The notes under the pieces are model-generated. The model did not search any database, was not told where the DNA came from, and was given only the letters and a program-made list of their open reading frames with translations. Source: an uncultured Chloroflexia bacterium (GTDB lineage: Bacteria > Chloroflexota > Limnocylindria > Limnocylindrales > CSP1-4). From it: a stretch of 64,000 nucleotides of DNA. The translations under genes were made by a program, and so were the position numbers. Numbering within the stretch: position 1 is the first letter of the stretch; each line of letters starts with the position of its first letter. Below, piece after piece: positions 1 through 64,000 of the stretch. The stretch is taken from NCBI GenBank assembly GCA_963713975.1, contig OY970218.1, forward strand, positions 1,824,001 to 1,888,000. Reading direction: 5' to 3'.

Positions 1-633
1 CAGGTGTCCCGTCCGGTCGGCCTCGACGGTGGCCGAGTACTCGCGGCGGGAGTCCCACAGCCAGCCCAGCCCGGTGATCACGATGGCGAGGAACCCAAGG
101 ATCAGGGCGACGCCGCCGATGACCATGCCCGCGACCATGGCGAACATCGCGACGGAGACCAGCAGCGGCCGGAACGACGGCGGCGGGATGTGGACGCCCG
201 CAGGCGGCGTGCCCATCGGCGCCGGCAGGGCGCCGATCGCGACCTGCCCGCCTCCCGCGTCCGTGATGTGGTCGTAGTCGCGCAGCGCCTCGCGGCCCCA
301 GAAGAGCAGCGTGATCATCAGGATCAGCGCCCCGACGGCGAGCCAGATGCCACCCGCGACCATGCCGAACACCATGAAGAAGGCGCCGATGGCGCCCAGC
401 ACCGGCGCGAACGACGGCCCGGGCATGTGGATCCCGGACGGGGTCCTGGGAGCGATTCGTCCCTTGCCGCGTCGCTTGGGCCCGGCCGTGGCGAACCGGT
501 AGGCCAGCCACGCGATGTAGCCGAAGACGAGCAGGGCAAGGCCGATCGGGATGAGCAGGATCAGCGCACCCCAGTCGGGGACGACGAACGGTTCGGTCAG
601 CGCGATGAGACCCGACCAGAGCTCCTCGATCAT
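1..633 (-). CDS. Membrane protein of the oxidase operon, cytochrome c oxidase subunit 4-like, with a duplicated HxPxPSxxP + 2-TM module (partial, runs off window start)
   Basis: Manual translation from ATG at 633: MIEELWSGLIALTEPFVVPDWGALILL...GIHMPGPSFAPVLGAIG...GVHIPPPSFRPLLVSVAM...; absent from the ORF track; directly follows the cox genes. Confidence 0.7.
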   Translation of the reverse strand, partial: MIEELWSGLIALTEPFVVPDWGALILLIPIGLALLVFGYIAWLAYRFATAGPKRRGKGRIAPRTPSGIHMPGPSFAPVLGAIGAFFMVFGMVAGGIWLAVGALILMITLLFWGREALRDYDHITDAGGGQVAIGALPAPMGTPPAGVHIPPPSFRPLLVSVAMFAMVAGMVIGGVALILGFLAIVITGLGWLWDSRREYSATVEADRTGHL

Positions 634-643
634 CGTGGCTGCA

Positions 644-844
644 TCAGCTCTGCTGCTTGAGACCCACGACCAGGACGTAGGCCATCAGCGCCGTGGCACC
701 CCCGAGGGCGAGGAGCAGGGTGACCCCCGTCAGGTCCACGAGATACGGGTCCACGAGCTGTGTGAACGCCCAGTAGAAGACCGCGATCACCACGAAGATG
801 ATGCCGATCAGGGCGGCGCGCCGGGGCTTCATCGGGAGGCTCAT
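644..844 (-). CDS. Small 2-TM protein resembling the N-terminal half of actinobacterial-type oxidase subunit IV (CtaF)
   Basis: 66 aa, two hydrophobic helices (IGIIFVVIAVFYW; TGVTLLLALGGATALMAYV); lies between ctaE and the next membrane gene. Confidence 0.6.
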   Translation of the reverse strand: MSLPMKPRRAALIGIIFVVIAVFYWAFTQLVDPYLVDLTGVTLLLALGGATALMAYVLVVGLKQQS

Positions 845-850
845 CTCGCG

Positions 851-1528
851 CTACAGCAGGTAGAGGATCGAGAACAACAGGATCCAGACGACGTCCACGA
901 AGTGCCAGTAGAGCGACGTCGCCTCGACCATGTCGTGGTGGCGGGCAGAGAACTGGCCTGCCATGCCCCGGTATACCACCACCCCCAGCATCAGCACACC
1001 CCCGAAGACGTGCGCCCCGTGGAAGCCCGTCAGGGTGAAGTAGGTCGTGCCGAAGGTCGTGGCCCCCATCGTGAGGCCCTCGTGCATCAGGACGCTGTAG
1101 TCGAAGGCCTGGAGCAGGAGGAAGATGACGCCCAGGACGAATGTCACGATGAACGCGCGGGTGAACCCCGTCCGGTCGTCCCTGCGGATCGCCCACACGC
1201 CCATCTGGCAGGTGACCGAGGACAGGACCAGGATGATCGTGGCCGGCAGGATCAGGTTGAGGCTGCCGGACTCGGTGGTGAGCTGGAAGGGATTGAGCAG
1301 GCCCTCGTAGGCCGACGGCGGCCACACGTGCGCCGCCACGCCGTTGACGACCTCCGTGTAGCCGGCCCGGATGCTGAAGTACGCGGCGAACAGGCCCGCG
1401 AAGAACATCACCTCGCTGGCAATGAACAGCAGCATTCCCAGGACGGGGTTGCCCATCCCGCCGCCATGCGTGTCGACGGCGTGGTGCTCTGCGGTGGCCG
1501 CGGTCAGGGTCGTGGCGTCGGAAGTCAT
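851..1528 (-). CDS. ctaE: Cytochrome c oxidase subunit III
   Basis: FIASEVMFFAGLF, TGFHGAHV, YWHFVDVVW motifs. Confidence 0.95.
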   Translation of the reverse strand: MTSDATTLTAATAEHHAVDTHGGGMGNPVLGMLLFIASEVMFFAGLFAAYFSIRAGYTEVVNGVAAHVWPPSAYEGLLNPFQLTTESGSLNLILPATIILVLSSVTCQMGVWAIRRDDRTGFTRAFIVTFVLGVIFLLLQAFDYSVLMHEGLTMGATTFGTTYFTLTGFHGAHVFGGVLMLGVVVYRGMAGQFSARHHDMVEATSLYWHFVDVVWILLFSILYLL

Positions 1529-1538
1529 CGTCGTCCCC

Positions 1539-3161
1539 TCAGTGCGCGGCCGTCCGGCCGTACCGGGCGTCGAAGACCGGGCGCTCCGAGCGGATCTCGG
1601 GCAGGTGGTCGAAGTTGTAGGCGGGCGGCGGCGAGGATGTCGCCCACTCGAGCGTGTTGGCCTCCCACGGATCGGGGCCGGCGACCTTGCCGTTACGCAG
1701 CGAGATCAGCACGTTCCAGAAGAACGGCAGCATGGAGAACGCGATGACGAAGCCGCCGATCGTGGCGGCCAGATTGAGCTCGCTCCAGCCGGCCGTGCTG
1801 GCGTAGTCGGCGATGCGGCGCGGCATGCCTGCCAGGCCCAGCTGGTGCATCGGGAAGAAGGTGAGGTTGAACCCGATGAACATGAGCACGAACTGGAGCT
1901 TGCCGAGGCCCTCGTTGAGCATCCGGCCGGTCATCTTGGGGAACCAGTAGTAGATGCCAGCGAAGACCCCGAACACGGAGCCGCCGAACAGGACGTAGTG
2001 GAGATGCGCGACCACCCAGTAGGTGTCGTGGAGCGCGAAGTCCACCGGGACCGCCGCGGAGAACGCGCCGTTGAGGCCGCCGATCAGGAACAGCGTCAGG
2101 AAGCCCACCGCGTACAGCATCGGCGTAGCGAACGTCAGCTGGCCGCGCCACATCGTGGCGATCCAGTTGAACATCTTGACGCCCGTCGGCACCGCGATCA
2201 GGAACGTCATCAGGCTGAAGAACGGCAGGAACACCGCGCCGGTCGTGAACATGTGGTGGGCCCAGACGGAGAACCCGAGGGCGCCGATCGCCGCCGTCGC
2301 GAACACGAATGCCTTGTAGCCGAACAGAGGCTTGCGCGAGAAGACCGGCAGGATCTCGCTGATGATCCCCATCGCCGGCAGGATCATGATGTAGACCGCG
2401 GGATGCGAGTAGAACCAGAACACGTTCTGGTAGAGCACCGCGCTGCCGCCGTTGGCCGGGTCGAAGAAGTGCCCGCCGTAGTTGCGGTCGATGAACAGCA
2501 TGATCAGGGCACTGGTGAGGACCGGGGTCGCCATGAGGATGAGCACGCTCGTGACCAGCACGGTCCAGACCAGAATCGGCATCCGGAACAGCGTCATGCC
2601 CGGGGCGCGCATCTTGAAGATCGTGACCAGGAAGTTCACGGCGCCCAGGATGGAGCTCGTCCCGATGAGGGTCAGGCCCATGATCCAAAGGTCCGTGCCG
2701 GTGCCCGCGTATTGGGCGCCCGAGAGTGGTGGGTACTCCGTCCAGCCCGCGGCCGCCGCGCCACCCGAGGTCAGGAAGCCCGAGGCCATGAGGAGACCGC
2801 CGAGCGGCAGCAGCCAGAACGACAGGGCGTTGATCCGGGGGAACGCCATGTCCGGTGCCCCGATCTGGAGCGGCACGACGTAGTTCCCGAAGCCCGCAAG
2901 GATCGGGATGATGAACAGGAACAGCATGAACGAGGCGTGCATCGTGAACGCCTGGTTGTAGAACGCCTCGTCCACGGCCTGGAGCCCCGGCTGGGCGAGC
3001 TCCACGCGGACGAGGAGGGCGAGGAGGCCGCCGGCCACGAAGAACAGCATCGAGTTGATCAGGTACAGGATCCCGATCTTCTTGTGGTCCGTGGTCGTGA
3101 GCCACTCGTAGAGTCCGCTCCGGGCGGCGGGAGCGGCGGGGTTCAGGGTCGTTGTGGCCAT
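1539..3161 (-). CDS. ctaD: Cytochrome c oxidase subunit I (type A2, YSHPxVY)
   Basis: [33 protein letters not shown] motifs; start MATTTLNP after GGGAG RBS. Confidence 0.97.
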
Positions 3162-3172
3162 CCCGTGCTCCC

Positions 3173-4291
3173 TTACTGGACCGTCAGGGTGCCGGTCATG
3201 TTCGGATGGACCGTGCACACGAACGGGTAGGTGCCAGCCGCGAGGGCCGACACGCTGTAGTTGATCTCGGACACGCCGGTGATGATCTCGCCGGTGTAGA
3301 GCGGTGCACCCGACGCGTCCTTGATCTCCACGTTGTGGGGCACGCCGTCGTCATCGTTCTTGAAATGGATCACGAACGGCTGGTCGGCCGGTGCCTGGAG
3401 GGTGTCCGTCGAGAACTCGATGTTCAGGGCGCTGAGCTCGGCGACGGGACCCGCGGCCTCGCCGGATGGCAGGGGCGCCGGTGTGGCGTTCGCCTTGGCG
3501 ATCTTCGCGGCCATCCACGCATCGAAGTCCGCCTTCGGCCTGGCGTTGACCTCGAAGATCATCGAGCCGTGGAACGGGCCGCACAGCTCGGCGCACTGGC
3601 CGCGGTAGGTGCCGGGCTCCTCCACGGTGAAGTCGAAGGTGTTCTCCTTGCCCGGGATGACGTCCCGCTTGAACAGGAACTTGGGGACGTAGAAGGCGTG
3701 GATCACGTCGGGGCTGCGAAGCGAGATGTGGACGGGCTCCCCAACCGGTAGCACCAGCCCGCCGTCCTCGCCCACGGGCAGTGCCTGCGTGAACAGCACC
3801 TCCCCGTTGGCGTCGAGGTAGTCGAACTGCCATTGGAAGCGTGCCGCGACGGCCCGCACGTGCACGTCGCTCCTGGTCACAGCGTCGACGGTGTTGAGGG
3901 TCTGCCAGGACATGAAGAACAGGACCAGGACGATCACGGTGGGGATCGCCGTCCAGATGACCTCGACCAGGTTGTTGCCGTGGGTCTGCGGCGGCAGGGT
4001 GTCGTCCCCGGGCTTCCGGCGGAAGCGGAAGACCGAGTACACGATGAGCCCCTCGACCAGGACGAAGATGGCGACCGCGATGTAGAAGACGATGTTGTAC
4101 AGCTCTCGCGTGGCAACACCGCGGTCCGTGACGGGTGTGGAGCCGTCCACGGGGAAGAAGCTGTCCCACGCCTGCTGGGGCGTGACGCCCGCGGTCATGA
4201 GCACAGCGATCGTGATCGCGATGACCACGACGATGATCAGTCCGGCGACGATAGGGCCTGACCCCGTCCTGGACCGGGAGGGCATCGACAT
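3173..4291 (-). CDS. ctaC: Cytochrome c oxidase subunit II with extra C-terminal cupredoxin domain
   Basis: DVIHAF and CuA motif [12 protein letters not shown]; extra domain with HNV...CTVHPNM. Confidence 0.95.
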
Positions 4292-4499
4292 CGGGTTCCT
4301 CGAGCGGTGTCGGCCGGGCCATGGACGAGCCCGGATAAGGAAGGTTCCGGTTGTCCGGGGACGCGCGCCTCCAGGGGCCGGGGGCGCCGGACGCGCGCAT
4401 CATACCCGAAGGTCCCGACAGCGGGGGGCCATTTGCCAGCCCTACCCCTGCCAGACGTCACATCGTCGCATCTGGTGCGATTCGGGCGAGAATGCGCAC

Positions 4500-5588
4500 G
4501 TGACCCCCGAACCCTCGCGACCCCTCGCGCGACCCCGGTGCGCGACGCTGCTGGCCGCCCCGCCGATCCTCGCGGGCACGCTCGCCCTCGCGGGCACGCT
4601 CGCCTTCGCTCCCGGTGCGCTGGCACACGGCGGCTCGACGCCCGACGTGCCGCCGGACGCGCTGAACCTCGCCCTGGAATGGTCCGGCGATCCGCTGGTC
4701 TGGCTGCCCGCGATCGTGGCCCTGCTGCTGTGGCGGGCCGGCGTGCGCAAGGTCAATCGCGAGCACCCGGCCAACCCCGTGGCCGGGAAGCGGACGTGGG
4801 GATGGGTCCTCGGCGTGCTGGCCGTCCTGGTGGCGCTGGATTCCGGGATCGAGCGCTATGACACGACGCTGTTCTGGATCCACATGGTCCAGCACATGCT
4901 GCTGACCCTGGTGGCGCCGGTCCTGCTCCTGTACGCGGGACCGATCACGCTCCTGCTCCGGGCCTCCGCGCCCGCGACGCGCAACCGCTGGATCTTCCCG
5001 TTGCTCCACTCGAGGGTGGTCCGGTTCCTCTCCTTCCCAGTCGTGTCCTGGCTGGTGTTCGCCATGGTGATGTGGGGGGCCCACTTCTCGCCCCTGTTCG
5101 ACGTCTCGCTCGAGAACGAGCTCGTGCACCGGCTCGAGCACGCCCTGTTCCTCTCGGCGGCGCTGCTGTTCTGGTGGCCGATCGTCGGCCCGGACCCCTC
5201 GCCGTGGCGGATGCGACCCGCGGCCAAGGTGCTCTACGTGGGCCTGCAGATGCCGCAGAACACGTTCCTCGCCCTCGCGATCTACATGTCCACGATCCCG
5301 CTCTACAACCACTACGTGACGACGATCCGCGCGTGGGGGCCAACGCCGCTCGAGGACCAGCAGATCGCCGGAGGGGTCATGTGGTTGGGCGGGGACTTCG
5401 TGTTCATCGGCGCCGTGATCCTGCTGATGCTGGTCTGGGCGCGGGATGAGGAGCGGCGATCGGTGGGCGAGGACCGGCGGCTCGAGGGAGCGCGCGCCGC
5501 CATCCGGGAGCGTGAGGCGCGCCTGGCGGAGCGACGTGCCGCGGAGGCGGCCGCGGCGTCAGGGGACGGCGGGCCCGGCGTCCCCTGA
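4500..5588 (+). CDS. ctaG: Cytochrome c oxidase assembly factor, caa3 CtaG family
   Basis: HMVQHMLL, WGAH.P, EHALFL..ALLFWWP, EDQQIAGGVMW motifs; divergent from ctaC; GTG start at 4500 is inferred. Confidence 0.85.
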   Translation: MTPEPSRPLARPRCATLLAAPPILAGTLALAGTLAFAPGALAHGGSTPDVPPDALNLALEWSGDPLVWLPAIVALLLWRAGVRKVNREHPANPVAGKRTWGWVLGVLAVLVALDSGIERYDTTLFWIHMVQHMLLTLVAPVLLLYAGPITLLLRASAPATRNRWIFPLLHSRVVRFLSFPVVSWLVFAMVMWGAHFSPLFDVSLENELVHRLEHALFLSAALLFWWPIVGPDPSPWRMRPAAKVLYVGLQMPQNTFLALAIYMSTIPLYNHYVTTIRAWGPTPLEDQQIAGGVMWLGGDFVFIGAVILLMLVWARDEERRSVGEDRRLEGARAAIREREARLAERRAAEAAAASGDGGPGVP

Positions 5589-5601
5589 CGACCCGTCAGG
5601 T

Positions 5602-6609
5602 CTAGCCCTCGGGCGGGACGGGTGCCTCGAGATAGGCCAGGTAGCGGTCCGGGTCCACGTTCCCACCCGAGACCACGCCCACGATCGGCCCATCCAGTTG
5701 GTCCAGGCCCGCCTCCGCGGCGTGGAACCGCATGGCCGCCACCACCAGGGCTCCCGACGGCTCGACCACCAGGCGCGCCTCTTCGGCCGCGAGGCGCACG
5801 GCGGCCGCGATCTCCGCCTCGGACACGGTGACTACGGCGTCCAGCTGTGTCGAGAGGTGGGCGAAGTTCAGGAGCCCGATGGACTGGGTGCGCGTCCCGT
5901 CCGCGATCGTCCTGCTCACCTCCTCGGCCGGCCAGGCGACGATCCGCCCTGCCGCGAGCGAGTCCCGGGCGTCGGCGGCCAGCTCCGGCTCCACCCCGAT
6001 GACGCGGGTGCCGGGCAGCAGCCCCTTGATAGCGGCCGCGACCCCGCTCGCAAGTCCTCCGCCGCCGATAGGAACCAGCACGGCGGCCACGTCCGGCATG
6101 TCCTCGGCGATCTCGAGGCCCGCCGTGCCCTGGCCGGCGACGATGCGCGGGTCGTCGTACGGCGGGATCATCGCCAGGCCACGGGCAGTGGCAAGCTCCT
6201 CGGCGACGCGCTGGCGCTCCTCGGACGCCGTGCCCACGACCACGACCTGGGCGCCGTCGGCCTGGACCCGCGCGCTCTTGAGCGCCGGTGCATCGGACGG
6301 CATCACGATCACCGCCGGTACCCCGAACAGGAGGGCCGCTCGCGCAACGCCCTGGGCGTGGTTTCCGGAGGAGTACGTGATCAGTCCGCGCGCCCGCTCG
6401 TCGGGTGTCAGCGATGCAGCGGCGACATAGGCCCCGCGCAGCTTGAATGCGCCGATGGGTTGCAGGGACTCTGCCTTGAGCCACTGTCGCCGCTCTGGCC
6501 GTCCGAACGGGACCAGCGGAGTGCGAACGGTGACCCTGCGCAGGATTGCGGCAGCCGCGCGGATCTCGGACAGTCCGACGAGGGCCGGCAGGGGACGCGG
6601 CTCGGTCAT
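5602..6609 (-). CDS. PLP-dependent threonine/serine dehydratase (short, no regulatory domain)
   Basis: KAESLQPIGAFKLRGA, SSGNHAQG, PIGGGGL, EPSGA, SGGNVD. Confidence 0.9.
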   Translation of the reverse strand: MTEPRPLPALVGLSEIRAAAAILRRVTVRTPLVPFGRPERRQWLKAESLQPIGAFKLRGAYVAAASLTPDERARGLITYSSGNHAQGVARAALLFGVPAVIVMPSDAPALKSARVQADGAQVVVVGTASEERQRVAEELATARGLAMIPPYDDPRIVAGQGTAGLEIAEDMPDVAAVLVPIGGGGLASGVAAAIKGLLPGTRVIGVEPELAADARDSLAAGRIVAWPAEEVSRTIADGTRTQSIGLLNFAHLSTQLDAVVTVSEAEIAAAVRLAAEEARLVVEPSGALVVAAMRFHAAEAGLDQLDGPIVGVVSGGNVDPDRYLAYLEAPVPPEG

Positions 6610-6950
6610 CGGCGCCGGGCGGCCCGCGAGCAATCGATGCACAGCGCGGTCCACGGCAGGGCGTCCAGACGTTCCTGCGGGATAGGCTGCCGACACGACG
6701 TGCAGAAGCCGTAGGACCCGGCGTCGAGCCGCTCGAGGGCGGCGTCGATGGCGGCCAGGTGCTGGCGGTTGTGATCGAGGAGCGCCAGGTCCCGCTGCTG
6801 CTCGAAGACGTGCGTCGCGGCGGCGGCCTGGGAGCCGTAGGTCATCTGACCCGGAGCCTCGACCGTGTTGTCGGCAACCTCCTCGAGCACGCGGGCTCGC
6901 TCGGCAAGCAGGGCGTCACGCGGGTCGGTGGGGGTCGGCAGCGCATCCAT
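6606..6950 (-). CDS. TraR/DksA C4-type zinc-finger protein
   Basis: YGFCTSCRQPIPQERLDALPWTALCIDC. Confidence 0.9.
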   Translation of the reverse strand: MDALPTPTDPRDALLAERARVLEEVADNTVEAPGQMTYGSQAAAATHVFEQQRDLALLDHNRQHLAAIDAALERLDAGSYGFCTSCRQPIPQERLDALPWTALCIDCSRAARRR

Positions 6951-7068
6951 GTCCGGCGATGCTACTCCTGTGCGACGTCGCCGCGGGAAGGGCCGTTCGG
7001 CCGATCCGTCGTACCTGCGCTAGCCTCGGGGCCGACCACCCAACCCCCAAGCTGGCGAGGAGCACCAG

Positions 7069-7242
7069 ATGGCGATCGCGAAGGACCCGGTCTGCGGCAT
7101 GGATGTCGACACGGAGACGTCGAAGCTGTCGCTGGAGCACGAGGGCGAGACGTACTGGTTCTGTGGCAAGGGATGCCTGCTCGAGTTCAAGGACGACCCC
7201 GACACGTACCTCGACCCCGCCTACGAACCCCAGGGGATGTGA
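7069..7242 (+). CDS. YHS domain protein (57 aa)
   Basis: MAIAKDPVCGMDVD...YWFCGKGCLLEFKDDPDTYL; GAGGAG RBS; below the ORF-track cutoff. Confidence 0.9.
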   Translation: MAIAKDPVCGMDVDTETSKLSLEHEGETYWFCGKGCLLEFKDDPDTYLDPAYEPQGM

Positions 7243-7269
7243 CCGCGGCTGATATAGCCTGGGCGCGCG

Positions 7270-7406
7270 AGCGTGGCATCGGTTCGATCCCCACAGGTGT
7301 CGGGCCGCGCTCGGACCCGCCACGCTGATGCATCTATAGATCGGATCGGCATTCGGCGAGCGTGGCAGGGACCGCCAAGGGGCACTTCGGGGCACTTCGC
7401 CACGCT
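7270..7406. repeat. Two REP-like inverted-repeat pairs AGCGTGGC...GCCACGCT
   Basis: AGCGTGGC at 7270 and 7359; GCCACGCT at 7319 and 7399. Confidence 0.55.
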
Positions 7407-7544
7407 GTATGGGTCTGGTTTCGATCCTCAGGTGACTCGCGGGCAGCATTGAGCGGCCCGATGGCGGCTCGGGTCCGCCAATGCCGCCGCCCGTTCCGTG
7501 GTTCGGGATACGAGGGGGCGCTGACACCCGGCGGAGCGTGCGGG

Positions 7545-7973
7545 TCAGCGACCATCGACGGGGCGCCGACCTGCCACGGCGGGCAGGGCCAGCGCAAAGG
7601 TGGCGATCACCAGCACCGTCATCACCATCGGCAGCGTGTAGAGGATCGTCCTCACGTCAAATTCCGTGCCGCCCGTCGTCGGAAGGCCGAAGGTGAGAAC
7701 GAAGGCCCAGAAGCCTCCGACGAGCAGGGCCGGCGGCAGCGCGAGGAGGCGCCACCACCCGATCGGCTCGATGGCGTCGAGCAGGAGGCCAAAGCACGCC
7801 GCGCCCGCCAGACCAACAACGATCAAGGTCATCCCGATTCCGATCCAGGGTTGGGGCGCAAGATCCCAATCCCCGACAGCCAATGCGGATCCCGCGGCCA
7901 TCAGCAACCCGAGGCCAGTGGCCACGCCCGAGATCGCCAGCCCGGCCCATCCGATCCGACCCACCTGACGCAT
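7545..7973 (-). CDS. Hypothetical 4-TM membrane protein
   Basis: MRQVGRIGWAGLAISG...; four hydrophobic segments; AGGGAG RBS before ATG 7973. Confidence 0.6.
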   Translation of the reverse strand: MRQVGRIGWAGLAISGVATGLGLLMAAGSALAVGDWDLAPQPWIGIGMTLIVVGLAGAACFGLLLDAIEPIGWWRLLALPPALLVGGFWAFVLTFGLPTTGGTEFDVRTILYTLPMVMTVLVIATFALALPAVAGRRPVDGR

Positions 7974-8284
7974 CGACGTCTCCCTGTCTGCCATCGACCT
8001 CTTCGAGCGCTGGCGGTCGGACGCTCGATGTCCCTCGCTGGGTGCGATCAACAGTGTGGGGCAACGCCGCGTCAAGACCCACGATCGCGGCATGCCCGAC
8101 GCCACGAGGGATTCGCGCGGGCGACTGGCACGCCTCGCCTCACCTTGCTGCCGAACTGGCAATGAGATAAGTCGCGCGTAAGTGGCGTGCGCGAGACTCC
8201 GTCTCCCAGTCTTCGGCCGAGGGCACCCGGCAGGGTCGACGGCGATGGGATCGGAGTGCCCGCCCGGCGGGCCAGGAGGATCAG

Positions 8285-8386
8285 GTGCTCTCGCGTGCCC
8301 GGCGTGCCCTCGGGGTCGCCATCACCGTCACGGGCCCGACGCTGGCCGCATTCGCCCTTCTGGTCGTCGGAGCCAAGCGATGGTGA
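8285..8386 (+). CDS. Small hydrophobic peptide MLSRARRALGVAITVTGPTLAAFALLVVGAKRW (33 aa)
   Basis: AGGAGG RBS just before GTG; C-terminus closely matches the peptide at 14253-14348. Confidence 0.75.
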   Translation: MLSRARRALGVAITVTGPTLAAFALLVVGAKRW

Positions 8387-8543
8387 CGCCGGAGACGGCA
8401 GGCCCGTGCCCTCACGGCCGCCGCTGGTAGGAACGATCGGCGCAGACCCGGTGCGCCGCAGATCGAACCGAACGGGGATGCAGGCCCGCCCGGGATCGCA
8501 CTGATCGGGGCCCGATTCGGGCATCCTCCCGCATCATTGGCGC

Positions 8544-9113
8544 ATGCAGTGCAGGTCACGCTCGTCCTGGACGTCCCGCCTCCTGGTTGCCGTGTTCGCG
8601 GTGGCCGTGGCGTCCTGTGCGGAATCCGCGCCCGTCGCCACGCCGCCGATCGCCCCGGGCACGAGCGGCGCCCCGCGTGAGGTCAACATCGTGGCCCGCG
8701 ATTACACCTACGTTCCGCAGGCGGTCGACCTCGTGCCGGGCGAGACCGTGCTCCTGCATGTGATCAACGGCGGCCTCGCGATCCACGAGGCCGTGCTCGG
8801 CAGCATGGACGACCAGCTGGCGTGGGAGACGGCAGAGGCGGCGACCGCCGGCCATCCGCCCGGCGCGACACCGTTGGTGTCGGACCCCGAGGGCTTCGAC
8901 GGCGTCCGGATCGTTGTCGGGTCGGGCCAGCGGCTGGACGTGACCTGGACCGTGCCCGCGGACGCGGCGACGGCACCCGGCGGCTGGTTCGTGGGCTGCC
9001 ACATTCCCGGCCACTGGGCCAAGGGCATGGTCGTGCCGGTTCAATTCGTGGACGATGCCGGCGCGCCGCTCGCGGCCAACCGGCCCCTGCCGACGGGCTC
9101 ACCGGGCGGCTGA
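8544..9113 (+). CDS. Cupredoxin (type-1 copper) lipoprotein
   Basis: Lipobox VASC; IHE and GCHIPGHWAKGM ligand motif. Confidence 0.85.
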   Translation: MQCRSRSSWTSRLLVAVFAVAVASCAESAPVATPPIAPGTSGAPREVNIVARDYTYVPQAVDLVPGETVLLHVINGGLAIHEAVLGSMDDQLAWETAEAATAGHPPGATPLVSDPEGFDGVRIVVGSGQRLDVTWTVPADAATAPGGWFVGCHIPGHWAKGMVVPVQFVDDAGAPLAANRPLPTGSPGG

Positions 9114-9248
9114 CACCGGCCGGTGGTCACGCGGCGTCCGTGACGCACGCCCGCGTCGGGCTCGGGACGCCCGGTGGTAGGCTAGCCAGCGGTGCGTGGA
9201 TTGCTGCGCGCCCTCGCCGCGGACCAGATATCAGGAGACCCCAATACC

Positions 9249-9536
9249 GTGACGTACGTCATCGCCGAGCCTTGTGTCGACGTCATGGACACCGCATGCG
9301 TGTCCGTGTGCCCGGTGGATTGCATCCACTATGACGAAGGCGTCGATCGCAAGCTGTTCATCGACCCCAACGAGTGCATCGACTGCGGTGCCTGCGAGCC
9401 CGAGTGCCCGGTCAACGCCATCTTCCCGGAGGAGAGCCTGCCCCCGGAGTGGGCCGGCTACACCCCGATCGAGGCACTGTGGTTCACGGACAAGGCCGCG
9501 GCCCGGGTCGCGCTCGACGAGCTCAAGCCTGCCTGA
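9249..9536 (+). CDS. fdxA: Ferredoxin (7Fe/FdxA-type)
   Basis: MTYVIAEPCVDVMDTACVSVCPVDCI...CIDCGACEPECPV; AGGAG RBS. Confidence 0.92.
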   Translation: MTYVIAEPCVDVMDTACVSVCPVDCIHYDEGVDRKLFIDPNECIDCGACEPECPVNAIFPEESLPPEWAGYTPIEALWFTDKAAARVALDELKPA

Positions 9537-9596
9537 GGCCTCCGTACCCACCAGATCGCGGCACGGGCTGCGATCCAGGGGGACTCGATCGACGTC

Positions 9597-9626
9597 ACGG
9601 CCCCGCACTGTTGCGGGGCCGTTTCA
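9597..9626 (+). terminator. Hairpin terminator after the ferredoxin gene
   Basis: ACGGCCCCGCA-ctgt-TGCGGGGCCGT-TTC. Confidence 0.6.
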
Positions 9627-9679
9627 TGTCCGCGGATCCCCGAACGGACCGGGTGACCCGCGGCCCGTAGACTGGCCGG

Positions 9680-10540
9680 GTGCGTATCGTCTCCCTGCTG
9701 CCTGCCGCCACCGAGATCGTCCTTGCCCTGGGCCTGGGTGAGGAGCTGGCCGGCGTGACCCACCGCTGCGAGCTTCCCGCGAATGTCGGCGACCCGCCCG
9801 TGTTGACGCGCGCTGGCGGCGATGGAGGCGGCGATCGGCTCGATCGCGATGCACTCCGGCTGAGTGAGCCCGAGCTCGTGCTCGTGGGGCGCAGCGAGGA
9901 TGGCGTGATTGGTGGGCGGCAGGTCGAGGATGTGCTTGCGACGGGCGAGAGCCCGCCGTCCGTGCTCACGATCGCGCCGGTGTCGGTCGAGGGTGTCCTC
10001 AACGGGATCTCGGCCGTCGGCGCCATGACCGAGGCCGAGGACGAGGCGATGGGGGTCGTCGAGGGCCTGCGGGAACGGCTGCAGGCCCTGCAGGAGGTCG
10101 TCGTTGGACGTCGCGACCACGGCTTTCTGCCGCCACGCGTCGTGGTGCTCGAGTCCGTCGTCCCGCCGACTGCCGCGGGCCGCTGGATCCCCGACCAGGT
10201 CCGGCTCGCCGGTGGCTGGGAGCTGCTTGGCCGGGCCGGCGAGCGGTCGCTGCCCACCACGTGGGAGGCCGTCCGCGAGGTCGACCCCGAGGTCCTGGTG
10301 CTCGTGCCCGGGGGCCGGAACCTGCACGCCGCGCTCGAGGCATGGGAAGCGCTCCCGCGACCGGCCGCGTGGTCGGAGCTGCGTGCCGTGCGGGAGGATC
10401 GCGCGTTCGTCGTTGACGGCGGTGCATTCACCGGTCCCGGGCCACGGGTGATCGACGGCATCGAGGTCCTGGCCGAGCTCATCGATCCGGCGGCGTTCGA
10501 CGGGATGGCGCTGCCCGACAGCTGGGCCCGGGCCCGCTGA
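9680..10540 (+). CDS. BtuF/FepB-like periplasmic-binding-fold protein (no signal peptide)
   Basis: RIVSLLPAATEIVLALG, GVTHRC, FTGPGPRVIDGIEVLA. Confidence 0.8.
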   Translation: MRIVSLLPAATEIVLALGLGEELAGVTHRCELPANVGDPPVLTRAGGDGGGDRLDRDALRLSEPELVLVGRSEDGVIGGRQVEDVLATGESPPSVLTIAPVSVEGVLNGISAVGAMTEAEDEAMGVVEGLRERLQALQEVVVGRRDHGFLPPRVVVLESVVPPTAAGRWIPDQVRLAGGWELLGRAGERSLPTTWEAVREVDPEVLVLVPGGRNLHAALEAWEALPRPAAWSELRAVREDRAFVVDGGAFTGPGPRVIDGIEVLAELIDPAAFDGMALPDSWARAR

Positions 10541-10563
10541 TCCCGAAGGTCGATCAGGACACG

Positions 10564-11442
10564 ATGACCTTCCGCGCTCGCTTCGACTGCCTGTGGTGCG
10601 GTGACGCATGGACGACCAGTGGCCCCGAGGATCTCGAGGGGTGGGCCCGACTCTGCCCTGCGTGCCTGGGCCGGGCCGGACAGAACCCGTTCCTGCGGGG
10701 CAGGCTCAGGGCTGGCATGGCGGCTCGCGCGGCTCGCGCGGCGACGGCCGCGTCAGCGCCGCCCGAAGCCACGACCGCACCGGCGCTGCCACTCCCGGCC
10801 GCGGGTCTGGGCGACACGGTGCATACGCCCCCACCGGCCCCGGCGCCGGCCTTCCCGGACGACTGGTTCCTGCGTCGCGGGGCCTTCGAGCGAGGCTCAG
10901 TCCACGACGTCGCCTGGGCGGCCGAGCTGGACATGGTCACCCGCTGGCTCGACGGCCTGGGGCTGACGGGAGCGATCGTCGAGCCGGCGGCCGGGGTCGG
11001 CTTCTTCTCGCCGCTGCTGGCGGAGCGCGGGGACCTCCACGCGTTCGATGCCGACGGTGAGGCGCTCGACCGGGCCCGCGACCGGCTCGTCGCCCACCGG
11101 CTGCGTGCCCACCTGCATGTCGCGGATCCGTGGGCCATCCCGCCCGGCGGGGTCGCGCCGCTCAGCGCGGACGCCGTCGTGGCGGCGTTCCTGCTTGGCC
11201 GCGTCCGGGGTGCGGGCCTGGATCCCGCGGCCGCCTCACTCCATTCGCGCCTGCGGCCCGGGGGAAGGCTGGCCGTCATCGACCTCCGGCCCGATCCTGC
11301 AGGCGGCCCGCCCGCCGGGACCTCGTGGTCGTGGCATGCACCCGACCTGATCGAGGCCGCGCTGCGCCGTGCGGGCTTCCGCGACGTGGACATCACCACG
11401 ACCGGGCGCTTCTTCCTGACGGCCGTCGCGACCGCTCGCTGA
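10564..11442 (+). CDS. Class I SAM-dependent methyltransferase-like protein with N-terminal C4 zinc ribbon
   Basis: CLWC...CPAC; motif I VEPAAGVGFFS; LRPGGRLAVID. Confidence 0.7.
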   Translation: MTFRARFDCLWCGDAWTTSGPEDLEGWARLCPACLGRAGQNPFLRGRLRAGMAARAARAATAASAPPEATTAPALPLPAAGLGDTVHTPPPAPAPAFPDDWFLRRGAFERGSVHDVAWAAELDMVTRWLDGLGLTGAIVEPAAGVGFFSPLLAERGDLHAFDADGEALDRARDRLVAHRLRAHLHVADPWAIPPGGVAPLSADAVVAAFLLGRVRGAGLDPAAASLHSRLRPGGRLAVIDLRPDPAGGPPAGTSWSWHAPDLIEAALRRAGFRDVDITTTGRFFLTAVATAR

Positions 11443-11491
11443 GCACGCGGGCCGCGGGACCCGCAGATCCGCGGTGGTATCCTCCGCCGCG

Positions 11492-12376
11492 ATGTCGCCC
11501 CTCGCTGATCGGACCATTGCAACCGTCGGCTCCGGCGTCATGGCCGAGGCCATGATCGCAGGCCTGCTGCGTGGCAACCTCGTCGCGCCGGACCAGGTGG
11601 TTGCCAGCCATCCACGTGCCGACCGGCGCGCCGCGCTGGCCAGCACACACGGGATCCGCGTCGCTGCCTCCAACGTGGAGGCAGTCGAGCACGCCGACGT
11701 GATCATCCTGGCGGTGAAGCCCCAGATGCTGGCACGGGTGGGTCGCGAGATCGGGCCCAAGCTGCGCCGTGGCCAGCTGGTGCTGTCGGTGCTGGCGGGG
11801 CCCACGACCAGCGTGCTGGTGACGACGCTCGGCCATGACCAGGTCGTCCGTGCGATGCCCAACACCCCGGCCCGGATCGGCAGCGGCATGACCGTCTGGT
11901 ACGCGACGCCGGCCACGACCGGTGACCAGCGCTCCCAGGCGAGGACGCTGTTGGGGGCCCTCGGTGCAGAGCTCGAGGTCGAGGACGAGAAGTGGGTTGC
12001 GATGGCGACCGCCGTCTCGGGCACCGGCCCGGCGTACGTCTTCCTCGTCATGGAGGCACTGATCGACGCGGCGGTGCACCTCGGCTTCCCGCGTCACATC
12101 GCGCACGACCTCGTGATCGAGACGCTCGAGGGCAGCACCCGCTTCGCCAAGCAGTCGGGCGACCATCCGGCGGTGCTTCGCAACATGGTCACCTCGCCCG
12201 CCGGCACCAGCGCCGCCGCGATCCACGAGCTGGAGTCCGGCCGCCTCCGCACCGTCCTGTCCGAGGCGGTCTGGGCCGCGTTCCGGCGCACCGTGGAGTT
12301 GGGCGACCAGATGGAGGCCCAGCTCGCGACCGGCGACAAGCCGAAGAGGAAGCCAGGCGGCGAGACCGGCGCCTGA
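11492..12376 (+). CDS. proC: Pyrroline-5-carboxylate reductase
   Basis: GSGVMAEAM, LAVKPQ, RAMPNTP, SGTGPAY, VTSPAGTS. Confidence 0.95.
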   Translation: MSPLADRTIATVGSGVMAEAMIAGLLRGNLVAPDQVVASHPRADRRAALASTHGIRVAASNVEAVEHADVIILAVKPQMLARVGREIGPKLRRGQLVLSVLAGPTTSVLVTTLGHDQVVRAMPNTPARIGSGMTVWYATPATTGDQRSQARTLLGALGAELEVEDEKWVAMATAVSGTGPAYVFLVMEALIDAAVHLGFPRHIAHDLVIETLEGSTRFAKQSGDHPAVLRNMVTSPAGTSAAAIHELESGRLRTVLSEAVWAAFRRTVELGDQMEAQLATGDKPKRKPGGETGA

Positions 12377-12486
12377 AGTCAGGCGCAGCTGGTCTGGCAG
12401 TCGACCCGAAGGCCCGGACCGCATGGCCCGGAATCTACGGCCGAGCCTCCCTTCCGGCACGCGGCGCTGACGCTATCCTCGCCGGG

Positions 12487-13167
12487 ATGGATACCCACGC
12501 GGCCGACGCCGGCCGTCCCTCGGCGCCCGACAAGGAGGAGCTGCGACTCCTCGTCGACCAGCTCGCCCGCATGCGCGGCATGCTGTTCGGCTACTCGGAA
12601 CGGTTTTTCGAGCGGATCCGGACCTACCTGCTGCTGACGCTGGCGCTGCTCGTCATCGCCGGGGCCCAGGTCTTCCCGGCAGCCGTGATCGCGGTCCCGT
12701 TCCTGGTGCCGTTCGCGTTCCTGGAGACCGGGTACCTCTTCTACTACACGGTGTTCGCGCGTCGACACGCCGAGTACCTCGAGCGGACCATCAACGCCAG
12801 CATGGGGCGTGACGTGCTCGTGGCCCACCGGCTGGAGGCCGCGTACTTCTACCCGCCGGACGCGCCACGGATCGCCGCCATCTCCTTCGGCCGCCCGCTG
12901 GGGATGATGTCCGTGATGACCCTCGGCTACGCCGCCGGTGCGTTCCTGCTGTGGCTGGCGGGCATGCTGGGCGTCATCGACCTGGTGGATGGCGGCGGGG
13001 TCGGCCCGCCGATCGTTGCCAGCTTCCTCGTGCCGGCCGCGCTGCTGTGGACCCTGGCCATCGCCGGGCACCTCGTCTACGCGTCCCTGAGCCGTCGCGA
13101 CGAAGCCCCGCTCATCGCGGAGCTGGACGCCTCCTATGGCGGCCAGCCCGCCGACCCCGCCGACTGA
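12487..13167 (+). CDS. Hypothetical membrane protein
   Basis: MDTHAADAG...; several TM segments; typical codon usage. Confidence 0.7.
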   Translation: MDTHAADAGRPSAPDKEELRLLVDQLARMRGMLFGYSERFFERIRTYLLLTLALLVIAGAQVFPAAVIAVPFLVPFAFLETGYLFYYTVFARRHAEYLERTINASMGRDVLVAHRLEAAYFYPPDAPRIAAISFGRPLGMMSVMTLGYAAGAFLLWLAGMLGVIDLVDGGGVGPPIVASFLVPAALLWTLAIAGHLVYASLSRRDEAPLIAELDASYGGQPADPAD

Positions 13168-13182
13168 CCCCCCGAGGGACCA

Positions 13183-14154
13183 ATGCCCGCCAAGTCCACC
13201 GTAAGCGATGCTGCCGAGCGTGCGATGCGCTCGACGCTCCTGACCCTGTCACATCGCAAGTCGCTGGGGAGGCTGGCCACGCAGGTGCCAATCACCCGGC
13301 CGATGGTTCGCCGCTTTATCTGCGGCGAGACCCTCGACGAGGCACTGCCGGCGATCCGTCGCCTGTACGAGTTGGGCATGGGCACCACGGTGGACGTCCT
13401 GGGCGAATCCGTGACGGCCGAGGCCGACGCCCGCGCCGCCGCGGCCCGCTACGTCGCCGTCCTGGACGCCCTCGCTGCAACGGACCTCGACAGGAACGTG
13501 TCGCTCAAGCCCACCCAGATGGGCCTGGCGATCGACCCGGGGCTCGCCAGAGAGACCATCGGCTCGATCGTGGCCAAGGCCGTCGAGGTCGGGGCGTTCG
13601 TGCGCATCGACATGGAGGACCACACGGCCACGGATCGCACCATCGACCTGTGGCGTGACGTGCGGCCGGCCGACACCAGCGGTGCCGACGTGGGCCTCGT
13701 GATCCAGTCGGCGTTGCGTCGCAGCGACCGGGACGTCGAGGCGATCATCGAGGCCGGTGGCCGCGTGCGCCTGTGCAAGGGTGCGTACAAGGAGCCGGCA
13801 TCGGTCGCCTACCAGGAGAAGGCCGAGGTCGACGAGGCGTACGAGCGCCAGATGCTGCGGCTCATGCGCGCCGGCAGCTACCCGGCGCTGGCGACCCATG
13901 ACGTGCGCCTGATCAAGCGCGCCGTCGAGGTCGCGACAGCCGAGGGGATCGCCCGCGACGCCTTCGAGTTCCAGATGCTCTACGGGGTCCGTCGCGACAT
14001 CCAGGAGCAGCTGGCAGGTGCGGGCTGGCGGGTCCGCACCTACGTGCCGTTCGGCTCGCAGTGGTATCCGTACTTCATGCGCCGCCTGGCCGAGCGGCCC
14101 GCCAACGTCTCGTTCCTGCTCCGGAACCTGTGGCGGGAGCGCGGCCGGGGCTGA
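13183..14154 (+). CDS. Monofunctional proline dehydrogenase
   Basis: RFICGET, SLKPTQMG, RIDME, RLCKGAY, ATHD, EFQMLYG, YFMRRLAERPAN. Confidence 0.95.
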   Translation: MPAKSTVSDAAERAMRSTLLTLSHRKSLGRLATQVPITRPMVRRFICGETLDEALPAIRRLYELGMGTTVDVLGESVTAEADARAAAARYVAVLDALAATDLDRNVSLKPTQMGLAIDPGLARETIGSIVAKAVEVGAFVRIDMEDHTATDRTIDLWRDVRPADTSGADVGLVIQSALRRSDRDVEAIIEAGGRVRLCKGAYKEPASVAYQEKAEVDEAYERQMLRLMRAGSYPALATHDVRLIKRAVEVATAEGIARDAFEFQMLYGVRRDIQEQLAGAGWRVRTYVPFGSQWYPYFMRRLAERPANVSFLLRNLWRERGRG

Positions 14155-14194
14155 GGCGGCGGATCAGCGCGTCCGGGGCCTCCCGGGAATCCAA

Positions 14195-14222
14195 GAGCCG
14201 CCGGGTGGGCCCCCGGCGGCTC
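14195..14222. terminator. Hairpin between convergent genes
   Basis: GAGCCGCCGGG-tgggcc-CCCGGCGGCTC. Confidence 0.55.
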
Positions 14223-14252
14223 AGGCCTCGGCCGTGTGCGAGGTCGATCTGA

Positions 14253-14348
14253 CTACCAGCGCTTGGCCCCGCCGATGACGAACGCGAACGCGGCCATCGT
14301 GCCGAGGAACATGATCGCGCGCTGCGCGGCGTACTTCATGGTCGTCAT
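14253..14348 (-). CDS. Small hydrophobic peptide MTTMKYAAQRAIMFLGTMAAFAFVIGGAKRW (31 aa)
   Basis: AAGGA RBS; GC-rich third codon positions; paralogous C-terminus to 8285-8386; downstream hairpin. Confidence 0.8.
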   Translation of the reverse strand: MTTMKYAAQRAIMFLGTMAAFAFVIGGAKRW

Positions 14349-14515
14349 GTCCGGGTTCCTTCACCTTGCGTTCCGGGGTCGGCATGGGCGCGCCCCTGAG
14401 TCGGAACCCGACGGTAGTCCGCCTTAAGGCGCTCTGGGCATGGCCCCAAGGTACTGGTGCACCCCGGACCCTCGTGGCAGTTGCCACGATGCACCGCCGC
14501 CCTTGGTGCGGCGGT

Positions 14516-15910
14516 TCAGGGCTCCCGGGCCGGGATCCTGAACGAGAACGCACTGCCCTCGCCGGGCATGGACCGGACCTCCAGCTCGCCGCCGTGGGCG
14601 CGCACGATCTGACGAGCGATCGGAAGGCCCAGCCCCGTGCCCCGGGGACCATCCGGCAGCGTGTCCGAAGACTGACGGAACGGCTCGAAGATCCGCTCCA
14701 GGTCTGATGCAGGGATGCCCCGCCCGGTGTCCGCCACGACGACCTGGACGGCGCCGGGGTCCGCTGCCGGGTCCGCGCCGGTGTCCACGGTCACGGTGAC
14801 GGTCCCGCCAGGGGCGAACTTGACCGCGTTGGAGACGAGGTTGACGACCACCTGGACGAGGCGGTCGGCGTCCCCGACCACCTCCGGCAGGCCGTCCTCG
14901 ATGTGGATCGCGAGCGTGACGCCGCTCACCTCGAACAGTGCGGAGGTCGTGGCGAGCGCCCGCCTGACGACCTCCTCGAGCCGGAGCGCGGCCATCCGCC
15001 ATTCGAGACGGCCGGCCTCGATCTTGGCGAGGTCGAGCAGATCGTTGATCAGTCCCGTGAGCCGCTCGCCCTCCTCCACGATGATCGCGAGGTTGTCGCC
15101 CACCTGTCGGGTCGCCCGGTCGACCTTCGGGTCGTCGCGTGGCACGACCGGGATGATCACCTCGTCCAGCCGTCGCCGGTTGAGCTTCGCGAACCCGACC
15201 ACCGAGGTTAGCGGCGTCCGGAGCTCGTGGGAGACGTTGGCGAGGAAGCGGCTCTTGGCCTCGTTGGCCAGCTCGGCGGCCGCCCTCGCCCCCTGGGCCT
15301 CCGTCATCGCCGCCAGGAGGTCCTTCGTGCGCTCGGCGACCCGGGCCTCAAGGGCCCGGTTCTGGGCCTCGAGCTCCACCTTGAGCCGAGCCGATTCCAG
15401 CGCCCCCGCGAGCAGCGATCCCACGGTGTACAGCAACGGGCCGTCGGCGGGCTCCAGGGCCCGGCCATCGCGCGTGTCGTTGACGATGAGGACGCCCACC
15501 ACCCGGCCCTGGGTCACCATCGGCGTGCCCACGAAGGCAGACGAGCCCAGGACGGCCGCGAGACGCCGGTTTGCCTCCCCTCCCTCGCCAGCCGCATCGT
15601 GGAACAGCAGGGGTCCGTCCGCCCGGGCGAGCCGCGCCGGCGCTGCCTGTTCGTCACCCAGGTCAACGACGAGGTCCGCGACCAGCAGCCCCAGGCCCGG
15701 CGGCCCTCCGGCCACTCGACAGCCCCAGATCACGCCCGCCGCCGGATCGACCAGTGCGATGACGCCCCGCTCGAACCCCAGGCCCGCGACGATCTCCGCC
15801 AGGCCCTGCTCTATGAGGCGATCAGGGTCGTGGGTGGAGGCCAGGACGATTCCGATCGCGTTGATGCCCGACAGCTCCGCGAGGCGGCGACGCAGGCGCT
15901 CCTCCAGCAC
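14516..15910 (-). CDS. GAF-domain sensor histidine kinase (soluble)
   Basis: H-box ANVSHELRTPL, N-box NLVSNAVKF, G boxes DTGRGI and GTGLGL; start may be upstream (CTG at 15985). Confidence 0.93.
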   Translation of the reverse strand: MLEERLRRRLAELSGINAIGIVLASTHDPDRLIEQGLAEIVAGLGFERGVIALVDPAAGVIWGCRVAGGPPGLGLLVADLVVDLGDEQAAPARLARADGPLLFHDAAGEGGEANRRLAAVLGSSAFVGTPMVTQGRVVGVLIVNDTRDGRALEPADGPLLYTVGSLLAGALESARLKVELEAQNRALEARVAERTKDLLAAMTEAQGARAAAELANEAKSRFLANVSHELRTPLTSVVGFAKLNRRRLDEVIIPVVPRDDPKVDRATRQVGDNLAIIVEEGERLTGLINDLLDLAKIEAGRLEWRMAALRLEEVVRRALATTSALFEVSGVTLAIHIEDGLPEVVGDADRLVQVVVNLVSNAVKFAPGGTVTVTVDTGADPAADPGAVQVVVADTGRGIPASDLERIFEPFRQSSDTLPDGPRGTGLGLPIARQIVRAHGGELEVRSMPGEGSAFSFRIPAREP

Positions 15911-15981
15911 CGCCGATCGCCCCGCCCGGGCCTCGCGTCGGTCGGTGCGCGCCCCCGCGTCGGACCGGTCCGGCCGGAAGC

Positions 15982-16788
15982 TCAGGGCTCCGCCCCGTCG
16001 CCGGCACCGGCCGCGCTCCCGCCGATGCCCATCGCCCTGCCGATCGCCGGGCCGGCGAGCGCGGCGATCGCCGTCACGACCTTCAGGTCCGCGGAGCGGA
16101 ATGGCCCGCCGGTGGCGGTGGCGCCCACGACGCCCAACGTGATCCCGCCGGCCCGCAGCGGCGCCACCACGATGCTCCCGCCGGCACGCTCGGCGTCCGT
16201 CGCCCGCGCGTCCGTGGCGGCGTCCTCGACCAGCTCCGCGCCACCGGTGGCCGCCGCGGTGCCCACGATGCCCACGCCCACGCGGGCGGTTGCCAGCGGT
16301 CCACCCTCGCCGTCCGAGCCGGCCGCCGCGCGCAGTGTCTCGCCGTCGGCCAGGAGCAGGAACCCGCGCGCGTCGTGGGGGAGGCGCGAGAGCTCGGCGA
16401 CCGCGGTCTGGACCACAGGATCCACGGTGTCGGACCCGCCGATCGTCGCGGCGAGGTCATAGATCAGGGACAGCTCCCGGTAGCGTTCGAGGGCCTCGTT
16501 GGCCAGCGCCCGCTTGTCGCGCTCTCGGGCGGCCGCGTATGCCAGCACGGCAGCGACCCCGCGCGCAGGACGACCACCCTCAACCCAGCCCAGCACCTCG
16601 CCGTCCACGGTGACGTCCTGCCGGACGTCGGGATCCGTGGGTCCCGTACCGGCCGGGCCGCCCCGTTCGAGGATCACGCCACCGGTCGCGTCGCGGATCG
16701 TCACGGCCGCGTCGATCCCGGCGAGCAGGGCCGACACCATCGGCCCAACGTGACGGTGGCGGACGATGAGCCTGCGCAGCTCGCTCAT
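15982..16788 (-). CDS. GAF-domain protein without output domain
   Basis: EALERYRELSLIYDL coiled coil; GIVG..A.TG, SIVVAPLRAGGITLGVV, FRSADLKVV. Confidence 0.8.
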   Translation of the reverse strand: MSELRRLIVRHRHVGPMVSALLAGIDAAVTIRDATGGVILERGGPAGTGPTDPDVRQDVTVDGEVLGWVEGGRPARGVAAVLAYAAARERDKRALANEALERYRELSLIYDLAATIGGSDTVDPVVQTAVAELSRLPHDARGFLLLADGETLRAAAGSDGEGGPLATARVGVGIVGTAAATGGAELVEDAATDARATDAERAGGSIVVAPLRAGGITLGVVGATATGGPFRSADLKVVTAIAALAGPAIGRAMGIGGSAAGAGDGAEP

Positions 16789-17165
16789 GCCGACCCCAGC
16801 ACGCGCCTGGCGAGCGCCAGCAGGGCATCGGGGTCGAAGGGCTTGGTCAGGTAGTCGTCGGCGCCTGCGGCGAGCCCCTCCTCCCGGTCGTGGGCCTGGC
16901 CTTTGGCCGTCAGGAGGACGATGTGCGTGCGTGCGGTCCCGGGGTCGGCCCGGACCGCCCGGCACACTTCGAGGCCGTTGCGCCCCGGCATCATCAGGTC
17001 CAGGAACACCAGGTCCGGGTGCTGGGCGCGGATTGCGGTGAGCGCCTCGTCACCGTTCGCGGCCGTGTACAGCTCGACGCCCTCGTCGAGCAGCTCCTCG
17101 AGCGTCTGCTCGATCAGCAGCCGGATGTGCTGCTCGTCGTCCACGATCAGGATCGTCCGCCCCAT
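16785..17165 (-). CDS. Single-domain response regulator (CheY-like)
   Basis: ILIVDDE, FLDLMMPG, LLTAKG, KPFD. Confidence 0.95.
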   Translation of the reverse strand: MGRTILIVDDEQHIRLLIEQTLEELLDEGVELYTAANGDEALTAIRAQHPDLVFLDLMMPGRNGLEVCRAVRADPGTARTHIVLLTAKGQAHDREEGLAAGADDYLTKPFDPDALLALARRVLGSA

Positions 17166-17254
17166 TGAGCCTCCCTCGTCGCCGCGTGGCCGCCCACGAT
17201 GCCCGAAGGGTGGCGTGCGCGCAAGGCAGCGACCCGGTCGGGCATCATCTGCGC

Positions 17255-18061
17255 ATGACGACCGCACCCGTTCCCCCCGCCACGTCCGCTCCTCCCCGCG
17301 CCAGCCTCCGCCGCCGCGTGCTCGCGGGTGAGCCCACGATCGGCCTGTTCGTGAACCTCGGTTCCATCGTGTCCGCGGAGATCGTGGCCCGGGCCGGGTA
17401 CGACTGGGCCCTGGTCGATCTCGAGCACGGTATGGCCACTCAGGCCGAGCTCCTGGCGCAGCTGGTCGCAATCCAGGCGACGCCGACGGCAGCGGTCGTG
17501 CGCGTGGTCTCGAGCGAGCGGATGCGCGTGGGCCGGATCCTCGACCTGGGTGCCGACGGGCTGATGATCCCGCGCCTGGAGACGGCTGCCGACATGCGCG
17601 AGACGGTGTCCTGGATGCGCTATCCGCCGGCGGGGATCCGCGGCGTGGCGGCAGGGACGCGCGGTGCGGGGTATGCGACCGTGGCCCATCCGGACATCGC
17701 CTCCATCAGCGAGCGGGTGCTGGGCGTGTTCCAGGTGGAGTCGAGGGCGGCGGTGGCCGCAGCCGATGAGCTGGCCGCCATCGACGGCGTGGACGTGCTG
17801 TTCGTCGGCCCTGCAGACCTCAGCCACGAGATGGGCATCCCCGGCGAGTTCGGGCACCCTGCCTTCATCCAGGTGCTGGACCACGTGGCGGCCGTCGCGA
17901 AGGCCCACGGCAAGGCGGCGGGGATGCTGGTCCGCGACGCATCCGAGGTACCTGCCTATCACGCCCGTGGCTTCGGATTCCTCGGGATCGGATCCGACTC
18001 CGGGCTGGTCATGAGCGGCGCCCGCAGCCAGCTCGCCCTGGCCCGCACGGCCCTCCGCTGA
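17255..18061 (+). CDS. HpcH/HpaI aldolase family protein
   Basis: VDLEHG, RYPPAGIRG, QVES, FVGPADLS. Confidence 0.9.
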   Translation: MTTAPVPPATSAPPRASLRRRVLAGEPTIGLFVNLGSIVSAEIVARAGYDWALVDLEHGMATQAELLAQLVAIQATPTAAVVRVVSSERMRVGRILDLGADGLMIPRLETAADMRETVSWMRYPPAGIRGVAAGTRGAGYATVAHPDIASISERVLGVFQVESRAAVAAADELAAIDGVDVLFVGPADLSHEMGIPGEFGHPAFIQVLDHVAAVAKAHGKAAGMLVRDASEVPAYHARGFGFLGIGSDSGLVMSGARSQLALARTALR

Positions 18062-18096
18062 GCCGGCCTTCGGCATTCGGTGCCGCCAGCAAGTCG

Positions 18097-18224
18097 AAGG
18101 ACGATTGCTCGTCACATCTGGATGCCCGGGAGGTGCCGATGCGGTGGCAGAACCGGCGCCCGGTGCATGGATGTCGTCGGGATTTCCTGTTCGCCACCCA
18201 GTGGGGTGACGAGCAGCTGTCCTT
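18097..18224. other. Long imperfect rod-like inverted repeat (candidate ncRNA or MITE remnant)
   Basis: AAGGAC/GTCCTT and TGCTCGTCAC/GTGACGAGCA terminal pairing plus nested inner stems. Confidence 0.45.
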
Positions 18225-18271
18225 TGGTTAAGCGTCAGGAAGGAGGGCCCGGCCGTCCGCGGGCCCGGCCG

Positions 18272-19351
18272 CTACTCCTCGCCCAGGTGGACGGCCGGCT
18301 GGGGCAGGGGCGGCTCGTCAGGGTCCGCGGCGGCTGCCGCGGCACGTCCGCGGGTCTGCGAGAGCAGCACCCCGGCGAGGATCAGGGCGCCGCCGACCCA
18401 CTGGACCGGCGCCAGGTGCTCGTCCAGGAGGATCGAGGCGGCCAGGATGGTCCACAGCGGCTCGACTGTGGAGACAAGGGATGCCTGCGCCGCGCCCACA
18501 CGCTGGGCCCCGGCGTAGAACGCCTGCACGGCCAGGAACCCGGCCACGACGGCGACGCCCAGGATCCCCGGCCACGCGGCGGGGGGGATGGCATCGGGCA
18601 GCACCGGGTGTCCAGTGCCGAGGTTGACCGTCCAGTAGACGACCGCCGTGGCACTGAGCATCACGGCGCCCACTACGGAGGCGTTCGCCCCGTTGCTCGA
18701 CTCGTGCCCCGTGCGGTCCCGGCGCTCGCCCGAATGGCGGGCGGCCAGGATGATCCAGACCGAGTACAGGAGCGGCGAGGCGATGATCAGGAGGAGGCCG
18801 TCGAGCGGCGGTGCGCTGTCGGCGCTGATGCCGCCCACCGCCAGGACGACGCCGGCGACGGCGATCGCGAGGGCCGTCCATGCGCGACGCCCCTCGAGGG
18901 GCCGGCCCAGGCGCAGGGCAAGCACGGCGACGACGGGCGGGTAGATGTAGACGATGAGAGCGGCCAGGGAGAGGTCCACCGTGGTGATGCCCGCGTAGTA
19001 CGTGGCGGTGTTGCTGACGTACAGCACGCCAAGGCCGATGGTCGCCAGCAGGGCCTTGCGCGGGATCGAGCGCAGCGCGCGGCGTGCCTCGGGCCGTGCG
19101 AGCAGCACCACCCACGCCAGGGCCCCGGCGATGCCGAACCGCCACGCCATGAGCGTCAGCCAGTCGATGCCCGCGTCGTACGCCGGGCGGGCGAACAGGC
19201 CGCCGGAGCCGAAGGCGATGGCGGAGACGACGACGAGGATGATGCCGGTCAGGCGGGCTCTGTCCACCCGATCGAGGGTAGCGAACGTGGACGGCGGAGC
19301 GGGGTCCGCTCGGCCCACCGCGGCCGTGACCGGGGCGGGCGTGCTCGCCAC
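18272..19351 (-). CDS. DMT/EamA family transporter
   Basis: About 10 TMs, two EamA repeats (AWRF; LIVYIYP; STVEP; QWVGGALIL); start uncertain. Confidence 0.9.
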   Translation of the reverse strand: MASTPAPVTAAVGRADPAPPSTFATLDRVDRARLTGIILVVVSAIAFGSGGLFARPAYDAGIDWLTLMAWRFGIAGALAWVVLLARPEARRALRSIPRKALLATIGLGVLYVSNTATYYAGITTVDLSLAALIVYIYPPVVAVLALRLGRPLEGRRAWTALAIAVAGVVLAVGGISADSAPPLDGLLLIIASPLLYSVWIILAARHSGERRDRTGHESSNGANASVVGAVMLSATAVVYWTVNLGTGHPVLPDAIPPAAWPGILGVAVVAGFLAVQAFYAGAQRVGAAQASLVSTVEPLWTILAASILLDEHLAPVQWVGGALILAGVLLSQTRGRAAAAAADPDEPPLPQPAVHLGEE

Positions 19352-19451
19352 CGCCAAAGGGCCGCCCGTCCCCCTTGTGGGAGCCCTATGGCCGGTCGCA
19401 ACCGTGCCGCAACAGACGGCTCGATCCGCCCGCGACGCGTACACTTGGTCC

Positions 19452-19964
19452 GTGGCTAATCTCACTGAGCGCGCCGTAGCAGCGCGCGTTCCCGCCCTCG
19501 TCTCCCAACCCCTCATGGTGCTCAGCCGCCGGCAGCCCGTCTCCGTCGCGCCGGGAACCACGATCGCCGAGTGCCTGCTGGCCATCCAGCGCACCGGGAC
19601 CGGGGACTCCGTGTTCGTGGCGGACGAGAACGGGCGTCTCGCCGGCGTGCTCACGGAGCGCGACGTCTTCAGCCGCCTGGTGGGCCCGGACGTGGGCCAG
19701 GGTGTGGACGTCGACTCGCCGGTCGAGATGTTCATGACCGTGAACCCGAACACGCTGCGCCTCGATCAGACCGTGCTGGATGCGCTGGTGCTGATGCAGT
19801 CGAGCCGCTATCGGAATGTCCCCGTCGTGGACGAGGATGGACTCCTCGTCGGGGTGGTGCGCCAGGTCGACATCCTCAAGTACCTCGCGGAATCGTTCCC
19901 CGAGGAACTGCTAAATCTGCCGCCCCGACCACATCAGCGAATGGAGCAGGCCGAAGGCGGATGA
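19452..19964 (+). CDS. CBS-pair (Bateman) protein
   Basis: GVLTERD, MTVNP, YRNVPVVD..G.LVGVV. Confidence 0.88.
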   Translation: MANLTERAVAARVPALVSQPLMVLSRRQPVSVAPGTTIAECLLAIQRTGTGDSVFVADENGRLAGVLTERDVFSRLVGPDVGQGVDVDSPVEMFMTVNPNTLRLDQTVLDALVLMQSSRYRNVPVVDEDGLLVGVVRQVDILKYLAESFPEELLNLPPRPHQRMEQAEGG

Positions 19965-21832
19965 CGACGACACCTGAAGGGATCGAGCGCGAAGTCCAGC
20001 TGCTCGATCGGGTCACGATCCGGTTCGCGGGCGACTCCGGCGACGGCATGCAGCTCACCGGGACCCAGTTCACCAGGACGGCCGCCGTCTTTGGCAACGA
20101 CGTCAGCACCTACCCGGACTACCCGGCCGAGATCCGCGCACCCGCCGGCTCCCTGCCCGGCGTGTCCGGGTTCCAGATCAGCTTCTCCGCGTCGGACATC
20201 CATACCCCCGGTGACGCTCCGGACGTGCTGGTCGCCATGAACCCCGCCGCCCTCAAGACCAACGTCGTGGACGTGCCTCCCGGCGGTGCGGTGATCGTCA
20301 ACGCGGACGCCTTCACGCCATCGAACCTGTCGAAGGCCGCCTACGCGTCGAACCCGCTTACGGACGACTCGCTCAAGGCCTACAAGGTCTTCGAGGTCCC
20401 CATCAGCACCCTCAACGCGCGTGCGCTGGAGGGGCTGGAGATGACCAGCAAGCAGGTCGACCTGACGAAGAACTTCTTCGCCCTGGGCCTGATGTTCTGG
20501 CTCTACGAGCGGTCGATGGAGCCCACCCTCGAGTGGATCGACCAGAAGTTCGCCAGCCGGGCGGTGGTCGCGGAGGCCAACCGGCTTGCGCTGAACGCCG
20601 GCTACGCCTTCGGCGAGACCACCGAGATGTTCCACACCACCTACCGGGTTCCCAAGGCAAAGCTGGCTCCGGGGACGTACCGCAACATCACGGGCAACGA
20701 GGCCACCGCACTCGGGTTCCTCACGGCGGCCAGCCTCGCGAAGCGGGACCTGTTCTACGGGTCCTACCCGATCACGCCCGCCTCGGACATCCTCCACCAG
20801 CTGGCAGGCTACAAGTCGTTCGGCGTCCGCACCTTCCAGGCGGAGGACGAGATCGCGGCCATGGGCGCCACGATCGGCGCCGCGTATGGCGGTGCACTCG
20901 CGCTGACGGGAACGTCCGGTCCAGGTGTCGCCCTCAAGGCGGAGGCGATGGGCCTCGCGGTCATGACCGAGCTCCCGATGGTGATCGTCAACGTCCAGCG
21001 TGCCGGTCCGTCCACGGGGTTGCCCACCAAGGTCGAGCAGGCGGACCTGCTCCAGGTGCTCTACGGCCGCAACGGCGAATCGCCGATGCCCGTCCTGGCG
21101 CCGGCGACGCCTGCCGACTGCTTCGAGTTGGCCATCGAGGCCTCGCGCATCGCCCTCAAGTACATGACCCCGGTCGCGTACCTATCGGATGCGTTCGTGG
21201 GCAACGGGGCGGAGCCATGGCGGATCCCGGATCTCGCGGAGCTGCCGGACATCTCCATCCCCAACGCCGTGAAGGACGAGGGTACGTTCCTGCCGTACGG
21301 CCGGGACCCGGAGACGCTGTCGCGGCCGTGGGCCGTTCCCGGCACGGCCGGCCTCGAGCACCGGATCGGCGGCCTGGAGAAGCTTGACGGCCTGGGCACC
21401 GTCAGCTACGACTCGGACAACCACCACCGGATGACGCAGCTGCGGGCCGCCAAGATCGCAGGGATCGCGCAGGACATCCCGCCGCTCGAGACGTTCGGCG
21501 TCGACGAGGGCGAGCTCCTGATCCTCGGCTGGGGCTCCACCTATGGTGCGCTCCGGAGCGCGACCGAGATCCTGGTGGACCAAGGCAGGTCCGTGGCACA
21601 TGCCCACCTGCGCTACCTCAACCCGTTCCCGGCCAACACCGGCGAGGTCCTGCAGCGTTTCCGCACCGTGCTGGTGCCCGAGCTCAACCTCGGCCAGCTG
21701 TCATTCGTGATCCGGGGCACCTACCTCGTGGATGCCATCAGCTACGGCAGGGTCCGAGGCAAGCCGTTCCGGATCGCCGAGATCGTGGCCGAGGCGGAGC
21801 GCCTGCTGGCCGAGCGGGAGGTCTCTCGATGA
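19961..21832 (+). CDS. korA: 2-oxoacid:ferredoxin oxidoreductase alpha subunit
   Basis: FAGDSGDGMQLTG, YPITPAS, QAEDEI, QRAGPSTGLPT, GWGSTYG. Confidence 0.93.
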   Translation: MTTTPEGIEREVQLLDRVTIRFAGDSGDGMQLTGTQFTRTAAVFGNDVSTYPDYPAEIRAPAGSLPGVSGFQISFSASDIHTPGDAPDVLVAMNPAALKTNVVDVPPGGAVIVNADAFTPSNLSKAAYASNPLTDDSLKAYKVFEVPISTLNARALEGLEMTSKQVDLTKNFFALGLMFWLYERSMEPTLEWIDQKFASRAVVAEANRLALNAGYAFGETTEMFHTTYRVPKAKLAPGTYRNITGNEATALGFLTAASLAKRDLFYGSYPITPASDILHQLAGYKSFGVRTFQAEDEIAAMGATIGAAYGGALALTGTSGPGVALKAEAMGLAVMTELPMVIVNVQRAGPSTGLPTKVEQADLLQVLYGRNGESPMPVLAPATPADCFELAIEASRIALKYMTPVAYLSDAFVGNGAEPWRIPDLAELPDISIPNAVKDEGTFLPYGRDPETLSRPWAVPGTAGLEHRIGGLEKLDGLGTVSYDSDNHHRMTQLRAAKIAGIAQDIPPLETFGVDEGELLILGWGSTYGALRSATEILVDQGRSVAHAHLRYLNPFPANTGEVLQRFRTVLVPELNLGQLSFVIRGTYLVDAISYGRVRGKPFRIAEIVAEAERLLAEREVSR

Positions 21833-22878
21833 CCGAGACGACGGCCGGCCCGGCCCCGGTCGAGGGTGGCCTGATCAAGCTCACGCGCAAGGACTTCGTG
21901 GCGCCGCAGGAGGTCCGCTGGTGCCCGGGCTGCGGGGACTACTCCATCCTCGCCCAGACCCAGAAGGTGATGCCGGACTTCGGCGTGCCGCGGGAGAACA
22001 TCGTCTTCATCTCCGGCATCGGCTGCTCCGGGCGCCTGCCGTACTACATGAACACCTACGGGTTCCACTCGATCCACGGCAGGGCACCAACGCTCGCCAC
22101 GGGTCTGCGGATCTCGCGGCCGGACCTGATGGTCTGGGTGATCACGGGTGACGGGGACGCCTTGTCGATCGGCGGGAACCACTTCCTGCACTCGATGCGC
22201 CGGAACCTTGACTTCACGATGGTGATGCACAACAACCGCATCTACGGCCTCACCAAGGGCCAGGCATCGCCCACGTCGGAGTTCGGCAAGCGGACCAAGT
22301 CCACACCGATGGGCTCCACGGACCGGCCGATCATGCCGCTGACGATCGCCCTCGCGGCGGAGGCGACGTTCGTGGCGCGCACGGTCGACACCCACACCGA
22401 GCACCTTCACGCCACGCTCGAGGCGGCCGGGCGCCACCGTGGTGCCTCGTTCATCGAGGTCCTGCAGAACTGCAACATCTTCAACGACGGCGCATGGCGC
22501 GACTTCACCGAGCGCGACGTCCGCGATGACCGGATGCTATTCCTGGAGCACGGCAAGCCGCTCATCTACGGCAAGGACCGCAACATGGGCATCCGCCTGC
22601 GCGGCCTGCACCCCGAGGTCGTGACGATCGGGGAGGACGGCGTGACCGAGGAGGACCTGGTCGTTCACGACCAGCACGCCGAAGACCCCTATCTCGCCCT
22701 CATCCTGTCGCGCATGTTCTGGCCCGAGTTCCCGGTGCCGGTCGGCGTCCTGCGCGAGGTGGAGCGGCCCACGCAATCAGATCTCATCGAAGCCCAGATC
22801 GAGCAGGCCATCGCGAAGTCCGGACCAGGCGACCTGGTGCAGGCGCTCCGAGCCGGCGAGACCTGGACAGTGGAGTAG
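21829..22878 (+). CDS. korB: 2-oxoacid:ferredoxin oxidoreductase beta subunit
   Basis: WCPGCGDY, SGIGCS, GDGD TPP motif, YGLTKGQ. Confidence 0.93.
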   Translation: MTETTAGPAPVEGGLIKLTRKDFVAPQEVRWCPGCGDYSILAQTQKVMPDFGVPRENIVFISGIGCSGRLPYYMNTYGFHSIHGRAPTLATGLRISRPDLMVWVITGDGDALSIGGNHFLHSMRRNLDFTMVMHNNRIYGLTKGQASPTSEFGKRTKSTPMGSTDRPIMPLTIALAAEATFVARTVDTHTEHLHATLEAAGRHRGASFIEVLQNCNIFNDGAWRDFTERDVRDDRMLFLEHGKPLIYGKDRNMGIRLRGLHPEVVTIGEDGVTEEDLVVHDQHAEDPYLALILSRMFWPEFPVPVGVLREVERPTQSDLIEAQIEQAIAKSGPGDLVQALRAGETWTVE

Positions 22879-22881
22879 ACG

Positions 22882-23382
22882 ATGCTCTGTCCGAACTGCC
22901 ACACCGACAATTTTGAGGGCGAGGACACCTGCGCCAACTGCTCTGCCGACCTGTCAACCGCGGACACGCCGCAGGCGGTGGGCGACTATCAGGACACGAT
23001 CCTGGGCGATCACCTGGATGCGCTCGGCCTCGGCTCGCCGACAGTGGTCGACCCCGGCATGCCGGTGGCTGCCGCGATCCGGCTGATGCACGAGAGCGGC
23101 GGCGATTGCCTCGTGGTCTGCGACCAGGGGCGCGTGGTCGGGGTGTTCACGGACCGCGACGCGGCGGTCAAGGCGGTCGACAAGCGGCTCGGCCTGTTCC
23201 GGATCCGCGACTTCATGACCCCCGACCCGGTGATCCTGAGGCGGGAGGACACGATCGCCGTGGCCATCCACAAGATGGCGGTTGGTGGCTTCCGCCACAT
23301 CCCACTCGTCGACGATGGCGAGCTCATCGGCGTGGTGTCCGCCGCAGACGTCTTCCGTCACCTCGTCGCCTCGCTCGCGTGA
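22882..23382 (+). CDS. Zinc-ribbon + CBS-pair protein
   Basis: CPNC...CANC; GVFTDRD, MTPDP, GFRHIPLVD. Confidence 0.88.
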   Translation: MLCPNCHTDNFEGEDTCANCSADLSTADTPQAVGDYQDTILGDHLDALGLGSPTVVDPGMPVAAAIRLMHESGGDCLVVCDQGRVVGVFTDRDAAVKAVDKRLGLFRIRDFMTPDPVILRREDTIAVAIHKMAVGGFRHIPLVDDGELIGVVSAADVFRHLVASLA

Positions 23383-23777
23383 CGGGCGGCCCGGCCGCGG
23401 CCCGGCCGCGGATCGCGGTCCTCGCCGACGACTTGATCTGGTCCACGCGCCTTGCCGACGGTGTCCGGCGCGTTGGGGGTGAGGAGGTGCCCGTGCGCTC
23501 GGCGGCAGGGCTGGCGGGCGTCCTGGCGATGGTCGATGGCTGTATCGTCGACCTGACCGCCCGCGCCTACGACGGCCTCGCCTGTGTCGCGACGGCCACC
23601 GCCGCGGGAGTGCCGGTGGTCGCCCTCGGCCAGCACGATGACGCAGATGCCAGAAGCGCGGCCCGGAACGCCGGTGCAACCCGAGTGTTCGCCTACCGGT
23701 CCCTGTTCGATCACGGTGATCGCGAGCTCGGAACCTGGATCGCCAGCCTGTCGCACGGCCCAAAGGAGCAGTCATGA
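23379..23777 (+). CDS. Atypical receiver-like protein
   Basis: IAVLADDLIWSTRL, CIVDL, VVALGQH, ARNAGA; GTGA and ATGA overlaps with neighbours. Confidence 0.65.
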   Translation: MTGGPAAARPRIAVLADDLIWSTRLADGVRRVGGEEVPVRSAAGLAGVLAMVDGCIVDLTARAYDGLACVATATAAGVPVVALGQHDDADARSAARNAGATRVFAYRSLFDHGDRELGTWIASLSHGPKEQS

Positions 23778-24943
23778 GCACGGCAATCAGCCCGGAACGG
23801 TACGCGGAGCGGCTGGCAGTCGCCCGCAGCGCGGTGGCAGCGGCGGGGCTGGATGCGATGCTCGTGGGGGTCGGAGCGGACTTGCGGTACCTCGCGGGGT
23901 ACGAGGCGCTGCCACTCGAGCGATTGACGCTGCTGGTGATCCCCGCGGCCGGGGACGCGCCGATGACCCTGGTCGCACCGCGCCTGGAGGCCATGCCCGC
24001 CCGGAGCTGCCCTGCGGCGGTGTCCGGGACCGTCTCCGTTGCCACCTGGGAGGAGACGGAGGACCCCATGGAGCTGGTCGCGGCGTCGCTGGCGGCCGCC
24101 GTGGGCCGGCCCGCGGGCGAGGTCGCAGCCGTAGCGGTCTCGGACGGGTTGCGGGCCGCGTTCGTGCTCGGACTCCAGCGGGTGCTCCCGGGGGCACGGT
24201 TCTCGGTCGCCTCGTCCGTGCTTCGGGCGCTGCGGATGCGCAAGGATCCCGAGGAGGTGACGCTGCTGCGCGCCGCTGCACAGGCTGCCGATCGCGTGGT
24301 GTGGGCGGTCGCACACGGGCCGCTGGTCGGACGTAAGGAGGCTGACGTGGCTCGCGAGATCCGCGAGCGCCTCGTGGCCGAAGGTCACGAGCACGCCGAG
24401 TTCTCCATCGTCGCCTCGGGTCCCAACAGCGCTTCGCCGCACCACGAGCCCGGCGATCGCGTCATCGCCGCAGGCGAGCCGATCGTGATCGACATCGGCG
24501 GCACCGTGCGCGGCTACGGCTCCGACATCACGCGCACGGTGTGGGTCACCGGAGGCGACCCGTCGAAGGGACCGCACCCGGACTTCGTCGCGCTGTACGT
24601 CGTGCTCCAGCACGCGCAGGCCGCGGCCACGGCCGTGGTCCGCCCGGGGATCACCTGCGAGCGCGTCGACATGGTCGCCCGGTCCATGATCACCGACTCC
24701 GGCTACGGTCCGCAGTTCTTCCACCGGACTGGTCACGGCATCGGTCTCGAGGGCCATGAGGAGCCGTACCTCGTCGACGGCAACCGCGAGCGCATGGCCG
24801 AGGGCATGGCGTTCAGCGTGGAGCCCGGCATCTATCTCGAGGGCCGGTTCGGCGCCCGCATCGAGGACATCGTCGTGTGCGGCGACGACGGGCCGATCGT
24901 GCTCAACGAGCTGGTCCGGGACCTGCTCGTCGTGTCCGGGTGA
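23774..24943 (+). CDS. Xaa-Pro aminopeptidase/prolidase (M24B)
   Basis: DIGG, SDITRT, HRTGHGIGLEGHE, EPGIY, RIED. Confidence 0.92.
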   Translation: MSTAISPERYAERLAVARSAVAAAGLDAMLVGVGADLRYLAGYEALPLERLTLLVIPAAGDAPMTLVAPRLEAMPARSCPAAVSGTVSVATWEETEDPMELVAASLAAAVGRPAGEVAAVAVSDGLRAAFVLGLQRVLPGARFSVASSVLRALRMRKDPEEVTLLRAAAQAADRVVWAVAHGPLVGRKEADVAREIRERLVAEGHEHAEFSIVASGPNSASPHHEPGDRVIAAGEPIVIDIGGTVRGYGSDITRTVWVTGGDPSKGPHPDFVALYVVLQHAQAAATAVVRPGITCERVDMVARSMITDSGYGPQFFHRTGHGIGLEGHEEPYLVDGNRERMAEGMAFSVEPGIYLEGRFGARIEDIVVCGDDGPIVLNELVRDLLVVSG

Positions 24944-25117
24944 GCGGAGTAGACGCCCGTTGCGACGGGCGCCACGACGCCGGTCCGGACGGGCGTCGTG
25001 GGGCGGTCCCGGGCGAGCGGAGGTATCATCCGCCGACCGGTCGGGCCCCGACCGTCCCGAGAGCCCAACGATGACGAACCTTCCCGCGGTGGCCTCGCCG
25101 CCCCGCATCGACGGCCG

Positions 25118-25711
25118 ATGAGCCGTCACGGCCGTCACGGCCGTCACCAGACTCAGGGTAGTCCCGGGCGTCCGCGCCCCGCGCCTCAGGCGTCGGAGCG
25201 CCCTGCGTCGCCGGTGGACACGCGACCCGCCGATGGCCCCGCGGGCGCGCCGGAGGCATCGACCGCTCCGCGTTCCGTGCCCCGGCCTGCCGGGTCCGCG
25301 CCGGTCGAGGCCCCGGGCGCGTCCGCACCAATCGTGGTCGCCGCGCCCGCCCGGCGCCCAGATCCCGTGCCAGCCCCGGGTCCCTTGCCAGCCCTCGACG
25401 GCGGGCTCAGGGTCGACCTCCAGCCTTCCGGTCCCACGTGCACCGTCGCCCAGCTGCGCCGCTTCATCAAGAGCCGGCCCTGGATACCGATGCACGAGCT
25501 GCGCCGCCGGTTCGGCATCTACGGCGGGGACGACGATGTCTCGCCCATCCGCGTCGGCGAGCACACGCTGTTCGTCGGGCTGCCGCCCGCGGAGAGCCGC
25601 CTGATGGCCGAGCTCCTGTCCGGCGGCGACGTCGGCTACGAGCTGTCGCTTGACCCGCGCACGCCCGTGGTGGTGGGCGTATACCCCATGCGGCCCGTCC
25701 CCCGGGGCTGA
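25118..25711 (+). CDS. Hypothetical protein: Pro/Ala-rich N-terminus, compact C-terminal domain
   Basis: C-terminal CTVAQLRRFIKSRPWIPMHELRRRFG...VVVGVYPMRP with coding-type codon bias; start uncertain. Confidence 0.65.
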   Translation: MSRHGRHGRHQTQGSPGRPRPAPQASERPASPVDTRPADGPAGAPEASTAPRSVPRPAGSAPVEAPGASAPIVVAAPARRPDPVPAPGPLPALDGGLRVDLQPSGPTCTVAQLRRFIKSRPWIPMHELRRRFGIYGGDDDVSPIRVGEHTLFVGLPPAESRLMAELLSGGDVGYELSLDPRTPVVVGVYPMRPVPRG

Positions 25712-25753
25712 CCCCGGCGCCCGGCCGGAGTGGAGCCCTCCGCGCTCCCTGGA

Positions 25754-27577
25754 CTAGATCCCGGCGTCGTACGCCTTGGGCAGTGCCTCCACGACCGGCG
25801 CCTTCGTGCGCAGATCCCGCAACGCGGCCTGGTCCATCGAGGCAAGGCGCGGCAGGTCCGCCTGGTTGCTGCGCAGGAGCCGCTCGGTGAGCGTGGACAG
25901 CAGCAGCTTGTTGACTTCGGGGACCTCCATCACCGCGCGCAGAGATTCGGCCGGAACCTCCATCAGTGTGCTGGCCTGCGTGGCCACGACGTCCGCCGTG
26001 CGCGGGCTGCCCGTGAGCGCGGCGATCTCCCCGAAGAAGTCGCCGGCGCTCATCGTGGACAGGCCGCGGTAGCCGCCGTCCGGCTCGGGAACACCTGCTG
26101 CGGCCTCGCCGTGGAGGATGAAGTAGGCGGCGGTCGCCTTGTCACCGTGCGTAACCAGCCGGGCGCCCTCGGGCACCTCGCGGAGCAGCGCGTTCCTGAT
26201 GAAGGCGGCACGCTGCGGGTCGGAGAGACGGGAGAAGGTGGCCAGGTGGCCGACGAGGTGGTCGAAGTCGCCCATCGTGGCCGGTCGGACCTCGCCGGCG
26301 CCAGTCGGAGTGGTGGCGCGCAGGGCAACCAGGCCACGTCGCCACTCCGCGGCCGGGCGACCGACACCCGGTGCCACCAGGGACACGAGGGCCACGACCA
26401 CCAGGATCAACGACGCCGCGATGATCATCGCCCGGATATCGAGGACGTCGGCCAGGCCGGCGGCGGCCATGCCCGCGAGGAAGATCACGTCGCGCATCAC
26501 GAACAGCGCCGAGAACACCCGGCCACGGAGCTCGCGCGGCGTGTGGCGCTGGAGGAGCGTCTGGCGGGCGACGGCGGGGGGCGAGTTGAAGAACCCGCTG
26601 ACCGTCACCCACACGATGGCGATGGTGATGGTCGGCGACAGGCCGTACAGGATTCCGGAGATGCCCATCCCCATCATGCCCACGAAGATCCACAGCCCGA
26701 TCTGTAGTCGGTCGGCGTAGCGGACCATGAACAGGCTGCCGAGCACGAACCCGACGGACGTCAGGCCCTCCTGGATCCCGTACTCGAACTCCGTGCCACC
26801 GAGGACCGTGATCGCCATCGGCAGGAGGAGGACGTTCCACAGGCCGAACGCGAAGAACGCCGGTGCGCCCAGCAGGAACAGGGAGCGCAGCATCGGGGTG
26901 TCCCAGATGGTGCGCACGCCGGTCTTGAGGTTGGCGATCACGACGCCGACCGTGGCCTCTTCGTCCGGGGCCTCCATCTTGACCCGCGTCCTCATGAAGT
27001 AGATGCAGCCCGCCGAGAACACGAACGTGAGCGCGTCGATCCAGAACGCCAGCCGGATGTCGATCGAGGCCAGCAGGCCGGCACCCGCAAAACCGATGGC
27101 CGTGGAGCCGAAGGACGCGATCTGCAGGAAGGCGTTGGCCGCCGTGAGCTCGTCGTCGCTCGCGATCTCCGGGATCAATGCCTCGTAGGCGGGATCGAAG
27201 AACTGCTTGACGCCGGCGTTGACGAGGATGGCCACGAACAGGAGCGCGGCGTTGACACCCAGCAGGAACGGGATGGTCGCCACCACCACGCCCTGAGCGA
27301 GGTTGCTGGCCATCATGACCTTGCGCCGGTCCCAGCGATCCACGAAGACGCCGGCGATGAGGCCGACGACGAGGCTCGGGATGGCCGTGGCCATCAGCGT
27401 GACGCCGACGAGGAACGCCGATCCGGTGACGCTGTAGACGTAGATCCCTGCCGCGAGGTCCGTGAGCGCCGAGCCGGCCGTGGAGACGAGCTGGGCCAGC
27501 CACATCAGGACGAAGTCGGGCTTCTTGAACACGGCGGTCGACGAGACGTGTGCGTTCACGACGCCGGCTTCACTCAT
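25754..27577 (-). CDS. MFS transporter (DHA3/MefA-like) fused to a C-terminal cyclic-nucleotide-binding domain
   Basis: Motif A GVFVDRWDRRKVM; about 12 TMs; CNB motif GDFFGEIAALTGSPRTADV. Confidence 0.92.
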   Translation of the reverse strand: MSEAGVVNAHVSSTAVFKKPDFVLMWLAQLVSTAGSALTDLAAGIYVYSVTGSAFLVGVTLMATAIPSLVVGLIAGVFVDRWDRRKVMMASNLAQGVVVATIPFLLGVNAALLFVAILVNAGVKQFFDPAYEALIPEIASDDELTAANAFLQIASFGSTAIGFAGAGLLASIDIRLAFWIDALTFVFSAGCIYFMRTRVKMEAPDEEATVGVVIANLKTGVRTIWDTPMLRSLFLLGAPAFFAFGLWNVLLLPMAITVLGGTEFEYGIQEGLTSVGFVLGSLFMVRYADRLQIGLWIFVGMMGMGISGILYGLSPTITIAIVWVTVSGFFNSPPAVARQTLLQRHTPRELRGRVFSALFVMRDVIFLAGMAAAGLADVLDIRAMIIAASLILVVVALVSLVAPGVGRPAAEWRRGLVALRATTPTGAGEVRPATMGDFDHLVGHLATFSRLSDPQRAAFIRNALLREVPEGARLVTHGDKATAAYFILHGEAAAGVPEPDGGYRGLSTMSAGDFFGEIAALTGSPRTADVVATQASTLMEVPAESLRAVMEVPEVNKLLLSTLTERLLRSNQADLPRLASMDQAALRDLRTKAPVVEALPKAYDAGI

Positions 27578-27770
27578 CGCCTGACGCCCGCCATCCCCGG
27601 CTCATCCGCCGCCGCATCGATCCTCCCGGTCCGGGTCACGCCCTCCGGCGGCACGGGTCGACCCTGGGCAGGATCCCGGACGCGAGGACAGGCGCGCAGT
27701 GTACGACGCCCGACCGCTAGGATTCGCCCGTGTCCCGCACGAGTCGGGAGCCCGGCATGGAGGCACGGCG

Positions 27771-28556
27771 ATGAGCGATCCGCGCGACGCGGTCATCCTG
27801 CACGCGCTCGAGGAGGTCGCCGTGCGGGCGGCCGCCGCTGGCCGCCTGGAGCCCGCCGGCGGCGACGCCGTCCTGCGTTCCGTGGTCGAGGTGGCCGTCG
27901 CGGTGTTTGACGCGGCCGCCGCCTCCATCGCGCTTCACGATCCCGCGACGGACAGGCTGGTCATCCGGGTCGCGGCGGGGCCGGCAGGGGCCGGCGCGAT
28001 CGGGCTCACGCTGGCGAGCAGCGAGGGCATCGCCGGCTACGTGTTCACCACGGGCCAGCCGCTCGTCGTCAGCGACGTGACCGCGGACCCGCGCTTCGAC
28101 CGTGCGACGGCCGAGAGCACGGGCTATGTGCCCCGCTCGATCCTCGCCGTCCCCGTGCTCGCCGATGACGGCAGCATCGGGGTGCTCGAGGTGCTCGACG
28201 GCCGGGGGGATGCGGGTTTCGGGCTCCGGGACCTGGACCTGGCCTCCGTGTTCGCGCGGCAGGCCTCCGTCGTTGTCGGGGCGGGGCGCGTCGAGCGGGA
28301 CACCACCGAGCTGGTCCGACGCACGCTCGTGCACCTGGTCGAGGACCCAGATGCCGACGGACTGGCCATCGACGCGGCGGTGGCAGCGATCGCGGCCGGC
28401 CTGGATGGCGACGAGGGTGCCCAGCTCTGGGCACTGGCCGATGCCGTCGCCCGCGCACGACGTGCCGCGCCGGACCAGGTGGCGCTCGTCGTGGAGATCC
28501 TCGACGCGCTGGCCCGTCGCGCCCCGAGGTCCGGAGCGAGGACCCTGCGCCGGTGA
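27771..28556 (+). CDS. GAF-domain protein
   Basis: EGIAGYVFTTGQP, DPRF, SILAVP, GVLEVLD; GGAGG RBS. Confidence 0.88.
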   Translation: MSDPRDAVILHALEEVAVRAAAAGRLEPAGGDAVLRSVVEVAVAVFDAAAASIALHDPATDRLVIRVAAGPAGAGAIGLTLASSEGIAGYVFTTGQPLVVSDVTADPRFDRATAESTGYVPRSILAVPVLADDGSIGVLEVLDGRGDAGFGLRDLDLASVFARQASVVVGAGRVERDTTELVRRTLVHLVEDPDADGLAIDAAVAAIAAGLDGDEGAQLWALADAVARARRAAPDQVALVVEILDALARRAPRSGARTLRR

Positions 28557-29368
28557 CGACCGACCTTCCCGCCTGGAGCGAGCCCTTCCTGATCGACAGG
28601 CGCGACGAGCTCGTCCGCCGCGGGCCCTGGGGCAGGGTGGACCGGACCTGGGCCTTCGGCGACGGCCTCGGGCGGGGACTGCGGGTCGCCGTCGTGGATT
28701 CCGGCGTGGAGGGATCCCACCCGGCACTGGGCGGCTCGCTCGTCCGGAGCGTGGCCGTGGAGCGGGACGGCGACGACTGGGAGGTCGTCGAGGTCGATGG
28801 CATCGATGTCGTCGGTCATGGGACGGCCAGCGCGGGGATCATCCACGCCCTGGTCCCCGAGGCGGAGCTGGTGTCGGTTCGCGTCCTCGGGCCGGACAAC
28901 CGCGGCAACGGGGGCGCGTTCGCCCGGGGCCTCCAGTGGGCCGTGGAGGCGTCGGGCGCCTCGGTCGTCAACCTCTCGCTGTCGTCCCGGAGCGATGCCT
29001 TCTTCGGGCAGCTCCACGAGCAGGCGGACCTCGCCTACTTCCGGAACGTGCTGCTCGTGTGTGCCGCCAACAACGCGTCCGTCGCCAGCTACCCGTCCCT
29101 GTTCGCGTCCGTCGTCTCCGTCGCGGCCCATGACGTGCCGAGCGCCGAGACCTGGTTCTACAACCCGGCCCCGCCCGTGGAGTTCGGGGCGTATGGGCTG
29201 AACGTGGACGTCGCGTGGCGCGGCGGGACGCGGATGGTGGTCACGGGCAACAGCTTCGCGGCGCCGCACATCGCCGGGTACGCGGCGCGGATCAGGAGCG
29301 CCCATCCCGGTCTCACGCCGTTCGAGACGAAGTCGATCCTGGCGGCCACCGCGGACAACGCGCGGTAG
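28553..29368 (+). CDS. Subtilisin-family (S8) serine peptidase, minimal, no signal peptide
   Basis: Triad VAVVDSG / GHGT / GNSFAAP, oxyanion AANN; GTGA coupling to the GAF gene. Confidence 0.92.
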   Translation: MTTDLPAWSEPFLIDRRDELVRRGPWGRVDRTWAFGDGLGRGLRVAVVDSGVEGSHPALGGSLVRSVAVERDGDDWEVVEVDGIDVVGHGTASAGIIHALVPEAELVSVRVLGPDNRGNGGAFARGLQWAVEASGASVVNLSLSSRSDAFFGQLHEQADLAYFRNVLLVCAANNASVASYPSLFASVVSVAAHDVPSAETWFYNPAPPVEFGAYGLNVDVAWRGGTRMVVTGNSFAAPHIAGYAARIRSAHPGLTPFETKSILAATADNAR

Positions 29369-29385
29369 GCGGGCTGGAATCGAAA

Positions 29386-29408
29386 CGGCCGGCCCAATGG
29401 GCCGGCCG
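29386..29408. terminator. Hairpin terminator between the S8 gene and the repeat-peptide gene
   Basis: CGGCCGGCCCA-a-TGGGCCGGCCG, followed by TTT on the minus strand. Confidence 0.6.
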
Positions 29409-29430
29409 CATGGTGGAGAACGAGTGCGGT

Positions 29431-29739
29431 TCAGCGCTCCCCGTGCGGGTTGTCGCCGGGCCCGCGGCGGATGACCTCGCCCTGGGTGGTGGGTCCGCCT
29501 CGGTAGAGCTCCTCGGGGCCCGTGTCATCACCGGCGAACGGCGCCTTGAGGCGATGACCCTCGACGTCGTCATCGCGGCGGGCGGCCCCCTCGACGTCGT
29601 CATCGCGGCGGGCGGCCCCCTCGCCCTCGTCGCGAGTCGCGCGGTGGCCCTCGACGTCGTCATCGCGGCGGGCGTCACCGCCCGTGCCCGGCATCGGCTG
29701 GCCGAGGAAGCCGTCCTGTCCCTGCTCGTCGCGCCTCAT
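29431..29739 (-). CDS. Small acidic repeat protein (RRDDDVEG[HA] repeats), putative precursor peptide
   Basis: 102 aa; GGGGAG RBS; own terminator; 10-aa repeats. Confidence 0.75.
   Translation of the reverse strand: MRRDEQGQDGFLGQPMPGTGGDARRDDDVEGHRATRDEGEGAARRDDDVEGAARRDDDVEGHRLKAPFAGDDTGPEELYRGGPTTQGEVIRRGPGDNPHGER
29558..29674. repeat. Four tandem 30-bp units (three near-identical, one degenerate) inside the repeat protein
   Basis: CCCTCGACGTCGTCATCGCGGCGGGCG at 29558, 29588, 29648; degenerate unit at 29618. Confidence 0.9.
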
Positions 29740-29826
29740 GGGTTGTCTCCCCGTGCACCTGGTGTCGTCGTATGTGACGTTAGGCCCACTCTAGACGGGC
29801 CGGATGTCATTCGTCGATAGCCTGGT

Positions 29827-30399
29827 TCACACCGCAGGTGTCGGCTTGACGACACCCTCGAGGGCGAGCAGCTCGCGCTTGACGGCCAGCGCCGCCTCGC
29901 GCCCGCCGAACGCGGCCACGCCGTACCCGCCCAGCGAGCCGTCACCCGCGATCACGCGATGGCACGGGATGAGCAGCCCGACCGGGTTGCGCCCCACGGC
30001 CCCACCGACCGCACGGGCCGCACCGGTTCTGCCGATCCGCCGCGCCACCTCGCCGTACGAGACGGTCTCGCCGCGGGGGATCGCGCGCACGGCGCCCAGG
30101 ACCAGGCGGTCCCATGCGGGCCGGTCGTCGATGTCGATCGGCAGGCTGCCCATGTCGACCGGCAGCCCATCGAGCATCCGGCGGATTGCCTCGGCCGCCC
30201 CGGCCGCGAGCTCCGCAGCCGGCGGCCCGGCGCGCTCCGGCGCGACCACGATCCCCCGTCGCGAGAGCCCGGCCAGGAACCCCTCTGCCGTTGAGAGCAG
30301 TCCGACGGCCGTCACGCCTCGGGGGGTGGCCGCCACGTGCACCGGCCCCCAGCCGGAAGCGACGTCGATCAGCGCAGCGTATGCATAGAACGTATTCAC
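29827..30399 (-). CDS. ogt: Methylated-DNA--protein-cysteine methyltransferase
   Basis: SYGEVA, ARAVGGAVGRNP, IPCHRV active site. Confidence 0.92.
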   Translation of the reverse strand: MNTFYAYAALIDVASGWGPVHVAATPRGVTAVGLLSTAEGFLAGLSRRGIVVAPERAGPPAAELAAGAAEAIRRMLDGLPVDMGSLPIDIDDRPAWDRLVLGAVRAIPRGETVSYGEVARRIGRTGAARAVGGAVGRNPVGLLIPCHRVIAGDGSLGGYGVAAFGGREAALAVKRELLALEGVVKPTPAV

Positions 30400-30409
30400 G
30401 TTGGAATAG

Positions 30410-30438
30410 TTGCACAGGCCGCGATGCCACGGCATACT
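30410..30438 (+). promoter_or_regulatory. Sigma70-type promoter for the dap leader
   Basis: TTGCAC-17 nt-CATACT. Confidence 0.6.
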
Positions 30439-30447
30439 GCCGGCGTC

Positions 30448-30531
30448 ATGTCGCACCACACCCTCGTCACGTTCGACGCCAGGAAGAAGCCTTGGCGGCC
30501 CAGCCGGAAGGCTCGGGCCCAGGGGCTCTGA
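30448..30531 (+). CDS. Putative lysine leader peptide MSHHTLVTFDARKKPWRPSRKARAQGL
   Basis: Lys codons AAG AAG and AAG, between the promoter and a terminator upstream of dapB. Confidence 0.55.
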   Translation: MSHHTLVTFDARKKPWRPSRKARAQGL

Positions 30532-30581
30532 CGGCGCGCGAGCGACGAGCACGGAGCCTCCGGGACCGGAGGCGCCGAAGG

Positions 30582-30617
30582 GGCCGCGATCACCACGAGC
30601 GGTGATGCGGCCTTTGT
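30582..30617 (+). terminator. Attenuator-type terminator before dapB
   Basis: GGCCGC-g-ATCACC-acgagc-GGTGAT-GCGGCC-TTTGT. Confidence 0.7.
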
Positions 30618-30671
30618 GATTCCCAGGCCTCCGCAACCGCGGCTCCCGACCAAGGAAGGGACGCCCGGATC

Positions 30672-31424
30672 ATGCGCATCCTGATCTACGGACCCGGCCG
30701 CCTGGGTGGCGCGATCGCCCATGCCGCCACCGGTGCGGGCTGGGCGGTCGACGTCATCGGCCGACCTGCGGCGGGCGGGGCCAGGACCCGGCCCCCCGTC
30801 GCGGACGTGGTCGTGGAGGCGTCCAGCGGCCCGTCGGTCGCCGCGAACCTCGAGCACGCTCTCGAGGCCGGCAACCGGTCGTTCGTTCTGGCCACCAGCG
30901 CCTGGGATGCGGACCTGCCGCGGGTGCGGGCGCTGCTGCTGGGCCATGGCGCCGCGGCGGTCATTGCGCCGAACCTGGCGCTGGGCGCTGCACTGTTCCT
31001 GCGCGTCGTCGAGACCGCCGCGGCCATGTATGGACGGGCCGGTGGGTTCGAGCCCTCGGTGGTCGAGTGGCACCGCCGCGGCAAGGCGGACCGGCCGTCC
31101 GGCACGGCCCGCACGATCGCGCGTCGGATCTCGGAGGCGGATCCGCGCTGGGCGGTGGCGGACGTCGCGGACGACCCCCGCCCGGCGCTCGAGATCGCGG
31201 GGATCCGTGCCGGAGCGGCTCCGGGGACCCACCTCGTGACCTTCGACGGCCCCGGTGAATCAGTGGAGCTGCGGCTGACGGCACGTGACCGCGCCGCCTA
31301 TGCCGACGGGGCTCTCGCAGCAGTGCGCTGGCTCGCCCGGGAGCCCCGTGGTCCCGGTTTCCACCCGTTCGACGCCGTCGTGGACGACCTCCTCGCGGCA
31401 TCGCCGATAGCCATTCCGGCCTGA
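30672..31424 (+). CDS. dapB: 4-hydroxy-tetrahydrodipicolinate reductase
   Basis: GPGRLG, EWHRRGKADRPSGTA; operon context. Confidence 0.85.
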   Translation: MRILIYGPGRLGGAIAHAATGAGWAVDVIGRPAAGGARTRPPVADVVVEASSGPSVAANLEHALEAGNRSFVLATSAWDADLPRVRALLLGHGAAAVIAPNLALGAALFLRVVETAAAMYGRAGGFEPSVVEWHRRGKADRPSGTARTIARRISEADPRWAVADVADDPRPALEIAGIRAGAAPGTHLVTFDGPGESVELRLTARDRAAYADGALAAVRWLAREPRGPGFHPFDAVVDDLLAASPIAIPA

Positions 31425-31455
31425 CGACCGGTCACCACCAGCAGAGGAGCTCCCG

Positions 31456-32445
31456 ATGACCCGCCTGACCCCCGCCATCGCCCCCGAGCCTGACCGGCCC
31501 ACGCCACGGCTGCGTGGCGCCTTCACGGCCCTGGTCACCCCCTTCACCGCCGCCGGCGACGTCGACGAGGCCGCCTACCGCCGCCTCGTCACGTGGCAGC
31601 TGCTGGCGGGCATCGACGGCCTCGTCCCGGTCGGGACCACGGGTGAGTCACCCACGCTGTCCGCCGCGGAACGGGACCGGTGCATCGAGATCGCGGTGAC
31701 GGCCGCTGCAGAACACGGTGGCCGCATCCCCGTCATCGCCGGTACCGGCTCCAACGACACGCGGTCCTCGATCGAAGCGACCCGGCGCGCTGCGGCCCTC
31801 GGCGCAGACGCCGCGCTGATCGTGACGCCGTACTACAACAAGCCCGACCAGCGGATGCTCGACGCCCACTTCCGGGCGATCGCCGATGACGGTGACCTGC
31901 CGATCGTGGTCTACAACGTGCCGGGCCGGACTGGCGCCAACGTGGAGGCCGAGACGTTCCTGCGGCTCGCGGAGCACCCGCGCGTGATCGCGGTCAAGGA
32001 GGCGAGCGCCAACATCGAGCAGATCGCTGTCATCTGCCGGGATCGACCACGGGACGTGGCCGTGCTCTCGGGCGACGACGCCGCGACGCTGGCCGTCCTG
32101 GCGATGGGCGGCGACGGCGTCATCTCCGTGGCGGGTAACCAGGTGCCGGGCGAGGTTGCGGCGATGGTCGCGGCCGCGCTCGCCGGCCGCTGGAAGGAGG
32201 CACGGACGCTCCACGAGCGCTACCTGCAGCTGTTCCGAGCCAACTTCCAGGGTGCCCCGAACCCCGTGCCCGCGAAGGCGGCGATGCTGGCGATGGGCCT
32301 GCTCGAGGACGACACGCTGCGCGCTCCACTGCTGCCCCTTGCGCCGCCGCCGCGGGAGTGCCTCACGGCTCTCCTGCGGGGGCTTGGGCTCGTCGACGGC
32401 GGCGGGCGCGAGCCGGTCGCGGCCCAGGCAGAGGCGGCCGCATGA
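31456..32445 (+). CDS. dapA: 4-hydroxy-tetrahydrodipicolinate synthase
   Basis: GTTGESPTL, PYYNKP, YNVPGRTG, KEAS, SGDD. Confidence 0.95.
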   Translation: MTRLTPAIAPEPDRPTPRLRGAFTALVTPFTAAGDVDEAAYRRLVTWQLLAGIDGLVPVGTTGESPTLSAAERDRCIEIAVTAAAEHGGRIPVIAGTGSNDTRSSIEATRRAAALGADAALIVTPYYNKPDQRMLDAHFRAIADDGDLPIVVYNVPGRTGANVEAETFLRLAEHPRVIAVKEASANIEQIAVICRDRPRDVAVLSGDDAATLAVLAMGGDGVISVAGNQVPGEVAAMVAAALAGRWKEARTLHERYLQLFRANFQGAPNPVPAKAAMLAMGLLEDDTLRAPLLPLAPPPRECLTALLRGLGLVDGGGREPVAAQAEAAA

Positions 32446-33224
32446 GCGAGGACGCGACCGCGGCCGCCCCGATCCTGGGCGACCTCGACGCGGGGCAACG
32501 CCGGGCGGCCGTCCCGGATCCCGACGTGCCGGGCGGCTGGAGGACCGACCCGGAGGTCAAAGCCGAGATCCTGGCCTGCTTCCGGGACCGTGAGACGGCC
32601 ACCTGGGACCTGGGCGGCGTGCTGCGGTTTCGGGACCGCGTCGGGCTCCCCGTCAAGGACCTGACCGAAGGCCCGTGGCGCATTGTCCCCGGCGGGACCT
32701 CTGTTCGGGCCGGCGTCTACCTGGGCCCGGGCGTCGTGGTCATGCCGCCGTCGTTCGTCAACGTCGGTGCGTGGATCGGCGAGGACACCATGGTGGACTC
32801 GCACGTGCTCGTGGGTTCGTGCGCCCAGATCGGTGCCAGGGTCCACCTCTCTGCGGGCGTCACCATCGGTGGGGTCCTGGAGCCGGCCGGCGCGCGCCCC
32901 GTGATCGTGGAGGACGATGCGTTCGTGGGCGCCGGCAGCTCGCTCCTCGAAGGCGTGCTGGTGGGCGGGGGAGCCGTCATCGGGGCGGGCGTGTTCCTGA
33001 CCGGAACCTCGCGCCTGTACGACCTGGTTCGCGGACGCGTGCTGACGGGCACGCCCGGGGAACCCCTCGCCGTTCCGCCGGGTGCCGTGGTGGTTCCCGG
33101 GTCGCGTACCCTCGGCGGGGAGTTTGCCGCGGCCAACGGCCTGGCCGTCTCCGTGGCGCTCCTGGTCAAGGACCGCGACGCCGGGACGGACGCCCGGGTC
33201 GCCCTGGAGGATGCGCTGCGATGA
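32442..33224 (+). CDS. dapD: Tetrahydrodipicolinate N-succinyltransferase
   Basis: MPPSFVNVGA, VGSCAQIG..VHLSAGV.IGGVLEP hexapeptide repeats. Confidence 0.92.
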   Translation: MSEDATAAAPILGDLDAGQRRAAVPDPDVPGGWRTDPEVKAEILACFRDRETATWDLGGVLRFRDRVGLPVKDLTEGPWRIVPGGTSVRAGVYLGPGVVVMPPSFVNVGAWIGEDTMVDSHVLVGSCAQIGARVHLSAGVTIGGVLEPAGARPVIVEDDAFVGAGSSLLEGVLVGGGAVIGAGVFLTGTSRLYDLVRGRVLTGTPGEPLAVPPGAVVVPGSRTLGGEFAAANGLAVSVALLVKDRDAGTDARVALEDALR

Positions 33225-34534
33225 ACCAGGTCCTGCGCGACGGACGGCTCGGCGGGCACGACCCGTTCGAGCTTGCCGGCCGCTTCGGGACGCCGTTCTA
33301 TGCCTACGATCTCGACGTCGTCACGGGCAAGGCCGACGCCCTCCGCGCGATCCTGCCCGGGACCTTCGATCTCGCCTACGCGGCCAAGGCCAATCCCAAC
33401 CTCGCCGTCCTGCGCCATCTCCAGGGGCTTGGCCTCGGAGCCGACGTCGCGTCCGGCGGCGAGTTGCGCCACGTCCTGCGAGCCGGGTTCGCTCCGGATC
33501 GGGTCGTGTTCACCGGACCCGGCAAGCGCGACGAGGAGCTCGAGGCGGCCGTCCGGACGGGCGTCGGGATCATCACGGTGGAGTCGCGCGGGGAGCTGCG
33601 GCGGCTCATGGCCATCGCCGAATCGCTAGGCCGCCGCCAACCGATCCTGCTGCGGGCCGCCCTGTCCGAGCCCGCCGCAACCGAGCGCGCCGGGCTCGGG
33701 CGGGCGAGCGCCCCCGGCGTGGGCATCACGGGCAAGTTCGGGATGGACGCGGAGGATCTCGTCGGGGCCGCTGCAGAGGCGGTCGCGTCGCCCTGGCTGG
33801 AGCCGCTGGGCATCCACGCGTTCGGCGCGTCCAACGTGACCGACGCGGCGGCCCTGGCGAAGCACGTGGAATCCACCGTCGAGACCGCGATCGCCGTCGC
33901 GGAGACGGCAGGTTTCGAGCTGCGCCTTGTCGATGTGGGCGGGGGACTTGGGATCCCCTACGCGGACGGCGACCCGGAGCTCGATCTCCGGTCGCTGGGC
34001 GTGTGCCTCGCCCGCCTCGCCGACCGGCTGGCGGCCTCTCCAGCCACGCGCTCCGTGCGTGTGCTGTTCGAACCGGGACGGTTCCTCGTCGGCGCATCAG
34101 GGGTGTTCGTCGCCCGGGTCGTCGATCGCAAGATGATCGATGGCCACCCGGTCGCGATCCTGGACGGCGGCATCAACCACGTGCTTCGCCCGGTCCTGGT
34201 CGGCCGGGAGCAGCGCGTTGTCATGCTCACGGGGGCCGGCTCAGAGGCGGCACCCGGCTCGGTATCGGCATCCCCGGTCATGATCGCGGGCCCTCTGTGC
34301 ACCGGGCTTGACGTGTTCGCCCAGGCCGCCGCCATCGTCCCGCCCGATCCCGGCGACCTCGTCGCGGTCCTCGATGTCGGGGCCTACGGAGCAAGCGAAT
34401 CGATGCCGTTCTTCCTCTCCCACCCGCTGCCGCCCGAGATCGTGCTCCAGGGCGGCGAGGCCTGGGTGGCGCGCCGGCGGATCGATCCGGACACGTGGCT
34501 CGAGTGGCAGGAGGGCGAGCCACCCGGGGCATAA
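33221..34534 (+). CDS. lysA: Diaminopimelate decarboxylase (fold-type III PLP)
   Basis: YAAKAN, DVASGGE, KFG, DVGGG, EPGRFLV, GPLC, GAYG; ends the dap operon. Confidence 0.8.
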   Translation: MNQVLRDGRLGGHDPFELAGRFGTPFYAYDLDVVTGKADALRAILPGTFDLAYAAKANPNLAVLRHLQGLGLGADVASGGELRHVLRAGFAPDRVVFTGPGKRDEELEAAVRTGVGIITVESRGELRRLMAIAESLGRRQPILLRAALSEPAATERAGLGRASAPGVGITGKFGMDAEDLVGAAAEAVASPWLEPLGIHAFGASNVTDAAALAKHVESTVETAIAVAETAGFELRLVDVGGGLGIPYADGDPELDLRSLGVCLARLADRLAASPATRSVRVLFEPGRFLVGASGVFVARVVDRKMIDGHPVAILDGGINHVLRPVLVGREQRVVMLTGAGSEAAPGSVSASPVMIAGPLCTGLDVFAQAAAIVPPDPGDLVAVLDVGAYGASESMPFFLSHPLPPEIVLQGGEAWVARRRIDPDTWLEWQEGEPPGA

Positions 34535-34617
34535 TCACCCGAGGGGCCGGGGCACCCCCGATGGTGGCTCGACCCGGACCGCCCGGTCCTCCCGGGAGCA
34601 CTGAAGGGCGAGGGTTG

Positions 34618-35556
34618 ATGGGGCGCCGCTACGCGATGCGACTGCGCAGGCCGCGGTTCCGTGGCCTCCGGACGCCCGTGGACCTGCCCGAGCACAGCGT
34701 GCGTCGACTGGTGCTCCTCGGGGTCGCGGCGGCCGTGCTCCTGGTCCCGATCTGGGCCTGGACGACCCAGACGGCCCTGGGCCAGCGGGTCGGCGACCTG
34801 ATCCTGTTCGGGCGACTCTATGCCGATCCGGAGGCGGTGGGCCTCGCGGGCGGGGCGCTGGCATCGGTCAGCCTCCCCGCGGCGGCCCTGGCGACCATCG
34901 GGCTCGCCGCCCTGGGGCTCGTCCGTGGTGGCTTCGGGCTCGCGGTCGCCGTCGCGATCGTCATCGTGGGGCCCAACCTCACGTCGCAGGTCCTCGATGG
35001 CCTGCTCGAGCGGCCCAACCTCCTCGGGACCGCGGCCTACGCGACCGGCAACAGCTTCCCCAGCGGGCACGTCACGCTTGCGGCCTCCCTCGGCCTGGCC
35101 TGCGTCCTGGTGGTTCCACGCCGCCTGCGGACCCCACTAGCCCTCCTCGCCGCTGCGCTGGTGGCGGCGGTCGGCGTGAGCACCGTCACCGCCGGCTGGC
35201 ATCGCCTGGGCGACGTCGTGGGGGCGATCCTCATTGCCCTTGCCTGGGCGTGCATCGTCACCGCGGTCCTCGTTCGTGTCCAGGGATGGATGCCGCGCAG
35301 GTCGTGGGGACGCGGGCGGGGTGGCGGCGTCGTGACGGTGGCGTGGCTGCTGGGCGGTGCGGCGGTGTTGGCCGGGATCGCCGGGATGACCCTGTCCGCC
35401 ATCGACCCCGCCCCGATCGGCGATGCCATCGCCGCGAGCGCAACCGAGCCCCGCAGGTTGTTCGACGCCATCGTCGTCTCGCTCGGATCCGCGCTGATCG
35501 CCTGTTTCGCGTATGTCTGGGGCATGCGGGGGGTTGCGCTCGAGAGCCCGCGCTGA
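34618..35556 (+). CDS. PAP2-family membrane phosphatase
   Basis: ERP, NSFPSGH, GWHRLGDV. Confidence 0.85.
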   Translation: MGRRYAMRLRRPRFRGLRTPVDLPEHSVRRLVLLGVAAAVLLVPIWAWTTQTALGQRVGDLILFGRLYADPEAVGLAGGALASVSLPAAALATIGLAALGLVRGGFGLAVAVAIVIVGPNLTSQVLDGLLERPNLLGTAAYATGNSFPSGHVTLAASLGLACVLVVPRRLRTPLALLAAALVAAVGVSTVTAGWHRLGDVVGAILIALAWACIVTAVLVRVQGWMPRRSWGRGRGGGVVTVAWLLGGAAVLAGIAGMTLSAIDPAPIGDAIAASATEPRRLFDAIVVSLGSALIACFAYVWGMRGVALESPR

Positions 35557-35566
35557 GACCGGCAGG

Positions 35567-35606
35567 TTGCCTGGTGGCGCCGTGCTGGTATACTCCCCCC
35601 TAGTAT
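35567..35606 (+). promoter_or_regulatory. copA promoter with CsoR/RcnR-type operator
   Basis: TTGCCT..TATACT promoter overlapped by ATACT-CCCCCC-T-AGTAT. Confidence 0.65.
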
Positions 35607-38292
35607 GACGTCCCTACCCGATGCGCCCCAACCCATCGAGATCATCCTGCCCATCGAGGGCATGACCTGCGCGTCGTGCGTCAACCGCATCGAGCGCTTC
35701 CTCAAGAAGACGCCGGGGGTCGCGGACGCCGCGGTGAACCTGGCGACCGAGAAGGCGACGATCACGGTCGATCCGGCGCTCGCCGGTCGCGACGAGCTGG
35801 TGAAGGCCGTGGAGTCCGCCGGCTACGAGGTCAAGGCGGAGGCCGTCCCTGTCGAGGGTGCCGTCGCAGCCTCCCTCGGGGACGAGATCACGGCCGAGGA
35901 CATCGAGCGCGAGCGAGCCCAGCGCCAGACGCTCCTCCAGGCCCTGGTCGCCATCGGGGCGTCGCTGCTGTTCATGGTCCTGATGTTCACGCCCCAGACC
36001 CTGGTGGCGATGACGGACCTCAACAAGCTGATCCTGTGGCCCGCGACCTTCATCCAGTTCTGGGCGGGCGGCCGCTTCTACCGGGCGGCATGGCGGGCCG
36101 GTCGCCATGGCGGTGCCACGATGGACACCCTGGTCGCCGTCGGCACGAGCGCCGCCTGGGGCTACTCCGTGTTCGTGACGATGTGGCCAGGGGTGATCCA
36201 CCAGGCCGGCCTGCACCCGGAGACGTACTTCGACTCGGCGTCGATCATCCTGGGGCTGATCCTGCTGGGCAAGTGGCTGGAGACGCGTGCCAAGGGCCGT
36301 ACGACCGGGGCGATCCGGCGGCTCGTCGGGCTGCAGGCGACGACCGCGCGCCGGATCCGCGACGGGGTGGACGAGGACGTGGAGCTCGCCCTGGTCATGG
36401 TGGGCGACCTGCTCCGCGTGCGCCCCGGCGACAAGGTCCCGGTCGACGGCGTGGTCGTCGATGGCATGTCCGCCGTGGACGAGTCGATGCTCACCGGCGA
36501 GCCGATCCCTGCCACGAAGTCCACGGGCGACGAGGTGATCGGCGCCACCCTCAACACGACCGGCTCGTTCGTGATGCGGGCGACGCGCGTCGGCCGGGAC
36601 ACGGCTCTCGCGCGGATCGTGGAGCTGGTCCAGCGGGCCCAGGGGTCGAAGGCCCCGATCCAGCGCCTCGCGGACCAGATCAGCGCCGTGTTCGTGCCGG
36701 TCGTCCTCATCATCGCGGCCGCGACATTCGCCATCTGGTTCGTGTTCGGGCCGGAGCCCCGCTTCACCCTGGCGCTCACGGCCTTCATCGGCGTCGTGAT
36801 CATCGCCTGCCCGTGCGCGATGGGCCTGGCCACCCCGACGGCCATCATGGTCGGGACGGGCAAGGGGGCCGAGGCCGGGATCCTGGTCCGTGGCGGCGAG
36901 GCGCTCGAGGCCGCGGGCCGGATCGACACGGTCGTGCTCGACAAGACCGGCACCCTCACCCTCGGGCGGCCCGCAGTCACGGCGATCATCGCGGCGGCGG
37001 GCTTCGACGAGGCACGGGTCCTGGACATGGCTGCCGCGCTGGAGACCGGCTCGGAGCATCCGCTGGGCGAGGCGATCGTGCGCAAGGCGCGCGAGGCGGA
37101 GCTCGGCTTCGGCAAGGTCGACGGGTTCGAGGCGGTCGTGGGCCGCGGCGTGCGTGGGTCCATCGACGGCGCAGACATCATCGTGGGTAGCCGCCGCATG
37201 CTGGAGGAGCTAGGCGTTGACCTCGCCGCGCTCCTTGACCCCGCGGACGGGATCGCTGCCGACGGTGGGACCGTGGTCTTCGTCGCGATTGACGGCCTGG
37301 TGGCCGGCATGGTCGCCATCACGGACCCGGTCAAGGCCGAATCCGCGGAGGCAGTGCGTGACCTGCGGGCATCGGGCCTCGATGTCTGGCTGCTGACCGG
37401 CGACGCGCGCGCGACCGCCGAGGCCGTCGCCCGCCAGGTCGGCATCGCGCTTGACCATGTCATCGCCGAGGTCCTGCCGGGCGACAAGGACGCCACCGTC
37501 GAGCGCCTCCAGGCCGAGGGACATCGGGTGGCCATGGTGGGCGACGGCATCAACGACGCGCCGGCGCTCGCCCGGGCGGACCTGGGGGTCGCGATCGGAA
37601 CCGGCGCGGACGTTGCGATCGAGGCGTCCGACATCACGCTCGTGGGCGGTGACCCGCGGCTCGTCGGCTCGGCCATCGCGCTGTCCCAGGCCACGATCCG
37701 GGTGATCCGGCAGAACCTGTTCTGGGCGTTCGCCTACAACGTGCTCCTGATTCCTATCGCGATGGGGGTGCTGTACCCGGCATTCGGCGTCACGATCAAT
37801 CCCGCCCTGGCCGCGGCAGCGATGGCGCTGTCCTCGGTGAGCGTGGTCACCAACTCGCTCCGGCTGCGCGGCGTCGATGTCCGACCGGGCCATGTCACCC
37901 AGCTCCGGCGCGGTCCCTTGGGGTTCGCCAGGGACGCGACGTTCCTGCTGATCATCGCCGTTATCGGCCTGGCGCTGGCCGGCGGCGTGCTGGCGGCGGA
38001 CCGGGCCGTGAACTCGAGCCTTCCCAAGGTCGTGGTTGTGGCGGGCGCCGATGGCACCAGCCCGGCCGACCTGACGGTTCGTGCGGGCGAGTGGACGCTC
38101 GTCCAGTTCGTCAACGAGGACAGCGTGGTGCGGGAGTGGATGATCGACGGGGTGCCGAACCTGGACGTTGTGGCCCGGCCCGGGCAGACCGCGGACCTGC
38201 GCTTCGTCCTGGACAGGCCCGGGACCTTCATGATCATGAGCGGCCCTGCCGGAGAGGGCGAGATGGCCGGTACCCTGGTCGTCACGCCATGA
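35605..38292 (+). CDS. copA: Cu(I)-translocating P1B ATPase with C-terminal cupredoxin-like extension
   Basis: [32 protein letters not shown] and MALSS. Confidence 0.95.
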
Positions 38293-38807
38293 CCGCACCC
38301 GGCCGACAGCCCCCCGTTCGCACTCGTGTCGAGGTCCCCGCGGACCCGCGGGACCTGCCGGGCGACTTCCCGCACCGGTTCGAGGTCACCATCAGGTTCG
38401 GCGACACGGACGCCATGGGCCACACCAACAACTCGCGCTTCCTGACCTTCTGCGAGTCGTCCCGGATCGACTACTGGGAGGCGGCAACCGGCGAGCCCTT
38501 TGCGCTCGTGACGCACGGGGCGGAGGAATCGCTGATCCTCGCCGAGATCCGGGTCACGTACCGCTCGCCGTCGTACTTCGGAGAGCTGCTCACCGTGGAG
38601 TCGCGCCTGGGCCGGCTGGGGAGCACCTCGTTCACGCTCGAGCACCGGGTCACGGCGTCGGAGTCGCTACGGGGTCGCGCGCGGCTCGTCGCCACGGCCG
38701 AGGACGTCCTGGTGCTGTACGACTACGCCACGGAGCGCCCCCGGGTCATGCCGGACGAGCTGGTCGCGCGCCTCGAGGCCTACGAGCGGCGGACACTCCG
38801 CGGCTGA
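38289..38807 (+). CDS. Acyl-CoA thioesterase (4HBT/YbgC hotdog family)
   Basis: [13 protein letters not shown]. Confidence 0.88.
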
Positions 38808-38972
38808 CACGCACCAGGTCTCGGCCGGTCCGGCCCGTGCGTCGCACCCACATCGACGACGGCAGGCGCGAGAATCCGTGCGTGGCATGCACGCCGAGGG
38901 TTCATGGACGTCCCAATGGCGTGGGCAACGCGGAGCGCCGGCCGTGCCACTTGGCCTGGTTAGGGCCGCCGG

Positions 38973-40238
38973 CTACGCCTCGAAGCGGCGGAAGATCGCG
39001 ACCGCGTTCTGGCCGCCGAAGCCGAACCCGTTGACCGCGACCGTGTCCACCTTCGCCTCTCGGGCGACGAGCGGCACGTAGTCGAGGTCGCACTCGGGAT
39101 CTGGCGTGTGGAGGTTCGCGGTGGGGGAGATGACCCCGTCGCGGATCCCGCCCAGCGCCGCCAGGGCGGAGGCGATGCCCGCCGCGCCCACCAGGTGTCC
39201 GATCATGGACTTGGGCGAGGAGACCGCGCGGGTGGCCGCCGCGGACCCGTAGGCCAGCTTGATCGCGCGGGTCTCGGTCGAGTCGTTGAGCGACGTGGAG
39301 GTCCCGTGCGCCACGATCCAGTCGACCTCGTCCGGTGCCACGCCCGCATTGCGCATGGCGTTGGTCATCGCCCGCGCCTGGCCGCGACCCGTGGGATCCG
39401 GCGCGGAGACGTGGAAGGCGTCGGCGGTCAGCGCGCCGCCCAGGATCTCCGCGATCGGCGTGGCGCCGCGGGCCAGCGCGTGCTCCGCCGACTCCACCAC
39501 CACGGCGCCCGCCCCCTCGCCCAGGACGAACCCGTCGCGGGTGGCGTCGAACGGCCGCGAGGCCGTCTCCGGGGAGTCGTTGCGCTTGGACAGGGCCGTC
39601 ATGTTCGACAGCGCGGCGATGCCCATCGGCCAGATGGGCGCCTCCGAGCCGCCGGTCAGGACGACATCGCATTCACCGGTCTGGATCAGCCGGAGTGCGT
39701 CGTGGAAGGCGATGACGGACGACGCGCACGCGGCGACCTGGGCGTGGACCGGCCCCGTGAGGCCGAACGTCATCGACAGCATGCAGGCCGCCATCGACGG
39801 CGACAGCGCCGGAACCGCGAACGCGGACACGAAGCGCGGGCCTTTGGAGTCGTGGACGTGGGTGCCATCGATGATCGACTCGATACCGCCACCGCCCGTG
39901 TTGATCACGACGCCGACACGGTCGCGCTCCTCGGGGGTCATAGCGGCGAAGTCGATCCTCGAGGCCGCCACCGCCTCCCGGCCCGCCCCCATGGCGAGGT
40001 GGATGTAGCGGGTCATCCGGCGGGCCATCTTGGGGTCCATCACCGTGCCCGGGTCGAAATCCAGGACCTCGGCGGCCATGCGGACCTCGAACGCGCTTGC
40101 GTCGAAGCTCCGGATCAGCCGCGTGCCGGTGACCCCGTTCCGGAGGTTCGTCCAGTAGGTCTCGAAATCGTTGCCGATCGGCATGACCGCCCCGAGACCG
40201 GTGACAACGGCGCGGCGCGCTAGGTCGGACGAGGGCAC
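38973..40238 (-). CDS. fabF: 3-oxoacyl-ACP synthase II (copy 2)
   Basis: AACASS, AHGTST, IGHLVGAAG, NGFGFGGQN. Confidence 0.88.
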   Translation of the reverse strand: MPSSDLARRAVVTGLGAVMPIGNDFETYWTNLRNGVTGTRLIRSFDASAFEVRMAAEVLDFDPGTVMDPKMARRMTRYIHLAMGAGREAVAASRIDFAAMTPEERDRVGVVINTGGGGIESIIDGTHVHDSKGPRFVSAFAVPALSPSMAACMLSMTFGLTGPVHAQVAACASSVIAFHDALRLIQTGECDVVLTGGSEAPIWPMGIAALSNMTALSKRNDSPETASRPFDATRDGFVLGEGAGAVVVESAEHALARGATPIAEILGGALTADAFHVSAPDPTGRGQARAMTNAMRNAGVAPDEVDWIVAHGTSTSLNDSTETRAIKLAYGSAAATRAVSSPKSMIGHLVGAAGIASALAALGGIRDGVISPTANLHTPDPECDLDYVPLVAREAKVDTVAVNGFGFGGQNAVAIFRRFEA

Positions 40239-40289
40239 AGTCAGGGCCTCAACCAGCGAGGGGATGGATGGCGGGGATTGTAGCGCCGC

Positions 40290-41564
40290 TCAGCGGCCGT
40301 CCCAGCGCTTGAAGATGATCGCGCCGTTGTGCCCGCCCAGGCCGATGTTGTTGGACATGGCGTAGCGCACCGGCATCCGGGCCGTCTCGTTCAGCACCCA
40401 GAGGTCCGCCTCCGGGTCGAACTCGCGGTAGTTGATCGTTCCGGGGACGGTCTGCTCGGCCAGGCTCATGACCGTCGAGAACGCCTCGAACGCACCGCCG
40501 GCGCCCATCATGTGGCCGGTCATCGACTTGGTGCCGCTGATGGCCAGCGACTGTCGCGTCGCGGCCGAACGATCCCCGAAGACCGTCCAGATCGCCTCGG
40601 CCTCACGCTTGTCGCCGACCGGCGTGGAGGTGCCGTGCGGGTTGATGACGTCGATCTCGTCCGCCGGGACACCGCGTCGCTGGAGCGCGGTGCGCATCGC
40701 CCGGGCAGACCCGGCGCCGAACTCGATGGGCTGGATCATGTCGAACCCGTCGGCCGCGGAGCCGTATCCGACGACCTCCGCGTAGATGCGGGCTCCGCGG
40801 GCCGTCGCCATCTCAAGGTCCTCGAGGATGAGCGCACCTGCCCCCTCGCCCAGGATGAAGCCGTTCCGCGAGCGATCGAACGGGCGGCTCGCGTCGGCCA
40901 TCGGCATGCCCTCGCGAGGCGTTCCGAGCCCGCGCATGTTGCCGAACCCGGCGTGGGCCACCTCGAGCAGCGGCATCTCCGCCGAGCCGGCGATCACCGT
41001 GTGGGCGTCGCCGCGGCGGATCAGCTCCGCACCCTCGCCGACGCAGTTGGTGCCGGTGGAGCACGCGGTCACGACGCACAGGTTGTGGCCGATGGCGCCG
41101 GTCTCGATAGCGATCATCCCGGACGTGGAGTCCACGAGCCCGTTGGCGATGAACGTGGGCGCGACCCGGTCCGGCCCCTTCTCCTGGAGGACCATCCAGT
41201 TGTCGAGCATCAGGGTCTGACCGCCGGCACCGGTGCCGAAGATCACCCCGACGTCCTCGCGGTTCTCGTCGGTGATCTCCAGCCCGGCGTCCGCGACCGC
41301 CTGCTTCGCGGCGGCGACGCCATACCACATGGCGGGCTCGCTGCGGCGGACGGCCTTGGGATCCATCCAGGCCTTGGGGTCGAAGTCGCGCACCTCGCCG
41401 GCCGTCTTGTTCGTGTAGCGACTGGGGTCGAACTTCGTGATCTCCCGCAGTCCTGACACCCCGTTGAGCAGGCTTGCCCAGGCGGTGTCCTTGTCGTTGC
41501 CCACGGGGCTGATGACGCCGAGGCCGGTGACGACGACGCGGCGGGTGTAATCGGGTTGGCGCAC
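40290..41564 (-). CDS. fabF: 3-oxoacyl-ACP synthase II (copy 1)
   Basis: TACSTG, PHGTST, TGHMMGAGG, NIGLGGHN. Confidence 0.88.
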   Translation of the reverse strand: MRQPDYTRRVVVTGLGVISPVGNDKDTAWASLLNGVSGLREITKFDPSRYTNKTAGEVRDFDPKAWMDPKAVRRSEPAMWYGVAAAKQAVADAGLEITDENREDVGVIFGTGAGGQTLMLDNWMVLQEKGPDRVAPTFIANGLVDSTSGMIAIETGAIGHNLCVVTACSTGTNCVGEGAELIRRGDAHTVIAGSAEMPLLEVAHAGFGNMRGLGTPREGMPMADASRPFDRSRNGFILGEGAGALILEDLEMATARGARIYAEVVGYGSAADGFDMIQPIEFGAGSARAMRTALQRRGVPADEIDVINPHGTSTPVGDKREAEAIWTVFGDRSAATRQSLAISGTKSMTGHMMGAGGAFEAFSTVMSLAEQTVPGTINYREFDPEADLWVLNETARMPVRYAMSNNIGLGGHNGAIIFKRWDGR

Positions 41565-41598
41565 GGGTTCCTCTCGAAGGTGGCGGCGGCAGCTGCCG

Positions 41599-42591
41599 TC
41601 AGGCGGGGTCGGCCGAACCGTCGACGGCGGCGGTGTCGGCGAAGGGGATGCTGAGGCGGTCTGCGGCGGCGGGATCGTCCAGCGCGATCGCCAGCGCATC
41701 GGGGGCGATGCGCTTGATCAGCCCGGTGAGGACGCGACCGGGGCCGACTTCGATGAAGGTGGTGACGCCGGCTGCCTCCATCGCACGGATGGCGCCGATC
41801 CAGTCGACGCCCGTGGTGAGATGGTCGACCAGCTCGGCGCGGCAGCCATCGGCGGTCGTGATGACACGGGCGTCCGCATTGGCCAGGAGCGGGGGCTCCG
41901 GGTCACGGAAGGTGATGCCCGCGAGCACCCCGCGCATGCCATCCGCCGCTTCGGCCATGAGCGGGGAGTGGGCCGCGACCGACACCGGCAGCTCGATGGC
42001 ACGCTTTGCTCCCAGGGCCCTTGCGATGCCCAGGGCGGCCTCCACGGCGGGGCGCTCCCCGGAGACCACGACCTGGCCCGGCGAGTTGCGATTGGCGATC
42101 CCGAAGATCCCATGCATGGACGCCTCCGCGACGAGGTCGGGGAGTCGCGCGTCGTCGAGGCCGATGATGGCGGCCATGCGGCCTTCGCGTCCCGTGCCCG
42201 ACGCCTGCATCTGCTGGCCGCGGATGCGGACGAGGCGGACGGCATCGGCCAGGTCAAGCGCGCCTGTGGCGACGAGGGCCGTGTACTGGCCCATCGAGTG
42301 ACCGGCCGCGAAGGCGGGCTCCGGGATGTCCACCTTCAGCTCATACCAGCGCTCACGGACGGCCTCCAGGTAGGCGATCGAGGCGGCCAGGAGGGCCGGC
42401 TGGGAGTTCTCGGTCCGGTTGAGGTCCTCCTCGGGCCCCTCCCAGGCGAGACGGCTGATCGGCTCGCCGAGGGCGTCGTCCGCGGCCGCGAACACGGCGG
42501 CGGCGGCGGGGGAGGAATTGGCAAGGGCCCGGCCCATGCCCACGGACTGGCTTCCCTGGCCGGGGAAGACGAAGGCGATCTTGCTGCTCAT
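41599..42591 (-). CDS. fabD: Malonyl-CoA:ACP transacylase
   Basis: FPGQGSQ, GHSMG, VSVAAHS, EVGPG. Confidence 0.95.
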   Translation of the reverse strand: MSSKIAFVFPGQGSQSVGMGRALANSSPAAAAVFAAADDALGEPISRLAWEGPEEDLNRTENSQPALLAASIAYLEAVRERWYELKVDIPEPAFAAGHSMGQYTALVATGALDLADAVRLVRIRGQQMQASGTGREGRMAAIIGLDDARLPDLVAEASMHGIFGIANRNSPGQVVVSGERPAVEAALGIARALGAKRAIELPVSVAAHSPLMAEAADGMRGVLAGITFRDPEPPLLANADARVITTADGCRAELVDHLTTGVDWIGAIRAMEAAGVTTFIEVGPGRVLTGLIKRIAPDALAIALDDPAAADRLSIPFADTAAVDGSADPA

Positions 42592-42679
42592 CGCCACACA
42601 GCGTACGGCGCGCAGGGTGCCATCCCCGGAAAGTCGATGCAGATTTGCAGGAATACCCGGCCCGTCCTACGCTCCGCCG

Positions 42680-43369
42680 GTGAATCCACGCGTGAATGGC
42701 ACCTCGGACCCCAGTTCGCCGGTCGATACGACGCCCGCTGCGAGCCCCGGCCCTCGCCGTCGGCGCGTGCCCGCTTCCGATCCTGCGGCAGGGCCCCCGC
42801 TGCCTGCCGTGCTCGTGCGCTCTCGTCGCAAGCGGGCCCCCAGCCGGGTGATCGCACGAGTGTTCGAGGCCGACCTGTCGGCGCCCGTGGTTGCCGCTGG
42901 AACCCAGATCCAGAACGTGCGCCAGATCTCCGAGCGCGTCGCGATGGGCCGCGCCCTGTGGCGGGAGCTGGTCGTGGGCTTCGCGTCCCAGCTCGGCGAG
43001 CTGAAGCTCGGCTTCACCCAGCTGGCGGCGCTCTACGTCCTGGCGGAGGGCGCCACCACCACGGTGGCGGACCTGGCGGATGCCATCGGGCGGTCCCCGT
43101 CCGCGACGTCCCGGCTGGTGGACGGCCTCGTCAAGCGGCGTCTCGTCGAGCGACGTCGGGAGGAGGACGATGCCCGCCAGCGCTCGGTCTGGCTGACGTC
43201 CCGCGGCCAGGCCGTGCTGCGGATCGTCGACCGCTCACGGGCCGAGCAGTTCCTGACCGCGGTCCGGCCGCTGCCGCGCGGCGAGCGGGCCCTGATCGCG
43301 ATGGGCGTGGCTGCCCTGGCGACAGGTGCGATCAGCCGGCGCGGACGCCTGGTGCGCGGCGAGGGCTGA
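42680..43369 (+). CDS. MarR-family transcriptional regulator with N-terminal extension
   Basis: TVADLADAIGRSPSATSRLVDGLVKRRLVER, DARQRSVWLT; start uncertain. Confidence 0.85.
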   Translation: MNPRVNGTSDPSSPVDTTPAASPGPRRRRVPASDPAAGPPLPAVLVRSRRKRAPSRVIARVFEADLSAPVVAAGTQIQNVRQISERVAMGRALWRELVVGFASQLGELKLGFTQLAALYVLAEGATTTVADLADAIGRSPSATSRLVDGLVKRRLVERRREEDDARQRSVWLTSRGQAVLRIVDRSRAEQFLTAVRPLPRGERALIAMGVAALATGAISRRGRLVRGEG

Positions 43370-43416
43370 CGACCCCGGGGGCGGGTTGAGACCCCGCGAG
43401 GGGGGACGGCCGCGGG

Positions 43417-44844
43417 CTATCCGCAGTACGTCGCGACGACGTCGTACATGACCGGCAGGCCCCACCGCAGGGCCTCGAGTCCGACCCGCTCGTCAACCCC
43501 GTGGAACCGCTCCAGGAACCGCTCCTCGGGATCCAGGCGCAGGGGCGTGAACCCGTAGGTCGGGACGCCAAGCAGCACGGACGAGGACTTCGCGTCCGTC
43601 GCGAAGGGCGCCATGACCGGGATCGGGATGCCGTCGGGGTCGTGGGCCCGAATCGTCGCCACCAGCAGCTCGTACAGCTCGCCCGAGGCGGGGGCCTCCA
43701 CGGGCGGCGCGCTCTTCGCGTGCTCGATCGTGCAGCTCGGGGCCAGGTCGCCGAGCCGGGCGGTGACCTCCTCGAGCATGTCGTCGCTCGTGGTGCCGGG
43801 CAGGGTGCGACAGTCGATCTCGATCACCGCCTCGCCCGGGATGATGTTGTACTTCACGCCCGCGTGGAGGACGCCCGGGCTGATCGAATCGCGCAGGAGC
43901 GCCCGGATGGCCCGGGCGTACATCGGGTCGCACAGGGAGCGAATCGCGGCCTCGCTGCGGCGCGGGTCGTCGCCGCCGATCGCAGCGACGAGCTCGGCCT
44001 GCTCGGGCGGCAGCGATGCGCGAACGCCGTCCAGGAACTGGCGCATGACCGGCGTCAGGCGCGGCTCCCCGGGGGCGGCGAGCCGGCGCACCGCCTCAGC
44101 GGCCATGACCGCCGCGTTGTCCTCGCGTGGCATGGAACCGTGACCCCAGGTCCCATGGACGTGGATCCGGAAGACCTCGTAGCCCTTCTCCGCGACCTGG
44201 ATGGGGTAGAAGCGGCGCCCGGCCAGCTCGACCGATACGCCTCCCGCCTCGTTGAGGGCGCCCGCTGCACGCAGCGTCTCCGGCCGGCGCTCGGCCAGCC
44301 AGCGGGCGCCGTCCCGTCCCCCGGCCTCCTCGTCGGCCGTGCACGCGTACAGGACATCCCGGCGGAGCCCGGGGATCGGATCGCGGGCGGGATCCAGTCC
44401 GACTGCACGCGCCCGACGGGCGAGCAGCACGATCGCCATCGTCTCGAGGGCGACCGCCTGCTTCATGTCGACCGCGCCGCGGCCCCAGACGTACCCGTCC
44501 GCGACGTCGGCATCGAACGGGCCGTGGGTCCAGCCGTCCGCAGCGGCCGCCGGGACCACGTCCAGGTGGGAGAACAGCAGCAGGGGATCCCCGCCGGTGC
44601 CGTCCGAACGGAGGCGCAGGACGACGTTGCCGCGCCCGGGCACGGATTCGATGACCTCGGGATCCAGGCCCTCGGCGCGCAGGAAGCCTGCGATGAGCTG
44701 GGCGGCGTCGAGCTCGGGGCCGGGCGGATCCGGGGGGTTGACGGACGGGATGCGGATCAGGTCGCGCAGGAACGCCAGCAGTTCCGCATTGGCCGCATCC
44801 CAGGCAGCCGCCCCCAGGGCGCTGGAGGGCAGCGCGGTGGGCAC
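43417..44844 (-). CDS. M20/M25/M40 metallopeptidase (ArgE/DapE superfamily)
   Basis: SHLDVVP, GRGAVDMK, DEEAGG, GHGS, HGVDER. Confidence 0.9.
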   Translation of the reverse strand: MPTALPSSALGAAAWDAANAELLAFLRDLIRIPSVNPPDPPGPELDAAQLIAGFLRAEGLDPEVIESVPGRGNVVLRLRSDGTGGDPLLLFSHLDVVPAAAADGWTHGPFDADVADGYVWGRGAVDMKQAVALETMAIVLLARRARAVGLDPARDPIPGLRRDVLYACTADEEAGGRDGARWLAERRPETLRAAGALNEAGGVSVELAGRRFYPIQVAEKGYEVFRIHVHGTWGHGSMPREDNAAVMAAEAVRRLAAPGEPRLTPVMRQFLDGVRASLPPEQAELVAAIGGDDPRRSEAAIRSLCDPMYARAIRALLRDSISPGVLHAGVKYNIIPGEAVIEIDCRTLPGTTSDDMLEEVTARLGDLAPSCTIEHAKSAPPVEAPASGELYELLVATIRAHDPDGIPIPVMAPFATDAKSSSVLLGVPTYGFTPLRLDPEERFLERFHGVDERVGLEALRWGLPVMYDVVATYCG

Positions 44845-44847
44845 TCG

Positions 44848-45114
44848 CTACACCGCGGGCGAGGTGATGATCGCGCCGATGAACCCCAGCACGAACCCCA
44901 GGGCCACGATCAGCACCACCATCAGGACCAGGAACTGCACGTACGGCCGTTCGCGGCGCAGCGTCTCGTCCAGCTGCGGGTCATCGCCGCCCGCGATGTA
45001 CGGCTGCTCGAGGCCGCGACTGCGGGCCGCGACGTTGCGGACGGAGTCGTAGGCCTCGGGGTCGGGCGGGAGGGGAGCGGGGCTCGCGGTGGTCGCGGGG
45101 GTCTCGTCTGTCAC
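44848..45114 (-). CDS. Small hypothetical protein with C-terminal TM helix
   Basis: 88 aa; YIAGGDDP; hydrophobic C-terminus. Confidence 0.7.
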   Translation of the reverse strand: MTDETPATTASPAPLPPDPEAYDSVRNVAARSRGLEQPYIAGGDDPQLDETLRRERPYVQFLVLMVVLIVALGFVLGFIGAIITSPAV

Positions 45115-45156
45115 GGGACCATGATGCCCCAGACGCGGGCCGCGGGTCGCGCTGAC

Positions 45157-46161
45157 TCAGGCCTCGTCGAAGATGGGTTGCAGCGCGGCCGAGTCCTCGA
45201 TGCCGGTGGCCAGGGCCAGGCGGAGCAGGATGCGGGCCTTCCACGGCTGGAGATCGGAGGCGGCGATCCAGCCGCGGGCGACCAGCGAGCCCACCGCAGG
45301 CACGCGCCCCGCACCGACCCGCGTCGTCTGGCAGACCACCACCCCGCCGTCACGCGCGTGCTCGAGCGCCTCGACCTCGCCCGGGGTCGGGTAGCCGGCG
45401 CCCGTGCCGGCGCTCACGATCCCGCGGGCCCCGGCGGCCACGGCGGCATCGATCAGCACGCCGTCCGCACCCTGGTAGCTCACTACCACGTCAACACGCT
45501 GAAGCGCTCGCAGATCCACGCCAGCGAACCGGCCCCGGAGCGTGGCTCCCCGGCGGGGAACGTGGTTGATGGTCACGCGGTCGTCCCCGTCCACCCAGCC
45601 GAGCGGTCCCGAGGCGCCGTCGCGGAACGCCGAGACCCGCAGCGTGTTCGACTTCGTCACGTCGCGGGCACCGTGGATCGTGTCGTCCAGCAGCACCAGC
45701 GTTCCGAGACCGCGTGCCCCTGGGTCGGCGGCCAGGCGTACGGCATTGGCCAGGTTCAGGGGTCCGTCGCCCGAGAGCGCGGAGGCAGGGCGCATCGCCC
45801 CCGTGATGACGAGCGCGGCATCGCCGGGCACCACGAGGTGAAGCAGCCAGGCGGTCTCCTCCAGGGTGTTGGTGCCGTGGGTGATCACGATCCCGTCGGC
45901 TTCGTCGCGATCCAGCACGCCCCGCACGAGGTCAACGAGGTCCGCCAGGTCATCGTCCGTGATCGCGTGGGCGCGGAGCCGTCGGAACGGGACCTCGGCG
46001 ACGTCGGCAATCCCGGCCAGCTCCGGCGCGATCCCGGCCAGCAGCTCGCCCGGCTCCAGGCGAACGCCGGTCTCGAGGTACGCGGCGAGGTCCAGGCGGT
46101 CCACGCCGACGGAGTCGATCGTGCCGCCGGTCGTGATGACGGCGACCCGCGGGCGTGTCAC
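45157..46161 (-). CDS. L-asparaginase
   Basis: TTGGTI, ITHGTNTLEETA, TGAMRP, DGPLNL, KARILL. Confidence 0.92.
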   Translation of the reverse strand: MTRPRVAVITTGGTIDSVGVDRLDLAAYLETGVRLEPGELLAGIAPELAGIADVAEVPFRRLRAHAITDDDLADLVDLVRGVLDRDEADGIVITHGTNTLEETAWLLHLVVPGDAALVITGAMRPASALSGDGPLNLANAVRLAADPGARGLGTLVLLDDTIHGARDVTKSNTLRVSAFRDGASGPLGWVDGDDRVTINHVPRRGATLRGRFAGVDLRALQRVDVVVSYQGADGVLIDAAVAAGARGIVSAGTGAGYPTPGEVEALEHARDGGVVVCQTTRVGAGRVPAVGSLVARGWIAASDLQPWKARILLRLALATGIEDSAALQPIFDEA

Positions 46162-47153
46162 CGGCCTGGCTCCCAGTGTGGTGCGCTCTCGGGCGGCGAG
46201 TACCGCGCCACCCGCGAGATCAGCCGCCGGATCCGCAGCCCCTCGATCGGCCCGAGCGCGTACAGCGGCATCGGCCGCAGCCACACCGCGGACCCCAGCG
46301 AGACTGCGTCTGCGCCCGCCCAGAAGTACTCGCGGCAGTCGTCGAAGTCGCGGATCCCTCCGTTGGCGATGATCGGGAGCCGGAAGCCCGCGTCGCGCAG
46401 CTCCGCGACGACCCTCAGGCCGATCGGCTTGATCGCCCGCCCGGAGATCGCCCCGTAGCGGTTCTTGAGGTACGGCTCGCCCGTCTCGGGTCGCAGACGC
46501 AGGCCCTTGACCGTGTTGATCGCCGTGATCGACGCGCAGCCGTGGGCGGCGGCCAGGTTCGCCTGCCAGAGGTAGTCCTCGTCCGGGCTGACCTTGAGGA
46601 TCACCGGGTGGCGGCTCTTCGGGACGGCCCGCCGGAGCGCCTCCTCGAGGATCGTGCCGAACGGGAAGTTGACGTTGTGGCACGACGCGTTGAGCTCGAC
46701 GGCCGCGATCTCGCCCGGCTTCGCCCGCTCGTTACACGTCTCGATCAGCTGCTCGATCTCGTCGGCGCTGAAGCCGCCCACGCTCACGATCCGGTTCAGG
46801 TTCGCCGTGCGGACGAAGTACTCCTCGAAGTAGCGCTCGATGCCGATGTTCGACCAGCCGAACGCGTTGAGCCATCCGCCGTCCACCTTGTGCAGCGCCC
46901 GTCCGTAGAGGCGGAGCATCTCGGGGAGCTCGCGCAGGCCCCAATCCTCCTTGAGCGTGAAGTGGCCCTCGCGCGGCTGGAGCGACACCGTTCGGGTGGT
47001 GACGGCGCCGAACCGCTCTAGGGGCACCCACTGGGCGATCGGGGACAGGCCGTACAGGATCAGCCGGCTCTTGGATGCGCCGTACCCCAGGAGGCTGGCG
47101 CTGGTCAGCAGGCGGTTCCGGAGCCGGATCCCGTTGAGGTCGATGGTGGGCAC
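46158..47153 (-). CDS. Dihydroorotate dehydrogenase-like FMN protein (divergent)
   Basis: NAFGWSN, ELNASCHN, KVSP, AINT, GAISG, IANGGI, AGADAV. Confidence 0.8.
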   Translation of the reverse strand: MPTIDLNGIRLRNRLLTSASLLGYGASKSRLILYGLSPIAQWVPLERFGAVTTRTVSLQPREGHFTLKEDWGLRELPEMLRLYGRALHKVDGGWLNAFGWSNIGIERYFEEYFVRTANLNRIVSVGGFSADEIEQLIETCNERAKPGEIAAVELNASCHNVNFPFGTILEEALRRAVPKSRHPVILKVSPDEDYLWQANLAAAHGCASITAINTVKGLRLRPETGEPYLKNRYGAISGRAIKPIGLRVVAELRDAGFRLPIIANGGIRDFDDCREYFWAGADAVSLGSAVWLRPMPLYALGPIEGLRIRRLISRVARYSPPESAPHWEPGR

Positions 47154-47176
47154 GGGCCAAGTATGCCGGGCGCCGG

Positions 47177-48127
47177 TCAGCGCATCGGGGCGAGCGGCCC
47201 CTGGAGCCCGATCCAGTCCGGTTGCGGCCGGTAGCCCAGCGCGGCATTCACGGCGCGCATCGGGGCGTTGTCATCGTCATTGCCGGTGTCGAGCGCATCC
47301 AGCCCATGCTCGATCGCCCAGGCGATGGTCGCGCGCTTGAGCGCCGTGGCGATCCCCCGGCCGCGGTACGCGCGCCGGACCGCCGTCATGTCGTGGTAGG
47401 CGACGGTGGTGCTGGCGGCGTCGTAGATCAGGCTGGCGTACCCGGCGACCGCGCCGGTGACCTCATCGACGGCCACGTAGAAGGCGTCCTTCGGGATGCC
47501 GACCCGGTCGACATCGCGCGCGATGAACGCGTCCAGTGTCCCAACGTCCATCGGCTCGTCGGCCGAGGGGATGTCCGGGAAGGCCTCAAGAGCCGTCGCG
47601 TGGACGCCGGTCACGAGCTCGGGTCGCTCCGCCAGGGTGGTGAGGAGGATCCCGACCGGCGGCGGTGCCGCGGGCGGGGTCATGCCAGCCAGCTCCAGCC
47701 GGACCATCTTGTTGCGTTCCGTCTCCACGAACCCGCGGTTGGCGAGGAAGCTGTGCCCTTCCTCGTGTACCTCGGACAACTCTGTCTGGAAGCCGGTCTT
47801 GCCGGCGGCGCGGGTTACGTCGCTCGCGGCCACGAACAGGGCCGACCCAAGGCCCCTCCGGCGCACGGCCGGCAGCACCCAGATCCCCAGCCAGTACCGC
47901 TCGTGCTCCGGGCCGTACATCCAGATGCGCCCCGCGGTGGCGGTCCCGACGGCGGTCCCGTCCGTGTCCAGAGCGAGGAAGCGAGCGCCGTCACCCGGAT
48001 AGGTGGCCGCCTGCCAGGCGATCTGCTCAAGGGAGTCCGTGTTCTCGGGTGCGACCGTGTTGCGGATCCGGACGTAGTCGGCCAGGGCCGTGTCGTCGTC
48101 GGGGTCGATGCGGCGGATGGTCGTCAT
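47177..48127 (-). CDS. Tandem GNAT acetyltransferase
   Basis: RRRGLG and RGRGIA acetyl-CoA motifs; NAPMRAVNAALGY. Confidence 0.88.
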   Translation of the reverse strand: MTTIRRIDPDDDTALADYVRIRNTVAPENTDSLEQIAWQAATYPGDGARFLALDTDGTAVGTATAGRIWMYGPEHERYWLGIWVLPAVRRRGLGSALFVAASDVTRAAGKTGFQTELSEVHEEGHSFLANRGFVETERNKMVRLELAGMTPPAAPPPVGILLTTLAERPELVTGVHATALEAFPDIPSADEPMDVGTLDAFIARDVDRVGIPKDAFYVAVDEVTGAVAGYASLIYDAASTTVAYHDMTAVRRAYRGRGIATALKRATIAWAIEHGLDALDTGNDDDNAPMRAVNAALGYRPQPDWIGLQGPLAPMR

Positions 48128-48136
48128 CGGGACGCC

Positions 48137-49021
48137 CTACCCGAACTCTGCCCGCAGCGGGCCCAGCACGTCGCGGTGCGCTTCCTCGAGCGCCCGGGGC
48201 CCCAACGCCGCCGGCACGCCGATGACCATCTCCGTGGCCCCGGCAGCCACCAGCGCACGAGCCTGGACCAGCGCCCGTGCCCGCGACGGCGCGTCTGGCC
48301 CGGTGTGGACCTGGCCCACGAGCTCGAACGTCGCCGGGTCACGCCCCTCCGTGTCGAGCGCTCGCAGGATGGCCTTGCGCTTGTCCGCGAAGTACTCGAC
48401 GTTGCCCGCCTCCACCCCGGTCAGCAGCCACCCGGCCGCCCGCCGCGCCGCGAGCGCGATCCCGCGCGGCTTCTGGCCGCCCAGGAAGATGGGCGGACCG
48501 CCCGGCGTGAGGGGCGGCGGGGCGTTGACCGCCCCGGCCAGGGGGTAGAAGGGATCGGCCCGGGTCACGCCAGGTGCCGCCGCGGCCTCTGGCGAGCACA
48601 GCGCCTGCAGCACCTCCACCGCGGAGACCAGGCGGTCGATGCGCTCGCCGATGGGCGGCAGCGGGATCCCGAACGGCTCGTGCTCACCCTCGAACCAGCC
48701 CGCACCGAGGCCCAGCACGAACCGGCCTCGGGTCGCGTGGTCCATGACGACCGCCGCCTTTGCCAGCAGCACCGGGTGACGGAAGGTGTTGCTGAGCACC
48801 GCATGGCCGACGCGCACCCCCGGCACGTGGTGGACCAGCGTCGCGAGCAGCGTGACTGCCTCGAGCGACGGGCCCGGCACCAGCGGGTCCATGTCCGTGA
48901 GATGGTCGTTGAGCCACGCACCGTCGAACCCGCCGAGCTCCCCGGCGAGCCGCCACGTGGCGTCGAGCGTTGCCCAGTCGACCCGTTGCGGCGACGTCTT
49001 GAACGAGATCCGCAGCGGCAT
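48137..49021 (-). CDS. LLM-class flavin/F420-dependent oxidoreductase
   Basis: WLNDH, RHPVLLAK, GRFVLGLGAGW, PIFLGG. Confidence 0.88.
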   Translation of the reverse strand: MPLRISFKTSPQRVDWATLDATWRLAGELGGFDGAWLNDHLTDMDPLVPGPSLEAVTLLATLVHHVPGVRVGHAVLSNTFRHPVLLAKAAVVMDHATRGRFVLGLGAGWFEGEHEPFGIPLPPIGERIDRLVSAVEVLQALCSPEAAAAPGVTRADPFYPLAGAVNAPPPLTPGGPPIFLGGQKPRGIALAARRAAGWLLTGVEAGNVEYFADKRKAILRALDTEGRDPATFELVGQVHTGPDAPSRARALVQARALVAAGATEMVIGVPAALGPRALEEAHRDVLGPLRAEFG

Positions 49022-49032
49022 CGGGTCCTCCG

Positions 49033-50787
49033 TCAGGCGCGGTCGCCGGCCCGGGCATCGAGCGCCCGCCGGAGTGGGGCCCCGCTCGTGATCGCGCCCT
49101 CGGACGCCGACGACACGAGTGCCGCGTACTTGGCGAACGCGCCGCTGGTGTAGCGCGGGGCCGGAGGGGTCCACCGGGTCCGGCGCTCGGCCAGGACCGC
49201 CTGATCCACCTCGAGGTTGAGCTCCCTTGCCTCCACGTCGACGACGATCATGTCGCCCTCCTCGACGAGGGCGATCGGCCCGCCGACGGCGGCCTCGGGG
49301 GCCACGTGCCCCAGCATCAGCCCGTGCGTGCCGCCGGAGAAGCGGCCGTCGGTCAGCAGCGCCACGTGCTCGCCCAGGCCCTCGCCCACGAGCGCGCCGG
49401 TGACGCTCAGCATCTCCTGCATGCCGGGTCCGCCGACCGGTCCCTCGTACCGGATGACCACGACGTCGCCCTCGTGGATCCTTCGTTCCCGGACAGCCGC
49501 GAAGCACTCGACCTCGGAATCGAACACCCGGGCGGGCCCGCGGTGGAACCGGCGCTCGTGGCCGGCCAGCTTCACGATCGACCCGTCGGGGGCGAGGCTG
49601 CCCCGCAGGATGGCGTGCCCGCCGGTCTCCTTGATCGGCGTCTCGATCGGGTGGACGACCTGCTGGCCCGGTGTCTCGACCACGTCGGCGGCGATCCTGG
49701 CAATCGTCCGCCCGTCCACGGTCTTCTCGGCGCCGTGGAGCAGGTCGCGCTTGAGCAGCTCGCGCATCACGAGGGCCACGCCGCCCGCCTCGTACATGTC
49801 CGACGCGGCGTATCGGCCGCCCGGGCGCATGTCGGCGATGAGCGGGGTTCGGTCGATCACGGCAGCGAAGTCGTCGAGCGTGAGGGAGATGCCGAAGTCG
49901 GCGGCGATCGCCGGCATGTGGAGGGCGGCGTTGGTGCTGCCGCCGGTGGCCGACACGGAGGCGATCGCGTTCTCGAGCGCCTGCCTGGTGACGATGTGCG
50001 AGGGACGGATGTCGTGGTGGACGAGGGTCATCACCAGCTCGCCCGCCTTGCGCGCGGCCTCGTCCTTCTCAGGATCCTCGGCCGGGATGCCGTTCATGCC
50101 CGCGGGCGAGATGCCCATGAACTCCATCACGGTGGACATCGTGTTGGCGGTGAACTGGCCGCCACAGGCGCCGGCACCGGGGCAGGCCCCGTTCTCCGCG
50201 TCGTACAGCTCGTCCAGCGTGATCTTGCCGGCGCGATAGGCGCCGATCGCCTCGAACACCGTGACCACGTCTGCGGGCTTGCCCTTGTAGGTGCCCGGCA
50301 TGATCGTGCCGTTGTAGAGGACGAGGCCCGGGATGTCGAGGCGCCCCAGCGCCATGGCCCCGGCCGGGATCGTCTTGTCGCAGCCGACGAGGCAGACGAG
50401 GCCGTCGAACAGGTGGCCCCGCGCCACGAGCTCGATCGAGTCCGCGATGACCTCCCGGCTGATCAGCGACGCCTTCATCCCCTCGGTGCCCATCGACACG
50501 CCGTCGCTGATCGAGATCGTGCCGAACTCCATGGGCGTGCCGCCCGCCGCCCGGATGCCCTCCTTGACGAACTCGGCCAGCCGTCGCTGGTTGAGGTTGC
50601 AGGGCATGGTCTCGATCCAGGTCGTGGCCACGCCGATGATCGGCCGCGCCAGGTCGTCGTCCGTGAAGCCGACTGCCTTGAGCATGGCGCGGGCCGCCGC
50701 CCGGTCCGGGCCGTCGGTCAGCGCGTGGCTGTGCCGCTTGCCGGGATCGGTGGGGCGGGAGTAGGGGAGCTGGCGATCGGCGGACAT
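49033..50787 (-). CDS. ilvD: Dihydroxy-acid dehydratase
   Basis: [36 protein letters not shown]. Confidence 0.96.
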
Positions 50788-50851
50788 GCGTTCCTCGGGG
50801 CTGGGCGGCGGGGTGTTCCCGGCCAGTATCGCCCGCGGGCCGGGGGAGCCG

Positions 50852-52606
50852 CTACGCCACCTGTGCCGGACCGGCCGACGCGGCCTCGACACGGGTTATC
50901 CAGGACTCCACGGTTCCGCGCAGGGTGGGGAGCGCGATGGCCCCGCTGCCGAGGACCACGTCGTGGAAGCCGCGAATGTCGAACGCCGCCCCGAGTCGCT
51001 CTCGCGCTTCGGCGCGGAGCGAGAGGATCTCGAGCTGGCCGGTCTTGTAGGCGAGGGCCTGGCCGGGCATGACGATGTAGCGATCCACCTCATTGGCGAT
51101 GTTGTTGGGCGCGAGGGCCGTGTGCTCGAGCATGAAGTCGATGGCCCGCTGGCGTGGCCATCCCATCGCGTGCAGCCCGGTGTCCACCACGAGCCGCGAT
51201 GCCCGCCAGGCGTCGAAGGAGAGCACGCCGATACGGTCGAGGTCGCCGCTGTAGAGGCCCATCTCGTCGGCCAGGCGCTCGGTGTAGAGCCCCCAGCCCT
51301 CGAAGAAGGCCGTCGGGCCGAGATGACGCCGGAACGCGGGGAGTTCCGGCAGCTCCTGCCCGATGGCGATCTGCAGGTGGTGGCCCGGGACCGACTCGTG
51401 GTAGGCGAGGACCTCCGCCTCGTACCGGGGGCGCGTGTCCGGATGGCCGGTGTTGATGTAGTACTGGCCGGCCCGCGAGCCATCCTCGGCCGGATGGCGG
51501 TAGTACGCGATGGTCTGGTGCTCCTCCTCGTGAGGTCCGATGCGGACCACCTCGCACGGGGCTTGCGGCAGGCGGCCGAACCAGTCCGGGATCGCCTCGA
51601 TCGCACGGGCCAGGGAGGAGGCGGCCTTGTCGAACACCTCGTCCCGTGTCGTGAACCGCAGGGCCGGGTCGGCTCGGAGTGCGGCCAGGGCACCCGGCAG
51701 GTCCCGGGCGCCGAGGGTGCGACCGGCGAGCTCCGCGAGCTCGGCGTCGATGCGTCGGATCTCGGCCAGGCCCGTGGCGTGCAGCTCCTCGGGGGTCGTG
51801 TCCAGTGACGTGTGCGCCCGGGCGAGCCGCCGGTAGGTCACGTCGCCGCCGGGCAGGTGGCACAGGCCCGCACGCTCCGGCGGCCTGGAGGCCGGGCGGA
51901 TCTCCGCGACCAGCGTCTCATGGAGCCGCGCGAAGGCGGGCCTGATGCCATCGGCGACGGCGGCTCGAACATCGCTCGTGAAGCGCTCCCGATCGTGCGC
52001 GGTCCAGCCGGGGGCATCCGCCGACACGCCGGCGAGCGGGGCAAGGAGCGGCCAGTCGTGGTCGGGGGATGCCAGCAGCGCGGCGAGGATGTCCACCACC
52101 CGGTCCACGGGCGCGGAGCACGCGACGAGGCCGTCTGCCAGCGATCGGCGGAGCGTGGCAGTGTGCGCGTCCGTGTAGCCGGGGATCGCCCGCCAGCGCT
52201 CGAGCAACGCCTCCGCCTGGGCACGCGTGGCGGCCGGCTGGTACTCGCTTGCCTGGAGGAGGTGGACGGGGAGCCCGTCGAGCGGGTCCACGTTCCACGC
52301 GCGCAGCCCGCCGTCGATGACGGTCAGGTCCGCTCCGATCGACTCCCGCAGCGCGGAGAGGGTGATCCGGTCGCCGGGTCCCTCGCCGCCGGGCTGGCCG
52401 GGGCCGTCCAGCGCATCCGCCTCTGCCAGGAGACCGGCAAGCCTCGCGCGTTCGGCGGACGCGCCGTCGGGTGTTGGGTCCGGGAGCCTGCCGTCGAAGC
52501 GTGGGTCGCCGACCGTCGTCGCGAACAGCGGGTTCGTCTCGAGGAAGGCGTCCCAGTACGCGGCTGCGAGCTCGTCCAGGGATCGCGCAGGGATGGGGTC
52601 GCTCAT
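50852..52606 (-). CDS. DUF885 family protein (M2-like HExxPGHH)
   Basis: [38 protein letters not shown]. Confidence 0.9.
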
Positions 52607-52645
52607 GGCAGCAATGCTAGCGGCCGGACAGCCCGAGACGCCGGG

Positions 52646-53827
52646 TCAGCGGATGCAGGACCCGACGGACACGCTGCCGGTCCGGCCGATGGCCGGCGCG
52701 ATCCGGGCCGCGACCGTCGCCGGCGTCAGCGCGTAGCCCACGGCGGGATCTGTCCTGGACTCGGCGAAGATCAGCCCGCCGACCGTGCCGTTCTCCAGCA
52801 CCACCGGGCCCCCGGAGTCGCCGGGATCCACGGCGGCGCGCAGCTCGATGATGTCGCGGGTGATCCGGTGCTTGCCGTAGATGTCGCGACCGGTGGCCTC
52901 GTAGGAGCCGGCGACCGCGGCCGGCATCACGACGAGCGGACCGCCGCCCGCGAAGCCCAGGGCCGCTCCCAGCGCACCGCGCTTCGGCGTCCGTGTCGCG
53001 AACCGGAGCACCGGGCCGTCGATGCGAGGGGCGTGCAGGAGGGCCACGTCCAGGTCCGGGTCGAACAGCACGACGTCGGCATCGGCGACGTCCTCGCCGC
53101 TCGTGATGCGGATGGTGGACGCCCCGGCCACGACGTGGGCGTTGGTGACGAGGTAGCCCGGCGCCACGAGGAACGAGGTCCCTGCGACCTGTGACTCACA
53201 CGCACGCGCGATGACGCGGAACGTCGCGTCCATCGCCGCGCCGGCGATGCCCTGCGCCTCGGGGCTGGTCGGCGTGTCGACCGCCTGCAGCGGGATCGGC
53301 TCGAGGCCCACGAACACATCGGGAAGGCCAGAGGCGTCCAGCGCGCCCGCGATGCCGCCGATGAACTCCGCGGGTGGCGGCAGGTACTGGTCCACCGTGC
53401 GCACCGCCGTGGATTGGGACGCGGTCTGGGCGAGCCTCGGGAACGGCCCCGCGGCCATCAGGCCACCGGCGAGCCAGATGATCAGGAGGGCCTGGGCCGC
53501 TCCAACCAGGCCGCCGATCGCCCGGTCCACGCCCGACAGGACGCCGGTCCCGAGATGCTCGGCGATCGCCCGCCCGATCGCAGAACCACCCGCCTCGCCG
53601 AGAATCACCGCTCCCAGCACCGCCCCGAGGACAAGGAGGGCGCGTGGGATCGGCTCCAGGCCGTCGGTGATGTCGACGAGCCACGGGGCCGCATAGAGCA
53701 TCACGAGCAGCCCGGTCAGCGCCCCGCCGATGCCGCCGATCTGCGGCAGCGCCCCGGTGCGGACGCCGGCCAGCACGGCGAGCACCAGGATCACGAGCGC
53801 GATGAGGTCGAACAGGTTCGCGTCCAC
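52646..53827 (-). CDS. MarP-family serine protease (CvpA membrane domain + trypsin-like domain)
   Basis: N-terminal TMs; TNAHVV, DVALL, GDSGGP. Confidence 0.88.
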   Translation of the reverse strand: MDANLFDLIALVILVLAVLAGVRTGALPQIGGIGGALTGLLVMLYAAPWLVDITDGLEPIPRALLVLGAVLGAVILGEAGGSAIGRAIAEHLGTGVLSGVDRAIGGLVGAAQALLIIWLAGGLMAAGPFPRLAQTASQSTAVRTVDQYLPPPAEFIGGIAGALDASGLPDVFVGLEPIPLQAVDTPTSPEAQGIAGAAMDATFRVIARACESQVAGTSFLVAPGYLVTNAHVVAGASTIRITSGEDVADADVVLFDPDLDVALLHAPRIDGPVLRFATRTPKRGALGAALGFAGGGPLVVMPAAVAGSYEATGRDIYGKHRITRDIIELRAAVDPGDSGGPVVLENGTVGGLIFAESRTDPAVGYALTPATVAARIAPAIGRTGSVSVGSCIR

Positions 53828-53888
53828 GCGCCGAGTATCGGTGAGGTTCCGATGTCCCGCCGGGAACGGGCACCCGACGCGGCCCGGG

Positions 53889-54521
53889 CTATCCCGCTTG
53901 GGTGGTCTCGAGGCGCGTGTCCACGCGCGGCGGATGAACCGCCTCCCAGGCCGCGATGTCGGCATCCCTGCCCATCACGAAGCCGATCTCGTCCGTGCCG
54001 GCCATGAGCATCGCCTTGGAGAACGGGTCGATCTCGAAGTCCAGGGTGGAGCCGTCCGGCAGCAGGATCCCCTGTTCGGCCAGGTCCACGCGCAGCTCCG
54101 CATCCGGGTTCGCGTCGACCATCTCGAACAGCGCCGTGTGGGTCGCCGGGTCGACCACGATCGGGAGGACACCGTTCTTGAGGGCGTTGTTCTGGAAGAT
54201 GTCGGCGAACGAGGTCGACAGGATGGCCTGGATGCCCCACGAGCGGAGGGCCCATGGTGCGTGCTCGCGCGAGCTGCCCGTCCCGAAGTTGTCCCCGACG
54301 AGCAGGACCTTGCGCCCCTGCATCTCATCCCGATCGAGGATCCAGGGCGGGTCCTTCTTCGTGCCGTCCTCGTTGAACCGGTAGTCGCGGAACAGGGCGT
54401 CCGCGAGGCCCTCCTTGTCGGTGACCTTGAGATAGCGGGCCGGGACGATCTGGTCCGTGTCCACGTTCTCCGTCTGGAGGGGCACGATCCGGGACGTGAA
54501 GGAGCGAAACGGCTCGGCCAT
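53889..54521 (-). CDS. leuD: 3-isopropylmalate dehydratase small subunit
   Basis: NVDTDQIVPA, NFGTGSSREHA, FADIF. Confidence 0.96.
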   Translation of the reverse strand: MAEPFRSFTSRIVPLQTENVDTDQIVPARYLKVTDKEGLADALFRDYRFNEDGTKKDPPWILDRDEMQGRKVLLVGDNFGTGSSREHAPWALRSWGIQAILSTSFADIFQNNALKNGVLPIVVDPATHTALFEMVDANPDAELRVDLAEQGILLPDGSTLDFEIDPFSKAMLMAGTDEIGFVMGRDADIAAWEAVHPPRVDTRLETTQAG

Positions 54522-54523
54522 GG

Positions 54524-55966
54524 TCAGTACCCTCCGCCGACGGTGACCAGGTCCTCGACGCCGGGCAGCGTGCGGGGATCGGTCACGACGCCGGTGATCG
54601 CCGATGCGGCCGCGGTCAGCGGCGAGGCGAGGAACGTGCGGCCGCCCTTGCCCTGGCGGCCTTCGAAGTTGCGGTTGGACGTGCTCACCGCGTACTGGCC
54701 GGGCGAGAGCTGGTCCCCGTTCATCGCAATGCACATCGAGCAGCCGGCCTCGCGCCACTCGGCCCCGGCGGCGCGGAAGATCTCGTGGAGACCCTCGCGC
54801 TCGGCCTGGGCCTTCACCTGCTGCGAGCCGGGCACGACCATCAGGCGCACGCCGTCCGCCGCCTTGCGTCCCTTGAGCACGCTCGCGGCCAGCCGCAGGT
54901 CGCTGATCCGGCTGTTGGTGCAGGAGCCGATGAACACCACGTCGACGGGCTGGCCCGCGATCGGCTGTCCGGGTCGGAGGTCCATGTACTCGAGGGCTCG
55001 TTCCAGGCCCCGCCGTGCGCCGTCGTCGACGGCGTCCTCGGGCCGCGGCACGAGGCCGCTCACCGGGATGCCCATGCCGGGGTTGTTGCCGTAGGTGACC
55101 ATCGGTTCGAGGGCGCCCGCGTCGATCACGATCGACTTGTCGAAGGTGGCGCCGTCGTCCGTGGGCAGGGTCCGCCACGTCGCGACGGCCTCGTCCCAGG
55201 CGGCGCCCTGTGGCGCGTGGCGCCGGCCCCGGATGTACTCGAACGTCGTCTCGTCCGGGGCGATGAGCCCGGCCCTGGCGCCGCCCTCGATGCTCATGTT
55301 GCAGATCGTCATCCGCTGTTCCATGTTCAGGGCACGGATCGCCTCGCCGCGGAACTCGAACACGTGGCCGGTGCCGCCGCCGATGCCGATCCGGGCGATG
55401 AGGGCGAGGATGATGTCCTTCGCGCTGACGCCGGGGTTCAGCCGGCCGTCGACGCGGACCTCGTAGGTCTTCGGCTTGCGTTGGAGGAGCGTCTGGGTCG
55501 CGAGGACCATCTCGACCTCGCTCGTCCCGATGCCGAACGCCAGGGCCCCGAACGCCCCGTGCGTGGCCGTGTGCGAGTCGCCGCAGACGATGGTCATGCC
55601 AGGCTGCGTCAGGCCGAGCTCCGGGCCGATGACGTGGACGATCCCCTGGGTATCGCTGCCGAAGGCGTGGATGGGGATGCCGAAGTCCGCGCAGTTGGTC
55701 TCGAGCTGCTTGATCTGCGCGGCCGCCTGCATGTCGACCATCGGCAGGCCCCGCGGGGTGGTCGGGGTGCCGTGGTCCGCCGTGGCCACCGTCTTGTCCG
55801 GGCGCCGGACCGGCGTGCCCCGGGCGCGGAGCCCGGTGAAGGCCTGGGGGCTGGTGACCTCGTGGACGAGGTGCAGGTCTATGGCGAGGATCGCCGGGGC
55901 GCCCGGGTCCTGCGAGACGACGTGCTCGTCCCAGATCTTCTCGACGAGGGTGCGCGGTCTGGTCAT
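54524..55966 (-). CDS. leuC: 3-isopropylmalate dehydratase large subunit
   Basis: [34 protein letters not shown]. Confidence 0.97.
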
Positions 55967-56062
55967 GCCTTGGGTCTGCTCTGCTGCGGCTGCGGGGGAC
56001 TCGAAGGGTACCAGCGCGTGGCGGACGGACGCCCAGCGGGCGCCGCGCGGCCGATCGACAAC

Positions 56063-56794
56063 TCAGCGTCCCGGCACGAGTCGGCTGCGTCTGCCCTCGA
56101 GCACAGCCCAGACGAGGGTGGGACCCGGTCATGGCCCGGCGCCCGAGAGCGCCCGAAGCGCGTCGTCCGGATGTCCCGGGTAGGCGACCCGCAGCTGGCG
56201 TTCGAAGTCGGTAGCCACGGTGCGCGTGGCCCGGGTGTGCCGGACGACCAGCAGCATCGAGATCTGCGGCTCCGGATCGAACAGCGGCCAGCCGTCCCAG
56301 CTGGGCAGCGCAGCTGCCTTCTCCGCCGACAACCGGATCAGCTGCTCGAGGCGCCGCAACTCGGACTGGAGCTCGCTCGCGACCAGCAGGTGGGCCGCGG
56401 CGTCATGTAGCGCTGCATCGATCCATCCGCGCGACGGGCGTCGCACCGCGACCTCGGTGAACGGCCGCCATCGAGGATGGAGGACGCTGAGCAGCAACTC
56501 GAGCATGCGGGCCTGGTGCCTGTGCCGGATCGCGGGCCCGGTGTTCGGGTAGATCCGCGCGCTGAGGTCCGCACCGAGCGCCGCGGCTAGACGCTGGTAC
56601 GTCTCGATTGGCGGGTGCCCGTTATCTTCCTCGATCCGCCCGAGGTAGGCGGGGTCCACGCCGGCATGTGCAGCCAGGAGCGAGCGAGTGGCGCCAGCGT
56701 CCTCGCGGAGCCTCATGAGGTCGTCCCGAAGGGCCTGATGGCGACTCGTCGTCGCCCTGTGGATCGCCCGCTCGAACGCCGGAGTGGTGGCCAT
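56063..56794 (-). pseudogene. XRE HTH + PD-(D/E)xK-like protein with probable premature TGA at 56129-56131
   Basis: HTH LAAHAGVDPAYLGRIE; TEV...GWID...SELQSE; frame continues after TGA as PGPTLVWAVLEGRRSRLVPGR*. Confidence 0.55.
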
Positions 56795-56866
56795 GGGGAC
56801 AGTGTGGGCGGGCCCGCTCATCTCCGGCTTTGACGCCTCGCCACCTTGCGCGGGCTCGACGTCGGC

Positions 56867-57032
56867 GCTGGACTCCCAGTCCACGAAGCCATGGGATCAT
56901 GCGACCCGGCTGGACTCCGGGTCCAGTGGTGGCGTTCTGGAAGCCCCGGAGATCCCGCGCATGCCGCTCTCGCTGGACTGGGGGGCCAGTCGCGCCGTGG
57001 CACCGCGGCAGATGCTGGACTGGCAGTCCGGC
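56867..57032. repeat. Four palindromic GCTGGACT-N-(A)GTCCA(G)-like units
   Basis: GCTGGACT at 56867, 56909, 56972, 57014. Confidence 0.7.
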
Positions 57033-57138
57033 CGGGGTTGTGGTCGAGGGGGCGCGCGGGAGCCATGAGGGCCCGGGTGTTGCGCCTCGACCCCGACTAC
57101 CGCTATCCTTCGCGCACCCGTCAGCACGGACGGGCCCA

Positions 57139-57372
57139 ATGGAGTCGGGTCGCTTGGACTTCTTCCAGGGTCGCAACCGCAGCCGCGTCGCCGTCATCGT
57201 GACGTCCGATGGTCGCCGCGTCACCGTGCCCCTGCGCGACCTCGAGCCCCAGGGCGTATCCCCCCTCGACCTTATTCGCTCGCTCCTGGCCGGCCTTGAG
57301 AGCCTTCTTGGCCTCCTCATTACCGGCTCCCGGCGGGAGAACGGAGGAACGCGGAGGGACGGACGCCACTGA
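57139..57372 (+). CDS. Putative ilv/leu leader peptide (77 aa, Ile/Leu/Val-rich)
   Basis: VAVIV and LDLIRSLLAGLESLLGLLI runs using rare CTT/ATT codons; terminator follows. Confidence 0.55.
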   Translation: MESGRLDFFQGRNRSRVAVIVTSDGRRVTVPLRDLEPQGVSPLDLIRSLLAGLESLLGLLITGSRRENGGTRRDGRH

Positions 57373-57396
57373 GGCGCCGCCACCGAGAACCAAAGG

Positions 57397-57425
57397 GACC
57401 CTCGCCGGGTGGCGAGGGTCTTTGT
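57397..57425 (+). terminator. Attenuator-type terminator before ilvB
   Basis: GACCCTCGCC-gggt-GGCGAGGGTC-TTTGT. Confidence 0.8.
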
Positions 57426-57471
57426 ATGTCCGGCGGTCGCGGGACCGGCGGACGGAGGGATCTGAGCGGAC

Positions 57472-59358
57472 ATGACCATCACGAGAGGTGAGCCACCGGC
57501 CGGTGCGGCCACCGATGCGCCACAGGCCCCACCCACGCCGCAGCGTCGCAGCCATGTGCCCGGCGACGGCACCGCGGCCGCGGCGGCCATCGAGCAGGCG
57601 CGCAAGGACATGCTCCACGACGTCCGCGGCAAGAAGCGGACGCGGATCGGCGCAGACGCGCTCATGGAGGCGCTCATCCTCCAGGGTGCCGACACGCTGT
57701 TCAGCTACCCGGGCGGCGTGATCCTGCCGATCTACGACATCCTCGGCGACTACCCGCAGATCCGGCACATCCTCGTCCGCCACGAGCAGGGCGGCGGTCA
57801 TGCGGCCGATGGCTACGCTCGCGCCAGCGGCAAGGTCGGCGTGTGCATGGGCACCAGCGGCCCGGGCGCCACCAACCTCGTGACGGCGATCGGCACCGCG
57901 CAGCTGGACTCCGTCCCGATGGTCGCGCTGACCGGCAACGTGCCCGGCTCGCTGATCGGCAAGGACGCCTTCCAGGAGATCGACATCACCGGCATCACCC
58001 TGCCGATGACCAAGCACAACTACCTGGTTCGCAACGCCGACGACATCCCGCGGGTCGTCGCGGAGGCCTTCTACATCGCGAAGACCGGCCGCCCGGGTCC
58101 CGTTCACATCGACTTCACCAAGGACGCCCTGCAGCAGGAGACACGCGCCGAGCACCCCTCCCTCGACGACGTGATCGCCGGCCTGCCAGGCTTTCGCCCC
58201 AACCTCGCGGGGCATCCGAAGCAGCTCAAGACCGCCGCCCGGGAGATCGCAGAGGCCAAGCGCCCGCTGATCCTCGCCGGCCACGGGGTCCTGATCGCGG
58301 AGGCGTGGGACGAGCTCAAGGCGTTCGCCGAGAAGACCCAGATCCCCATCGCGTGGTCGCTCCTGGGCATCGGCTGTATCGACGAGCGGCACCCCCTCGC
58401 CTACGGCTACATGGGCATGCACGGCTGGAAGCACGTCAACCGCGCGATCCAGTCGGCGGACCTGCTGATCGCCATCGGCATGCGCTTCGACGACCGCGTC
58501 ACGGGCAGCGTCAAGACGTATGCCCCGTACGCCCGGATCATCCACGCGGACATCGACCCGGCCGAGATCGGCAAGAACGTCGCCGTCGAGGTCCCGATCG
58601 TGGGCGATGCGAAGAACGTCCTCGAGGGCCTGACCAGGCTCGTCCATGCGGTCGACCCGGCGGCACGCGCCGACTACCTCGCCGAGCTCGCCCAGTGGCG
58701 GGTTGAGTCCGAGGGCGCGTCCTGGCACGGCTCCGGCGCGTGGCAGGGCGGCGTGCTCTCGGCCGACTTCGTGGTCGAGCGGATCGGCGAGCTGACCGAT
58801 CACGTCGCGACCTACGTCGCGGACGTGGGCCAGAACCAGATGTGGCTCGCGCGCTATGCGGGGTTCCGCCGGCCGCACAGCCACATCAGCTCGGGCGGGC
58901 TGGGCACGATGGGCTTCGCGGTCCCGGCCGCCATGGGCGCGGCGCTCGGCAACCCGGACGCCGAGACCTGGGCCGTGTGCGGGGACGGCGGCTTCCAGAT
59001 GACGAGCCAGGAGCTGATGACGCTCGCCGCGGATCGGATCCCGGTGAAGATCGCGCTCCTCGACAACAAGAAGCTGGGCATGATCCGGCAGTGGCAGGAG
59101 ATCTTCTACGCGGAGAACTACCACTCGTCGCACCTGCCCGGACCCGACTTCGTCAAGCTCGCCGACGCCTACGGCATCCCCGCCTTCAAGGCCACCACCC
59201 CTGAGGAGGTGGACACGGCGATCAGGGCGGCCCAGGCCGTTGACGGCCCGGCGCTGATCTGGTTCGAGATCGAGCAGGAGCAGAACGTGTTCCCGATCAT
59301 GCCGGCGGGCAAGGGCCTGTCCGACCTGATCGAGACATGGGGGGGTCCCGAGGAATGA
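57472..59358 (+). CDS. ilvB: Acetolactate synthase large subunit
   Basis: [35 protein letters not shown]. Confidence 0.97.
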
Positions 59359-59972
59359 GCACGGACCAGTTCGCCGCTCCCGCGGCTCCGGACGCACCTG
59401 CCACGACGGCCCCGGCCGTCGCCCACATCGCGCCGCCGTCACGGATCCTGCCCGGCTCGGGCGAGGCCCAGCGCCACGTCCTGGTCGTGCTCGTCATGGA
59501 CCGGCCCGGCGTGCTCAACCGCGTCGCGAGCCTGATGCGGGCGCGCAACTTCAACATCGACTCGCTGGCGGTCTCCCGGACGGACCGGGACCACATCAGC
59601 CGGATGACGATCACCCTGCACGGGGATGCCGTGGCCGTCGAGCAGGCGGCCAAGCAGCTCTACCGGCTGATCGACGTCCTCAAGGTCCAGGACGTCACCC
59701 GGGACCAGCTCGTGGAGCACGAGCTTGCCCTGGTGAAGGTCCGCGCGACGGAGGCCAATCGGGCCGAGGTCATCAAGGTCGTGGAGCTGTCCAAGGGCGC
59801 CATCGTCGACATCTCGGCCGAGTCCGTGATCGTCGAGGCGCACGGTTCGGAGGCGGAGATCGACGCGCTCGTCGCGCTGCTCCGCTCCTACGGCATCAAG
59901 GAGCTGGTCCGCACGGGCGCAACCGTCATGCTGCGCGGCGCGGGCTCCATCGAGGAGGCACTCAAGCTGTGA
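59355..59972 (+). CDS. ilvN: Acetolactate synthase small subunit
   Basis: [25 protein letters not shown]. Confidence 0.95.
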
Positions 59973-61021
59973 CCGCGAAGATGTACTACGACGCCGATGC
60001 CGATCCGTCGGCGCTCGAAGGCCAGACCATCGCGGTCATCGGCTACGGGTCCCAGGGCCACGCCCACGCGCTGAACCTGCGTGACAGCGGCCAGACGGTG
60101 GTCATCGGCCTTGCGCCCGGGTCGAAGAGCCGTCCGCTCGCCGAGGCCGCCGGCTTTGAGGTCATGGACGTGGCCGGGGCCACCAAGGCAGCCGACGTGA
60201 TCATGATCGCCGTCCCGGACACGATCCAGAAGGCCGTCTACGACACGGACATCGAACCCAACCTCCGGCCCGGCCAGCTGCTGATGTTCGCCCACGGCTT
60301 CAACATCCGGTTCGCCCGGATCCAGCCCCCGGCGACGGTGGACGTGGGGATGGTCGCGCCCAAGGGACCGGGCCACCTCGTGCGCAGCGTGTACGAGCAG
60401 GGTGGCGGGGTGCCGGCGCTGTTCGCCGTGGACCAGGATGCGACCGGGACGGCCCGGGCGCGCACGCTCGCCTATGCCCGCGGCCTGGGCAATACCCGCG
60501 CCGGCGTCCTCGAGACGACGTTCACCGAGGAGACCGAGACCGACCTGTTCGGCGAGCAGGCGCTGCTGTGCGGTGGCGTGTCCGCCCTCGTGAAGGCCGC
60601 GTTCGAGACGCTCGTCGAGGCGGGCTACCAGCCGGAGCTCGCGTACTTCGAGACCATGCACGAGCTCAAGCTGATCGTGGACCTCATGTACCGCGGCGGC
60701 CTCAACTTCATGCGCTTCAGCGTCAGCGACACCGCGGAGTACGGCGACTATGTGTCCGGCCCGCGCGTGACGGAAGGCGCCAAGGCGGCGATGAAGGACG
60801 TGCTCACCGACATCCAGAGCGGTGCCTTCGCGGCGAAGTGGATCGCCGTTCAGGACGCCGGCGGCGAGGATTTCCGGCGCCTGCGCGAGCAGGACCGCCA
60901 CCACCAGATCGAGCAGGTCGGCGCCGACCTGCGGGCGAAGATGCCGTTCCTCAAGCCGGTCGTGGTCGAGGCCGGCCAGGCGCAGGCCGTGGCCAGTGCG
61001 GTACCCGGCGGGGAGAAGTAG
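59969..61021 (+). CDS. ilvC: Ketol-acid reductoisomerase
   Basis: [28 protein letters not shown]. Confidence 0.97.
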
Positions 61022-61023
61022 CC

Positions 61024-62667
61024 ATGACGTTCGAGGCCATCACCCCGCGCTACGGCGGTGGGGTCCCGGCCGGGTCGATCCGGATCTTCGACACGACCTT
61101 GCGGGACGGCGAGCAGGCGCCCGGCGCCGGTCTCACCGCCGCGGAGAAGCTGGAGGTCGCGCGCCAGCTCGCGCGCCTCAAGGTGGACGTGATCGAGGCG
61201 GGGTTCCCGTCCGCCTCGCCGGGTGACTTCGATGCGGTCCGCCGGATCGCCGAGGAGACCAGGGGCGGCATCGCGGTCGCCGCGCTGGCCCGCTGCAAGG
61301 ATGGCGATCCGCAGCGCGCCGTGGAGGCCATCGGTGTCGCCGAGCGACCCCACCTGCACCTGTTCATCGCCACCAGTGACATCCACCTCAAGCACAAGCT
61401 GCGCATCTCGCGCGAGCAGGCGCTGTCGGAGGCCGTGCACTGGGTGAAGTGGGCCCGCGAGACCCTGGGCCGCGATGCCGAGATCGAGTTCTCGGCCGAG
61501 GATGCGTCGCGCACCGAGGACGCGTTCCTGCTCGACGTGTACGAGGCGGTCACCGAGGCCGGCGCTTCCACGCTCAACATCCCCGACACCGTGGGCTACG
61601 CCATCCCGTCCGAGTTCGGCGCCCTGGTGGGCCGGGTGAAGGAGCGGATCGGCGACGCGGCCGTCATCAGCGTCCATTGCCACAACGACCTGGGCCTCGC
61701 CACCGCGAACACGCTCGCCGCCGTCCAGGCGGGCGCGCGCCAGGTCGAGGTGACGATCAACGGCCTCGGGGAGCGCGCCGGCAACGCGAGCCTGGAGGAG
61801 GTCGTGATGGCCCTCCGGACACGCCCCGGCCAGTTCCCGGAGCTGGCGGCAGGCGTCCAGACCGAGCAGATCACACCGGCCTCGCGCCTTGTCTCGTACC
61901 TCACCGGGTTCGCGATCCAGCCCAACAAGGCGATCGTGGGCTCCAACGCGTTCGCCCACGAGTCCGGGATCCACCAGGACGGGTTCCTCAAGAACCCCCT
62001 GACCTACGAGATCATGACCCCGCAGTCCGTGGGCCTGTCGGGAAGCACGCTGTCGATCGGCAAGCTGTCGGGCCGCCGCGGGCTGCAGGGCAAGCTCCGG
62101 GAGCTTGGCTACGAACTCGAGGGTGCGGAGCTGGACACGATCTACCGCGCGGCGATCGCCCTGGCCGACACGAAGAAGGAGGTCACCGACTCCGACCTGC
62201 TCGCGCTCGTCGAGCAGGAGAAGGCCGAGGTGCCGAACTCCATCGAGCTGCTGGGCTGGAGCATCAGCTCCTCGTCCGGCGGGCACTCCGTGGGTTCCGT
62301 GTCCGTCGTCGTGGCCGGCGAGGCGAAGGCTGCCGACGCCACCGGCAACGGCCCCGTCAACGCCCTGTTCCTGGCCGTCGACGAGGCCATCCGGCCCGTC
62401 CTCCACTGGAACCCGGTTCTCACCGAATACGAGATCAAGGCCGTCTCGGCCGACGGCGACGCCCAGGGCCAGGTCCTGGTCCGAGCACGCCGCTCGTCCG
62501 ACGAGGGCCCCGGGGCGCTGGTGGTCACGGGCCACGGCCTGTCGACCAACATCATCGAGGCCTCGCTCGACGCGTACCTCGTGGCGGCCAACAAGCTCCA
62601 CGGCGCCGAGATCAACGGCATCGAGGCGGCCTACGCCGGCGCCCGTACGACGGAGGACCTCCCGTGA
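61024..62667 (+). CDS. leuA: 2-isopropylmalate synthase
   Basis: DTTLRDGEQ, HCHNDLG, GERAGN, HESGIHQDG, GNGPV. Confidence 0.96.
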   Translation: MTFEAITPRYGGGVPAGSIRIFDTTLRDGEQAPGAGLTAAEKLEVARQLARLKVDVIEAGFPSASPGDFDAVRRIAEETRGGIAVAALARCKDGDPQRAVEAIGVAERPHLHLFIATSDIHLKHKLRISREQALSEAVHWVKWARETLGRDAEIEFSAEDASRTEDAFLLDVYEAVTEAGASTLNIPDTVGYAIPSEFGALVGRVKERIGDAAVISVHCHNDLGLATANTLAAVQAGARQVEVTINGLGERAGNASLEEVVMALRTRPGQFPELAAGVQTEQITPASRLVSYLTGFAIQPNKAIVGSNAFAHESGIHQDGFLKNPLTYEIMTPQSVGLSGSTLSIGKLSGRRGLQGKLRELGYELEGAELDTIYRAAIALADTKKEVTDSDLLALVEQEKAEVPNSIELLGWSISSSSGGHSVGSVSVVVAGEAKAADATGNGPVNALFLAVDEAIRPVLHWNPVLTEYEIKAVSADGDAQGQVLVRARRSSDEGPGALVVTGHGLSTNIIEASLDAYLVAANKLHGAEINGIEAAYAGARTTEDLP

Positions 62668-63812
62668 CGGATGGCGCCGGATCCGAGGGCGGCGACCCGG
62701 CGCTCACCTACCGCATCGCCCTGATCGGTGGTGACGGGGTCGGTCCGGAGGTCATCGCCGGAACCGTATCCGTCCTCGAGACCGTGGGTCGCCGGTTCGG
62801 CTTCGGCTTCGCGTGGCAGGACCTGATCGTGGGTGGGGCGGGGATCGATGCCTACGGTGTCGCCATCCGGCCCGAGGATGTCGAGGCGTGCCGTGATGCC
62901 GATGCCGTGCTCCTGGGCGCCGTGGGCGGGCCCAGGTGGGACGACCCGGACGCCTCGGTCCGCCCGGAGCAGGCCCTGTTCGCCCTTCGTGGGGGCCTCG
63001 GCCTGTTCGCCAACCTGCGCCCCATCACGGTCCAGCCCCAGCTGATCGCGGCCTCGCCGCTCAAGCCGGAGCTGCTCGAGGGCGTGGACTGCCTCATCGT
63101 CCGCGAGCTCACCAGCGGCCTCTACTTCGGCAGGCCGTCCGAGCCGCGCGAGACACCCGAAGGCCGGGCCGCCATCGACACCCTGTGGTACACGGAGGGC
63201 GAGATCCGGCGGATCGTCACGCTCGCCTTCGAGCTGGCCCGCGGGCGCCGGAGCAAGGTGACCCAGGTGGACAAGGCGAATGTCCTGGCCACGTCGCGCC
63301 TGTGGCGCAAGGTGACCGATGAGGTCCATGCGGACTTCCCGGACGTCGAGCTCGAGCACCGCCTGGTGGACTCCGCGGCGATGATGCTGGCCAAGTGGCC
63401 GGCAGGCTTCGACGTGCTGGTCACCGAGAACCTGTTCGGCGACATCCTGTCCGACGAGGCGGCGGTCATCGCGGGTTCGCTGGGCCTGCTGCCGTCCGCC
63501 TCGCTGGGGACCCGGATGACCACGCACGGCCGGCACGGGCTGTACGAGCCGATCCACGGCTCCGCCCCGGACATCGCGGGCAAAGACCTGGCCAACCCGC
63601 TGGGGACGATTCTCTCGGCCGCAATGATGCTGCGCTCGTCGCTGGGCCAGCCCGAGGCCGCCACGGCGGTGGAGACGGCGGTGAGCGATGTGCTCGATGC
63701 CGGCTACCGGACGAAGGACCTGCTGCCCGCCGACTCCGGTGACGGCGTTGCGGCGATGCTGGTCGGAACGAAGGAGATGGCCCGGATCATCGGAGAGCGG
63801 ATCGCGATTTGA
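62664..63812 (+). CDS. leuB: 3-isopropylmalate dehydrogenase
   Basis: GDGVGPEV, DKANVL, NLFGDILSD, EPIHGSAPDIAG. Confidence 0.96.
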   Translation: MTDGAGSEGGDPALTYRIALIGGDGVGPEVIAGTVSVLETVGRRFGFGFAWQDLIVGGAGIDAYGVAIRPEDVEACRDADAVLLGAVGGPRWDDPDASVRPEQALFALRGGLGLFANLRPITVQPQLIAASPLKPELLEGVDCLIVRELTSGLYFGRPSEPRETPEGRAAIDTLWYTEGEIRRIVTLAFELARGRRSKVTQVDKANVLATSRLWRKVTDEVHADFPDVELEHRLVDSAAMMLAKWPAGFDVLVTENLFGDILSDEAAVIAGSLGLLPSASLGTRMTTHGRHGLYEPIHGSAPDIAGKDLANPLGTILSAAMMLRSSLGQPEAATAVETAVSDVLDAGYRTKDLLPADSGDGVAAMLVGTKEMARIIGERIAI

Positions 63813-63891
63813 CGGCCGGCGCCCGCCGAGCGCGGGTGGCCGGCCGGAGCCGCTTCGTCGACCCTCTCCCGAACCGCACGAGATTGAGACC

Positions 63892-64000
63892 ATGACAGAC
63901 CAACCGGTCATCCTCTACGACACGACCCTCCGCGACGGCACCCAGGGCGAGAACATCACCCTGTCGCTGGCGGACAAGCTGCGCGTCGCGCGCATGCTGG
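63892..64000 (+). CDS. cimA: Citramalate synthase (partial, runs off window end)
   Basis: MTDQPVILYDTTLRDGTQGENITLSLADKL; DGTQGE is typical of CimA; only the N-terminus is visible. Confidence 0.75.
   Translation, partial: MTDQPVILYDTTLRDGTQGENITLSLADKLRVARML

Follow-up and report, generated by a model that had tools for sequence, protein, structure and literature searches.

Two very short open reading frames in the genome of an uncultured Chloroflexota bacterium end in the same five amino acids, GAKRW. Are they genes, and if so, what sort of product do they encode? I will refer to the frames as pep1 and pep2 and to the whole stretch of DNA that was analyzed, 64 kb in length, as the window. 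The first-pass annotation of the window described the frames as unannotated, paralogous small genes, and it suggested that their products are either precursors of a pheromone or quorum signal or small membrane regulators of sensor proteins.

Coding character of pep1 and pep2

pep1 (8285..8386, plus strand) is a micro-ORF of 33 codons that starts with GTG and stops at TGA. Its translation has a basic N-terminus, about 21 hydrophobic residues (the best 19-residue hydropathy mean is 2.01), and the GAKRW tail. A Shine-Dalgarno-like purine run, read directly from the sequence, occupies 8274..8280 on the same strand, 4 nt before the GTG, and a similar run of the GGAGG type appears in the 25 nt viewed upstream of the pep1 orthologues. 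pep2 (14253..14348, minus strand) has 31 codons, an ATG start, a TAG stop, and the same tail, and its ATG follows by 7 nt a Shine-Dalgarno-like GAAGGAA run (14356..14362, minus strand). Judged by eye, a run of the GGA/GAGG type lies in the 25-nt upstream stretch of all 25 pep2 orthologues described below. The frames, their peptides (with the GTG read as M), and the purine-rich run before each agree with the first-pass annotation.

The two translations share the plan of basic N-terminus, hydrophobic core, and identical GAKRW end, and a single BLASTP comparison gave 10 identities over the C-terminal 15 residues (E = 6e-07). The description of them as paralogous holds up. In a six-frame scan of the 64 kb, four ORF tails fit [KR][KR]W-stop, GAKRW being found only in pep1 and pep2. 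Written as a degenerate DNA pattern, A-F-A-x4-G-[AG]-K-R-W-stop matches the window twice and none of 100 dinucleotide-preserving shuffles. Local alignment of the DNA of the two regions scores 40, as against a mean of 22.7 and a maximum of 32 for shuffles, and the similarity is confined to the part that encodes the C-terminus.

The pep2 frame is open in all 26 of the aligned sequences and is the best conserved of the six possible frames, with a mean pairwise amino-acid identity of 0.709 (0.53-0.64 in the other five) and a BLOSUM62 score of 3.62 per site (2.1-3.0 in the others). Variability is greatest at the third codon position (0.233), followed by the first (0.143) and the second (0.087), and the stop codon is TAG in 18 sequences and TAA in 8. 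The pooled pN/pS ratio is 0.49, and 0.63 for codons 1-19, those outside the search pattern, values that indicate only moderate constraint.

Could the frames be open simply by chance, the DNA being rich in GC, or could they belong to a non-coding RNA? The DNA is 71% GC, a composition that often leaves long frames open; over pep2, two of the three reverse frames have no stop in any of the 26 sequences, and the flanks of pep2 are conserved as DNA too. Chance, however, did not produce the tail pattern in any shuffle, and the frame of the peptide stands out clearly from the other five and shows the expected order of codon positions. In addition, start and stop are fixed, Shine-Dalgarno-like runs are present, the paralogues resemble each other in protein and not in flanking DNA, and Rfam offers no match to a known RNA. 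A non-coding origin is hardly credible, and the conclusion that pep1 and pep2 are real, conserved genes and make up a gene family is well supported by these comparisons.

Distribution of the family

The first-pass annotation proposed a pattern search in relatives and took a lack of conservation and of translation signals as grounds for refutation; both are in fact present. When 185,579 species genomes were scanned for the motif, 30 loci came up. Of these, 25 are Chloroflexota MAGs, each with an intact pep2 orthologue of 31-32 amino acids that keeps its syntenic slot, its start region, and the position of its stop. Among 1.84 billion proteins (1.84e9 representatives), a profile search picked out 33 clusters at E<=1e-3, essentially all of them peptides of about 30-34 residues with the AKRW tail, pep1-type members among them. 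A-K-R-W lies at the end, or at most two residues from it, in 31 of the 32 untruncated clusters, a count from a search that is less biased than the pattern scan and yet leans on the motif. None of the 31 aligned sequences departs from G-A-K-R-W, although for the 25 pep2 orthologues, found by a pattern that demands the C-terminal motif, this invariance is partly circular. The other invariant columns are two Ala within the helix.

No named family accounts for these peptides. Pfam and NCBIfam have zero families at E<=10 for pep1 or pep2, PADLOC and PHROGs have zero that match them, and a search of the PDB by the family profile gives zero chains at E<=10. The ESM Atlas holds no named cluster, only unnamed clusters of 31-32-aa "hypothetical proteins" at 0.90-0.91. 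To call the peptides unannotated is correct only in part, because for some relatives a 31-aa orthologue, identical to the peptide of locus L010, is listed by NCBI and JGI as a "hypothetical protein". By the measure of these searches, the family is previously undescribed and lineage-restricted, belonging to Chloroflexota of the Limnocylindria type.

Genomic surroundings and control regions

Upstream of pep2 lies a conserved non-coding block (14349..14498, minus strand) of about 140 nt, with 22 invariant columns across the 26 aligned sequences. In relatives this block contains a 12-bp palindrome, GGTACNNGTACC, of which 24 of 25 loci have a single copy each (the copy in the window is not intact, owing to a 2-nt insertion). 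It also has a TANNNT hexamer some 60 nt ahead of the ATG and, directly preceding the Shine-Dalgarno run, a hairpin. The hairpin folds better than shuffles (mean z of -1.85, with 19 of 24 distinct sequences below -1), and in the minimum-energy fold of the window's own leader the Shine-Dalgarno region is paired with a complementary stretch upstream. For the whole leader, 10 sequences gave z values between -3.2 and +0.7, only 2 of them below -2. On an unfitted alignment, 75.3% of cells pair, as compared to 43-51% when the alignment is slid, and the covariation score of 0.135 compares with 0.122 in shuffles, 90 of 500 of which reach 0.135. Rfam 15 gave zero gathering-level hits in the window; at E<=5 the stretch 14100-14600 had no relevant match, and neither did five related loci at E<=1.

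About 30 nt past the pep2 stop is a GC-rich stem-loop with a short U-containing tail (14188..14222, minus strand). It has an 11-bp stem, the 86-nt stretch around it folds with a z of -2.47, and it is kept in 26 of 26 aligned sequences, one of which (L018) has a two-sided change that preserves pairing. It is probably an intrinsic terminator. A promoter and terminator consensus scan of both strands from 7900 to 14700 called none; this stem-loop escapes so simple a scan because its T run is too short. No gene lies downstream on the strand of pep2, which converges on genes of proline metabolism. I propose that pep2 is a stand-alone expressed unit, made up of the upstream block, Shine-Dalgarno run, ORF, and putative terminator.

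In the window, pep2 lies 167 nt downstream of the ORF for a GAF histidine kinase on the same strand, just past the receiver-GAF-kinase operon, as the first-pass annotation had noted. A membrane regulator of this system would be expected to resemble MgrB or SafA, with a membrane-embedded kinase and a conserved linkage. The REC-GAF-HK operon does accompany pep2 in 15 of the 25 pep2-bearing loci, but the other 10 lack it and keep pep2, its upstream block, and its terminator; there, the upstream neighbor is a divergent D-Ser-dehydratase-like gene. The domains of the kinase are GAF, HisKA, and HATPase only, and its maximum 19-residue Kyte-Doolittle mean, 1.48, falls within the GAF domain. It therefore has no hydrophobic segment, and nothing places it in the membrane. 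Nor does pep1 have a kinase for a neighbor. Next to pep2, the kinase amounts to an insertion/deletion polymorphism, and its link to pep2 is incidental. The idea that the peptides regulate adjacent sensor proteins is largely refuted, and I regard it as very improbable.

The surroundings of pep1 are different. Its last codons contain the ATG of a second micro-ORF of 16 codons, ORF2 (8380..8430, plus strand), so that start and stop overlap, and ORF2 ends in C-x-H-G-R-R-W-stop. Orthologues of pep1 at the same position are found in loci L001 (where it is cut by the locus end), L005, L012, L015, L016, and L023, and an overlapping ORF2 of 16-18 amino acids, ending in C-x-H-[GA]-R-R-W, follows pep1 in 7 of 7 pep1 loci. 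The frame of ORF2 is held through length variants of 16, 17, and 18 codons, and a conserved Arg is encoded by AGG in one orthologue and by CGC in the others; the kept frame and the alternative codon point to selection on the ORF2 peptide.

The next gene (8544..9113, plus strand), possibly co-transcribed with pep1 and ORF2, encodes a cupredoxin lipoprotein. Its translation has a signal sequence ending in Cys and a C-x4-H-x4-M copper loop of the cupredoxin type, with a weak match to Cu-oxidase_2 and a match to CopI of NCBIfam (E of 2e-11) that at 44 bits is under the cut-off of 280. A YHS-domain protein, COX2, and CtaG are also encoded near pep1. The pep1-ORF2 pair is usually upstream of the cupredoxin gene; however, that gene has no pep1 upstream in 8 loci where the region is visible, and in L016 pep1 precedes a ferredoxin gene, with no cupredoxin gene there. 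These exceptions make the link to copper a loose one.

Proposed function and its alternatives

The AlphaFold2 model of pep2 is a single helix, residues 2-29, with a pLDDT of 87.5. Taken over 64 members of the family, the best 19-residue Kyte-Doolittle means have a median of 1.72; 38 reach the usual threshold of 1.6 and 26 fall short of it. In all 64 the best 15-residue window is at least 1.89. Between Arg and Asp/Asn/Gly, pep2 has a hydrophobic run of only about 15 residues. The N-terminal side has a net charge of +2.5 and the C-terminal side one of +1.4, and with positive charge at both ends the topology is uncertain.

The reading I favor, at a probability of roughly 45%, is that pep1 and pep2 are paralogues in a family of small single-pass membrane proteins, accessory or modulatory in role and not secreted signals. 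I infer the function of the family, and likewise membrane insertion, topology, partner, and the link to copper. Members of 30-34 residues would start with a short basic stretch, continue as a single hydrophobic alpha-helix in which Gly and Ala are frequent, and finish with a near-invariant [DENG]-[GSTN]-A-K-R-W end. They would be translated and inserted once into the membrane, most likely with the N-terminus inside; the small-residue face of the helix would be its packing surface for another membrane protein, and Lys-Arg-Trp, placed at the membrane interface, would serve as an anchor or a fixed point of contact. pep2 would be expressed alone, from its upstream control block to its terminator, and pep1 would head a translationally coupled pair with the Cys/His peptide of ORF2 (16-18 aa), usually before the cupredoxin lipoprotein in a copper-themed neighborhood.

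A bolder version, which seems distinctly unlikely, makes the A-K-R-W or R-R-W tail a recognition tag common to pep2, pep1, and ORF2. The micro-operon of pep1 and ORF2 would then be tied to copper and work together with the cupredoxin lipoprotein on the outer side of the membrane, and pep2 would come under a novel control by some undescribed element, the 12-bp palindrome as operator or a structured leader. If true, this would make the peptides a small-protein system that follows a targeting or recognition logic of its own.

Other explanations take the same features differently. Type I toxin-antitoxin toxins are small hydrophobic peptides with long 5' leaders, and pep1 and pep2 could be membrane-damaging peptides of this sort, their translation checked by a structured leader, an antisense RNA in the upstream block, or both. 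At 31-34 residues they fall under the 60 typical of such toxins and have the single hydrophobic helix and the charged, aromatic tail. The stand-alone intergenic locus of pep2, its long conserved upstream region and strong terminator, the two paralogous copies in one genome, the narrow taxonomic range, and the predicted pairing before and over the Shine-Dalgarno region also fit. Against this, the consensus scan made no antisense promoter or terminator evident, folding of the whole leader is not clearly above shuffles and its covariation is weak, PADLOC has no match, and pep2 keeps one syntenic chromosomal slot among housekeeping genes in 25 genomes. The strictness of A-K-R-W over the paralogues and 33 clusters suggests a specific contact rather than generic membrane activity. 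I judge the toxin explanation unlikely. It is improbable that pep1 and ORF2 are upstream regulatory ORFs that control the cupredoxin (or ferredoxin) gene, their peptides being functionless. They do precede the next gene on their strand, within its 5' region, with a start-stop overlap like that of translationally coupled micro-ORFs, and the pair is intact in all seven loci even where the downstream gene differs. Unlike such ORFs, however, pep1 has the protein-level motif of a relative, pep2, that stands alone with no gene downstream on its strand. The ORF2 peptide looks constrained, through changes of length and in the choice of Arg codon, and several cupredoxin genes lack the pair.

A signal exported by its basic and hydrophobic part, with release of a peptide ending in GAKRW, is quite improbable. 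The layout does suggest the n-region and h-region of an export signal, Ala-x-Ala comes just before the last nine residues of pep2, and the peptides are like the precursors SHP, Phr, and ComS in being small ORFs under gene-calling cut-offs, with a basic N-terminus, a hydrophobic body, and a size similar to that of the short hydrophobic pheromone precursors of Gram-positive bacteria. Pherotype-specific signals, however, vary in their mature part, the opposite of what is seen in the tail of these peptides, where the would-be mature part is the most conserved across paralogues and genomes. Systems of the RRNPP/SHP type have a receptor for a neighbor. Among about 65 window ORFs scanned with Pfam there is no TPR-type receptor or regulator, peptide exporter, processing protease, or modifying enzyme; the neighbors are the GAF kinase, proline dehydrogenase, ProC, cupredoxin, ferredoxin, and the D-Ser-dehydratase-like gene, and the adjoining kinase is cytoplasmic and dispensable. 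These results lend no support to the pheromone or quorum claim of the first-pass annotation.

Annotation systematically overlooks small membrane proteins, about which next to nothing is known beyond a few model bacteria. The family described here, complete with an invariant five-residue tail and a conserved control region, comes from a class of uncultured Chloroflexota of soil and freshwater and offers a concrete set of targets for tagging and for the determination of topology, partner, and the copper response of the pep1-ORF2-cupredoxin unit. It also serves as a caution that function cannot be read from a single neighboring operon, since the kinase beside pep2 comes and goes.

The closest known parallels to the accessory membrane proteins I propose are KdpF, CydX, MgtS, and AcrZ, bacterial small single-pass membrane proteins that are accessory subunits or modulators. 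The family has no sequence relationship to these by searches of Pfam, NCBIfam, and the PDB, and the invariant A-K-R-W tail is not known to have a counterpart. Known accessory micro-subunits are typically encoded in an operon with their membrane complex. pep2, in contrast, is monocistronic and outside any transporter, oxidase, or other membrane-complex operon, among metabolic enzymes that give no functional hint, and pep1 precedes the gene of a lipoprotein, not of a transporter or oxidase. Like the four known proteins, members of the family fall at about 30-50 residues in length, have a single hydrophobic helix, lack an enzymatic domain, and easily escape annotation, and the conserved small-residue face suggests the same kind of helix-helix packing.

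Two related micro-ORFs and their orthologues

The two paralogous micro-ORFs, pep1 (8285-8386, + strand; 33 codons, GTG start) and pep2 (14253-14348, - strand; 31 codons, ATG start), both end in G-A-K-R-W-stop, and a purine-rich run resembling a Shine-Dalgarno (SD) sequence lies 5' of each. The G+C content of the window is 71%, so open frames alone carry little weight. Scanned in six frames, the 64 kb contain four ORF tails of the form [KR][KR]W-stop, with GAKRW only at pep1 and pep2, and the degenerate DNA pattern A-F-A-x4-G-[AG]-K-R-W-stop has two matches in the window and none in 100 shuffles of it. BLASTP aligns the two peptides with 10 identities across the C-terminal 15 residues, and the DNA similarity between the two regions is confined to the C-terminal coding part. 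Coordinates, translations and the BLASTP result bear out the first-pass annotation in its description of two paralogous micro-ORFs with SD sequences and a common tail.

The motif-pattern search that it suggested was run over species genomes, with 6-kb flanks, and returned 30 loci, 25 of which contain an intact ORF of 31-32 codons that begins with ATG and ends at the pattern match. Conservation in relatives is thus present, all 25 orthologues coming from Chloroflexota MAGs (titled uncultured Chloroflexia, Candidatus Limnocylindrales or Chloroflexota/Chloroflexi, with one Anaerolineaceae; class and order are placed according to NCBI taxonomy). The other five loci (L002, L013, L014, L027 and L028, from Proteobacteria, Actinomycetota and Bdellovibrionales) lack this ORF architecture and were treated as chance matches. 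Among the 25 orthologues, part of the tail's invariance comes from the search pattern itself; the N-terminal half of pep2, which lies outside the pattern, is likewise alignable among them. SD conservation in the orthologues was judged by eye from 25-nt upstream stretches.

The 26 pep2-type sequences are related to one another, so that tallies over them do not represent independent events; in all 26 the peptide frame is free of internal stops. Mean pairwise identity in that frame is 0.709 and the BLOSUM62 score 3.62 per site, as compared to 0.53-0.64 and 2.1-3.0 in the other five frames. Variability is highest at third codon positions (0.233), lower at first (0.143) and lowest at second (0.087), the stop codon is TAG in 18 sequences and TAA in 8, and pooled pN/pS is 0.49 (0.63 for codons 1-19, outside the pattern). 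I read these codon statistics as a moderate yet clear coding signature.

With a profile built from the 26 pep2-type and five pep1-type sequences as query, a set of 1.84 billion representative proteins yielded 33 clusters at E <= 1e-3, of which seven reach E <= 1e-10. These are peptides of 30-34 aa, or the same peptide after a mis-called upstream start, together with a truncated entry and another of 115 aa that resembles a chimera; A-K-R-W stands at the C-terminus or within two residues of it in 31 of the 32 untruncated clusters. A word-indexed library, queried with its own 60-aa gene call containing the peptide, added six entries in the near length class, nine in the shorter and one in the longer, all unnamed or called "hypothetical protein", and one of these, an NCBI-listed 31-mer, is identical to the peptide of L010, one of the 25 orthologous loci. 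The entry in the longer class, of 164 aa, is no true fusion and proved to be a frameshifted read-through from the 3' end of the kinase through the leader into pep2. Searches of Pfam, NCBIfam, PADLOC, PHROGs and PDB gave zero matches, and the ESM Atlas gave only unnamed clusters of similar size, with no usable named match. In the parts of the literature covered, GAKRW appears only in work on designed antimicrobial peptides, and those parts hold nothing on small proteins of Limnocylindria.

AlphaFold2, given the family alignment, predicts a single helix over residues 2-29 with a mean pLDDT of 87.5. Most family members have a hydropathy typical of transmembrane segments: the median of the best 19-residue mean is 1.72, with 38 of 64 members at 1.6 or more, and the best 15-residue window is at least 1.89 in all 64. 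The N-terminal side has the higher net charge (+2.5, against +1.4 on the C-terminal side), and the invariant positions are two helix alanines and G-A-K-R-W. A predicted complex of two pep2 copies scored 0.08 against a mark of 0.42, which counts neither for nor against self-association.

Surroundings of pep2

The roughly 140 nt of non-coding sequence 5' of the pep2 ATG (14349-14498, - strand) are conserved as strongly as the ORF itself, with 22 invariant columns in a DNA alignment of 26 sequences and an equivalent stretch in all 25 loci. Within this upstream block lies a 12-bp palindrome, GGTACNNGTACC, one per locus in 24 of the 25, its copy in the window interrupted by a 2-nt insertion; the core palindrome does not occur elsewhere in the window or in the sequence of the related loci. 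The block also contains a stretch ending in CAT, a spacer variable in sequence and fixed in length, a TANNNT hexamer about 60 nt 5' of the ATG, and a hairpin immediately 5' of the SD.

The block could be an operator or promoter, or it could be a structured leader. A point for the leader is that its two hairpins fold better than dinucleotide shuffles (the first hairpin averages z -1.46 and lies below -1 in 14 of 22 sequences; the pre-SD hairpin averages z -1.85 and lies below -1 in 19 of 24), whereas the spacer does no better than its shuffles (mean z -0.09). Against it are the z-scores of the whole leader, which are weak and mostly unimpressive, and the nearly empty RNAalifold result, which on a MAFFT alignment of the block gave only 8 pairs, none with a compensatory change. 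Checked on an unfitted alignment, the two helices have 75.3% of cells paired, as compared to 43-51% when they are slid; their covariation score was equalled by 90 of 500 shuffles. No Rfam family matches the block.

About 30 nt 3' of the pep2 stop is a conserved stem-loop with an 11-bp GC-rich stem and a short U-containing tail, and one sequence carries a two-sided change that preserves pairing. I read it as a probable intrinsic terminator because of its folding and conservation, not because of a consensus scan for promoters and terminators, which found nothing over 7900-14700.

When the proteins of the window were used as tblastn queries, the 25 loci gave a single syntenic arrangement. The slot of pep2 is flanked on one side by an EamA transporter and an HpcH-type aldolase, and on the other, converging, by proline dehydrogenase, ProC, a methyltransferase, a binding protein, a ferredoxin and the cupredoxin gene. 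Pep2 does lie, as the first-pass annotation had it, just downstream of a kinase operon on the same strand: the receiver-GAF-histidine-kinase (REC-GAF-HK) genes (14516-17471, - strand) are directly 5' of it in the window and in 15 of the 25 loci. The operon is a presence/absence polymorphism, missing in the other ten (L003, L004, L009, L015, L016, L020, L021, L022, L026 and L029); in L004 and L015, the two of these inspected, a divergent gene resembling D-Ser dehydratase abuts the pep2 upstream region. Proline dehydrogenase is missing in six loci. Since operon and dehydrogenase are each absent from some pep2 loci, pep2 is bound to neither neighbour.

pep1, ORF2 and copper-related genes

ORFs of the pep1 type, with tails of GAKRW or GAKRW plus one residue, are found at the corresponding position in L001 (truncated by the end of the locus), L005, L012, L015, L016 and L023. 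They are missing 5' of the cupredoxin gene in eight loci whose sequence covers that region (L004, L009, L017, L018, L021, L024, L026 and L029), and L025 is masked there.

The start codon of a second micro-ORF, ORF2 (8380-8430, + strand; 16-18 codons across loci), falls within the last codons of pep1. ORF2 ends in C-x-H-[GA]-R-R-W-stop and is present in all seven pep1 loci (the window and the six just named). Its frame is kept although lengths differ by one and two codons, and a conserved Arg is encoded by AGG in one orthologue and CGC in the others. Frame and codon data from seven sequences are suggestive of coding, not proof of it, and ORF2 may encode a Cys/His peptide whose translation is coupled to that of pep1. 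A weak Glutamine-II riboswitch match directly after it (8431-8478, + strand; 17.5 bits against a gathering threshold of 33, E 0.099) did not recur in five related loci and was therefore judged a chance match.

Downstream is a cupredoxin lipoprotein of 189 aa (8544-9113, + strand) with a C-x4-H-x4-M loop and sub-threshold matches to CopI and Cu-oxidase_2; in L016, which lacks a cupredoxin gene, the pep1-ORF2 pair stands 5' of the ferredoxin gene. The divergent neighbour 5' of pep1 is a hypothetical four-helix membrane protein of 139 aa with no family match (7545-7964, - strand), and near it is a metal-binding YHS-domain protein (7069-7242, + strand; Pfam E 3.4e-15) whose 57 aa put it under the 80-aa cut-off of the ORF list. 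CtaG is encoded farther off, as are the cytochrome oxidase subunits: COX3 (851-1528), COX1 (1539-3218) and subunit II (3173-4291, - strand), which has an additional C-terminal cupredoxin-like domain. The surroundings of pep1 are copper-themed, and their link to pep1 is only positional.

Two further observations were made along the way. Loci without pep1 (L004, L009, L017, L021, L024, L026, L029 and others) carry, 5' of the cupredoxin gene, some 60 nt of conserved sequence for which Rfam gave no match in the loci tested, as well as a conserved motif abutting the cupredoxin start codon. A P-type ATPase elsewhere in the window (35605-38292, + strand) is an unusual fusion, with an N-terminal HMA and a C-terminal Cupredoxin_1 domain.

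Possible roles of the peptides

That pep1 and pep2 represent a real gene family is well supported and very probable. What they do I can propose only tentatively, from composition and conservation, with a probability of about 0.45 for the reading as a whole. They would be single-pass membrane micro-proteins, the N-terminus probably inside, in which a putative small-residue face of the helix packs on a partner membrane protein and the Lys-Arg-Trp end serves as a conserved contact at the membrane interface. Pep2 would be a monocistronic gene under its own regulation, and pep1 would lead a coupled pair of cistrons 5' of an extracytoplasmic copper protein.

The main rival takes the same small hydrophobic peptide to be type I toxin-like, with the conserved block upstream of pep2 as the control RNA; no antisense partner is visible, and I consider this unlikely. 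Somewhat less probable again is the idea that pep1 and ORF2, overlapping each other and lying 5' of the cupredoxin gene, act as regulatory upstream ORFs. The first-pass annotation was right about the existence of a family, as conservation and the coding signature attest. The functions it offered, pheromone or quorum precursors or else small membrane regulators of sensor proteins, find no support. The features that define pheromone precursors were looked for and not found, which leaves that role improbable. A regulator of the neighbouring sensor would accord with the position of pep2 in the window; the features defining kinase-regulating micro-proteins were likewise looked for and not found, the operon is missing in 10 of 25 loci, and the kinase beside pep2 has no membrane segment, so I give this role very little credence. 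Least credible of all is that there is no gene here.

The most promising leads are the coupled Cys/His micro-ORF, ORF2, and the conserved control block of pep2. Small accessory membrane proteins and type I toxins are known in model bacteria, and pep1 and pep2 are similar to them in kind. They differ from the accessory proteins in that pep2 stands outside any operon encoding a complex, from the toxins in that no antisense partner is visible at pep2, and from both in the absence of any profile match. I have filed the family as belonging in kind to the bacterial small membrane proteins and to no named system among them.

Follow-up and report, generated by a model that had tools for sequence, protein, structure and literature searches.

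The dapB leader and its neighbourhood

The window (the whole 64 kb stretch of DNA analysed here) carries dapB, dapA, dapD and a lysA-like gene in a row, preceded by a leader with its own promoter. The features of the locus are listed below.

29827..30399, minus strand: ogt-like methylated-DNA-protein-cysteine methyltransferase gene (putative start; exceeds the TIGR00589 cut-off)
30410..30438, plus strand: promoter, -35 TTGCAC (30410-30415), 17-nt spacer, -10 CATACT (30433-30438)
30448..30531, plus strand: near-leaderless leader ORF of 27 codons, ATG at 30448, TGA ending at 30531
30481..30489, plus strand: putative control codons AGG-AAG-AAG (AAG-AAG-AAG in the family consensus, with an invariant last Lys)
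30487..30520, plus strand: segment 1 and in-ORF hairpin (predicted protector, 1:2); contains segment B (30495-30501), the predicted antiterminator strand
30523..30528, plus strand: segment C2, the last two codons; predicted partner is segment 1 (off) or the 5' arm of hairpin E (on)
30535..30544, plus strand: invariant 3-bp hairpin with a GCGA/GCAA tetraloop
30554..30573, plus strand: hairpin E, predicted relay; in the on state its 5' arm would pair with C2 and its 3' arm with G1
30580..30621, plus strand: putative terminator hairpin F and tail UUUGUGAUU (5 U of 8 in the tail)
30616..30674, plus strand: tail, G1 (30628-30634), a hairpin, dapB SD sequence (30652-30659) and ATG, predicted to form an RBS-sequestering fold
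30672..31424, plus strand: dapB (divergent; under the TIGR00036 cut-off)
31456..32445, plus strand: dapA (exceeds the TIGR00674 cut-off)
32436..33224, plus strand: dapD (exceeds the NF008808 cut-off)
33221..34534, plus strand: lysA-like PLP decarboxylase gene (TIGR01048, 260 bits vs cut-off 298; assigned by operon position)

The dapB and lysA identities lean partly on context because both score under the curated cut-offs. The lysA-like protein scores slightly higher with TIGR03099 (282 bits) than with the lysA model, and both matches are below their cut-offs. No match to lysC, asd, dapC, dapE or dapF was found among the scanned ORFs of the 64 kb window. The ogt-like gene is a divergent neighbour outside the switch. 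It lies upstream of the leader in 52 of 61 homologous loci, in which the operon order is also kept, with dapA in 60/61, dapD in 57/61 and the lysA-like gene in 53/61. At 25754-29368 an MFS transporter is fused to a cyclic-nucleotide-binding domain and adjoins a GAF protein and a small subtilase; this trio is present again in about one third of the loci.

The 61 loci were retrieved from GTDB genomes via an alignment of 50 of the at least 120 DapB matches listed. The patterns for the genome scan came from the DapB family, and the spread of the leader was thus assessed within the lineage of that family. Fifty-nine of the 61 records are labelled Chloroflexota (eight of these Limnocylindrales), and two genomes contribute two loci each. 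The leader was found at 60 of the 61 loci, the remaining one (L045) having no upstream DNA. Alignment A2 consists of the window and 59 loci (60 leaders); L045 was excluded, as was L010 because its 5' end is cut. Two records carrying other labels (L034, beta-proteobacterium; L061, Gaiellaceae) nest within the Chloroflexota tree with the same synteny, and they are more likely mis-binned or mis-labelled than transferred. Conservation of the promoter, the reading frame, the Lys position and the mutually exclusive helices reaches a clade 0.6 substitutions per site away. In this deep clade a SAM-I riboswitch is located directly upstream of the Lys leader (L046, 8150-9703; L049, 1-105), and in L046 an ORF that reads as a threonine-synthase-like PLP enzyme is also directly upstream. 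Neither an ogt nor a lysA match is found nearby in this clade, and the distance from the -10 to the ATG is 6 nt, i.e. fully leaderless. With a sequence-only model of the leader, neither the window nor any of the 61 loci yielded a second copy; two extra matches, one on the reverse strand of a leader and one of 10 bits, were dismissed. A blastn search of plasmids gave only three short, chance-level matches.

The leader ORF and its Lys codons

The promoter of the original prediction, TTGCAC-17-CATACT, lies where it had been placed and is conserved in the relatives. All 58 leaders with sufficient upstream DNA have TTGCAN at -35, and 56 of them have a hexamer with A2 and T6 17 nt past it, the spacer sequence being variable. 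The pattern TTGCAY-17-CANNNT has a single occurrence in the 64 kb window. Neither the promoter nor the terminator was called by a generic scanner, since both deviate from the E. coli-type consensus. A GCAA-N3-TTGC palindrome covers the -35 in 7/58 leaders (L006, L009, L013, L022, L029, L043 and L056), and is possibly a back-to-back ogt promoter or a factor site.

The leader ATG is located nine bases after the -10 in the window and 6-10 nt after it across the leaders (58/58), and an SD-like word before this ATG is absent in 58/58. From the sequence we infer the transcription start site and near-leaderless translation from the 5' end of the transcript. The predicted 27-codon near-leaderless ORF with AAG-AAG was confirmed at 30448-30531. 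Its relatives are 25-28 codons long, and the frame is kept in 59/60 leaders; the sole out-of-frame leader ORF (L057) precedes a dapB that is also frameshifted. At least 10 changes in ORF length map onto the tree, nine by whole codons and the tenth being L057, while the non-coding spacer 3' of the leader stop has 15 lengths in all three phases. Judged by its evolution, the leader ORF is real. Its N-terminus is free in length and sequence. The N-terminal codons of the 60 leaders show no third-position or synonymous excess (the codon-position test was uninformative), and therefore the peptide itself seems loosely constrained. It matches no Pfam or NCBIfam family at E up to 10.

The AAG-AAG pair of the window sits at 30484-30489. 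Lys is encoded at the three cluster positions in 55, 47 and 60 of 60 leaders, respectively; the conservation in relatives on which the original idea depended was found, the Lys codons being kept in frame and position. The last Lys is encoded by AAG in 57 leaders and AAA in three. Two or more cluster Lys are retained in 60/60 leaders. At least 13 changes in the cluster map onto the tree, leaving the last Lys residue unaffected and never fewer than two Lys. The Lys background is 1.3% of 2833 codons in seven genes of the window, and among 251 short ATG ORFs in the window three encode KK or KxK, two of these being the leader ORF itself, counted once for each of its two starts. Immediately 5' of the cluster, two codons (30475-30480, plus strand) are constrained to D/E/N followed by A/S/T, with two invariant bases, and R-P after the cluster is well conserved. 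The third AAG of the original prediction (30508-30510) is present, but it is not a conserved sensor and was rejected as such: this codon is Lys in 34/60 and Glu in 23/60 leaders, with at least 14 changes on the tree. It lies within a mostly GNRA hairpin loop.

Genes of this kind are usually controlled by an L-box, and nucleotide conservation is high over about 170 nt of the leader, as might be expected of a divergent L-box riboswitch or T-box. The ORF would then be a by-product, like the Lys-containing ORF of the Bacillus subtilis lysC leader. However, frame and Lys are maintained at the amino-acid level and Rfam scans were negative. No family was found in the 64 kb window at gathering score, the 371-nt region gave only two chance-level matches at E up to 10 (E 1.8 and 6.4), and the leaders of 10 homologous loci gave no match (SAM-I was found in two of these loci). 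The signature motifs UGGNACC (the T-box bulge) and AGAGGY were each found in 0/60 leaders. The L-box/T-box reading, for which the first inspection had also seen no sign, is already largely refuted and we regard it as very unlikely.

RNA helices, putative terminator and predicted switch

The leader folds with a z-score of -3.1. Hairpins AGCC-ggaa-GGCT and GCCTCCG/CGGAGGC, both described before, can be read directly in the sequence. The in-ORF hairpin covaries: at pair 60-67, 45 of the 59 distinct rows have C-G and the other 14 have U-A, with at least four changes on the tree. Pairing of segment B with the 5' arm of the terminator (B:F5') is possible in 59/59 rows (100%) with wobble changes only. 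C2:E5' is paired in 98.9% of cells and C1:F5' in 99.7%, both with one-sided changes only; no two-sided covariation was found for B:F5' or C2:E5' in the 59 distinct rows. The antiterminator segments are nearly invariant, and therefore these pairs are compatible with the data and not proven by covariation. Near-invariance is also seen in hairpins D and E and in the lower stem of F, which is expected of arms that have two partners. E3':G1 shows two pairs with two-sided change, in one row each. In a partner-permutation test the own partners of B:F5' and C2:E5' were no better than those from foreign genomes (p 0.68 and 0.83). The partner-swap test failed its positive control, the upper stem of F (p 0.96), probably due to column misalignment, and is therefore only suggestive. 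A CGC-GCRA-GCG tetraloop hairpin directly 3' of the leader stop is invariant (60/60). It has no role in either model discussed below and could be a tertiary contact or a protein site. GC-rich RNA yields many chance helices, and one may ask whether the leader is simply an unregulated, constitutively expressed structured region whose ORF arose by chance. Since the frame, the Lys position, the promoter and the exclusive helices are kept in all leaders examined, that explanation is barely credible.

A GC hairpin followed by TTTGTGATT is read directly at 30613-30621. A terminator just before dapB had been predicted; the hairpin and the TTTGT tail are there, but 50 nt separate the end of the tail from the dapB ATG, and this spacer is conserved and structured. 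F is a strong hairpin with 3-6 U of 8 in its tail across the leaders (only 3 in L004). Tails with at least 5 U are not above the base-composition expectation (24 among 11,890 perfect hairpins in 1.16 Mb of loci). The window has 51 TTT runs, and the seven with the strongest upstream hairpins all have 5 U of 8. They include F, the ilvB leader hairpin (both strands) and three intergenic GC hairpins at gene ends with UUU-led tails of 5 U of 8.

9592-9630, plus strand: gene-end hairpin (intergenic position 9622)
18175-18230, plus strand: gene-end hairpin (intergenic position 18223)
29385, minus strand: gene-end hairpin (intergenic position 29385)

UUU-led tails with 5 U of 8 probably typify intrinsic terminators in this organism. 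The F tail is like those of the other hairpins in the window, which supports termination as an output, as seen in one genome.

Folding models with the ribosome at different positions were compared. Before the 3' arm of F is made, free RNA is predicted to have the 1:2 hairpin at a fraction of 0.87 (52/60) and B:F5' at 0.12. When the RNA is blocked on its 5' side as far as the Trp codon, the predicted fold becomes a rod that B:F5' closes (0.95). For a ribosome whose 3' footprint is 11 nt, B:F5' is predicted in 49, 59 and 58 of 60 leaders with the cluster codons in the A site, in 9/60 one codon after the cluster and in 0/60 from two codons after. The assumed footprint affects this outcome: at +13, B:F5' falls to 30/60 at the last Lys and at +15 to 0/60, the earlier cluster positions then giving 58-60 and 42-58, and the B:F5' peak moves one or two codons upstream, respectively. 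Stalls 3-8 codons 5' of the last Lys still give the antiterminator in 25-55 of 60 leaders, and the 5' edge of the effective range is blunt. When the RNA ends at the stem base, the antiterminator minus terminator energy is 11.3 kcal/mol in free RNA, 7.9 kcal/mol with the ribosome at the stop, 6.8 kcal/mol at the first Lys and 2.5 kcal/mol at the last Lys. In the window sequence with the last Lys in the A site, the antiterminator lies 0.4 kcal/mol below the terminator. The stall shrinks this gap in 60/60 leaders relative to free RNA and in 52/60 relative to the ribosome at the stop. Even with a ribosome at the stop, the models retain B:F5' (mean 0.61) if the RNA behind it is left unblocked. When three tail bases are added, F forms in all states at equilibrium (0.96-0.99), and therefore kinetics or timing must matter. 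Timing matters in known attenuators too. A classical 2:3 pairing (GGCCC strand, C1:F5') was rejected as the main antiterminator; it is compatible with the sequences, but rarer than B:F5' with the ribosome in the Lys range, and it is a possible back-up antiterminator.

The switch states and their order, as suggested by these models, would be as follows. The near-leaderless ORF would be translated from the 5' end of the transcript. When lysine is scarce, the ribosome would wait at the Lys codons and mask segment 1, leaving C2 to pair with the 5' arm of E and B with the 5' arm of the terminator; the long antiterminator rod so formed would let RNA polymerase continue into dapB. When lysine is plentiful, the ribosome would reach the stop and cover segment C, E and F would form and transcription would end at UUUGUGAUU. 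RNA that is not translated would form the 1:2 hairpin and also terminate. Transcripts that pass F probably have the dapB SD and ATG covered by the tail and G1, an outcome that would be avoided when the 3' arm of E is free and takes G1. The Lys-tRNA attenuator of the original prediction gains support from the predicted stall-dependent antiterminator, which that prediction had not named. We consider a leader-peptide sensor of Lys-tRNA highly probable. A ribosome-dependent attenuator of the trp/his type that senses charged tRNA-Lys, has termination as its output and controls dapB-dapA-dapD-lysA is probable, according to the conservation and the folding models.

The well-conserved D/E/N-A/S/T before the cluster and R-P after it might instead belong to an arrest peptide (TnaC/SpeFL-like), or the RNA might sense lysine itself or an intermediate of the pathway; in either case the Lys codons would be incidental. 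The invariant tetraloop hairpin, to which the attenuator model gives no role, would be in keeping with this. However, the residues after the cluster vary as RNA pairing permits and the N-terminus is free. The predicted stall also turns a biosynthetic operon on and therefore, by pathway logic, fits scarcity of charged tRNA rather than abundance of lysine. An arrest peptide or ligand-binding RNA is thus quite unlikely.

The main rival to the attenuator is translation-only control with the same Lys-codon sensor, in which F is a constant scaffold, the stall is relayed from C2 via E to G1 and uncovers the dapB SD and ATG, much as in the leaderless polycysteine ORFs of mycobacteria, and the downstream genes follow by polarity. 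The presence of F in every state at equilibrium and its weak U tail agree with this, as do the folds of the dapB RBS. The mean cost of opening the RBS is 11.7 kcal/mol with E and F formed and 5.6 kcal/mol with the 3' arm of E free; freeing this arm eases opening in 56/60 leaders and hinders it in three. For tail:SD-spacer and for E3':G1, own partners are superior to those from other genomes (p 1e-4 and p 3e-4, respectively), kinship being uncorrected in these values, and the two-sided changes in E3':G1 point in the same direction. On the other side, L046 and L053 of the deep clade stay closed and the shift in whole-leader folds is modest: G:RBS pairing goes from 0.51-0.59 to 0.26, and from 0.57 to about 0.5 with 12 coding bases. 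RBS switching is absent from the fold of the window's leader itself and from folds with 30 coding bases. Translation-only control also offers no reason why the lower stem of F should be invariant, why the energy of B:F5' should be lowest at the last Lys or why the tail should resemble those of other terminators. We judge it unlikely as the sole output. Next to termination in the preferred attenuator model, a second and less well supported layer, acting on translation at the dapB RBS, is probable though unproven.

A second candidate attenuator (57080-57430, plus strand), with promoter-like TTGCGC...TATCCT, was noticed upstream of ilvB-ilvN-ilvC-leuA.

57139-57372, plus strand: putative ilvB leader ORF, 77 codons, 27% Leu/Ile/Val, with several CTT/ATT codons
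57397-57420, plus strand: perfect hairpin of the ilvB leader with tail TTTGTATG; a further hairpin precedes the SD

The ORF is unusually long for such leaders. With stalls at codons 43-62 the 5' arm of the terminator is predicted to be mostly paired (about 0.88, vs about 0.5 after codon 63). This one genome suggests that attenuation is a habit of the organism, with wider use of leader peptides in the lineage.

Comparison with known leaders

Lysine biosynthesis is a textbook case of riboswitch control, with a lysine-binding RNA switch in most studied bacteria. The L-box and T-box have the same regulatory target and logic as the switch proposed here, in which sensing would need translation. To our knowledge, leader-peptide control by lysine is known only from Thermus, in the aminoadipate pathway. 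Tsubouchi and co-workers (J Biol Chem, 2005) are said to have placed the hcs-lys cluster of Thermus thermophilus under a leader-peptide attenuator. That leader, too, reportedly has a short ORF with tandem Lys codons and controls lysine biosynthesis genes by transcriptional attenuation; it is reported to differ in phylum, in pathway (aminoadipate vs diaminopimelate here) and in size (about 110 nt with 14 codons). This precedent tempers the word "unusual" in the original prediction. The lineage, the pathway and the architecture look new, whereas this kind of attenuator is already known.

E. coli trp/his and Firmicutes His leaders (PMC9413887) have tandem cognate codons and the protector/antiterminator/terminator arrangement predicted here, and PMC9413887 mentions that some attenuators swap the terminator for an RBS-sequestering structure. 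Compared with classical attenuators, the dapB leader has Lys codons, is near-leaderless, has a weak U tail and possibly adds a second layer at the RBS. The strand predicted to act as antiterminator follows directly on the control codons, and the long rod that it closes contains two relay hairpins. The leaderless polycysteine ORFs of mycobacteria sense charged tRNA (bioRxiv 10.1101/834739), as proposed here, and their control by SD availability serves as a model for the second layer. In those ORFs the Cys tract pairs with the SD region and a terminator is not used; the Lys codons here are about 170 nt from the SD and would act via relays. The B. subtilis abrB leader (PMC13733827) likewise uses tandem Lys codons in a short ORF to control the gene that follows; this gene encodes a biofilm regulator rather than lysine biosynthesis enzymes, and the signal is the modification state of tRNA. 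In the open-licence literature searched, neither this element nor any leader-peptide attenuator of a lysine operon was described.

The promoter, the reading frame, the Lys codons and the complementarities are conserved across the leaders. On sequence and folding models, an uncultured soil/freshwater bacterial group appears to switch on its lysine genes by a ribosome stall at Lys codons. We tentatively propose a more complete reading, itself rather doubtful as a whole: throughout the lineage, the diaminopimelate pathway would be under a Lys-tRNA attenuator that evolved independently, and a single stall on the near-leaderless ORF would act on two switches via relay helices, first blocking the terminator and then keeping the dapB RBS open. 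If true, a Lys attenuator of the dap operon in Chloroflexota would be a second, probably independent solution. The 60 natural variants offer a test system, and the leader is a candidate for coupled transcriptional and translational output. It also gives a promoter consensus and a terminator style for a lineage without expression data.
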